32,000 nt of DNA from Moraxella nasovis. GTDB taxonomy: Bacteria; Pseudomonadota; Gammaproteobacteria; Pseudomonadales; Moraxellaceae. The notes below the pieces were generated by a model. It ran no database searches. It had not been told where the DNA came from and saw only the letters and a list, made by a program, of their open reading frames with translations. Shown piece after piece: positions 1 to 32,000 of the stretch. Both the position numbers and the translations under genes were made by a program. Positions within the stretch are counted from its first letter, which is position 1; each line of letters opens with the position of its first letter. The DNA lies in NCBI RefSeq assembly GCF_022701215.1, contig NZ_CP089976.1, forward strand, positions 780,001-812,000, in the 5' to 3' direction.

Positions 1-431
1 CCCCAATGACTTAGACCGTCCCAATCAGGCAGAGTATCGGGTGCTACTATGTCTTGGTTTTCAAGACCTGCGATGGCTGTGGTATCACTTATCTGAAGTC
101 GCCATGCTCTTGCCACAATACAAACCTTGTCGCAAGCTATCATCACCGCTTCAATCAGCTCAATGGTACGCCCTGCACGAATTAGCTTAGTATGAATACA
201 AAACTCACCAAAATGAATCAAGCCCAAAATGTCTAGGCTAATCCTTGCAATACGCATATCATCTCGGGACATAAACGTCTCAAGTTCGGCACACAGCACG
301 CCTGTGGCAGGGGCCATATGCTGCTCATGGGGATTCCACGCCCCTTGAGCATGTTTATTGCTTTGGTAGTATGCAATCACACCGCCATCAGTCTGATTAC
401 GAGATTTTAGCGTGTAATAACTATCCGTCAT
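1..431 (-). CDS. Thioesterase-superfamily (acyl-CoA thioesterase-like) protein; N-terminal part only, runs off the window edge
   Basis: My own minus-strand translation from the ATG at 431-429 gives MTDSYYTLKSRNQTDGGVIAYYQSNKHAQGAWNPHEQHMAPATGVLCAELE...RAGRTIELIEAV with no stop down to position 1. The pattern resembles hot-dog-fold thioesterase-like proteins. It is absent from the ORF track because it is truncated at the edge. Confidence 0.5.
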   Translation of the reverse strand, partial: MTDSYYTLKSRNQTDGGVIAYYQSNKHAQGAWNPHEQHMAPATGVLCAELETFMSRDDMRIARISLDILGLIHFGEFCIHTKLIRAGRTIELIEAVMIACDKVCIVARAWRLQISDTTAIAGLENQDIVAPDTLPDWDGLSHW

Positions 432-508
432 AAAATATCTTTAATTAAGTCAATATTATGTCATCAGCACCAATTTAAGCCCTATATAAATAGGCTTTAT
501 GGGCTAGC

Positions 509-2122
509 CTACATTCTAAACACACCAAAACCCATCTCATCTATCGGTGCATTCATGGCGACAGCCAAGCTTAATCCCAGCACATGGCGACTATCAGCAG
601 GGTCAATCACCCCATCGTCCCACAGTCTTGCTGATGCATAATAAGGATGTCCTTGACGTTCATACTGAGCCTGAATAGGTGCTTTAAATTGTGCCTCTTC
701 TTGGCTTGTCCATGTTTTATTTTGCTTTGCTAATTGATCTTTTTTAAGCGTTGCAAGGACGCTTGCTGCCTGTTCACCACCCATCACTGAAATGCGAGCA
801 TTTGGCCAAGTCCACATAAAGCGTGGCGAATACGCCCGCCCACACATACCGTAATTACCTGCACCGAACGAGCCGCCAATCACCAAGGTAATTTTTGGCA
901 CGTTGGCAGTTGCCACCGCCATCACAAGTTTTGCCCCATGCTTGGCGATTCCCTCATTTTCATACTGCCGACCCACCATAAACCCTGTGATATTTTGTAA
1001 AAATATCAAGGGGATTTTACGCTGACAACACAGTTCAATAAAATGCGTCCCTTTTTGGGCAGATTCGGAAAATAAAATACCGTTATTAGCAATAATACCA
1101 ACTGGCATGCCATAAATTTTGGCAAACCCTGTCACAAGCGTGGTGGCAAAACGTGCCTTAAACTCATCAAAGCAAGAACCATCTACCAATCGCATGATAA
1201 CTTCACGCACATCAAATGGTGTCTTACTTTGAGCCGGCACGATGCCGTATAATTCTTTGGCGTCATAAACAGGTTCAGTAAATTTAGTTGGCAATGCTTG
1301 CTTGGGATAATTAAGGTTGGCGATAATCTGACGTGCCATTAGTAATGCATGCTCATCATTTTCTGCCAAATAATCTGCCACGCCAGATAAACGAGTATGC
1401 ACATCGCCGCCGCCTAGGTCTTCTGCACTCACAATCTCGCCTGTCGCCGCCTTAACCAGCGGTGGTCCTCCCAAAAAAATTGTCCCTTGGTTACGCACGA
1501 TGATTGTTTCATCACTCATGGCAGGCACATATGCCCCACCAGCTGTACAGCTACCCATAACTACTGCAATCTGCGGTATACCCAGCTTAGACATGGTGGC
1601 TTGATTATAAAAAATCCGCCCAAAATGCTCTTTATCAGGAAATACTTCATCTTGAAGTGGCAAATACGCACCGCCAGAATCCACCAAGTAAATACAAGGC
1701 AGGCGGTTTTCTTTGGCAATTTCTTGGGCTCTTAGATGCTTTTTTACTGTCAAAGGATAATAAGCACCGCCCTTTACAGTAGCATCGTTCGCCACAATCA
1801 TGCAGCTAACCCCCTGCACCTGACCCACGCCTGCAACCACACCTGCACATGGCACATCATCATCATAAACTTGATAAGCTGCCAGTTGACCAATCTCTAA
1901 AAAAGCTGACCCCGTGTCAAGTAAGGCATTAATCCTGTCTCGTGCAAGTAGCTTTCCTCGTGCTGTGTGCTTATCACGAGATGCTTGGCTGCCACCTAAA
2001 GCGACTGCTCCGCTAAGCTTTTTTAAGTCCTGCACGATGGCATTCATGGCGGCATGATTTACCAAAAATTCTTCGGCTCGCACATTAATGCGACTGGATA
2101 ACTGATTTGTGGCTTGGCTCAT
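509..2122 (-). CDS. liuB: 3-methylcrotonyl-CoA carboxylase, beta (carboxyltransferase) subunit
   Basis: 537-aa ORF with the acyl-CoA carboxyltransferase signature ([41 protein letters not shown]). It lies directly downstream of isovaleryl-CoA dehydrogenase, and its length is typical of MccB/LiuB. Confidence 0.88.
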
Positions 2123-2178
2123 TTTTTTTCCTTATCATTGACAATATAGGCTCAAAGTTAGCGTCTTTATTGCTTTGG

Positions 2179-3360
2179 TTACTTGGTCTGGGCAAAAAGC
2201 TCTCGGCCGATCAGCATCCGACGAATTTCAGACGTTCCTGCTCCAATCTCATACAGCTTGGCGTCACGCCATAATCTGCCTGCACTAAATTCATTGATAT
2301 AACCATTACCACCTAAAACCTGTATGGCTTCACCTGCCATCCATGTGGCTTTCTCAGCAGCGTATAAGATTGCACTGGCAGCATCTTTTCGTAACATTCG
2401 ATCATGATTACTAGCATCGCACGCTGCACCGACTGCATAAACCAACGCCTTACACGCAATCCAAGTTGAGTACATATCTGCAAGCTTACCTTGCATTAAC
2501 TGAAATTCGCCAATTGCCTGCCCAAACTGCTCACGCTCATGCACATAAGGTATCACCAAATCCATACACGCATCCATGATGCCAAGTGGTCCGCCACTTA
2601 GCACCGCTCTTTCATAGTCTAGACCGCTCATCAAAACTTTAACGCCATTACCTACACCACCTAGCACATTTTTGGCAGGCACTTGTACATTATCAAAAAA
2701 CAAAGGGTAGGTATTTGATCCACGCATACCAAGCTTATCTAAATGCGTGCCACAACTAAAACCTTCCATGTTCTTTTCTACCAAGAACGCCGTCATGCCT
2801 TTAGCACCTGCTTGACTATCTGTTTTGGCATACACCACCAAAACATCTGCATCGCCACCATTAGTAATCCACATTTTAGAGCCATTTAATACAAAAACAT
2901 CGCCCTTTTGTTCAGCTTTTAATTTCATGCTTACCACATCTGACCCAGCGTTTGGCTCACTCATGGCAAGTGCCCCGATATATTCGCCCGAAATCAATTT
3001 AGGTAAAAATCGCTGTTTTTGCTCTTCATTACCATTAAGGTTAATTTGGTTTACGCATAAATTAGAATGAGCACCATAAGATAAGCCAATGGAAGCTGAT
3101 GCCCGAGAAATCTCTTGCATGACTAAGATATGTGCCAAATACCCCAAATTAGTGCCGCCATAACGCTCATCAACCGTCATACCAAGCAGCCCCATATCAC
3201 CAAATTTACGCCATAGATGGCTTGGAAATTCATTGGTTTCGTCCGCTTCTTTGGCAAGTGGGGCGACTTGTTTTTGGCAAAATTTACGCACTTGTTCTTG
3301 CACTGCAAGCAATGTCTCATCTAAGCCAAAGGTTAAAGTAGAAAGTGTCATGGCAGTCAT
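2179..3360 (-). CDS. liuA: Isovaleryl-CoA dehydrogenase
   Basis: 393-aa acyl-CoA dehydrogenase with an IVD-typical segment ([40 protein letters not shown]) and C-terminal [12 protein letters not shown]. It is paired with the MCCase beta subunit gene. Confidence 0.9.
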
Positions 3361-3609
3361 CCTTGTGTGGTTTATATCAGTGTGGTGATGATGGTTGTGT
3401 TACAATACAGTGATTAGCAACATAAGCCGTTCGTTGCCAGATCTTATTGGTATCGGCACAAACCAAAGCAATCACCATCCGCTGGTTTGATTAGCTTATG
3501 TGCTTTTATTTCACTATCGATAGAGTATCACAGTCTTTTTAATAAAAAAAGTGAATTTCTTTAAAAAAATGATTTGCAATTCATTTTAAAATAAGAGAGA
3601 ATAAATTTC

Positions 3610-4215
3610 ATGGGTTATAAACGCTCTGAACTAATGCAAAAACGCTTACAACAAAACCGTCAGGCAATCTTGGAAGCCGCCAAATATCTTATTGGTCAAG
3701 GCGGTATTAAAGAAGCACAGATTCAGACGATTGCCGAAAGAGCTGGCGTATCAAGTGGGCTTGTTTATCGATATTTTGACAATAAAAGCCATATCATCAC
3801 CGAAGTGCTGTCTGAAGCAATACAAGCTGAGCTTGCGATATTAATGAACATCGCAAACCGCTCTATGCCAGCACATGATAAGCTGTATAAAGCGATCAAA
3901 ACTTTCGTTAAGCGTGCATTAAATCACCCAAAACTTGCCTATTCACTCATGCTTGAGCCTGCTGATGCATTAGTAGAAGAAGCCCGTTTTAAGAGCAAAC
4001 AAATAGTCAAAGATGCCATCGAGCACATTTTATTAGAAGGCAAGCAGCAACATAGCTTTGACTTTGAAGACGTCAGTACGACTGCTTTGTGTATTGTTGG
4101 GGCGATGACTTTTGCTGTCATTGAGCCTTTAAGTTTAGATCCGCAGACGATAGATAAAGAGATGTTTAGCACCCAAGTGGCAAGCTTTTGTCTAAATGCA
4201 GTTCATATTGGGTAG
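3610..4215 (+). CDS. TetR/AcrR-family transcriptional regulator, divergent from liuA
   Basis: 201 aa with an N-terminal TetR-type HTH (ILEAAKYLIGQGGIKEAQIQTIAERAGVSSGLVYRYFDNK). It is arranged divergently from the liu operon. Confidence 0.85.
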   Translation: MGYKRSELMQKRLQQNRQAILEAAKYLIGQGGIKEAQIQTIAERAGVSSGLVYRYFDNKSHIITEVLSEAIQAELAILMNIANRSMPAHDKLYKAIKTFVKRALNHPKLAYSLMLEPADALVEEARFKSKQIVKDAIEHILLEGKQQHSFDFEDVSTTALCIVGAMTFAVIEPLSLDPQTIDKEMFSTQVASFCLNAVHIG

Positions 4216-4364
4216 CCAAGCTTGACCAGCAGTCGGTGCAATACTTAAGTCAATCAACAAAAATAAGGAATTATTAAACACAAATATAAAGCAAACAATC
4301 ATAAGCCTTACCATGGACGGGACGTACAAGGTATGTAATTTCATCATGAACTAAGGAGAGAATC

Positions 4365-6056
4365 ATGCATTATGAAAAGTTAAGCTACCTATCAGGCACA
4401 AGTGACAAGCCCCTGATTGGACTGACAATTGGCGAAGCATTTGACCGTGCTTGCAAGCAATACGGTGATAAAGAAGCGTTAGTCAGTGTTCATCAAAACA
4501 AGCGACTTACCTATCAAGCACTAAACGATAAAGTAAATGCTTTTGCAGCATCTTTATTAGATCTTGGGTTTAAGACAGGTGATCGCTTGGGGATTTGGGC
4601 ATTAAATAGCGTTGAATGGGTGATCACACAATTTGCCGCCTTTAAAATTGGCGTTATTCTTGTCAATCTTAACCCTGCCTATAAAGCCAAAGAACTAGAG
4701 TATGTACTCAATAAAGTTGAATGTCGGGGCATTGTAATTGCCGATACATTTAAAACATCTGATTATCATGCCATGCTAAGCAGTATCGCTCCAGAGCTTG
4801 GGCAATCAGCCGATACGTTATTGGTCTCACATAACTTACCCCACCTAAAAACTGTCATTAAAATCAGTGAAGACCATCACAATGGTTTATATCGATTCCA
4901 AGACCTATTAACACCGCCAACGCTCGCTCAAGAGCAGCACATTAACTATGTCAGCTCTCAACTTCAATTTGATGACGTAGTTAATATTCAGTTCACATCT
5001 GGCACGACAGGCAACCCCAAAGGCACCATGCTTACCCATCATAACATTCTTAATAATGGCTATTTTGTGGGTGAAGGCATCAAGCTAACGGATAAAGATA
5101 AAATCTGTATTGCCGTGCCACTGTTTCACTGCTTTGGTATGGTGATGGGTAATCTTGCCGCCATTACCCATGGGGCGACGATGGTGTATCCTGCTTATGC
5201 TTATAATGCCACAGATACCTTACAAGCAGTTCATCAAGAGCGTTGCACCGCCTTATATGGCGTGCCATCTATGTTTATTACCATGCTTGAAGACAAGTCT
5301 TTTGATAGCTATGATTTAAGCAGCTTACGCACTGGCATTATGGCAGGCAGTCCTTGTCCAAGACAAATTATGCAAAAAGTCATTGAGCGTATGCACATGA
5401 GTCAGATTACCATCTGCTATGGCATGACTGAGACTGCCCCTGTCAGCACCCAAAGTCATGTTGATGACCCACTTGATAAGCGAGTTAGCACGGTTGGACG
5501 CATTCATCCCCATGTGGAGATTAAGATTGTTAATGAAGAAGGTCATATCGTCCCTGTGGGCGTGGCAGGCGAGCTATGTACTCGTGGCTACTCTATAATG
5601 GCGGGGTATTGGGGTGAACCTGACAAAACCAAAGAAGTCATCAAGCAAGGCTGGATGCATACAGGCGACATCGCTGAGATGGATGAAGAAGGATTTGTTC
5701 GTATCAAAGGACGCATCAAAGATGTCGTCATTCGTGGGGGAGAAAATCTATTCCCTAAAGAAATCGAAGATCTGCTGTATAAGCACCCTGCTATCTCAGA
5801 CGTGCAAGTCATCGGGCTGCCTGATAAGCGTTATGGCGAAGAATTATGCGCATGCATTATCCTAAATGAAAATGCCACATGCACCGAGACAGAGATTCAA
5901 GATTTTTGTCGTTGCCAAATCTCCCATCATAAAGTGCCACGCTACGTTAAGTTCGTCACAGACTTTCCGATGACTGCCTCTGGCAAACCTCAAAAGTTCA
6001 AACTCCAAGAACTCATGCGAATTGAGTTTAATCTTACAGGTAATATTTTTGAGTAG
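4365..6056 (+). CDS. AMP-dependent acyl-CoA synthetase/ligase
   Basis: 563 aa with the adenylate-forming motifs FTSGTTGNPKG, YGMTET, WMHTGD and GRIKDVVIRGGENLFPKEIE. An AAGGAG ribosome-binding site precedes the ATG. Confidence 0.88.
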   Translation: MHYEKLSYLSGTSDKPLIGLTIGEAFDRACKQYGDKEALVSVHQNKRLTYQALNDKVNAFAASLLDLGFKTGDRLGIWALNSVEWVITQFAAFKIGVILVNLNPAYKAKELEYVLNKVECRGIVIADTFKTSDYHAMLSSIAPELGQSADTLLVSHNLPHLKTVIKISEDHHNGLYRFQDLLTPPTLAQEQHINYVSSQLQFDDVVNIQFTSGTTGNPKGTMLTHHNILNNGYFVGEGIKLTDKDKICIAVPLFHCFGMVMGNLAAITHGATMVYPAYAYNATDTLQAVHQERCTALYGVPSMFITMLEDKSFDSYDLSSLRTGIMAGSPCPRQIMQKVIERMHMSQITICYGMTETAPVSTQSHVDDPLDKRVSTVGRIHPHVEIKIVNEEGHIVPVGVAGELCTRGYSIMAGYWGEPDKTKEVIKQGWMHTGDIAEMDEEGFVRIKGRIKDVVIRGGENLFPKEIEDLLYKHPAISDVQVIGLPDKRYGEELCACIILNENATCTETEIQDFCRCQISHHKVPRYVKFVTDFPMTASGKPQKFKLQELMRIEFNLTGNIFE

Positions 6057-6074
6057 ATAAAATACATTAATATG

Positions 6075-6105
6075 ACGTCTCACCCAGTGGTGGGACGTTC
6101 GTTTG
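6075..6105 (+). terminator. Rho-independent terminator after the acyl-CoA synthetase gene
   Basis: ACGTCTCACC (6075-6084) pairs with GGTGGGACGT (6089-6098), giving a 10-bp stem with one G-U pair and a 4-nt loop, followed by TCGTTTG. Confidence 0.6.
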
Positions 6106-6215
6106 ATAAGTGCTTACTTACCATCGGTTAAATTAAAGCGCTTTTTTATCATAAGATGATTGACATAAAAACAGACATGTAGCCCAGTTAAACTTAGCCA
6201 AATGTCTATTTTATC

Positions 6216-6440
6216 CTAATTTTTAGCGATTAGATCAGCTGCTTTTTCGTATCGATTCATAAACCAGCCATGACTTGCCGCGATGGATTGTCTTGTAAAA
6301 ACATGAGTTGGAAATGCCGATAAAAACAGTGCAAGATTGGCGACGTCCTCTACTAGGGTAAACTCTTTATCCACCGATTAACCAACATAATGCTGATAAA
6401 AATAATAAGCAGCGGTTGTTTTATTAACTTGTACAAGCTG
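6216..6440 (-). pseudogene. Remnant of a 3-hydroxybutyrate dehydrogenase (SDR family) C-terminus
   Basis: Minus-strand translation of 6374-6216 gives [40 protein letters not shown]...stop, which resembles the C-terminal about 40 aa of BdhA-type SDRs. Upstream, a frameshifted IMLVN piece and in-frame stops appear. There is no N-terminal Rossmann part, so the gene is truncated and decayed. Confidence 0.5.
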
Positions 6441-6773
6441 TGCTACTACTCTTACAGTTACGCCTACAACAAATAATTTACTCAGGTGATTTTATTTGTA
6501 GATGCTTAGTTTTGCTTTTTTTTATGATTCTAGTATAACTAAGATTGTTTATCTAAGATGGCGTCAAAAATTTTTATAATTTTTTTATGATTTTTGATTT
6601 TGTAGATACTTAACTTACTGCTATACTTTATATTGCCAGTTAGCATAGCTGGGTCGATGGTCTAACCCTGCCTGATGTTAACCTCATAACCCCAAAATCG
6701 TCTGTTTTTATTGCCAATGACTAGGGTTATTTGCCGCAAGTCTTTTTGTGCTTATTTTGTATTAAGGATATTC

Positions 6774-8189
6774 ATGTATTCAAATTTTAACAAAACAAAA
6801 AACGTTAATATCACTACCCCAACAGCGATGATAATGGCGACTGCCATGATTGCGGTGATGGCAGTCGTTATGATTGCCTTAGGCTGGATACCACATTTGG
6901 CACTGCTTTTGGTCATTTGTGGCGTGTTTTTGTTTGGTTATTTTAAAGGCTTAGACTTTAGTACCATGCAAGATTATATGGCAAAAGGGGTGATGAGTGG
7001 CTTTGGGGCGATTTATCTGTTCTTTTTTATTGGTCTGATGGTATCGGCATTGATGATGTCTGGGGCGATACCTACCTTGATGTATTATGGCTTTGAGCTG
7101 ATTTCTCCACAATATTTTTATGTGTCAGCGTTTATTTTAACATCTATTATTGGCGTGGCGATTGGCAGTAGTTTGACCACCTGTGCCACCATTGGCGTGG
7201 CGTTTATGGGTATGGCAGGGGCGTTTGATGCCAATACAGCGATTGTGGCAGGGGCGGTGGTATCGGGGGCGTTTTTTGGCGATAAAATGTCGCCCTTATC
7301 CGACACTTGCACTATTTCAGCATCGGTGGCAGGCATTGATTTATTTGAGCATATTGGCAACATGACCTACACCACCGTACCTGCTTGGATTTTAACGGTA
7401 GTATTGTTATGGTTTCTTCAGGGGCAAAATGCAGGGGCAGATTTAAGTCAAGTTGGGCAACTAAAAGAGCAGTTGGTTGCCACAGGCTTGGTGCAAGGCT
7501 ATGCGTTATTGCCTTTTGCGTTGCTAGTCGGTTTGATTTTATTTAAAGTTAATGCGATATACGCCATTATCATGACTATTATCAGTGCGGTGATGATCAC
7601 CTTTTTTCACAGCTCTCCCACACTATCTGAAATTGGCAGTTATTTTTTCCAAGGCTACAAACCTGCCGAAAACTTAGAGCTTGGAGCGATTGGTAGTTTA
7701 ATTTCTCGGGGTGGGTTAAACAGTATGTTTTTTACCCAAACCATCGTGATTTTGGCATTAAGCTTGGGCGGATTGTTGCATAATTTGGGTATTTTGCCAG
7801 CGTTGCTTAACAGCATTAAACATAAATTGATCAATGCAGGGCAAGTTACTTTGGCAGTAGCTTTAACATCACTTGGGGTGAATGTACTTATCGGTGAACA
7901 GTATTTGAGTATTTTGTTGGCAGCAGAGAGTTTTAAAACCGAATACACCCGCTTAAACTTACACCCCAAAAATTTGGCTCGTACCATTGAAGACGCAGGG
8001 ACGGTTATCAACCCACTGGTGCCTTGGAGTGTGTGTGGCGTGTTTATTAGCGAGCAGTTAGGCGTATCGGTGCTGGCTTATTTGCCTTATGCATTTTTTT
8101 GTTATTTATGTTTATTTTTAACCATTATTTTTGGTTTTACAGGCTTTACCATTACCAAATTGCCTAGTAATACCACCAATCAAGCCTAA
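6774..8189 (+). CDS. NhaC-family Na+/H+ antiporter-type membrane transporter
   Basis: Polytopic membrane protein with an NhaC-like core (MSGAIPTLMYYGFELISPQYFY...GSSLTTCATIGVAFMGMA). I start it at the ATG at 6774 (MYSNFNK), which has an AAGGA site 6 nt upstream, rather than at the TTG-initiated track start at 6711. Confidence 0.8.
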   Translation: MYSNFNKTKNVNITTPTAMIMATAMIAVMAVVMIALGWIPHLALLLVICGVFLFGYFKGLDFSTMQDYMAKGVMSGFGAIYLFFFIGLMVSALMMSGAIPTLMYYGFELISPQYFYVSAFILTSIIGVAIGSSLTTCATIGVAFMGMAGAFDANTAIVAGAVVSGAFFGDKMSPLSDTCTISASVAGIDLFEHIGNMTYTTVPAWILTVVLLWFLQGQNAGADLSQVGQLKEQLVATGLVQGYALLPFALLVGLILFKVNAIYAIIMTIISAVMITFFHSSPTLSEIGSYFFQGYKPAENLELGAIGSLISRGGLNSMFFTQTIVILALSLGGLLHNLGILPALLNSIKHKLINAGQVTLAVALTSLGVNVLIGEQYLSILLAAESFKTEYTRLNLHPKNLARTIEDAGTVINPLVPWSVCGVFISEQLGVSVLAYLPYAFFCYLCLFLTIIFGFTGFTITKLPSNTTNQA

Positions 8190-8198
8190 CAGGACTAG

Positions 8199-8855
8199 AT
8201 GATGAAATTATATTCTTATTTTCTTAGCTCAGCAGCGTTTCGGGTACGCATTGCGTTGGCGTTAAAAAAAGTGGACTATGACACTGTGCCTGTGCATTTG
8301 ATGAAAAATGGGGGTGAACACAAAAGCCCTGATTATCAAACCATCAATCCGCAACAGCTTGTGCCAGCCCTTGATGATAATGGCTTTGTACTGACTCAAT
8401 CGCTTGCCATTATAGAATATCTAGAAGATAGATACCCACAAATACCGCTTTTACCAGACGATGTGCAAGAGCGCGCTTGGGTGCGTGCGGCGGCGTATTT
8501 GGTGGCGTGCGATATTCATCCGCTTGACAACTTACGAGTGCTAAATTACCTAAAAAACGACTTAAATGTGAATGATGAACAAAAACAAACTTGGTATGCT
8601 CATTGGATTACACAAGGATTTGGCGCCTTAGAGACACTTATGCTAGAGCGTTATCCAGGCGATACACCACGCAAATTTTGTTATGGCGATACGCCTACCA
8701 TGGCAGATTGTTGTTTAATTCCGCAGGTGTATAACGCCAAACGCTTTAATGTAGATTTGTCAAAATTTCCAAACATTGTCGCTATTTATGAGCATTGTAT
8801 AAGCTTGCCTGCTTTTATACAGGCATCTCCTAAGGCTTGGGCGGATTTAGTATAA
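8199..8855 (+). CDS. maiA: Maleylacetoacetate isomerase (zeta-class glutathione S-transferase)
   Basis: 218 aa. The N-terminus MKLYSYFLSSAAFRVRIALALKKVDYD...GGEHKSPDYQTINPQQLVPAL is the characteristic MaiA/GSTZ pattern. Confidence 0.85.
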   Translation: MMKLYSYFLSSAAFRVRIALALKKVDYDTVPVHLMKNGGEHKSPDYQTINPQQLVPALDDNGFVLTQSLAIIEYLEDRYPQIPLLPDDVQERAWVRAAAYLVACDIHPLDNLRVLNYLKNDLNVNDEQKQTWYAHWITQGFGALETLMLERYPGDTPRKFCYGDTPTMADCCLIPQVYNAKRFNVDLSKFPNIVAIYEHCISLPAFIQASPKAWADLV

Positions 8856-8914
8856 TTGCTTTAAAAAAGCCTAAATCGTTAAATTTAGACTTTTTATTGT
8901 TGATTTGCAAATAA

Positions 8915-9550
8915 TTACACCGCAATTACTAAATCCACAGGCGTTTTTTGCTTAACTTCATCAACGGTTACGCCATCGGCAAGCTCAACCAATGTCAAGC
9001 CTTTATCAGTAACATCATACACCCCAAGCTCGGTAATGATACGGTTGACAACGCCTTTGCCTGTCAGTGGCAAAGTGCATTCGGGTAAAATTTTTGGCTC
9101 GCCGTGTTTATTCACCTGCTCCATCAGCACAATGACACGTTGCACGCCTGCTACCAAATCCATCGCACCGCCCATGCCTTTGACCAGTTTTCCTGGTATC
9201 ATCCAATTTGCCAAATCGCCCGTCTTGGACACTTCCATCGCCCCCAAAATCGCAAGGTTGATGTGTCCACCACGAATCATCGCAAATGATGTGGAACTAC
9301 TAAAAAAACTCGCCCCTGTTTTGGCAGTAACAGTTTGCTTACCAGCGTTAATCAAGTCAGCATCTACTTCATTAACACTTGGATACTCGCCAATGCCAAG
9401 CAGTCCGTTCTCAGACTGTAGCCACACATCGACGCTATCAGGGATATGGTTTGCCACCAAGGTTGGCAGCCCAATACCTAAATTGACATAAAACCCATCT
9501 TGTAATTCTTGACTGGCACGCTGTGCCATCTCATCTCTGCTCCAAGCCAT
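8915..9550 (-). CDS. scoB: 3-oxoacid (succinyl-CoA:acetoacetate) CoA-transferase, subunit B
   Basis: 211 aa. It carries [17 protein letters not shown] and the catalytic-Glu motif LQSENGLLG, and sits directly downstream of subunit A. Confidence 0.92.
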
Positions 9551-9563
9551 GATTATTCCTTAG

Positions 9564-10262
9564 TTATTTGGTGGTGATATTTTCAATGCGTTTTTCGGGG
9601 GCAGTGTTTAGCACAATGCGTTGCACAAACACGCCTGACAAATGCACATGGTCAGGATCAATCTCGCCGATTTCCACAATCTCTTCTACCTCAGCAATGG
9701 TGATTTTTCCTGCCATCGCACACTCTGGGTTAAAGTTGCGTGCGGTTTTGTTAAACACCAAATTGCCCGCTTTATCCGCCTTTTGGGCTTTGATAAGTGC
9801 CACATCAGCAGTCAAAGACTTCTCCAAAAGGTACTCTTGACCATCAAACTTACGAACTTCTTTGCCATCGGCAATTTGGGTGCCGACCCCTGTTTTGGTA
9901 TAAAACGCAGGAATGCCTGCCCCACCTGCACGCAGTTTTTCGGCAAGCGTGCCTTGTGGCGTGAGTATCACTTCTAATTCACCTGATAAAAATTGGCGTT
10001 CAAACTCTTTGTTTTCGCCTACATAAGACGCTATCATAGTGCTAATTTGCTTAGTTTTTAATAACAAACCTAAGCCAAAATCATCAACGCCTGCATTATT
10101 GCTAATACAAGTTAGGTTTTTGACGCCTGTATCGCATAACGCTTCAATGAGTTTTTCTGGAATACCGCACAGACCAAAACCACCCACAGCAAGGGTTTGA
10201 GAGTCCGCCACCACATCTGCCAAAGCCTCTTTGGCGGTGGGGTAAATTTTTGAAATTGCCAT
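9564..10262 (-). CDS. scoA: 3-oxoacid CoA-transferase, subunit A
   Basis: 232 aa with VGGFGLCGIPEKLIEAL and a typical subunit A N-terminus. It lies 13 nt upstream of subunit B. Confidence 0.92.
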   Translation of the reverse strand: MAISKIYPTAKEALADVVADSQTLAVGGFGLCGIPEKLIEALCDTGVKNLTCISNNAGVDDFGLGLLLKTKQISTMIASYVGENKEFERQFLSGELEVILTPQGTLAEKLRAGGAGIPAFYTKTGVGTQIADGKEVRKFDGQEYLLEKSLTADVALIKAQKADKAGNLVFNKTARNFNPECAMAGKITIAEVEEIVEIGEIDPDHVHLSGVFVQRIVLNTAPEKRIENITTK

Positions 10263-10536
10263 AATTTTTTTTCCTTAAAAATGATGATTTTTTTTAACAA
10301 ATAGAGAAACAAATACAGCGTGTTGATGTTTCGTCTTTAGTAATAAAAACAAGACAAATGCAGTTAATCTAAGCAAAACCTTGCAAAAAATACTCAATCG
10401 CATTCACAAGGGTTTGGCACAAATAACAAGACTTGTCCGTTTTTATCCAAAAGTGACAGCTCTACTTATTTGTTAAAATACTAACATATCCTATTTATAT
10501 AAGCATTTGGGTGATGAAGTATTAGCATATCCCAAA

Positions 10537-11712
10537 TTAAGCCAACTCAATCGCCATTGCCACACCTTCGCCACCGCCGATACATAGGCTTGCCACACCT
10601 TTTGTGCCGCCTGTGCGTTTTAGGGCGTGAATGAGCGTTACTAAAATGCGAGTGCCAGAACAGCCAAGCGGGTGTCCTAAGGCACACGCACCGCCGTTGA
10701 TATTGACTTTGGCAGGGTCAAGCCCAAAGGCATCTATCGCTCCAAGCGTTACCATAGCAAAGGCTTCGTTGATTTCCCACACATCTACCTCATCTGTCGT
10801 CCAGCCTGCTTTATCCAGCACTTTTTTAATCGCACCGATGGGGGCTGTGGTGAATTCACTGGGGGCTTGTGAGTGGGTGGCGTAGGCTTTAATGCTAGCA
10901 AGTACAGGCAAGTCGTGGCTGTCTGCATACGCCTTTGAGCTTAGAATAACCGCTGCTGCTCCATCAGAAATAGAGCTTGCGTTGGCAGCAGTGATTGTAC
11001 CATCTTTAGCAAAGGCAGGTTTTAGCGTGGGGATTTTATCCACTTTGGCACGGCTTGGCGACTCGTCTGTATCAATAACTTGCTCACCTTTTTTATCCTT
11101 GATGATAACAGGGCAAATCTCATCTTTAAAATAGCCCTTAGTAATCGCTTCGTTGGCTTTATTTAGCGATGAAATGGCAAATTCGTCCATACTTTGGCGA
11201 GTGTAGCCCTTTTTATCTGCCATTTCTTGGGCATATACACCCATAAGTTTACCACTTTCGGCATCTTGCAGTCCGTCAAAGAACATCAAATCCATAACTT
11301 CGCCATGCCCCATTCGCATACCGCCACGAGCCTTAGGCAGAGCATAGGGGGCATTGGTCATGCTGTCCATACCGCCTGCGATGATGACACTGGCTTGTTT
11401 AGCTTTGATGGCATTGGCAGCTTGCATGACACTCACCAAGCCTGAACCACAGACTTTATTGACCGTAATCGCACCGACCTTTTCATCAAGCCCAGCTTTA
11501 ATCATGGCTTGGCGAGCAGGGGCTTGTCCAAGTCCTGCCGACAGCACACAGCCCATGACCACCTCATCAATGTCATGGGTATCAATACCCGCTTGCTGAC
11601 ACGCCCCTTTAATGGCGGTTGCTCCCAAATCACTGGCGGACAGACCAGCAAACACCCCATTAAATGCCCCCATAGGCGTACGAGTGGCAGACAAAACAAC
11701 GATGTCGTTCAT
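10537..11712 (-). CDS. atoB: Acetyl-CoA C-acetyltransferase (thiolase II)
   Basis: Thiolase motifs VNKVCGSGL (active Cys), NEAFA, GGACALGHPLGCSG and CIGGGEG. I start it at the ATG at 11712 (MNDIVVLSATRTPMG), which has an AGGGAA ribosome-binding site. The 22-aa extension in the track looks spurious. Confidence 0.92.
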   Translation of the reverse strand: MNDIVVLSATRTPMGAFNGVFAGLSASDLGATAIKGACQQAGIDTHDIDEVVMGCVLSAGLGQAPARQAMIKAGLDEKVGAITVNKVCGSGLVSVMQAANAIKAKQASVIIAGGMDSMTNAPYALPKARGGMRMGHGEVMDLMFFDGLQDAESGKLMGVYAQEMADKKGYTRQSMDEFAISSLNKANEAITKGYFKDEICPVIIKDKKGEQVIDTDESPSRAKVDKIPTLKPAFAKDGTITAANASSISDGAAAVILSSKAYADSHDLPVLASIKAYATHSQAPSEFTTAPIGAIKKVLDKAGWTTDEVDVWEINEAFAMVTLGAIDAFGLDPAKVNINGGACALGHPLGCSGTRILVTLIHALKRTGGTKGVASLCIGGGEGVAMAIELA

Positions 11713-11800
11713 AATTTTCCCTATATTGACGTAAATAAATCGCTTATTTATTGTAGAGTAACGCTGTGGCTTTTGCAATCAGTGCGATGCATCTTAATTA

Positions 11801-13138
11801 TCATACCAAAAAATAAAACGTCCCTGTAATAATCAGCCCTGACACAATCAGCACCAACAAACAATAACCCATAATTGCTCGAGCATCAAGCCCTACAATA
11901 CCGAGCAATGGCAATGCCCAAAATGGCTGTATCATATTTGTCCACGCATCACCCCAAGCAATCGCCATAGCAGTTACACTTGGATTTACCGATAAAGCTG
12001 CACCTGCAGGTATCATAATCGGACCTTGTACCGCAAACTGCCCGCCCCCTGAAGGCACAAACACATTGACAACCCCTGCACTCAAAAATGCAAGTATAGG
12101 AAAACTCTCTGCACTGGCATGATTTAAGAAAAAATGCGTTACTTGCGAACCAATAGACACCCCATCAGCATTCGCCCCTGTTACAATCCCCATGATGCCC
12201 CCATAAAATGGAAACAACAGCACAACCCCTGTAATGCCACTGATGCCATCGCCCACCGCACGATAATAACGCTCAATGGTGCCATGAGCCATCACACCCA
12301 AAAACAAAAATATGCCGATGACGATGTTTAAGCCAATGTCCGCGCCTTTGCTAAATTCGCCCACATAATATAACAAGGCAAGCACCACCAATGCCATCAT
12401 CATCAAACGGCTGTCGTCCAGCTTTTGGGCAGGCGTATCGGTGGGTGGCAGGGTAATAACTTTTTGTTTAATCAAATCAGGATTGACCACTTGCGGATTT
12501 TTGGGGTGCATAAGTGCGTTAAGAGCAGGAATAATCAGCATAATCAAGCTGACAATCACCAAATTATAAGTAGAAAAAATCGTCTGGCTAAGTGCAATGG
12601 CATCAGTAATCGCTCCGCCTGACAGCTTGGCAAGTGTCTCACCGCCTGAGCTTAAAGTTAAAGGCACAGAACCTGACAATCCGCCATGCCACACCAAAAA
12701 CCCAGAATACGCTGACGCCACAAGAAGCGGATAATCCACGCTGCGCACTTTTTTGGCAAGTGCTTTGGCAAACACCGCCCCAATTACAAGCCCAAAACCC
12801 CAATTTAACAAACAGCCAATCATCGCCACAAGCGTTACCAGCACAATCGCCATCGTGGGCGATTTGACACGGCTTGCCAAAAAATCCAAAAACCGCTGAA
12901 CAATTGGAGCGTTTGCCAAAGCATAGCCTGTTATCAAAATCAGTGCCATTTGCATGGCAAATCCATGGAGCGACCAAAGCCCCTTACCCCAATGTCCTGC
13001 CATCTCAATGATATTTTGACTTGTCAGACCCACACCCAACATAAACGCAATCAGTGTGAGTAAAATTGAAAAAATAAACGGTGATGGCAGGTAACGATTG
13101 ACCAATGCAACACTAAATTGAGTTAAAGCTTTAAACAT
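11801..13138 (-). CDS. atoE: Short-chain fatty acid transporter, AtoE family
   Basis: 445-aa polytopic membrane protein. Its N-terminus (FSVALVNRYLPSPFIFSILLTLIAF) parallels E. coli AtoE as I recall it, and it heads the thiolase/CoA-transferase gene string. Confidence 0.82.
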   Translation of the reverse strand: MFKALTQFSVALVNRYLPSPFIFSILLTLIAFMLGVGLTSQNIIEMAGHWGKGLWSLHGFAMQMALILITGYALANAPIVQRFLDFLASRVKSPTMAIVLVTLVAMIGCLLNWGFGLVIGAVFAKALAKKVRSVDYPLLVASAYSGFLVWHGGLSGSVPLTLSSGGETLAKLSGGAITDAIALSQTIFSTYNLVIVSLIMLIIPALNALMHPKNPQVVNPDLIKQKVITLPPTDTPAQKLDDSRLMMMALVVLALLYYVGEFSKGADIGLNIVIGIFLFLGVMAHGTIERYYRAVGDGISGITGVVLLFPFYGGIMGIVTGANADGVSIGSQVTHFFLNHASAESFPILAFLSAGVVNVFVPSGGGQFAVQGPIMIPAGAALSVNPSVTAMAIAWGDAWTNMIQPFWALPLLGIVGLDARAIMGYCLLVLIVSGLIITGTFYFLV

Positions 13139-13474
13139 TATTCATCCTTGCTAAATATGATTTATCCTTGTTTTGCTTAATCAAAAAAAGGGCTAACGTA
13201 GATTAGTTATGACACTATACTACAAAAATAAAAAAAACTTACTATAACACAGTAAAAACCACAGGTTAAGTTACTTACATTTGCTAGTTAAACTTTTGTG
13301 GCGAAAGTGACGCAAAGTTACAGCTAGAATAGCTAGTGGTTTACTTGGTTATTTACGCACAATTTAAGCAGTGTTGTTTTATCTTAAGTAATATTCTTTT
13401 ACCGCAAAATCTTAACTTTGATACTCTTAATTTTGATACAGTATTGTCTTAACCTAGAAACTCAAACACACTTT

Positions 13475-13640
13475 GATAAAAAGATAAAGCTTAATGAAAG
13501 CTATTTTGGTGGTGCTTGTAAAGGTAATCTTGGGCGTGGTGCTAACATAAAGCCGCTGTCTTTGGCCTTTTAAACTATGATGGCAAGATCTATATGGTCA
13601 TTTGCCAAAGACACCAAGGCAAATACAGCAGCGTTAACAA
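13475..13640 (+). pseudogene. Frameshifted fragment of an IS1595-family (ISXO2-like) transposase
   Basis: Translation gives DKKIKLNESYFGGACKGNLGRGANIKP, then after a +1 shift VFGLLNYDGKIYMVI. This matches the conserved (V/I)DESYFGG...RGRGA..K.PVFGLL.R.GKVY block of ISXO2-like transposases. It is interrupted by a stop and a frameshift and lacks the rest of the gene. Weaker similarity may extend upstream to about 13400. Confidence 0.5.
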
Positions 13641-13642
13641 AA

Positions 13643-13677
13643 AAAACGTTTGTCTTTTTATCAAAGACAAACGTTTT
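13643..13677. terminator. Perfect 15-bp stem-loop, terminator-like in both directions
   Basis: AAAACGTTTGTCTTT (13643-13657), loop TTATC, then AAAGACAAACGTTTT (13663-13677). An A-run and a T-run flank it. It lies at the end of the IS remnant. Confidence 0.5.
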
Positions 13678-13772
13678 AATTGAACTGGCTTGCCTACAAC
13701 CAGCCTAAAACATTAAAAAAATGATGTGTTTAAGGCTAATAGTACAGCCCCTTATCAAATCATGCTAGATAG

Positions 13773-13800
13773 AAAAACACCGCCATCAGACGGTGTTTTT
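13773..13800 (-). terminator. Rho-independent terminator of the POT transporter gene
   Basis: AAAAACACCG (13773-13782) pairs with CGGTGTTTTT (13791-13800) around an 8-nt loop, about 20 nt beyond the stop codon of the minus-strand gene. Confidence 0.65.
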
Positions 13801-13821
13801 ATGTATTTAGATATTCGCTTG

Positions 13822-15363
13822 TTAGGCATTTGCCTTGTGGTCGGCGTTGCTTAATAATTTGTTGATGGGCTTAGATAAAATCAGCAACATCACCGCACAT
13901 ATCACCAAAAATACCGTCAATGCGGTGAATAAAGTTGGCAAATCGCCAATCGTCTCGGCAGACACATAACCGCCTGAGATAGAGCCAATCAGACCCCCAA
14001 GCGAAATGGACGTATACCAAATGCCCATCATCATGCCCTGCATACCTTTTGGGGCAAGTTTGGTCATACTACTCATGCCCACAGGCGAAATAAATAGCTC
14101 CGCTAAGGTCAAAAATAAGAGCGAACTAACCAGCCAGCCCATAGACACACTAGCACTACCGCCTACGATGAGTTTGCTTGCCATAATCATGATGGCAAAA
14201 GCCACCGATGCAAGCAACATACCAAAGGCAAATTTTGTCATGCTGTTTGGATTTTTGTGTTTTTTGCCAAGTTTGATCCAAAACATACTCACCAAAGGGG
14301 CAAATATCAAAATAAAAATCGGATTGAGCGATTGAAGCCATACCGTAGGCACCACAAAGCCATTGACATCACGGTCGGTATAACGCTCAGCGAACAGGTT
14401 AAAAGAAGCAGGTTGCTGTTCAAAACTTGACCAAAACAAAGACGCACCGATGATCAAAAAGAAAGCCACGAGCAGACGCATTTTTTCTGCTTTATCAAAG
14501 CGATGAGACAAAAATCCCCACCCAAAAAAGGCAAATAACGCACCAATAATCAAATACGTCATCATATCACGAATCAATACCGCATCAATGCCAATCACGC
14601 CTGTCGCCACCAAAACCACCAACGCACCCAATGCCACCAAAAAGGCAAAGACCACCTTGCCCACATGAGAAGCCTTGCGATTTGGCTTATCCCAACTGAC
14701 CGTCATGCCTTTGGCATTGGCATATTGTGCCAGATGTTTTTTGGCGATGAAACGATACACCAACAAGGCAAGTAGCATACCAATACCCCCTACGGTAAAG
14801 CCTGTATGCCATTGACCATTTTCGGCAAAATATCCTGTGATGATAGGAGCAATCATCGCCCCTAAGTTGATTGACATATAAAATACCGTAAAGCCTGAAT
14901 CACGGCGTTCGTCTTGTTCATCATAAAGCGACCCCACCATGACAGCAATACACGTCTTAAACAGACCTGTACCCAATACCAATAAAATCAGCCCAACAAA
15001 AAACATCGTCATACCAAGCATCGGCACAGCAGACAATCCAATCGCCAAATGACCCAATGCCATAATCACACAGCCCCACCACAGCGAACGCTCCTGACCT
15101 AGCCAATTATCAGCAAGCCAACCGCCTGCCAATGGTGCCAAATATATCATGCCACTAAAAATACCATAAATGGCGGTGGCAGTCGTATCATCAAAGCCAA
15201 ATCCCCCAGAAACCAAAGCGGTCGTCATAAATAGCACAAGCAACGGGCGAATGCCATAATAAGAAAACCGCTCCCACATCTCAACAAAGAACAGCCCTTG
15301 AAGGGGTTTTGGGTGCCCTATAAAACTTTTATCCAAATGTTCAAAGTTAGTTTTAGACATCAT
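13822..15363 (-). CDS. dtpT: Proton-dependent di/tripeptide transporter (POT/PTR2 family)
   Basis: 513 aa with the PTR2 signature FFVEMWERFSYYGIRPLLVLFM and a multi-TM topology. Confidence 0.9.
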   Translation of the reverse strand: MMSKTNFEHLDKSFIGHPKPLQGLFFVEMWERFSYYGIRPLLVLFMTTALVSGGFGFDDTTATAIYGIFSGMIYLAPLAGGWLADNWLGQERSLWWGCVIMALGHLAIGLSAVPMLGMTMFFVGLILLVLGTGLFKTCIAVMVGSLYDEQDERRDSGFTVFYMSINLGAMIAPIITGYFAENGQWHTGFTVGGIGMLLALLVYRFIAKKHLAQYANAKGMTVSWDKPNRKASHVGKVVFAFLVALGALVVLVATGVIGIDAVLIRDMMTYLIIGALFAFFGWGFLSHRFDKAEKMRLLVAFFLIIGASLFWSSFEQQPASFNLFAERYTDRDVNGFVVPTVWLQSLNPIFILIFAPLVSMFWIKLGKKHKNPNSMTKFAFGMLLASVAFAIMIMASKLIVGGSASVSMGWLVSSLLFLTLAELFISPVGMSSMTKLAPKGMQGMMMGIWYTSISLGGLIGSISGGYVSAETIGDLPTLFTALTVFLVICAVMLLILSKPINKLLSNADHKANA

Positions 15364-15601
15364 TCATTCCTATTATTCTTGCCCAATTGATTGATGGTTT
15401 GTTGATTAAAGCATGTTAAACCTTTATAACACTTTTATAAAATAAAAACCATTTGATAATGATTTTGAACATTTTTGCATAAAAAATGGCTAAATCTTTT
15501 TTTTTAAAAACGTGTGATTTTTCTCAATTTTTTATTGCAAATACAAAAGGCAGGCACACTCTAAAAAAAATTTATGCGATTGTATCATATTTTTAACAAT
15601 A

Positions 15602-15630
15602 AAAACCTTGTTGTCTTACAAGGTTTTGTT
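15602..15630. terminator. Orphan bidirectional terminator-like hairpin in the dtpT-to-island intergenic region
   Basis: AAAACCTTG (15602-15610) pairs with CAAGGTTTT (15619-15627) around an 8-nt loop. T-runs follow on both strands. No credible ORF lies on either side. Confidence 0.4.
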
Positions 15631-15847
15631 TGGACTACCAATCAGTTGGTTGGCTTATTCATTTGCTGTATTTGTGGTGTCGCTTACCAAAATCCCATAC
15701 CCTTGCCAAAATACAAGCCTTTATCTTTAGCCACCTGTTACTTCGATCAACTAAATGGTATGCCTTAAACGGATAAATCTTAGTATAAAGACGGAACAGG
15801 CTTTATAAGTAATTGATTTTAAACAATTTTATTTTTATATATTTTTT

Positions 15848-15869
15848 CAATACCAACAATAATACCAAC
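15848..15869. repeat. att direct repeat at the TerL-proximal end
   Basis: CAATACCAACAATAATACCAAC, identical to 24882-24903. It is itself built from two AATACCAAC sub-repeats. Confidence 0.8.
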
Positions 15870-15957
15870 AAAATAAAAAGTAACCCCCTATTTATCACAA
15901 ACAAGGGGCTTTTTTTACCATTCCAAACAGACAAAAAACAATCATTTCAAACAACAA

Positions 15958-17328
15958 TCACGTCCACCACCTTACTTCCAATTTACTGATACAAGGTTCA
16001 CGTTTAAGCACCCCATATCTTAATGCGTCTGCTGCGTGGTCTGCTCCATCGCTTGCCATGTCTTCAGGTCTTTTGTCATCTCTACACAATGTTGGTAAAG
16101 TTTCCCACAAGTAACGGCATTGATTAGAAATATACAAGCCAGCTCTATCAGGTTTGCCAGCGTCAGCCATCAACCGCCTTAAAATATTCCAGCCAGTAAT
16201 GCGGTCTGCTTTCTTAGCTGGTTCAAAATGCACGCTTTGCATTCTAAATTCATCGGCAATACTACCTGTTGCGTGTCCAGCTTTGGCAAAAATTGCGTCA
16301 TCTGCAACGCCCTTAGCTCTAATATTCCAATAATCGCACATTTTTTTAATTTCTTCTGCTAGTGTTGGCACTGTCCAGCCTAAACCAACATTTAAATTAC
16401 CGTGCTTATGCGTTACCAATTCATCAACCACCACCAGCGAACCTTTGGGATAATAACGCCCATTGATTGTATCGCCATAACTTTCAGCGATTACCAGCGT
16501 TGCACTAGGGGCAGATGAACCAAAATCATGGGCTAACCAATAACGCCAACCGTCAGGGATTTCCGTCCATTCTTCAATCATCATGCGTTTTTCATCAAGT
16601 ACATTGGCAAAGTATGCCCCACGGTTTACCGCCCAATTACCATCAATCCACGCTTTTAATAATTCAGGGTCATCAGGACAAGACGCTGTTAATTGTTCGT
16701 TATACTGTTCACGGTCTATAAAGTGGTTATCTGCAAATGTACTGGGGGCGTGTACCCATGTTCTTTTGCTTTTTGGCTCGTGGAATGGTTGCCATGCTTC
16801 AAAACCATTAAATACAAATCTTTTGGCTATCCAATGATGGCCCACGCCTGCAGGGTTTGCACTAATAATCATTCTGATGGGTGTCTTTGTATCACCACGC
16901 AAATTTGAACGCATTAAATCCAATAATCTAGGTTCAGAAAATTGCCCAGCTTCATCAACAACCAGTAAATTAAATGAACGCCCTTGATACTTTGCATAAT
17001 CTGATTGACTTTCTAGCTGTCCAAGCTCCAAATAACCACCATTAGGAAAACGCCAAACGTGTTCAGTTTGATTGTATCTTGCACTTTGTCCGTAAACCAT
17101 GCCAAACACTTCACGGCATATCAATTCAAAATCTGCAAGCCCTTTGTAAGTACGCCGTATAAATAAACACCGTGCTTTTTCTTTGTATAACTCAATATGT
17201 CGTAAAATCAATAAAGCGATACAGTAAGATTTACCACCGCCACGCCCACCAAGTAAGGCAATATCTACACCGTCAGGAATTGCCATTACTTTTTCTTGAA
17301 AACTGTTTAATGGAATATTTTGCATCAT
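15958..17328 (-). CDS. terL: Terminase large subunit
   Basis: 456 aa. It has Walker A LLGGRGGGKS and Walker B LLVVDEAGQF, plus a C-terminal RNase-H-like nuclease with WLAHDFGSS and DGADHAADALRYG. Its start overlaps the TerS stop by 4 nt (ATGA). Confidence 0.9.
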   Translation of the reverse strand: MMQNIPLNSFQEKVMAIPDGVDIALLGGRGGGKSYCIALLILRHIELYKEKARCLFIRRTYKGLADFELICREVFGMVYGQSARYNQTEHVWRFPNGGYLELGQLESQSDYAKYQGRSFNLLVVDEAGQFSEPRLLDLMRSNLRGDTKTPIRMIISANPAGVGHHWIAKRFVFNGFEAWQPFHEPKSKRTWVHAPSTFADNHFIDREQYNEQLTASCPDDPELLKAWIDGNWAVNRGAYFANVLDEKRMMIEEWTEIPDGWRYWLAHDFGSSAPSATLVIAESYGDTINGRYYPKGSLVVVDELVTHKHGNLNVGLGWTVPTLAEEIKKMCDYWNIRAKGVADDAIFAKAGHATGSIADEFRMQSVHFEPAKKADRITGWNILRRLMADAGKPDRAGLYISNQCRYLWETLPTLCRDDKRPEDMASDGADHAADALRYGVLKREPCISKLEVRWWT

Positions 17329-17729
17329 TTATCCCCCTGACTAACCACCTTTAAATAATCGTCCATATTTTGGGCAGGTGCAGGTAAATTAAAAGTAATT
17401 GCAACCTTGTTGGCTTGGTCGGTTTGGTCGTATTCTTTATAGCCGTGCCTTGCTTTTAGTAGGAAAATCGCTGCGGTGATATTGCCTTTTTCCATCGCTT
17501 GCGTGTATAGCATATTATGCAAGTCTTGGCGTTCTTTTTCACGTCCAAGCTCTAAGGCTTGTTCTACTTCTGGAAATTTTTCACGCCATACATAAAATAA
17601 CGATTTTGATATATTACACGCTTTGGCAATATTAGGAATGGAATGCCCTTTAGCGGTCATTTGTTCAATCAGCTTAATATGCTGTGCTGTGGGCTGTTTT
17701 TTGTTGGCATTTAACCCTTTTTGTGCCAT
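17325..17729 (-). CDS. terS: Terminase small subunit (HTH type)
   Basis: 134 aa with an N-terminal HTH (GHSIPNIAKACNISKSLFYVWREKFPE), followed by the ELGREKERQDLHNMLYTQAMEKGNITAAIFLLKARHGYKE pattern typical of small terminases. It is translationally coupled to terL. Confidence 0.75.
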   Translation of the reverse strand: MAQKGLNANKKQPTAQHIKLIEQMTAKGHSIPNIAKACNISKSLFYVWREKFPEVEQALELGREKERQDLHNMLYTQAMEKGNITAAIFLLKARHGYKEYDQTDQANKVAITFNLPAPAQNMDDYLKVVSQGDK

Positions 17730-17740
17730 GTTTTTTCTCC

Positions 17741-17766
17741 AAAGAAAATAAGGGGCTTAGCCCCTT
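17741..17766 (-). terminator. Strong hairpin terminator between the capsid gene and terS
   Basis: AAGGGGC (17750-17756) pairs with GCCCCTT (17760-17766) around a 3-nt loop. On the minus-strand RNA it is followed by AUUUUCUUU, then GGAGA and the terS ATG. Confidence 0.7.
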
Positions 17767-17770
17767 ATTA

Positions 17771-18754
17771 TTATTTACTGATTAAAAATGCCAAAGGAAT
17801 GTTTTTTCGCTCTGTCATACGCTTCCAATGTTCTGCTTTGGCAAGCTCGCTAATGGTTGGGCTTTCGCCTTGTAACTCGCCCTCTACCCATGTATAACCT
17901 AATGGGTGAACCGCTAGATTTAATCGTGAATGCAAAACACTCATACCGCCACCCATACCAGCACTATTGATTAGCTCCACGGCTGTGGCAGGTGTGTGCA
18001 ATGGCTGTGAAATACCATAACTAAATGCACCAGCCCCCAAAAGCACGCTTAAATAATTGCCATCATCGTCAGGCGTTAAACCATCATCTACGATAACCAT
18101 TAAGCCCCTAAACGTTTGAAATGGTCTGCCTTGGCTAGGTGTTACGGTTTGGATTTGGTCGCTTTTGAGTGCGTCAAAATAGATTTTACTGTGCATGGCA
18201 ATCGCAACCACGCTATTAAATGCGTCTCCAAGCGTGGACGCTGTATCTATAACCGCTTCTGATGTAAATTTATTGGTTTTTGTGGCGGTTGTAATATCGT
18301 GTATCATATCACCACCATTTGCTTTGTTGCTTGCCACAATGCCACGGATAGACGCTATTAAGCGTTTTTGTAGCTCGTTATCCCAATAGGCTGTTACACG
18401 CTCTTGGATAGCCTTTAAAGGGTCAGCTCCTGCAATTTCAGCAGATAAGCCCATGCTAGACCATGAATTATGCAAAAATGCTTTTCTGATATTTTGCTTA
18501 TAAGCACTTACCTTTTTTGGTGTGGAATGTTCATCAGGATTGTCAGAAATAATGTCAGCTTCTGCACCGATTGCAATGTCTTTCCAGTAAGGGACGTTAA
18601 AAGACGTTGAACCAGCTTTTAAGTATTTGGAAATTTGGTCGTTTTTAACCAAAAGCCCACTTTCAATCAGCTTGGTTTTAGTTGCGGTTTTGTCTAATAG
18701 ATAATCGGTAAATTGTGATGGCTCGATAATGTCCGTTAATTGAGTAGTTGCCAT
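17771..18754 (-). CDS. Major capsid protein (HK97-fold family, by sequence pattern)
   Basis: 327 aa from the ATG at 18754, which has a GGAGA site 8 nt upstream. The N-terminus MATTQLTDIIEPSQFTDYLL...VPYWKD...SDNPDEHSTPKKV...DPLKAIQERVTAYWDNELQKRL matches the pattern I recognise from a widespread phage major-capsid family. It sits between a scaffold-position gene and the terminase genes. Confidence 0.78.
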   Translation of the reverse strand: MATTQLTDIIEPSQFTDYLLDKTATKTKLIESGLLVKNDQISKYLKAGSTSFNVPYWKDIAIGAEADIISDNPDEHSTPKKVSAYKQNIRKAFLHNSWSSMGLSAEIAGADPLKAIQERVTAYWDNELQKRLIASIRGIVASNKANGGDMIHDITTATKTNKFTSEAVIDTASTLGDAFNSVVAIAMHSKIYFDALKSDQIQTVTPSQGRPFQTFRGLMVIVDDGLTPDDDGNYLSVLLGAGAFSYGISQPLHTPATAVELINSAGMGGGMSVLHSRLNLAVHPLGYTWVEGELQGESPTISELAKAEHWKRMTERKNIPLAFLISK

Positions 18755-18802
18755 ATAATATTCTCCAATAGCAAAGTTACTGTTAATTGGTGAATATTTT
18801 GC

Positions 18803-18831
18803 ATTACAAAATAGGGGTGTACATTGTACAA
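18803..18831 (-). promoter_or_regulatory. Candidate sigma70-type promoter for the capsid/terminase genes
   Basis: The minus strand reads TTGTAC, a 17-nt spacer, then TGTAAT, about 45 nt upstream of the capsid ATG. It lies just after two terminator-like hairpins and overlaps a TGTACAATGTACA repeat. Confidence 0.3.
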
Positions 18832-18852
18832 AAAAAAGATAGGGCATAGCCC

Positions 18853-18886
18853 AAAAAGAAAAGGTGTCAGCATTGCCAACACCCTT
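18853..18886 (-). terminator. Terminator-like hairpin after orf300
   Basis: AAGGTGT (18861-18867) pairs with ACACCCTT (18879-18886) with one bulged base and an 11-nt loop. On the minus-strand RNA it is followed by UUCUUUUU. Confidence 0.45.
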
Positions 18887-18895
18887 AATTTTACT

Positions 18896-19798
18896 TTATT
18901 CTAAGCCAAAATGCAATCTATCATCATCTGATAACGTTTGGTTTGGCAAACGGTCAGCAGTCTCTAAAAGTGCAGGTATTTGGGCATTATAATAATCTAC
19001 TGCTTTTTGCTTTTTTTCCAGTTCGCTTTTGAAGAACTTAACCAGCTTGGTAACTTGTTCTTTTACTTTTGGTCTGCCAATAAATACGCCGTCTTTATAC
19101 TCACAAAGCTCTTTAACTTCCCAGTGTAAATCAATTGCGTCCGAACCTGTGCCACTTCCCCTTACTTCAGTATAACAATGGCTTGGAAAACGTTCTCGTA
19201 TTTCGTATAACTCACGTCTATCTACCAGCACATTATCAGCATTGACAAAACAATAACCAGTTTTAAAAACGGTTTTATAAGTTTCTTTTTTGCTATCCTT
19301 GCAGATTTCTCTTTGTTTTAATGGTTCGTTGTCAGCATAAATAACTTTATAACCTCGTTTACTTAATTCATATTCCATATAATCCCTACTACTTGGCAAA
19401 ACGTCAATCACATTATAAAAAACCGCTTCTAAGTATTCAGTTTTTTTGTATTCTTCAAAATCTGATTTAACTTGTTGCAATTCGTCATTTAATTTTTGCA
19501 ATTCTGATATTTTAGATTGACTTAACTCTAAATCTTGTTTGCTTGCTTTTAATTTACCCAAAAGCTCTCTGTTTTTGGCGGTTAATTTTGTTACTTCATC
19601 AGACTTGTCTAATAAGTTTTCATCAGATTTTTTAATAAATCTTTCATCATTTTGGTTTTTATTTTCTGATAAATTTTCATCATTTTTGGATAAACTTTCA
19701 TCTAAATTTTGGGTTAAATTTTCGTTTTGTTTAAGCAAATTTTCATCATTTTGCACGTCTAAAACGTCATCATTTTGGGTTAAATTTTGTTCGGTCAT
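18896..19798 (-). CDS. Hypothetical protein; acidic repeat N-terminus plus coiled coil, in the scaffold position upstream of the capsid gene
   Basis: 300 aa. Residues 1-70 are degenerate (D/N)ENL(L/S/T) repeats. Residues about 70-120 are heptad-like (LLGKLKASKQDLELSQSKISELQKLNDELQQVKSDFEEYKK). I recognise no catalytic motif. The scaffold call rests only on position and composition. Confidence 0.45.
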   Translation of the reverse strand: MTEQNLTQNDDVLDVQNDENLLKQNENLTQNLDESLSKNDENLSENKNQNDERFIKKSDENLLDKSDEVTKLTAKNRELLGKLKASKQDLELSQSKISELQKLNDELQQVKSDFEEYKKTEYLEAVFYNVIDVLPSSRDYMEYELSKRGYKVIYADNEPLKQREICKDSKKETYKTVFKTGYCFVNADNVLVDRRELYEIRERFPSHCYTEVRGSGTGSDAIDLHWEVKELCEYKDGVFIGRPKVKEQVTKLVKFFKSELEKKQKAVDYYNAQIPALLETADRLPNQTLSDDDRLHFGLE

Positions 19799-19847
19799 TT
19801 TTGTTACTCCGATTGGTTTTTTAAATCATTGATGGGTTTTTTGGGGT

Positions 19848-20028
19848 GGTATCCCTTTTTTGTTTGTCATCTTGGGCATCTTGGTCATCTTGTAGTATTT
19901 TCAAGGGTTGTAGCGGTTTTTTGGTTGGGCATCTTAAAATCAAGATGACCATGGTAAAAACTCTGTAAGCCTTGATTTTACTTTAAGTTGCCCAAGATGA
20001 CCAAGATGACCATATAATAAGGGATACC
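19848..20028. repeat. Iteron-rich, globally palindromic intergenic region; candidate replication origin of the island
   Basis: Three tandem 9-mers of (T/G)CATCTTG(G/T) lie at 19867-19893. An inverted pair GCATCTT/AAGATGAC lies at 19929-19949. Two tandem CCAAGATGA copies lie at 19992-20009. The outer inverted repeat is GGTATCCCTT (19848-19857) and AAGGGATACC (20019-20028). The region lies immediately 3' of the rep helicase gene. Confidence 0.6.
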
Positions 20029-20050
20029 TACCTAATTTTTGCCTTTATGA

Positions 20051-21433
20051 TTAGTTTTTTAAATCAATAAAGATACTTGGCTCGTGGTTTTTATAAGCAG
20101 GTTTTAAGCTCCAATACCAGCCATCTTTTTTCTTTTCAGGGCGGTTACAAACCTTTTCCCTTGCACTTCTAATCTGCTTAATAGTAAACCCTGCTTCTTT
20201 GGCTTCTTGTTCAATTTCCGATACTTTCATATCGTCCACATCTAGAAGTATTTCTAATAAAAATTGTTTGGCATAATCTGCACTTGACATCTCCTTTTCT
20301 TCTTCGGTTTGTTCGGTTTGGTTTAGTAATTCTTTGGTTGTACCTTGCTTAAAATTACCCCATTTTATGCGTGTGGTATCTATATCATCAAGTTGGCAAG
20401 GCTCTATAAAATACTCAAAACCACCATCAATCTTTGCGATATTGGTTTTGGTCTTGGTAAAGATATTTGGCTTGTCAGGCTCTTGTGCTGGTGCTGTTAC
20501 CCATGCCATGCGTGCTAAGGCGGTAAATGCCTGAGAACCGATAACTCGCTCCGTTGGGTCTTGCCCTTTTGTACCTTTGGCAAAATGGGTGATACCAACA
20601 ATGGCAAAATCTAACTCATTTGCCATTTTTACCAATATATCCAAAGACGCTCGCACTTCGTTGGCATGGTGCATATTACCGCTTACCACCGCCAAAATAG
20701 GGTCAATCATCACAAGGCGAACATCACGCCCTTGTAATGCTTCTGCAAGCCGTGGCAAGTCTTCTGATGGGTCAAAATACCGCTCTTCTCCCTTTTCCAT
20801 CACGCTATCTACAAAATGCACTTTGGATAGGTCAGCTCCCATTGCTTTTAAGCGTGGCGTTAGTGTGTCGTGAATGTCATCTTCGGTAGAATAAATCACG
20901 CATTCGCCCACATTGTCGCAAATACTCCCATCAGGGAATGCACCGCCTGTTGTGATGGCTCGTACTAGGTCTAATGCAATGGTGGTTTTACCACTACCGC
21001 CAGCCCCTGCAAAGGTGGTTAATTTGCCAAGTGGTAACCAGCCACGCCATAGCCATTTTATCGGCATAGGCTTCACATCAGAAGCACAAATTAAATTAAG
21101 CTCACCGCCTTGCTTAAATAAGGCGTTCAAGCTTTGCAAAGTGGGATTATTTGGCATTTTTACCAAAAACTTCTTATCCCCACCTTTTAATAATTCGCTT
21201 TGGGTGATAATTCTGATATTTTTTCGCTCTTCTATGGCGTTATCCACCAAGGTGTTAATATCATCATAAAAAACCACGTCAACACCGATTTTCATTAAGG
21301 TATCATGCACATCAATATCATCGGTTAAGATGATATTGTTGCTTGTTACTCGTCCTTTATAAAAACCGTTTGGATTTATTTTGAATTTTGGGTCTATGCT
21401 ATCAATTATCATCACAAGGCTCCCACTCTTCAA
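20051..21433 (-). CDS. Replication initiator/helicase, RecA-like AAA_25 (RepA/DnaB-like) NTPase
   Basis: 460 aa. It carries the pattern IKWLWRGWLPLGKLTTFAGAGGSGKTTIALDL (Walker A), Walker B VRLVMIDPI, and GITHFAKG. This pattern is typical of the replication proteins of P4/PICI-like islands. I see no primase motif. Confidence 0.78.
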   Translation of the reverse strand: MKSGSLVMIIDSIDPKFKINPNGFYKGRVTSNNIILTDDIDVHDTLMKIGVDVVFYDDINTLVDNAIEERKNIRIITQSELLKGGDKKFLVKMPNNPTLQSLNALFKQGGELNLICASDVKPMPIKWLWRGWLPLGKLTTFAGAGGSGKTTIALDLVRAITTGGAFPDGSICDNVGECVIYSTEDDIHDTLTPRLKAMGADLSKVHFVDSVMEKGEERYFDPSEDLPRLAEALQGRDVRLVMIDPILAVVSGNMHHANEVRASLDILVKMANELDFAIVGITHFAKGTKGQDPTERVIGSQAFTALARMAWVTAPAQEPDKPNIFTKTKTNIAKIDGGFEYFIEPCQLDDIDTTRIKWGNFKQGTTKELLNQTEQTEEEKEMSSADYAKQFLLEILLDVDDMKVSEIEQEAKEAGFTIKQIRSAREKVCNRPEKKKDGWYWSLKPAYKNHEPSIFIDLKN

Positions 21434-21587
21434 AGATGGTTACTTTCTTTTGGGTTAGGATTTCAGCATTTGGACAATTACTCTTAATTTGTCTGATATG
21501 CTTAATTGCCTGCTCTTTTGATGAAAATAACTGCAAAGACATAAATCCTTTGGTAAGACAACTCACCACATACTCATAATGGGTCAT
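21402..21587 (-). CDS. Hypothetical protein (61 aa)
   Basis: Its ATG overlaps the stop of the upstream 80-aa ORF by 4 nt, and it overlaps the rep start. No motif recognised. Confidence 0.5.
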   Translation of the reverse strand: MTHYEYVVSCLTKGFMSLQLFSSKEQAIKHIRQIKSNCPNAEILTQKKVTIFEEWEPCDDN

Positions 21588-21826
21588 GCTTCATCTCCCA
21601 AACTATCTAACAAATCATGCGTTTTTTGGCTGTCTTTGTAGGTTTGTTCCACCTTTTCCCAAAGTAGAAAAATTAGGCTGTTAACTCTCTCTTGTTCAAA
21701 ATTTGGGTTGCAAGTGTACTCATACAATAAGCCCATGATATTGTTAATGTCTTCAAGCGAACTCATAACGTCTTCAGCATGGGCTAGGGTGTTGCATTGC
21801 TTGGCGGTTAGGTTTTGATATTTCAT
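21584..21826 (-). CDS. Hypothetical protein (80 aa, predicted helical)
   Basis: It shows a 4-nt ATGA overlap with the upstream ORF and with the downstream ORF. No motif recognised. Confidence 0.55.
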   Translation of the reverse strand: MKYQNLTAKQCNTLAHAEDVMSSLEDINNIMGLLYEYTCNPNFEQERVNSLIFLLWEKVEQTYKDSQKTHDLLDSLGDEA

Positions 21827-22407
21827 TTTGCACCCCCTTTAAATACGCCTAGAATGCGTTTTAAGGCACTTTTAGGCTTAGGTGGTGCATAGGTAGCACA
21901 AGGGGCGTTATTAAGCGATTTTAGGGCGTGTATGGCGTTATAAATGGCATTGGCACGCTCACAATAGCCGTTAAAGGGTTCTTGTGCGTGTAGCTCGTTA
22001 TAGCGGTGGTATTCGTCTGATAGAACGGTTAGGGAATGATTTAAGATAGATTGGTTCATGGCGAACGCTCCTAGATATTTAGTTGCTTTTACCACCCAAC
22101 AAATGGGGTGGCAGGTCTCAACTACCGTATCTAGACGGCTGGGGCTATTTCCTTTCGGTCTTGTATTTGCCCCTATCAACCCGCCATAAACTGATTTTTC
22201 AGAATATGGGGTGTTTTCGCCTGTGGTGGGCGAAAAAATAGCCAAAGTATGACGGTTTGGCTTTACCGCTAGATATTTAGTAGTGGGCGTATTATTGCCT
22301 AAAATATCATTTTTTGAAAGTGAAATAATTTCATCAAAAACCTGTTTTAATTTAAAATAATTCATGTTATACTTACTCACATTAAAAACTTCTCTTAAGT
22401 TTGTCAT
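21823..22407 (-). CDS. Hypothetical protein (194 aa from the ATG at 22407; an alternative internal start at 22059 would give 78 aa)
   Basis: An open frame of 199 codons, although the track start is a TTG. The ATG at 22407 follows AAAGGGGG. An in-frame ATG at 22059 has a perfect AGGAG site with an 8-nt spacer. The N-terminal half is low-complexity (rich in T, P, G, N, S). Confidence 0.5.
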   Translation of the reverse strand: MTNLREVFNVSKYNMNYFKLKQVFDEIISLSKNDILGNNTPTTKYLAVKPNRHTLAIFSPTTGENTPYSEKSVYGGLIGANTRPKGNSPSRLDTVVETCHPICWVVKATKYLGAFAMNQSILNHSLTVLSDEYHRYNELHAQEPFNGYCERANAIYNAIHALKSLNNAPCATYAPPKPKSALKRILGVFKGGAK

Positions 22408-22444
22408 AAACCCCCTTTGCAAAGATTGGTAAAGGGGTGTTTTT

Positions 22445-22633
22445 TTATTTGCCCTGTGCTTCTATCCATGCGTGAATGTCGCTGTTACGCCATGCGGTCA
22501 TAGTGCTGGATAATTTGACTGGTTCAGGGAATTTGCCTTCCCTTACCCATTTCCATACGGTGGATTTACCAATGGGTAAAAAAGGTAAGATTTGATTAAT
22601 ACGGCTCATGCCGTCTTTGGGTAGGTTTTGCAT
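22445..22633 (-). CDS. alpA: AlpA-family transcriptional regulator/excisionase-like HTH protein
   Basis: 62 aa. ILPFLPIGKSTVWKWVREGKFPEPVKLSSTMTAWRNSDIHAWIEA matches the AlpA/Phage_AlpA pattern (STIYR..K.G.FP.PVKLG.R.V.W...DI..WI). A GGAG site lies 8 nt upstream. Confidence 0.85.
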   Translation of the reverse strand: MQNLPKDGMSRINQILPFLPIGKSTVWKWVREGKFPEPVKLSSTMTAWRNSDIHAWIEAQGK

Positions 22634-22713
22634 AAATACACTCCATAATGGTCTAGCGTTGTTTGTGGGTGTATTTTAGGTGCATTGATAAAATGAAAAA
22701 AGACTAAATAGCC

Positions 22714-22740
22714 GTAAAAATAGGGCTATTTAGCCCTAAA
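22714..22740 (-). terminator. Hairpin plus U-tract between orf238 and alpA
   Basis: TAGGGCT (22721-22727) pairs with AGCCCTA (22732-22738) around a 4-nt loop. On the minus-strand RNA it is followed by UUUUU (22720-22716). Confidence 0.5.
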
Positions 22741-22759
22741 AGCTACAACAAAAAAGGGC

Positions 22760-23476
22760 TTATTTGTCCTTTTGATTGTAATAATACTTGTCGTTTAGAT
22801 ATTCAAGCCAATTTGCAACAGTTTCTTTGGCTATACCTACTTTATGCTTATGGGTTAAGTTTAGCAATATATCATTTAAATTGCCTTTGGTTGTGCCGTC
22901 TAGTGTGTAACCGTGTTCAGTCATCAAAGCATATAATAATTTTGATATGGTGCTTTTGCTGTTGGGGGTTAATCCTTGTTCACCAACTTGTAATAGCTCG
23001 TTTTGTAGCTTTTCAACCTGTTTATTTAAATCATTAATAATTTTATCTTGTTTGGCAATTTTGTTTGATGGCTCATCATGCTTTTGTTGCGTCAGCATTA
23101 AGATAACTTCTCGCAATGCCTTGTTTTCTGCTTCTAGCTCGTTTATCTTTCGTTTTAGTTTTTTGTGCTTTTTATCCGTCTGTGTGGGCGTTACATCAAT
23201 GACAATGGGCTTTCTTTTTTGATCTTGTAGCGTGTGTGATATTTTTTTCAAGTACGTGGGATGTCTTTGGTCTTGTAGCGTGTGTGATACTATGCTTGGT
23301 GGCATATTCGCCATTAGCTTTTGCACCGCCTGTTGTACCTCTATTGGTGGTCCAAATACCTCTTGAAGTTGCTGTATAACTTCATCAATCAATTTGGCAT
23401 TTTGCCTAAGGGCAGATTGTAAATTCGTTTCTTGATAATCTGCTATTGTCTTATATAGTGATGGTGGAATTTTCAT
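22760..23476 (-). CDS. Hypothetical coiled-coil protein with a possible C-terminal DNA-binding tail
   Basis: 238 aa, starting 16 nt after the int stop with an AAGG ribosome-binding site. It has a central heptad region (KKLKRKINELEAENKALREVILML...INDLNKQVEKLQNELLQV) and a duplicated SHTLQDQ segment. The C-terminal tail STISKLLYALMTEHGY...GIAKETVANWLEYL resembles an HTH. Confidence 0.6.
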   Translation of the reverse strand: MKIPPSLYKTIADYQETNLQSALRQNAKLIDEVIQQLQEVFGPPIEVQQAVQKLMANMPPSIVSHTLQDQRHPTYLKKISHTLQDQKRKPIVIDVTPTQTDKKHKKLKRKINELEAENKALREVILMLTQQKHDEPSNKIAKQDKIINDLNKQVEKLQNELLQVGEQGLTPNSKSTISKLLYALMTEHGYTLDGTTKGNLNDILLNLTHKHKVGIAKETVANWLEYLNDKYYYNQKDK

Positions 23477-23492
23477 AAACTTACCTTAAAAA

Positions 23493-24830
23493 TTAGCCCG
23501 CCAAAACTTCTAACCGCTCCATGCGGTGAATGTCTAGCTCGTCTTGAATTTCCTGCTCTTTGTATCTTAGGCTTTGTAAAAAGCTAATAAACGCCATTTC
23601 ATTGCCGTCAGCGGTCGATTTGGCTTTGTAGGTGCTAAAATCCCCTTGCTTGACTTCATTTACAACATTTGCCCAGTCATTCACCATCTTTATTCGTGCT
23701 GGTAGCAGATTAGCGGAGTTATAGGCTCTTACCGTCTTACTGCCTTGGACGTGGGATAATTGTAGCTCTATGGCTTGTGGGTTGTACTGCATTTCATAAA
23801 GTGAAGTACTAGCCAAGCCCCTAAATCCGTGTCCTGTCATTTTGTCTTTGTAGCCCATGCGTTTTAGGGCAACAGTAAAGGCATTGCTACTTAATACATT
23901 ATCCTTACCCCTATTGCTAAAAAACACAAATTCATCATGCAAATGCCATGATTTAATCGTCTGCAAAATCTCTATCACTGGTGGGGCTAGTGGCACAACA
24001 TGGGGTAAGCCGTTTTTCATGCGGTTAGCAGGGATATTCCATAAGCAATTATCAAAATCCAACTCTTGCCATGTCATGCCTAATAGCTCTTTGGTACGAA
24101 CGAACGTATAACACAACACATAAAAGCCAAATTTAGTTAATGGCTCACTATTTGAAGTATCAATGTCGGTTAGTAGCTTTGGTAGCTCGGTTATTTTTAT
24201 GCGTGGATAGTGCTTGCTTTTATGCTCTACTAATGATTTATGAATACCCCTTGGAATGGGGTTAGCAAGGTTTGGGGCAAGCCCTTTGATGATTGCATGG
24301 TCGTAAATTCTGCCAATATCAGCAATAACCTTGTGGGCGGTGGACGTTTTGCCTTGCAATGCCAAACGGTCATGCACCGCCATAATGTCAGGCAATCGCA
24401 CGGTGTAAATGTCTTTATCACCTAATAGGGGCTTGATATGGTTGTAATAAACCCCTTTATCTCTTTTAAAGGTATGCGGTTTTATGCGTGTTTGTTGGTG
24501 TTCAAACCATATTTGGGCAAAATGGTCAAAGTCTAGGTTGTCTTTTTGCTTGGCTTTTTGGCGTTCGTCTTTGGGGTTAATGCCTTGTGCTAGGTCATTT
24601 CTAATTTTGGTGGTTTCGTTTCGTGCGTCTGCTAAACTGATAAATGGATACAGTCCTAAACTGATATTTTGCTGTTTGCCTTGATAGCGATAAGCAACCA
24701 CCCATGATTTAACACCTGTGTATCTTACCCATAGTTGCAAGCCGTTCATGTCGCTGTACTTGTCAGGGCGTGTGGCGGTGCATTTATCGGACGGTTTTAA
24801 TTTCTTAATAGCGGTATCGGTTAAAGCCAT
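23493..24830 (-). CDS. int: Tyrosine recombinase/integrase, P4 (DUF4102-N-terminal) type
   Basis: The N-terminus MALTDTAIKKLKPSDK...NGLQLWVRYTGVKSWVVAYRYQGKQ is DUF4102-like. Catalytic residues are seen in TFVRTKEL (R), HGFRGLAST (HxxR) and LSHVQGSKTVRAYN (H...Y). I prefer the ATG at 24830 to the GTG at 24848. Confidence 0.92.
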   Translation of the reverse strand: MALTDTAIKKLKPSDKCTATRPDKYSDMNGLQLWVRYTGVKSWVVAYRYQGKQQNISLGLYPFISLADARNETTKIRNDLAQGINPKDERQKAKQKDNLDFDHFAQIWFEHQQTRIKPHTFKRDKGVYYNHIKPLLGDKDIYTVRLPDIMAVHDRLALQGKTSTAHKVIADIGRIYDHAIIKGLAPNLANPIPRGIHKSLVEHKSKHYPRIKITELPKLLTDIDTSNSEPLTKFGFYVLCYTFVRTKELLGMTWQELDFDNCLWNIPANRMKNGLPHVVPLAPPVIEILQTIKSWHLHDEFVFFSNRGKDNVLSSNAFTVALKRMGYKDKMTGHGFRGLASTSLYEMQYNPQAIELQLSHVQGSKTVRAYNSANLLPARIKMVNDWANVVNEVKQGDFSTYKAKSTADGNEMAFISFLQSLRYKEQEIQDELDIHRMERLEVLAG

Positions 24831-24881
24831 GAATGATAAGCCTTGCACGTGGATTTGTTGGTATTATAAGGAAATGAACTA

Positions 24882-24903
24882 CAATACCAACAATAATACC
24901 AAC
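24882..24903. repeat. att direct repeat at the integrase-proximal end
   Basis: CAATACCAACAATAATACCAAC, identical to 15848-15869. An inverted copy of the sub-repeat (TTGTTGGTATTAT, 24855-24867) lies just inside the element. Confidence 0.8.
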
Positions 24904-25229
24904 TTTTTTCATGGCTTGCAATAGATAATCATAGACAATCACGGATAACAAAACCGCTAAAACCCTAGAAATAACAAGGGCTGTCGCATGATTATGGACA
25001 ACCCTAGATTATAGTATGGTCTCTAGTATAAAGACAAAACTCACCAAAACCATCTAAGCCAAAATTCAACCCTTTATCTATTTGACTTAAAATACTGATG
25101 CCAAAAAGACAAAACATACATGTATTTAAAATTTAGCTGGCAGTTTTGACACAAAAAAACAACCGCCTTATTTAGCGGCTGCTTTTTTTGGCTTGCAATA
25201 CACCTTAATATAGACTCTAAAGCACTACA

Positions 25230-28199
25230 TTAGCCAAGCGTTTTGACTGTAAAACCAAGAGCTTTAACCGTATCTGCACTCTCCATCGGAGCAATCACTG
25301 CTCGCTGATACGGTTTATCTTTTAGGTAGGTCTTAGTCACACGCTTTAAGTCATCAATGCTAACCGCTAAAATCTTGGCACGAAACGCCTGCTGCCACGC
25401 CTGCGTACGCTGATGTAAATCACTAAAGCAAGATTTTACCGCCTCGCCAGCAGGGCTTGCAGGCTTATCCATACCCGCAATAATACCCATAATCGCCTCT
25501 TCTAATTTTTCATCATCATGATTACCATCAAGCACCCAATCAATGCTTTGGTTAAAATGCTCAAACGTCATCGCACAGTTGGGATCTCGATAGCTATAGA
25601 ACCGAAAGGCACAGCTGTTGCTATCAAAACTTGCACCACCACCATACGCCCCGCCCTTTTCACGGATTGCACCGTGTAGATAGCCATTTCGCATAAAAGG
25701 AGCAAGCACCATTAAAGCAGGTGTGTCATCATGATCTGATGTGGTCGCAGGATATACCGCCGCATTATGATAGACATTCGTGGAAATCAGCCACGCTATA
25801 TCTTCGCTACCATCATTATGTAAAATGCCGGCAAGCTCATCAAAAGGCAGTTCTTTTTTGGCTGTGTTTGGCGTATAAGGCTTGGTGTTTTTGAGTGTTT
25901 CGCTGATTTTGGTGGTTAAGACATCCACCATCTCGCTTTCACAGACCAGCACCACATCTTTTGGTAGGCTTGTGATTTGGGCGTGCAAATTAGCCAATCG
26001 TTCACTTAGTGCCTGCCATGCATCATCATTGTCTTTAGCAGATTTTAAGAAGGATTTTAATGCACCCAACGCAGGCAGCCCAGAAAAAGCGTACTCAATC
26101 TTAGCTAATCGGCTCATGTTTCGGCTTGCCGTCTGCATGGCATAGGCGTGTCCTGCGCCAGATAGGCGAGACTGCCATGAAGATTGTTTTTGTTGGAGCA
26201 GTTCACGCATGCGATCTGTTTCGCTAAAAATACTGCCATCTAGCACATCACTCACAAGCTCGATTGCCTCTAATTTACGATTTAATGCTCGAGTTGCCAC
26301 CACAAAATAACTGCTCATTTTGTCTTTATTATGCAAGTCGGTTCGCTGGCTGATGCGTGCTGTTACCCCTGATGAGTGGGCAGCTTGCACCGCCTGAAAA
26401 TCACGGGCATTATATTTATCAGTACCAAGCTCAGAAAGCAATGTCAGGTATATGGGTAATAAAGGATTGGTTAAAATCTCATCTGCCATATCGCCTAAGC
26501 TCGTCACCACTTGATAATAATACAGTCCATTTGTACCTGCATGATACTCATGCAACGTGCGAGAATCGCCGTTGATGATGATGGGCTTAATGGTGTCTTT
26601 GACAAAGCTAATCTTGCTTGGAATGTCTGATAACCCCACTTTTGGTAAAATGCTGACATCATCTAAGGCATTTTGACGTGCTTTTAGATCGGCTGTTTGC
26701 TCAGTGATTTTAACTTTATCAGCCTTGGTGAGCGTACTGAGTAACGTATCAAGCTTGGTGCGCTCTTCATCCATTTGCCGTTTGGCTTTATGAACATCAG
26801 GGCTTAGGGTTAATCGCACTCGGTGGGGATTATCAATCAGATGCTGCCTAATGAGCTGCTGCACCCAATGCGGCTTTTTAACTTGCTCACGAAGCCAAGT
26901 TAAATGCTCATCAATCTGCCAAACATCCACAGGATTACCCCCATGGATGGCAGTGCTAAAGCCCTCTAACATCAGCGTCAAACCATAAGGCATACTATCA
27001 CCACCGATATGGCGTTGATCGAGCTCTATTTGGTGCAAAATCGTCTGAATAGTTTCATCACTAATTTTGCCATTTGCCACCGTGTTTAGTAGCTCTAAAA
27101 TGCCTTGTTCCACCTCATCAGCATAAGCCGCTTCTGAGCCACGAAGTCCTGCATAAAACACCATCTCATAATGGCTGTCATCTAAGCCTAAAAGTGGCGA
27201 TGGCGACGTGCCAAGCGGGTGGCTGTCAAGATAGGCTCGTAAAGGCGAACCTGCATGCTCAACCAACACACCTTCCATCAATCGCAAAGCCAGACGCTCC
27301 TTAGGATCGGTGATGGTTGGTAGCAGCCACGCCATCACATGATGGGTCATTTTCTCACCCATCTCATCTGCCGTATAGGTATCAAAGACACGAATCGGCT
27401 CGGCCAGTCGGCTTTCTTTTACTGATGTTAACTTCTTACCCCGACTTGGTTTTTCGGTGTCATTAAAGCGTGATAAAGCATCTTCATGCAATTTAGCCTC
27501 AATCTCACCCACAGCAATATTACCAAAACTCATGATAATAGCATTAGTTGGATGATAGTGCGTCTGATGAAATGCCACCAATTCATCATGGGTCAAATCC
27601 ACAATACACTTAGGATCGCCACCTGAATTATAGTGGTATGTCGTCGTAGCAAATACATGTTGTGCCAAAGCATAATACAGCTGTTCAATCTCGCCACTCA
27701 TCGCCCCTTTCATCTCATTAAAGACAATGCCGTGATAATGCAAATTGCCATCATCATCAAGCTCGGTGCGAATACCTTCTTGGGCAAAGTCTAAGGCATG
27801 AATATTTGGGAAAAATACCGCATCAGCATACACAGACAGTAAGTTAAAAAAGTCGTTTTTATTTTGGGTGGCAAATGGATAGACTGTCCAATCAGCAGCA
27901 GTCATCGCATTCATAAAGGTCTGTAAAGACCGCTTAATCATACTAAAAAATGGGTCTCTAACAGGGTATTTTTCAGAGCCACATAATACGACGTGTTCTA
28001 AGATATGTGCTTCACCACGAGATGTCATCGGCTGAGTGGCAAAGCCAATCATTAAGGCGTTTTCATCATTATCTGTCGCCAAATGATAATGCAATGCTCC
28101 TGTCGCCTTATGCTTAGCAATGATCACGTCAATATCTAAGGCGTCTAATCGATGGGTTGCGATATGGGCAAAACTGTCATGCAAGGTATGATTTATCAT
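25230..28199 (-). CDS. M16-family zinc metallopeptidase (M16C, PreP/insulinase-like)
   Basis: 989 aa with the inverted zinc motif HILEH (GEAHILEHVVLCGSEKYPVRDPFF). Its length and four-domain architecture are typical of M16C. Confidence 0.88.
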   Translation of the reverse strand: MINHTLHDSFAHIATHRLDALDIDVIIAKHKATGALHYHLATDNDENALMIGFATQPMTSRGEAHILEHVVLCGSEKYPVRDPFFSMIKRSLQTFMNAMTAADWTVYPFATQNKNDFFNLLSVYADAVFFPNIHALDFAQEGIRTELDDDGNLHYHGIVFNEMKGAMSGEIEQLYYALAQHVFATTTYHYNSGGDPKCIVDLTHDELVAFHQTHYHPTNAIIMSFGNIAVGEIEAKLHEDALSRFNDTEKPSRGKKLTSVKESRLAEPIRVFDTYTADEMGEKMTHHVMAWLLPTITDPKERLALRLMEGVLVEHAGSPLRAYLDSHPLGTSPSPLLGLDDSHYEMVFYAGLRGSEAAYADEVEQGILELLNTVANGKISDETIQTILHQIELDQRHIGGDSMPYGLTLMLEGFSTAIHGGNPVDVWQIDEHLTWLREQVKKPHWVQQLIRQHLIDNPHRVRLTLSPDVHKAKRQMDEERTKLDTLLSTLTKADKVKITEQTADLKARQNALDDVSILPKVGLSDIPSKISFVKDTIKPIIINGDSRTLHEYHAGTNGLYYYQVVTSLGDMADEILTNPLLPIYLTLLSELGTDKYNARDFQAVQAAHSSGVTARISQRTDLHNKDKMSSYFVVATRALNRKLEAIELVSDVLDGSIFSETDRMRELLQQKQSSWQSRLSGAGHAYAMQTASRNMSRLAKIEYAFSGLPALGALKSFLKSAKDNDDAWQALSERLANLHAQITSLPKDVVLVCESEMVDVLTTKISETLKNTKPYTPNTAKKELPFDELAGILHNDGSEDIAWLISTNVYHNAAVYPATTSDHDDTPALMVLAPFMRNGYLHGAIREKGGAYGGGASFDSNSCAFRFYSYRDPNCAMTFEHFNQSIDWVLDGNHDDEKLEEAIMGIIAGMDKPASPAGEAVKSCFSDLHQRTQAWQQAFRAKILAVSIDDLKRVTKTYLKDKPYQRAVIAPMESADTVKALGFTVKTLG

Positions 28200-28379
28200 A
28201 AAAAAGATTTCTTATTAAATAAAAGGGTCATTGTAAGGGGGCTTGGCAGTCTTGTCAATCAATGAGTAGGTAGGATAAATAATACTATCCACCAAAAAAT
28301 GCTGACGTTTTAGGTTAGGTTTGTTATACTCAAAGGGATTGGCATCCAATCATTTATTGACAACCAAAAGGAAAAAACC

Positions 28380-28829
28380 ATGTATCAGCACGTTTTATTG
28401 GTAACTGACCTAAGAGATGACACCGACTTGGTCGCCACAAAAGCCAAATGGATTTTAGACACCACACCTAATGCCGAACTATCTGTGCTTCATGTGGTTG
28501 AAGAGACAATGATCGGTTTTGGTTATGAGTTAATCCCAGCATCCGTCTTGCATGAAGAAGCTGATAATGAACGCTGTGCGGTGGCTCGTGGGCGACTGGC
28601 TCAAGTCATGGCACGCAACAACTTACACGCCGATCACGTGAAGATTAATACCGCCATCAGTGGACGCAAAGGCATTGTGGATTATTGCAAAAATCATGCC
28701 ATTGACTTGGTGGTCATCGGTCGCCACAAGCGAACAGGACTGTCGGCTTGGCTTGCTGGTGCAACCGCAGACAGCATTTTGCCTGATGTAGACAGCGATT
28801 TGTTGGTGGTGCAATTAGCCGCAGAATAA
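28380..28829 (+). CDS. Universal stress protein (UspA family)
   Basis: 149 aa. It begins HVLLVTDL and ends DLVVIGRHKRTGLSAWLAGATADSILPDVDSDLLVV, the typical Usp ATP-binding-fold pattern. Confidence 0.85.
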   Translation: MYQHVLLVTDLRDDTDLVATKAKWILDTTPNAELSVLHVVEETMIGFGYELIPASVLHEEADNERCAVARGRLAQVMARNNLHADHVKINTAISGRKGIVDYCKNHAIDLVVIGRHKRTGLSAWLAGATADSILPDVDSDLLVVQLAAE

Positions 28830-28843
28830 GCCGTTAAATTTTA

Positions 28844-28873
28844 AATACAGTCAAAATGTTTTGGCTGTATTTA
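28844..28873 (+). terminator. Rho-independent terminator of the usp gene
   Basis: AAATACAG (28844-28851) pairs with CTGTATTT (28866-28873), with an inner CAAAA/TTTTG pairing. It starts 15 nt after the stop codon. Confidence 0.6.
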
Positions 28874-29155
28874 TGTTTACTAAATCATTATAACGCTTTT
28901 ATGAAATAAAAAGCCGTATGGCGATATTTTGGCTTAAAATTTGGCTTAAAAAACAGTGGTAGCTCAAGCTTAAGTAAAAATAACCTAGTAATGCACAAAC
29001 TGGGTTTTGTTTTTTAGGTGGTGTTTTGGCTAAGCGGTAGATTTTTATTCATACAAAAGCACCTATGTCTTAATCGCATCACGATGTATTTTGCCTTGGC
29101 TTTTTTATTTGTTTTGACTGCTTAACCGCCACACTCAAGACCACCTAAATCATCA

Positions 29156-30631
29156 TCAAAACCGTTGGTTTAGTTCAACAAATACCTTATGCTTGTCGTA
29201 TTGATATAATGGCAAATTGCTATCAACCTTTTGGTATTGCCAAGTTAGGCGTGGGGTGAGTTTACCAAAATAGAGTTTTTTGTGCCAAAGCGACAGCCCT
29301 GCCCCATATTCATCATTGTGCTGAACTTTGCCAAAAAATCCTGCCGCACGATAGTCTTTTTTGGCATAATTGGCAGTCAGCTGCATACCAAATCCGTATG
29401 GCAAATCCTGCCCTGTGCCGACACGCACACCACGTCTGACAAAAGAATCATCGCCATCTTGGGCATTATTTTTATGACGGTCTACCCCAACAAAATAATA
29501 GCTTTTTGGGTTTGCCACATACATCAGATTAGCACCGACATGGCGTGATGAGCCGTCCAAATGGTGGCGAGTGGTATAATCCAAACTGGCAAGCTCGCCT
29601 GATGCCGACAGACGCCAATTTGGCGTAAGCCAATAGCGAAAATCTGCCGACACTCCTTTGGTGTCTGAAAAATATTGTAGTTGGGTGTTTTTGCCACCAC
29701 CTGCATAATAGTTTTTTTCAACGAATGGGGCGATGCTGATGCTATGACGGGCGTTTTCATGTCCTATTGCTGCACTGATACGCCCTGTCAGCTCGTTATA
29801 CGGCTTGTTATTCCAATAGTATTTAGCACGAATGTCGCCATTCATTTCCCCAAAAAACCCATCTTGTAGTCGCCATTTTTTCTGTGCATCAAAATTGATG
29901 CCGAAACCCTGTGCAGATTGGGCTTGTGGTGCGACCCAACCACCGCCTAAGTCTTTGTTTTTTGGGGCGTTATTGATGTTTTTGTCATTCAAAAAATTGA
30001 TACCACCGCCAAATGATGCTTGATTTTGACGCTTGATGGCAGCAAGATGATGACCGATGAAATTTGCCACATCAGCAGGCACTTCTTTATCGCTTAATAT
30101 TTTGGTGAATTGGTCTTCAGCAGCATTAAACTGCTTATCGGCAGATAACACCACCGCCAAGCGAAGTCGCACAAGATTTGCCTGATGATTGTGCGATAAG
30201 ACATTGCGATACTCACGAATCGCCCAAGGCAAATTGCCTTTTTTTTCATAAGACACTCCCCTTGCCCACGACAATGCGATTTGGTCTTGTTGGTCTTTGG
30301 GGAGCTGTTCATAATAAGGCAACAAAAAAACCACATCATCGTCATGCTGATACATGAGTGCCGCCGCCATCGCACGGTGGATAAGCGTGGGGTAATTTAC
30401 CAGTTCATCAGCACTGATTGACAGCGTCTGCTCTGCCGTCATCGTCTTATCTAGATGAACTTGTGGCAAGGTGGGCGGCGGTTGTATGTGGGTTAATTGG
30501 CGGTCTTGGATACGCTTATCATCTTGTTCAGTGATAATGGTCTTGTCATTGGCAAATGCAGATTTGCTTAGGGTGATGCTCAGCAATAATATGCCAAGCG
30601 TTGCCATATTGGGTTTAAAAGAGTTATTCAT
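29156..30631 (-). CDS. DUF560-family outer-membrane protein (Slam-like surface lipoprotein assembly modulator)
   Basis: 491 aa. It has a signal peptide (LGILLLSITLSKSAFA), an N-terminal TPR-like region and a C-terminal beta-barrel-like alternating pattern. It ends in LPLYQYDKHKVFVELNQRF (terminal Phe), as in Slam/DUF560 proteins. Confidence 0.72.
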   Translation of the reverse strand: MNNSFKPNMATLGILLLSITLSKSAFANDKTIITEQDDKRIQDRQLTHIQPPPTLPQVHLDKTMTAEQTLSISADELVNYPTLIHRAMAAALMYQHDDDVVFLLPYYEQLPKDQQDQIALSWARGVSYEKKGNLPWAIREYRNVLSHNHQANLVRLRLAVVLSADKQFNAAEDQFTKILSDKEVPADVANFIGHHLAAIKRQNQASFGGGINFLNDKNINNAPKNKDLGGGWVAPQAQSAQGFGINFDAQKKWRLQDGFFGEMNGDIRAKYYWNNKPYNELTGRISAAIGHENARHSISIAPFVEKNYYAGGGKNTQLQYFSDTKGVSADFRYWLTPNWRLSASGELASLDYTTRHHLDGSSRHVGANLMYVANPKSYYFVGVDRHKNNAQDGDDSFVRRGVRVGTGQDLPYGFGMQLTANYAKKDYRAAGFFGKVQHNDEYGAGLSLWHKKLYFGKLTPRLTWQYQKVDSNLPLYQYDKHKVFVELNQRF

Positions 30632-30978
30632 TGTATGCCTTTTTTAATCAAATGTTTAATCAAATCATCTAGGCAAACAGAAAAAATAAATTTAACAATC
30701 AACATCTGTCACCTCCGCCTGCTTTTTATGTCACCAACACCAACCAATAGACGATTTATCACTTCATCATCATAAGAAAATTAAGCCATCAATACTTATT
30801 GAAAGTCTTTGGGAAAGATTTTGATTGGCATAGCAATCTTTAGGATAATTGCTATGAATAAAGATTATTACTTAATGCCTTGATGTCGGCTTTTATTTTT
30901 AGTGCGTATATGCCCGCCAATCCAACACTTTGTATCATCATTAGGTAGATTATAGGCAAACTAGATACTATTGCAGTA

Positions 30979-30997
30979 AAAAATAATAACCATTATC
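30979..30997. promoter_or_regulatory. Fur-box-like site
   Basis: AAAAATAATAACCATTATC matches 15 of 19 positions of the GATAATGATAATCATTATC consensus, by hand alignment. It lies about 350 bp upstream of the Slam-like gene. Confidence 0.3.
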
Positions 30998-31092
30998 ATT
31001 ATAAGCACTTTCACAAACTTCGTCAACAATGAGTGTTAAAACCTGTCACACCGCTCATTAGAGCTTAGAAATCTTTATATTAATATCATAAT

Positions 31093-31126
31093 AAAAAAGA
31101 CCCAATTTTTTTTTGGGTCTTTTTTC
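31093..31126 (-). terminator. Rho-independent terminator of nfuA (bidirectional shape)
   Basis: AAAAGACCCA (31095-31104) pairs with TGGGTCTTTT (31114-31123). It is flanked by A and T runs and lies about 30 nt beyond the nfuA stop. Confidence 0.65.
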
Positions 31127-31152
31127 TGGTCTGTCATTACATTCATGATTGA

Positions 31153-31773
31153 TTATTTGTAATAAGCATTGTGCGTCTGTGAATGGTCAGTCTCGTCAAT
31201 GACGTGCGTAAGCTCTGGGATTTGCTGTTTTAGCTGTACTTCCACCCCTTGACGCAGCGTTACATCCACCGCACTACACCCTTGACAACCGCCCCCAAAT
31301 TTTAGCACAGCGGTCTTACCATGCTCATCGTCGATAACCTCTACAAGCTCCACCATACCGCCATGACTGGCAAGCTGTGGATTAACTTCAGACTGTAATA
31401 CATAATAGATTCTCTCTTCAATGCTGGCATCTTCGCCCACTTGGGGGACTTTTGAATTTGGGGCACGGAAAGTCAGCTGTCCACCAAAACGATCTTTATT
31501 ATAATCAATCACCGCATCGTGCAGATAGGCAATGCTTGGCGTGTCAATATAGGCGGTGAATTTTTCATAAGCAATCTGTAAATCCGTCTCATCAATCTCA
31601 TCAGGCTGGCAGTAGCTCATACAGCATTCGGCTCGTGGCGTGCCGGGGTGTTCCACAAAAATACGCACACCAATGCCTTCAACTTCTTGTTTGGCAAGTA
31701 GCTGGGCAAGGTATTCTTGGGCAGATTTAGTGATAGAAATATTGCTTTGTAAGGCGGTGTTTTCTTGGCTCAT
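31153..31773 (-). CDS. nfuA: Fe-S cluster biogenesis protein NfuA
   Basis: 206 aa with an N-terminal A-type-carrier-like domain and a C-terminal Nfu domain containing GGGCQGCSAVDVTLRQGVE (CxxC). Confidence 0.9.
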   Translation of the reverse strand: MSQENTALQSNISITKSAQEYLAQLLAKQEVEGIGVRIFVEHPGTPRAECCMSYCQPDEIDETDLQIAYEKFTAYIDTPSIAYLHDAVIDYNKDRFGGQLTFRAPNSKVPQVGEDASIEERIYYVLQSEVNPQLASHGGMVELVEVIDDEHGKTAVLKFGGGCQGCSAVDVTLRQGVEVQLKQQIPELTHVIDETDHSQTHNAYYK

Positions 31774-32000
31774 GATGTTCTCTTTTAAAGTGATAAAAAT
31801 TCCGAGTAATTTACTTGGTTATTATGGTAACATATTTATGCTTTATTAAGTATAATTTTTTTAAGGTTGTGCCATTAAATATACCCATTATTAATGCTAA
31901 CTTTAATAGACATCATTATTTGTTTATCAATCTTATGCTTGGCTTTAAAGCTCTAAATTATGCAGATGGGTTATTCTTAGCCAATGGTTATAAAGCTGGT

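Follow-up and report, generated by a model that had tools for sequence, protein, structure and literature searches.

An integrated element of about 9.24 kb most likely occupies positions 15781-25035 of the window, the 32-kb stretch of the Moraxella nasovis chromosome that we analysed. Eleven intact ORFs, all on the minus strand, lie between two copies of a perfect 22-bp repeat and tile the element, with gaps of no more than 252 bp. [quoted passage not shown] None of the eleven encodes a portal, protease, head-tail connector, HNH, tail or lysis protein, and the element carries no protein-repressor gene. It is flanked by dtpT (POT family) and an M16C/PreP peptidase gene; the window outside it is ordinary chromosome, with neither a prophage nor a tRNA gene anywhere in the 32 kb. 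These findings agree with the initial annotation of the locus, which had described a repeat pair bracketing eleven co-oriented minus-strand ORFs, an int-alpA-rep backbone combined with its own capsid and terminase genes (HMM matches below), the absence of tail, lysis and CI/Cro-type immunity genes, and two ordinary chromosomal neighbors, whose identities the family assignments confirm.

The integrase, AlpA and AAA_25 helicase identities and the iteron region proposed at the outset were likewise borne out (coordinates of genes, hairpins and the structured RNA refer to the minus strand throughout). The P4-type tyrosine integrase (23493-24830) matched Arm-DNA-bind_3 (E = 2e-23), Phage_int_M and Phage_integrase (E = 5e-21); its ORF reaches a GTG at 24848, with translation probably starting from the ATG at 24830, and the M. 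oculi orthologue begins MALTDTA. It is followed by orf238 (22760-23476), a coiled-coil protein without a significant family match. This position gave no tblastn match in other Moraxella elements, and the gene found there differs between family members. The AlpA-family excisionase/regulator (62 aa, 22445-22633; PF05930, E = 1e-10) precedes three coupled small ORFs, orf61, orf80 and orf199 (21402-22422), which gave no family matches; homologues of orf80 and orf199 were found only in other Moraxella elements. Within orf199 lies a structured RNA matching Rfam sRNA-Xcc1 (22102-22185; 55.3 bits against a gathering score of 53, E = 5e-8). Relatives of the element carry a C4 antisense RNA between the integrase and replication genes, one of them c4-a1b1 together with isrK, and sRNA-Xcc1 sits at the position of these RNAs, where one would look for a function in immunity or regulation. 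The replicative helicase (460 aa, 20051-21433) matched AAA_25 (PF13481, E = 1e-32) and primase/helicase PHROGs, and beside it an origin-like cluster (19865-20011) holds seven copies of CAAGATGMC(C), arranged as two inverted groups; the whole window contains 13 matches to this motif, where 3.5 are expected.

The remaining four genes form the capsid and terminase part of the element. The first, orf300 (18896-19798), has an N-terminal acidic repeat extension and gave no match itself in the family searches. In 17 of the 18 bounded family members a homologue directly precedes the MCP gene, and homologues match phrog_206 (head scaffolding protein; E = 1e-6 to 2e-4). The predicted structure of orf300 is a long helix, albeit in a poor model (pLDDT 54), and the protein shares a G-rich A(S/T)GGGA motif with the protein that phage Eta encodes upstream of its MCP. 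Judged by the weak HMM matches of its homologues, orf300 is a putative head scaffolding protein; the initial annotation had left it unnamed, while its other gene calls stand. A hairpin (18860-18886) separates the scaffold gene from that of the MCP (17771-18754; 327 aa from M32 of a 358-aa ORF), which is 100% identical to an annotated 327-aa M. nasovis protein (P0001). It belongs to PF20036 (Gp13-like) and matches phrog_247 (E = 9e-86), and the best PDB match of its AlphaFold model (pLDDT 71) is SPP1 gp13 (6r3a_A, E = 6e-18), all of which points to an SPP1-type HK97-fold capsid protein. Directly 3' of the MCP gene, a hairpin or terminator (17747-17769) is followed by TerS (134 aa, 17325-17729; phrog_309, E = 2e-15; N-terminal HTH domain), the stop codon of which overlaps the start of TerL (456 aa, 15958-17328; Terminase_3, E = 5e-15; Terminase_6N; phrog_2, E = 4e-39). 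A terminator-like hairpin follows TerL (15882-15910). TerL shares 60-91% identity with the main-type TerL proteins of the family and 44-48% with a second TerL group, whose gene precedes that of the scaffold in some members; no TerL of a cultured phage exceeds 32%. The capsid and terminase calls are thus upheld by HMM matches and, for the capsid protein, also by the structure match.

The ends of the element proved to lie further out than first described. The window contains exactly two copies of the 22-mer CAATACCAACAATAATACCAAC (15848-15869 and 24882-24903), and no further copy with up to three mismatches was found there or in 100 shuffles. Conserved element DNA continues beyond both copies, up to an outer 12-bp direct repeat, TAGTATAAAGAC, at 15781-15792 on the TerL side and 25024-25035 on the int side; the window holds these two copies only, where chance predicts none. 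On the TerL side, the putative P-arm spacer of attP (15793-15847, minus strand) overlaps a region (15794-15869) that matches the TerL-side end of an M. oculi element (L001) with 80.5% identity over 77 nt, and the 12-mer sits directly outside 15794, where this homology stops. The putative P' arm (24904-25023, minus strand) is similarly conserved: 24882-25021 and the M. oculi element at its int-side end are 82% identical over 139 nt. Both 22-mers consist of a tandem pair of AATACCAAC, a putative arm-type integrase site, and a third such site lies inverted at 24857-24865 (minus strand), 27 nt upstream of the int start; the same inverted third site is present near int in M. oculi. The P-arm 22-mer is 55 bp and the P'-arm 22-mer 120 bp away from the outer core; in family members, the equivalent repeats lie 39-71 bp (15 of 16 members) and 105-133 bp from the core. 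In a related 9,581-bp unit with terminal overlap, the junction contains a copy of a tRNA 3' end with repeated TGTACAC motifs on either side and, as read from its sequence, is the expected attP layout.

The 22-bp repeats are therefore most likely paired arm-type integrase sites inside the element, and we propose that its true ends are the 12-bp core, approximately 55 bp and 120 bp beyond the 22-mers, which gives a unit of 9,243 bp. The attP site would then be of lambda-like design, with a short core between paired arm-type sites, and the junction of the excised circle would read ...TATGGTCTCTAGTATAAAGACGGAACAGG... The 12-bp core is short, and its support comes mainly from position and from analogy with relatives. 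That the 22-mers are themselves the att core and the boundaries, as the initial annotation held, is suggested by their perfect identity, their absence elsewhere in the window, their enclosing all genes, and the recurrence of the same sequence as a perfect 29-bp repeat at each end of the M. oculi element. We nevertheless consider this quite improbable, because M. nasovis and M. oculi share conserved DNA outside both 22-mers despite different chromosomal contexts, and because elements of M. bovoculi and two further loci (L051 and L009) combine an outer tRNA- or tmRNA-derived repeat with an inner repeat at the same distances. Moreover, an excised circle (L054) retains such repeats on either side of a tRNA-like core, and a tandem 9-mer pair with a third, inverted copy beside int is typical of the arm-type sites of an integrase with an arm-binding domain. 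M. nasovis is represented by a single genome, and in the nearest Moraxella species dtpT and the M16 gene are not adjacent.

Alignment of capsid proteins retrieved 51 genome loci, 80 viral contigs and 80 metagenome contigs. All loci with a capsid protein at least 44.5% identical to that of the window have the same layout as far as the contig reaches. The order int, alpA, replication module, scaffold, MCP, TerS and TerL recurs in dozens of Gamma-, Beta- and Alphaproteobacteria; some members have a second TerS/TerL type ahead of the scaffold gene. The 18 elements with flanking repeats measure 8.7-10.8 kb. Integrated copies mostly adjoin tRNA or tmRNA genes, and the ten elements scanned for tRNAs were located at tRNA-Gly, Pro, Arg or Asn genes or at tmRNA. 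The M. bovoculi copies, which are 99% identical, end exactly at a tmRNA-derived core whatever adjoins them. Seven related metagenome contigs have terminal overlaps (assembled as circles) with units of 7,654-9,892 bp; three of them contain the full module set, and variants assembled as 7.7-8.6-kb circles encode scaffold and MCP with no detectable TerL. Capsid proteins of the family are 45-82% identical to the window MCP, compared with approximately 40-42% for the nearest metagenomic phage contigs and at most 37% for the nearest cultured phage, and 73 of them form one exclusive clade in a neighbor-joining tree. The only two contigs inside this clade with a portal or MuF match owe it to a MuF match in a neighboring element, and homologues of the phage Eta portal and MuF proteins occur only in contigs outside the clade. 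No family member has portal, protease, tail or lysis genes; some have a head-tail adaptor or neck gene.

The element resembles several known systems in part. Like the cf-PICIs (prototype EcCIEDL933), it combines an int-alpA-rep backbone with its own HK97-fold capsid protein, TerS and TerL, has no tail or lysis genes, and encodes capsid and terminase proteins only distantly related to those of phages. However, cf-PICIs are about 14-15 kb long, compared with 9.2 kb here, and they encode a protease and a PF05065-type capsid protein in place of a scaffolding protein and an SPP1/PF20036-type one. Since portal, protease, head-tail connectors and HNH are absent, the element falls outside the cf-PICI definition, which corrects the initial comparison with capsid-forming PICIs, and it would have to steal portal and neck in addition to the tail. 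P4 and P4-like elements share with the family a P4-type integrase with an arm-binding domain, AlpA, a small genome (P4, 11.6 kb) and, in relatives of the element, a C4/CI-type antisense RNA with a1/b1 targets; yet the element has no Psu, Delta, Sid or alpha primase, and P4, which encodes no capsid protein or terminase, remodels P2 heads by an external scaffold. Classical Gram-negative PICIs and SaPIs have int, alpA, a replication module with origin, TerS and, in some cases, capsid-protein homologues or internal scaffolds, but they are without TerL and build their heads from helper capsid protein. VEIMEs and PICMIs are likewise small, integrative elements of marine Proteobacteria; they encode int, AlpA and a replication module, and sometimes also TerS. 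VEIMEs lack a major capsid gene, and helper heads package them as concatemers. PICMIs are described as reduced in gene content, without capsid-remodelling, capsid or TerL genes. The "twilight-zone" HK97-fold genomes (Aguilar et al. 2025, preprint, 10.1101/2025.06.18.659913), mined from the same kind of metagenome data as our circular relatives, are also complete, smaller than 11.6 kb and terminally repeated, with MCP, scaffold and integrase and no portal or tail genes. The group described there, from the human gut (8.9 kb, encapsulin-like capsid domains, RepA), however, is explicitly without terminase and was interpreted as a possible ssDNA or procapsid entity, not a terminase-bearing satellite. 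Compared with these descriptions, the element appears to match no satellite family that we found.

We conclude that the element is probably a phage satellite that is intact, depends on a helper and belongs to a distinct family; open-access papers and bioRxiv yielded no description of this lineage, in keeping with the initial suggestion of an undescribed minimal satellite. Dependence on a helper phage we infer from gene content only. It is scarcely credible that the capsid and terminase genes are leftovers of a larger, decayed prophage without portal, tail and lysis genes: although some M. bovoculi strains have head-closure, tail-chaperone, tail-tip and muramidase genes within 500 bp after TerL, in these strains the match to the chromosomal copy breaks off precisely at the att core derived from tmRNA, which assigns the tail genes to a tandem neighbor. 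Furthermore, the same compact gene set and size, with intact ORFs, recur in three proteobacterial classes and in terminal-overlap contigs, and the scaffold-MCP-TerS-TerL order without an intervening portal differs from that of related phages such as Eta. The locus had already been judged not to be a prophage, and this view holds.

A classical PICI/SaPI-type redirector of capsid size, whose capsid homologue and scaffold would co-assemble with the helper capsid protein and thereby remodel helper heads, has precedents in Ccm of SaPIbov5 and CpmB, but we regard it as unlikely here. The element has a complete scaffold-plus-MCP pair and its own TerL, which is more strongly conserved than the capsid protein, and mixed lattices with a helper protein would be surprising for so deep and exclusive a capsid clade. 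Conversely, the missing portal and connectors demand tight physical cooperation with helper head parts in any event, the small circle variants keep scaffold and MCP without detectable TerL, and capsid-protein homologues encoded by some PICIs are known to divert helper assembly (cf-PICI preprint, background). We find it highly improbable that the element needs no helper, whether as a self-sufficient tailless mini-virus or as a compartment of the encapsulin-like or procapsid kind. This idea was raised for the "twilight" genomes, many of which are complete without portal or tail genes, and portal-less particles were discussed for them (Aguilar et al. 2025). Against it, lysis genes are absent from the family, and the head-tail adaptor or neck gene of some members implies attachment to a tail. 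TerS and TerL, which the family encodes, work via a portal vertex in tailed phages.

In the life cycle that we propose for such a satellite, a helper phage or an SOS signal would trigger excision by Int and AlpA, and the excised circle would replicate from its own origin. Scaffold and capsid protein of the satellite would form a shell around the portal of the helper, an arrangement between two elements for which we know of no direct precedent. The satellite TerS would recognize satellite DNA, TerL would pump it through the helper portal, and helper neck, tail and lysis proteins would finish and release the particle. Taken together, the loci appear to represent a widespread family of small phage parasites, in which the narrow element size across distant hosts suggests that size is bounded by what the capsid can hold; both a small head (T=3 or T=4) and a fixed copy number per head would fit this size range.

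The 22-mer CAATACCAACAATAATACCAAC occurs in two exact copies in the window (15848-15869 and 24882-24903), with no near-match elsewhere in the window and no match in shuffled sequence. Eleven ORFs, all on the minus strand, lie between the copies, so that the arrangement described in the initial annotation was borne out by a motif and ORF scan. Its gene calls were likewise upheld by HMM searches, which identified TerL (Terminase_3 and Terminase_6N; phrog_2, E 4e-39), TerS (phrog_309, E 2e-15), the major capsid protein MCP (PF20036; phrog_247, E 9e-86), the AAA_25 helicase (E 1e-32), AlpA (E 1e-10) and an integrase with Arm-DNA-bind_3, Phage_int_M and Phage_integrase domains. The MCP is 100% identical to an annotated Moraxella nasovis protein. 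The predicted iteron region also proved to be present: the intergenic stretch at 19799-20050 contains seven CAAGATGMC(C) units arranged as two inverted groups and, because of this arrangement, is by sequence an iteron-type origin. Domain matches confirmed the ordinary chromosomal flanks, with dtpT on one side, an M16C peptidase gene on the other and genes of ordinary metabolism and transport in the remaining window. Among the 11 ORFs, no Pfam or PHROG match to tail or holin genes was obtained, and searches of the uncharacterised ORFs for defence or cargo genes with PADLOC and NCBIfam gave nothing meaningful.

The head module was characterized further by structure prediction and by its homologues. 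The predicted MCP structure (pLDDT 71) best matched SPP1 gp13 (E 6e-18), followed by Acinetobacter phage SH-Ab15497; SPP1 heads are built with a scaffold and no protease. The gene directly upstream of the MCP gene, orf300, has homologues in the same position in 17 of 18 elements bounded by repeats, and three of these homologues matched the head scaffolding protein phrog_206 (E 1e-6 to 2e-4). The orf300 family shares an N-terminal coiled coil, a small middle domain, a glycine-rich A(S/T)GGGA motif and a C-terminal FGL(R/K); the gene that precedes the capsid gene in Serratia phage Eta likewise has the A(S/T)GGGA motif. The window protein by itself gave no family match in HMM searches, and its predicted structure (pLDDT 54, one long helix, from only four homologues) was too poor for a fold search, so that the assignment of orf300 as a head scaffolding protein is good but not proven. 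The Moraxella protein has 300 aa, lengthened by acidic repeats, versus 160-200 aa in other genera; in the window, degenerate 45-nt (15-aa) acidic repeats of the DENL type cover its N-terminus (19605-19792). Strong hairpins were observed between the scaffold and capsid genes (18860-18886, minus strand) and directly after the capsid gene (17747-17769), and may determine in what proportions scaffold, capsid protein and terminase are made.

No portal was detected by Pfam or PHROG among the 11 window ORFs, between which the largest gap is 252 bp and none of which, if unassigned, is longer than 238 aa. A head maturation protease, head-tail adaptor, head-tail connector and HNH nuclease were also absent from the element in Pfam, PHROG and NCBIfam searches. 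Related phages have the gene order TerS-TerL-portal-MuF ... scaffold-MCP-adaptor-neck-tail.

Using the capsid homologue alignment, we scanned one genome per species together with IMG/VR and JGI metagenomes. Wherever the MCP was at least about 45% identical to that of the window, the locus followed the same plan as far as the contig reached: integrase, often AlpA, a variable replication module (an AAA_25 helicase, or a CHC2 primase with DUF3987), an orf300 homologue, MCP, TerS and TerL. In some members TerS and TerL lie ahead of the scaffold gene, and part of these have a second TerL type. Hosts include Moraxella, a genus of animal pathogens, Pseudomonas relatives, Halomonas, Marinobacter, Microbulbifer, Lysobacter relatives and the Xanthomonas/Lysobacter group, Comamonas, Rubrivivax, and roseobacters, Roseovarius and Paracoccus. 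Sizes range from 8.7 to 10.8 kb in the 18 elements that have flanking repeats. Terminal overlaps in seven metagenome contigs show that these assembled as circles, with units of 7,654-9,892 bp and the full module set in three of the seven. The smaller circular assemblies L056, L060, L070 and L173 (units 7.7-8.6 kb) contain scaffold and capsid genes, and no TerL was detected in them; L060, the only small circle inspected in detail, encodes a 542-aa replication-like protein and a putative small terminase, and a serine recombinase replaces the tyrosine integrase. Marinobacter zhanjiangensis KCTC 22280 contains two family members in one genome, on separate contigs (L028 and L043).

A neighbour-joining tree was built from 132 capsid proteins; those with 44.5% identity or more, 73 in all, formed a single exclusive clade. 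Contigs with portal or MuF homologues all fell outside this clade save two from M. bovoculi, in which the MuF match sits in a neighbouring element. The phage Eta portal used as a query matched no family locus, and homologues of the Eta portal and MuF were seen only in contigs outside the capsid clade. A few members (L034, L048, L063 and L206) have a single head-tail adaptor or neck gene homologous to that of phage Eta, and an extra morphogenesis gene encoding a tape-measure-like 558-aa protein was observed at 11131-12807 of locus L041. Cultured phages reach at most 37% identity to the window capsid protein and at most 32% to its TerL, and the main type of TerL is 60-91% identical to that of the window across proteobacterial classes. 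The initial annotation had held that the element is not a prophage; the family comparison, in which the compact layout recurs, likewise indicates a family and no remnant.

Three M. bovoculi loci (L133, L135 and L139) contain, from about 300 bp past the att core of the satellite and in tandem with it at ssrA, a cluster encoding a head-closure protein, tail chaperones (TAC_13, tail_T), a MuF-CdiA_C_tRNase toxin fusion, a GpJ-like tail tip and a muramidase, with no tape-measure gene visible after the chaperones. We rejected these tail genes as part of the element on the basis of a junction analysis, in which 99% identity ends at the outer repeat. The head-closure and tail genes that follow the element in these strains are best read, from sequence, as tandem occupancy of the ssrA site, and the tandem cluster could be a decayed prophage or a helper. 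Some M. bovoculi strains (L136, L137) have a second P4-type integrase/AlpA island directly 3' of tRNA-Ser(GGA) (13731-13821 in locus L132), a site that is empty in strain CP011380. Just upstream of the helicase operon, Logan contigs from five M. bovoculi strains all begin within about 45 nt of one position, a pattern suggestive of a repeat boundary.

The initial annotation had taken the 22-bp repeats to be the ends of the element. This view probably does not hold, as element-like sequence extends past both copies to a 12-bp repeat. In the M. oculi element, which adjoins tRNA-Pro and does not lie between dtpT and the M16 peptidase gene, conservation continues outside the 22-mers, at 82% over 139 nt on the integrase side and 80.5% over 77 nt on the TerL side. 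This homology ends at 15794 and 25021, and just beyond these points lies the 12-bp repeat TAGTATAAAGAC (15781-15792 and 25024-25035), which has no other copy in the window. The M. bovoculi elements are nested alike: the tmRNA 3' end forms the outer repeat, and further in, at distances of 112 bp and 66 bp, follows a second repeat of 17 bp; copies across strains are 99% identical as far as the outer repeat and diverge immediately beyond. In 15 of 16 members, 105-133 bp (integrase side) and 39-71 bp (TerL side) separate the outer core from the longest repeat that both ends have in common, and the window 22-mers lie 120 bp and 55 bp from it, respectively. In the 9,581-bp circle (L054), which has an attP-like junction, repeats of this kind are kept on either side of the copy of the tRNA 3' end. 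Each 22-mer consists of AATACCAAC twice in tandem, and a third copy, inverted, is located 27 nt upstream of the integrase gene. Based on six lines of comparison, the tandem AATACCAAC pairs and the arm-binding domain of the integrase, we think it likely that the P and P' arms carry the 22-mers as arm-type integrase sites and that 9,243 bp is the length of the integrated unit, in a model whose 12-bp core is short and which rests on comparison, not on a sequenced junction. The arm-site model predicts an attP containing ...CCCTAGATTATAGTATGGTCTCTAGTATAAAGACGGAACAGGCTTTATAAG... and a repaired attB containing ...CGGATAAATCTTAGTATAAAGACAAAACTCACCAAAACC.... For boundary mapping, this means that perfect repeats around an island can be arm-type integrase sites and not the att core.

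A 22-nt stretch of the origin (19899-19920) is 91% complementary to a stretch of the P' arm of attP (24950-24971) and the two may both be bound by AlpA or by a host factor. Outside each proposed core, in chromosomal sequence, we also noted a second short repeat, GCCAAAAT(A/T)CAA(G/C)CCTTTATCT (15705-15726 and 25058-25079), the copies of which are 91% identical. In an empty site the core would lie between them, with some 100 bp from one copy to the other; the pair may be a trace of earlier integration events. The ten relatives scanned for tRNAs are all inserted at tRNA-Gly(CCC), Pro, Arg or Asn genes or at tmRNA. The M. nasovis site differs from them: it is intergenic, and no tRNA target gene was found in the window. 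A search for an empty site yielded no comparator for M. nasovis: an exact look-up of the dtpT product of the window found nothing, a homologue search returned only one M. nasovis entry, and upstream of the closest Moraxella dtpT genes (84% and 78% identity) lies lnt instead of the M16 peptidase gene.

No repressor-type protein was found in the element. An Rfam match to sRNA-Xcc1 was obtained at 22102-22185 on the minus strand (55.3 bits versus a gathering score of 53), 260 nt downstream of alpA and within orf199 (21823-22422). A C4 antisense RNA lies between the integrase gene and the genes for replication in three relatives (L054, L009 and L051), of which L054 additionally has a c4-a1b1 target motif and isrK; the match in the window element is to sRNA-Xcc1 rather than to C4/CI, and a Xylella genome has sRNA-Xcc1, isrK and C4 side by side. 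Because of the sRNA match inside it and the location of the C4 RNA in relatives, the N-terminal part of orf199 may be non-coding. In M. bovoculi, matches to sRNA-Xcc1 and int-alpA RNA were both below threshold; the latter lies at 5219-5300 of locus L132, just after the integrase stop codon (29.6 bits versus a gathering score of 35.8). A search for antisense targets of the sRNA gave only two 8-nt complementary matches and no convincing pairing. Since immunity in P1 and P4 relies on C4/CI RNAs, it is plausible by analogy that the replication operon is under RNA-based control.

Among known satellites, the element would work most like a cf-PICI, a likeness already proposed in the initial annotation. 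This holds for the integrase, the AlpA-type regulator and the replication gene (Pfam), for its own MCP, TerS and TerL, and for the lack of tail and holin genes. It does not extend to the remaining head genes: portal, protease, adaptor, connector and HNH are missing, and the capsid protein belongs to PF20036, whereas the cf-PICI capsid is reported to be of the PF05065 type. The SatelliteFinder model for cf-PICIs has 11 core components, of which at least 9 are needed; the element has at most 6 of 11, with its AAA_25 helicase counted as the replication component by Pfam match and not by the pri-rep profile, and thus, judged by sequence, falls outside the cf-PICI definition. With classical PICIs it shares the int, regulator, replication and terS backbone but has in addition its own TerL, a full-length MCP and a scaffold, whereas classical PICIs lack TerL and form heads from the helper capsid protein. 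The P4-type integrase and AlpA are held in common with P4, as is the C4-type RNA of relatives; the P4 proteins Psu, Delta, Sid and the alpha primase/helicase had no Pfam, PHROG or NCBIfam match in the element. Membership of the VEIMEs or PICMIs was rejected because these elements are described as having no capsid genes. A search of open-access papers and bioRxiv found no described family with capsid and TerL genes but no portal. Only a 2025 preprint on 'twilight' mini HK97 genomes (10.1101/2025.06.18.659913) came close; these lack portal and tail genes, and the defined clade is gut-derived, with encapsulin-like capsid proteins and no terminase. In a December 2025 commentary, satellites are still placed in two groups, those redirecting the capsids of a helper and the cf-PICIs, which make capsids themselves.

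Because portal, tail and lysis genes are missing, we infer that mobilisation depends on a helper phage. In the proposed cycle, Int and AlpA would excise the element, which would replicate from the iteron origin with its own helicase. Scaffold and capsid protein would then assemble around a helper portal, through which TerS and TerL would package the satellite DNA, and the helper would provide neck, tail and lysis functions. Lacking a portal of their own, the elements would have to nucleate their procapsid on a stolen one. That element sizes vary so little suggests that they are limited by how much DNA the capsid can take. T^1.5 scaling from the 42.7-kb phage Eta (record length), with its head assumed to be T=7 like that of SPP1, gives about 10-12 kb for T=3 and about 18 kb for T=4. 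The element size would then be compatible with a single copy per T=3 head, two per T=4 head or several per T=7 head, as a matter of arithmetic and not of evidence.

We speculate, at roughly even odds, that this family of satellites of about 9-10 kb represents a widespread and undescribed third strategy, in which shell and motor are the element's own and the portal is stolen from a helper, and which would sit between the capsid-redirecting PICI/P4 type and the fully capsid-forming cf-PICIs. If so, these would be the smallest known DNA elements encoding their own tailed-phage-type head, would bring down the size limit for capsid-encoding elements and would be predicted to have very small heads, of T=3 or T=4. 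The satellites known so far remodel the heads of a helper or else carry the genes for a complete head; a shell and motor without a portal would show that the portal vertex is exchangeable between a parasite capsid and its helper, and would raise the testable question of how scaffold and terminase recognise a foreign portal. With too few cf-PICI components for the SatelliteFinder model, the family may well be missed by current satellite finders, as judged by component count and not by finder output, and many gene-transfer agents of this kind may therefore be unannotated.

Follow-up and report, generated by a model that had tools for sequence, protein, structure and literature searches.

A small integrative phage satellite of Moraxella nasovis with its own capsid, scaffold and terminase genes and no portal gene

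Introduction

The large terminase subunit, TerL, has to dock on a portal. What, then, is the use of a capsid gene and a complete terminase in an element that encodes no portal? This question is raised by an integrated island of 9,034 bp in Moraxella nasovis, which we examined within a stretch of 32,000 nucleotides (hereafter the window, whose numbering is used throughout). A preliminary description had proposed that the element builds its own shell and packaging motor, and borrows the portal, connectors and tail of a helper phage.

Results

Anatomy of the island

The island carries a 22-bp direct repeat at both ends, and all of its genes lie on the minus strand, in the order int, alpA, a helicase with an iteron origin, scaffold, major capsid protein (MCP), small terminase subunit (TerS) and TerL. 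The same att core also flanks a relative in M. haemolytica (L090). The features of the ends and of the left arm are as follows.

24882-24903, no strand: att direct repeat at the int-proximal end, second copy of the 22-bp repeat
23493-24848, minus strand: tyrosine integrase, 451 aa (NCBIfam PRK09692, E 2e-48)
22760-23476, minus strand: orf238, helical coiled-coil accessory protein, no family match in Pfam, PHROGs or NCBIfam
22445-22633, minus strand: AlpA-family regulator or excisionase, 62 aa (PF05930, E 1e-10)
22102-22185, minus strand: small RNA of the sRNA-Xcc1 family (Rfam RF02221, 55.3 bits with a gathering score of 53, E 1.8e-7)
21823-22059, minus strand: ORF of ~78 aa with its own AGGAG ribosome-binding site, from nucleotide alignment with Moraxella relatives
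21584-21826, minus strand: orf80, no significant family match in Pfam, PHROGs or NCBIfam
21402-21587, minus strand: orf61, no significant family match in the same three collections
20051-21433, minus strand: replication helicase, AAA_25, 460 aa (PF13481, E 1e-32; primase/helicase PHROGs)
19864-20011, no strand: probable replication origin read from the sequence, with three direct GGTCATCTTG iterons and three inverted AAGATGNCC copies directly downstream of rep
15882-15910, minus strand: terminator-like hairpin 3' of terL
15848-15869, no strand: att direct repeat at the TerL-proximal end, CAATACCAACAATAATACCAAC, exact 22-bp repeat at 9,034-bp spacing

Homology and anatomy together show a left arm (integrase, AlpA, small regulatory RNA, helicase and iteron origin) that would serve excision, control and replication. 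The iteron region is the probable origin of replication, and its position downstream of pri/rep follows the convention of PICIs (PMC10111431). Homologues of the integrase are present in the relatives, and the family shows no sequence conservation for the gene at the position of orf238; a single-sequence AF2 model of orf238 is all-helical (pLDDT 43). An unassigned protein of 194 aa had been listed, but a single product ('orf194/199') is ruled out, as the region holds the Rfam RNA and the separate ~78-aa ORF, which corresponds to the C-terminal portion of the mechanically called 'orf199'. The RNA is probably C4-like, with a role in regulation or immunity; C4, c4-a1b1 and isrK are found in the regulatory region upstream of rep in other family members (L005, L007 and L014).

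A head and packaging module of the SPP1 type

Capsid and terminase genes had previously been placed at 15958-19798, in the right arm as defined here, and Pfam and PHROG matches reproduce both their coordinates and the gene content.

18896-19798, minus strand: orf300, predicted divergent head scaffolding protein, from homology to the protein upstream of the MCP in relatives
18860-18886, minus strand: hairpin in the scaffold/MCP gap
17771-18754, minus strand: MCP, SPP1 gp13-type, HK97-fold, 327 aa (phrog_247, PF20036)
17747-17769, no strand: bidirectional hairpin in the MCP/terS gap
17325-17729, minus strand: TerS, 134 aa, N-terminal HTH (phrog_309, E 2e-15)
15958-17328, minus strand: TerL, 456 aa (PF04466, PF03237, phrog_2, TIGR01547)

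The MCP matches phrog_247 (E 9e-86) and the Gp13-like family PF20036, and its family profile finds the SPP1 coat protein (PDB 4an5/6r3a) with E~1e-64. Its ORF runs to 18847, with an ATG at 18754 that is probably the real start; a 327-aa M. nasovis protein is 100% identical to the window MCP. The protein encoded directly upstream, orf300, has no direct Pfam or PHROG match of its own. It is related to a conserved ~180-aa protein found upstream of the MCP in the relatives (phmmer 1e-5 to 1e-23), and these proteins in turn match the head scaffolding family phrog_206 (E 2e-7 to 6e-39). The sequence of orf300 comprises an Asn/Asp/Glu-rich N-terminal extension, a coiled coil and a C-terminal ...HFGLE. 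Of the Gly-rich linker and terminal FGL[RK] motif that members of the scaffold family have in common, only the terminal FGL is evident in orf300, the Gly stretch being shrunk to GSGTGS. By this chain of homology orf300 is a divergent head scaffolding protein, as predicted through its relatives.

A gp13-like MCP with a gp11-like scaffold directly upstream is the arrangement of SPP1-type heads, of which the gp6 portal and the gp7/MuF-like protein are missing from the element. SPP1 heads use a scaffold, not a protease. The lack of a protease gene, which had been listed together with the missing portal, is therefore expected for a scaffold-driven head and normal among SPP1-like heads. TerL matches Terminase_3 (E 5e-15) and phrog_2 (E 4e-39), and its sequence contains the Walker A motif GGRGGGKS, the Walker B motif LLVVDEAG and the nuclease aspartates. 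It is the final gene before the att repeat, as had been reported, and TerS adjoins TerL in every relative. Homology and anatomy thus show the right arm to be a minimal SPP1-type head and packaging kit of scaffold, HK97-fold MCP, TerS and TerL.

Absence of portal, neck, tail and lysis genes

Pfam, PHROGs and NCBIfam gave no match in the element for a portal, protease, adaptor, tail or lysis gene. Using jackhmmer seeded with the portal, gp7-like protein and adaptor Ad1 of Serratia phage Eta, we recovered one or other of these proteins in most phage-like contigs with a related MCP, and none in any satellite locus. A Pfam scan of 82 ORFs of at least 280 aa from more than 50 satellite loci returned replication and accessory families only, the sole Phage_portal match being that of the positive control, and some members, L007 and L010 among them, have no unassigned ORF above 190 aa. 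The earlier statement that portal and head-completion genes are missing is borne out by all of these searches. The element does not possess the portal, neck, tail and lysis genes of an autonomous tailed phage (Caudoviricetes), and is best read as an integrative phage satellite of PICI-like design.

A portal-less family under purifying selection

The portal-less scaffold-MCP-TerS-TerL module is also present in Luteimonas, Pseudomonas mohnii, M. bovoculi, M. haemolytica and Acinetobacter rathckeae, and in about 25 IMG/VR contigs, with complete elements measuring 9.0-9.9 kb. Clustered at 90% identity, related MCPs (at least 49% identical) and TerLs (at least 61% identical) each form more than 120 clusters. 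Two family contigs are circular (9,581 and 9,792 bp), and their unit length is at most suggestive of induction or mobilisation by a helper.

In neighbour-joining trees, the satellite MCPs are monophyletic, as are the satellite TerLs. The MCPs are 50-55% identical across bacterial orders and at most 42% identical to any sampled phage MCP, and TerL identity inside the satellite clade is 58-91%. The closest phage TerLs (30-40% identical) adjoin Eta/Lucjan-type portals and gp7-like genes, from which it follows that a portal was present in the ancestral phage lineage and was lost in the satellites.

Such a loss could have been part of general decay, in which case the locus would be a prophage remnant and its capsid and terminase genes inert relics. 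Damage of this kind is seen in two relatives, namely a nonsense codon in terL of a MAG (L001) and a split integrase in M. haemolytica (L090). However, the att repeats, integrase, rep and origin of the window element are all intact, elements from different bacterial orders share this compact layout, in which replication modules are exchangeable, and unit-length circular contigs exist. Moreover, dN/dS is well below 1, ranging from 0.02 to 0.17 over all pairs for MCP, TerL and TerS, with dS saturated in distant pairs (TerL 0.05-0.15, MCP 0.07-0.15); in the close pair L090/L001 (dS~0.13) it is 0.066 for MCP and 0.022 for TerS. This strong purifying selection answers the earlier suggestion that the genes might be inactive, and the relic explanation is largely refuted, to the point that we give it next to no credence. 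The data support a portal-less state that is conserved and selected across a large family, and not the outcome of decay.

The two halves of the module also occur apart. Sister elements carry TerS-TerL only (L093, L095, L097 and L108-L117) or, as circular forms, scaffold-MCP only (L009, L013 and L024), and a sister subgroup has the order terS-terL-scaffold-MCP. This modularity is best explained if both halves act through a portal supplied by a helper.

Discussion

An element without portal, neck and tail would have to obtain its DNA-entry gate from a helper phage, and borrowing of the helper's portal follows from this as a matter of logic. We consider it somewhat better than an even chance (a probability of roughly 0.55), on the strength of gene content and homology, that the satellite makes a small shell from its own proteins and uses that portal for packaging by its own terminase. 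In the mechanism we envisage, a helper phage would trigger the element, and scaffold and MCP would form a small shell around the helper's portal; in general, MCP assembly is nucleated by a portal (10.1101/2025.02.15.638363). A shell of ~T=3 would fit 9-10 kb, by rough scaling from known satellite capsids of T=4 with 11.6-18 kb of DNA. TerS would then recognise the satellite DNA and TerL would dock on the foreign portal for headful filling, after which the particle would be finished by the head-completion proteins and tail of the helper, which would also provide lysis. Sisters with TerS-TerL only would use a whole helper procapsid, and those with scaffold-MCP only the helper terminase.

We regard it as unlikely, if still worth weighing, that the MCP and scaffold instead co-assemble with or compete against helper capsid proteins, resulting in a size change or interference, and that TerS and TerL redirect packaging into helper-derived capsids, possibly of concatemers. 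A satellite of this kind would resemble SaPIbov5 with its Ccm, or the gram-negative PICIs with dispensable capsid genes. The presence of an MCP does not in itself prove an own capsid, since the capsid genes that gram-negative PICIs commonly carry (21/29 reference PICIs) are reported to be unneeded for transfer, and at least one PICI bearing such a gene is packaged as phage-length concatemers (PMC10111431). Ccm, too, is an MCP homologue that redirects assembly, and the TerS-TerL-only relatives show that this terminase can use helper-made procapsids. However, the MCP of this family is always accompanied by a cognate scaffold, the pair being kept even in terminase-less variants, and the narrow size range of 9-10 kb suits a dedicated small head. 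The satellite MCPs also form a single old clade, and therefore do not track local helper capsid proteins.

Packaging on a helper's portal has a difficulty of its own. TerL-portal and MCP-portal pairs usually co-evolve, so that a conserved satellite TerL and MCP acting with the portals of phages from many hosts would need either unusual promiscuity or a conserved helper lineage. The head module of Mcat7, the one Moraxella Mcat prophage read, is of an unrelated HK97/protease type, and where phage genes were seen to adjoin a relative, which was only in M. bovoculi (L087/L089), they are what is left of a degraded prophage. It is conceivable, though in our estimation quite improbable, that the donor of portal and neck is not an infecting or induced helper but a partner resident in the chromosome, for example a cryptic prophage or another island. 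At the tmRNA site of some M. bovoculi strains, a relative indeed stands in tandem with a cluster of genes for head-closure, neck, tail-terminator, major-tail, MuF-toxin and J-like proteins. This cluster, however, is a remnant that has undergone rearrangement, as seen in its tape-measure fragments and in a fusion of scaffold and J; it has no portal, and is absent beside the window element and in the other genomes examined.

Release without any portal, as tailless encapsulin-like or procapsid-like particles, or another mode of spread, with the terminase serving a non-portal function, is barely plausible. Small gut elements that encode MCP and scaffold, and neither portal nor tail, have been put forward as entities with tailless particles (10.1101/2025.06.18.659913). 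These gut elements have no terminases, whereas TerS and TerL are here complete and highly conserved, with ATPase and nuclease motifs intact, and the element lacks lysis and entry functions. To our knowledge, all terminases act through a portal.

Comparison with known satellites and phages

A close parallel is with the cf-PICIs (e.g., EcCIEDL933), which are likewise integrative, with an int-alpA-rep left arm (here integrase, AlpA of PF05930 and AAA_25 helicase), their own MCP, TerS and TerL, and head genes that form old clades apart from phages; tail and lysis genes are absent from cf-PICIs, and tail and holin genes from the window element. The order of the right arm had been called non-canonical. 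It is in fact that of proteobacterial cf-PICIs, where morphogenesis genes come first and hnh-terS-terL last before att, and so is not unusual for a satellite. The cf-PICIs differ in that they also encode portal, head maturation protease, head-tail adaptor and connector, and HNH; the window element has none of these, and an SPP1-type scaffold stands in place of the protease. At least nine of eleven core components are required of a cf-PICI, and their median size is 14 kb versus 9 kb here.

Gram-negative PICIs (EcCICFT073, PmCI172 and HE-PICI 11capE) share int, alpA, pri/rep, an origin downstream of rep, unidirectional genes and, often, a capsid-gene homologue. By gene content, the window element resembles a classical PICI in the SatelliteFinder sense, in which int, alpA/stl, pri-rep and terS are accompanied by a capsid or capsid-modification gene, all in a span of about 10-20 kb with a specific att. 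It differs in encoding a full TerL, listed as a cfPICI-specific core component, whereas classical PICIs rely on the helper terminase, which Rpp or TerS redirects; moreover, the capsid genes of gram-negative PICIs are lambda-E-like, with no cognate scaffold reported. The preliminary description had placed the element between classical PICIs and cf-PICIs. This intermediate position holds for gene content, but the accompanying contrast, in which classical PICIs have nothing beyond redirection factors, is not accurate given the 21/29 with capsid genes (PMC10111431). Nor did we find a published description of portal-less capsid and terminase satellites in the searchable literature, in agreement with the earlier view, and a large satellite family with its own shell, scaffold and full packaging enzyme, and without portal, neck and tail, is apparently undescribed.

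Individual features recur elsewhere. The head module of Bacillus phage SPP1 comprises the gp11 scaffold, gp13 MCP, gp6 portal, gp7 and the gp1/gp2 terminase; SPP1 and its gram-negative relatives such as Eta share a homologous MCP, scaffold-driven protease-free assembly and a scaffold gene before the MCP, but possess a ~500-aa portal, a gp7/MuF-like protein, adaptors and tails, all lost in the satellites. In SaPIbov5 (Ccm), SaPIs (CpmB) and SaPIpT1028 (Rcm), a satellite MCP homologue or scaffold-like protein likewise sets capsid size, but these proteins remodel shells of helper MCP, in Firmicutes and without TerL. The satellite P4 is likewise small and integrative and has an AlpA-type regulator, and C4/CI-type antisense RNA elements occur in members of the present family; P4, however, has genes for Sid, Psu and Delta and depends on P2 for MCP, portal and terminase, and Sid, Psu, Delta and alpha primase gave no Pfam or PHROG match in the element. 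The gut 'mini HK97' entities (Aguilar et al. preprint) are temperate, ~8.9 kb in size, with MCP and scaffold and no portal or tail, but differ in having no terminase, while the Streptomyces satellites MiniFlayer and MulchRoom encode portal and adaptor. Archaeal SRCE satellites similarly carry an MCP and/or packaging ATPase, not a full morphogenetic module, although they parasitise spindle-shaped viruses of a different realm.

Anatomy of the island

In this part of the M. nasovis chromosome, two exact copies of a 22-bp direct repeat, CAATACCAACAATAATACCAAC, at 15848-15869 and 24882-24903, enclose a 9,034-bp island with ordinary host genes on both sides. Every gene of the island is encoded on the minus strand; their order is given below.

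Features of the island, in gene order (window coordinates)
23493-24848, minus: integrase, first in gene order (family searches)
after the integrase and before AlpA, minus: orf238, an element ORF
between orf238 and the 'orf199' region, minus: AlpA (PF05930)
21823-22422, minus: 'orf199' region, a mechanical ORF between alpA and orf80
between the 'orf199' region and the helicase, minus: orf80, then orf61, element ORFs
20051-21433, minus: AAA_25 helicase (family searches)
19864-20011: iteron cluster in the spacer between the rep and scaffold genes, GGTCATCTTG in three direct and AAGATGNCC in three inverted copies
18896-19798, minus: orf300, scaffold (homology to the relatives' pre-MCP protein)
17771-18754, minus: major capsid protein, MCP (phrog_247, PF20036)
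17325-17729, minus: TerS (family searches, confident)
15958-17328, minus: TerL (family searches, confident), last gene before att

The iteron cluster is probably the satellite's replication origin and lies within the spacer of 252 bp that follows the helicase gene. Hairpins are present 3' of the scaffold, MCP and terL genes. PADLOC found no defence systems, and megablast against phage genomes, with the entire element as query, gave no matches. The element is a phage satellite of PICI-like type, and terL is the final gene ahead of att, as the preliminary description had it.

A head and packaging kit without a detectable portal

The MCP, which an M. nasovis protein equals at 100% identity, matches phrog_247 at E 9e-86 as well as PF20036, and its family profile matches PDB 4an5 and 6r3a at E~1e-64; judged by sequence, it is a clear homologue of SPP1 gp13. 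TerL retains the Walker A and Walker B motifs and the nuclease aspartates, and its profile gave no match to the PDB at E<=1e-5. By itself, orf300 has no direct family matches. Its homologues (phmmer 1e-5 to 1e-23) are a conserved 170-240-aa protein whose gene directly precedes that of the MCP in all relatives; they have in common a coiled coil at the N terminus, a linker rich in Gly and an FGL[RK] motif at the C terminus, and match PHROG 206 ('head scaffolding protein') with E values from 2e-7 to 6e-39. Through this homology orf300 is therefore a scaffold, as had been guessed. Searches of the element with Pfam, PHROGs and NCBIfam detected no gene for a portal, a protease, an adaptor, a tail or lysis. 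The set first described, capsid with TerS and TerL but no portal, is confirmed.

The same scaffold-MCP-TerS-TerL set follows an integrase and a variable replication module in Luteimonas, Pseudomonas mohnii and Acinetobacter rathckeae. It is also found in M. bovoculi, at the tmRNA site, in M. haemolytica, with an att core identical to that of the window, and in about 25 IMG/VR contigs no longer than 12 kb. The length of complete elements is 9.0-9.9 kb, and two contigs are self-closing circles of 9,581 and 9,792 bp. At least 120 clusters (90% identity) hold an MCP at least 49% identical to that of the window, and at least 120 hold a TerL at least 61% identical; these close relatives come from Gammaproteobacteria, Betaproteobacteria and metagenomes. 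The nearest GenBank phage MCP is 37% identical and the nearest phage TerL about 30%. A scan of genome contigs with the window MCP found one locus only.

Family-level comparison revealed no divergent portal hidden among the unassigned ORFs, a possibility that the preliminary description had itself raised. When 82 ORFs of at least 280 aa, from over 50 satellite loci, were scanned with Pfam, Phage_portal came up only in the positive control. Serratia phage Eta, whose MCP is related to those of the satellites and whose genes run terS-terL-portal-gp7-...-scaffold-MCP-adaptors, supplied the seeds of an iterative search (portal, gp7-like protein, adaptor, scaffold, MCP and TerL); one or more of the first three turned up in most phage-like contigs, and none of them in any satellite locus. 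The relatives' large ORFs are replication or accessory genes (AAA_25, Toprim, DUF3987, DUF3631, D5, RepB_primase, DUF927, Rep_1), and in some members the largest unassigned ORF is not above 190 aa.

The kit is under purifying selection. For the close pair formed by the M. haemolytica locus L090 and the MAG locus L001 (dS about 0.13), the MCP has a dN/dS of 0.066 and TerS one of 0.022. Over all pairs, of which the distant ones are dS-saturated, MCP, TerL and TerS range from 0.02 to 0.17, and the scaffold is the fastest-evolving gene at 0.2-0.7. Lesions do occur: terL of L001 (7488-8876) carries a nonsense codon, TGA replacing a conserved Trp, and the integrase of L090 (3907-5251) is broken into 288 and 161 aa. 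These are occasional inactivations in an otherwise conserved family. A decayed relic, for which relaxed selection and frameshifts would have been the signs, is a less likely account of the element, rejected on the low dN/dS and the conserved architecture.

Origin and modular variants of the kit

The satellite MCPs group as one clade in neighbour-joining trees, as do the satellite TerLs. The nearest phage TerLs (30-40% identical) have Eta/Lucjan-type portals and gp7-like genes as neighbours, from which it follows that a portal belonged to the ancestral module and was lost in the satellites. The order in most elements is scaffold-MCP-terS-terL, and a subgroup (L019, L020, L025) has terS-terL-scaffold-MCP. 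About half of a TerL-anchored sample has the form Int...TerS-TerL, with neither MCP nor scaffold, for example L093 (Noviherbaspirillum humi, 4323-11368), L095, L097 and L108-L117. Elements of the L093 type are integrative and combine int, alpA and a primase-helicase with TerS-TerL of the same clade; such a satellite, with a whole terminase only, seems likewise undescribed. Three circular IMG/VR contigs, L009 (7,654 bp), L013 (7,841 bp) and L024 (7,896 bp), carry scaffold-MCP and no TerL, and their MCPs nest within the satellite clade. L009 and L013 encode a serine recombinase/resolvase and L024 an ORF of the same length; L013 also has a Rep_1 replication gene, and L009 a 155-aa ORF that is weakly TerS-like. 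Terminases without a capsid of their own and capsids without a terminase of their own are most simply explained by a helper portal as their common interface.

A TMP_2 (tail tape-measure-like) ORF lies just upstream of terS in L098:6401-8371 and L112:5007-9137, either as a satellite gene or as part of a flanking prophage.

Proposed use of a helper portal

The preliminary description held that the element would have to bring its own shell and motor and borrow portal, connectors and tail from a helper. This is partly supported: a kit without a portal is conserved and selected, and use of a helper portal is something we infer. A helper would set off excision and replication of the satellite, the scaffold and MCP would build a small shell upon the helper's portal, TerS and TerL would package satellite DNA through it, and helper neck and tail proteins would finish the virion. 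Scaffold-driven, protease-free head assembly is established for SPP1. Known satellite capsids with T=4 contain 11.6-18 kb, and rough scaling from these would give a T=3 shell for 9-10 kb. The portal nucleates assembly, and MCP and portal co-evolve (10.1101/2025.02.15.638363, and general knowledge). Particles made with no portal at all are a less likely product of the element.

We put at somewhat below even, about 45%, the chance that these elements form a widespread and previously unrecognised proteobacterial class practising 'portal piracy', in which a shell made wholly of the satellite's MCP and scaffold is nucleated on a heterologous helper portal and the satellite's own complete terminase drives DNA through it, in grades of TerS-TerL, scaffold-MCP or all four. 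The main rival is that MCP and scaffold merely modulate or sabotage helper capsids, in keeping with the common and dispensable capsid genes of gram-negative PICIs (PMC10111431). However, the MCP is obligately paired with its cognate scaffold, its clade is old and host-independent, and the size range of the elements is tight, all of which argue against modulation.

A portal taken from a resident partner element is less likely than one taken from a helper. The phage genes beside the M. bovoculi relative were rejected as the helper. They lie directly after the satellite's tmRNA-type attR (L087:5900-13867 and L089) and form an Mcat-like remnant that is degraded and rearranged and has no portal, with ~70% nucleotide identity to Moraxella phages Mcat1-30. 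Its products comprise head-closure, neck, tail-terminator and major-tail proteins, tail chaperones and tape-measure fragments, along with a MuF-CdiA tRNase toxin and a scaffold(phrog_206)-J fusion. The Mcat7 head module was likewise rejected as a source, being of the HK97/protease type and unrelated.

Place among known satellites

Satellites are currently grouped into those that remodel or redirect helper parts (P4, PICI, PLE, PICMI) and those that steal tails only (cf-PICI). To count as a cf-PICI, an element needs a portal, a protease, adaptors and HNH and must carry 9 or more of the 11 core genes; the four named components were sought in the element and not found. Classical PICIs are not expected to carry terL, a cfPICI-specific component that the element has. 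Its gene order had been called non-canonical; with MCP first and terL last, it is instead that of proteobacterial cf-PICIs. The gene set is absent from all satellite types in a 2024 review (P4-like, PICI, cfPICI, PLE, PICMI, VEIME, Tycheposon and Streptomyces satellites). Rejected as matches were VEIMEs, which have no MCP, the unrelated Charybdis elements, gut mini-HK97 entities, which have no terminase, and MiniFlayer/MulchRoom, which carry a portal; archaeal SRCEs offer an analogy only. The suggestion that the architecture was undescribed agrees with the full-text searches, which found no account of it; much subscription literature lay outside their scope, and a prior description is possible.

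A large family with its own shell and motor and no portal would bridge the two satellite groups, and its particles, if portal piracy is true, would be chimeric in a manner so far undocumented. It would open three assumptions of long standing to direct testing: that a portal must co-evolve with MCP and TerL, that the scaffold recruits the portal and that MCP-scaffold geometry determines capsid size. In genomes of Moraxella, Acinetobacter, Pseudomonas and Xanthomonadales, such elements probably pass as 'PICI' or 'incomplete prophage'. As a minimal system, a kit of four genes for head and packaging is attractive for engineered DNA delivery.

Small RNA, accessory ORFs and in-frame amber codons

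Between alpA and rep, at 22102-22185 on the minus strand, lies an RNA of the Rfam sRNA-Xcc1 family (55.3 bits, gathering score 53). In a nucleotide alignment with Moraxella relatives, this part of 'orf199' contains indels of lengths not divisible by three, and a ~78-aa ORF at 21823-22059 has an ATG and an AGGAG ribosome-binding site of its own. We therefore reject 'orf194/199' as a single protein: it is an artefact spanning the RNA and the separate ORF. Its single-sequence AF2 model had a mean pLDDT of 38, of low confidence. In L005, L007 and L014 the regulatory region upstream of the replication genes holds C4 antisense RNA, c4-a1b1 (a1/b1 targets) and isrK, which suggests a P1/P4-style RNA control module.

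The product of orf238 is helical with coiled-coil character (single-sequence AF2 mean pLDDT 43, low confidence), and the gene at its position is unconserved in sequence across the family. A 24-bp tandem-like repeat within it, with copies 48 bp apart (23218-23289), duplicates the peptide ISHTLQDQ.

In L100-L106, TerS-TerL-only IMG/VR contigs, terL contains two conserved in-frame TAG codons (e.g. L102:9962-11350) that align with consensus Gln47 and Lys349, and in L106 a gene upstream of it also has several. No suppressor tRNA is encoded on these contigs. Read as sense, the TAGs give full-length ORFs that terminate at TGA, and they may reflect amber recoding supplied by helper or host.
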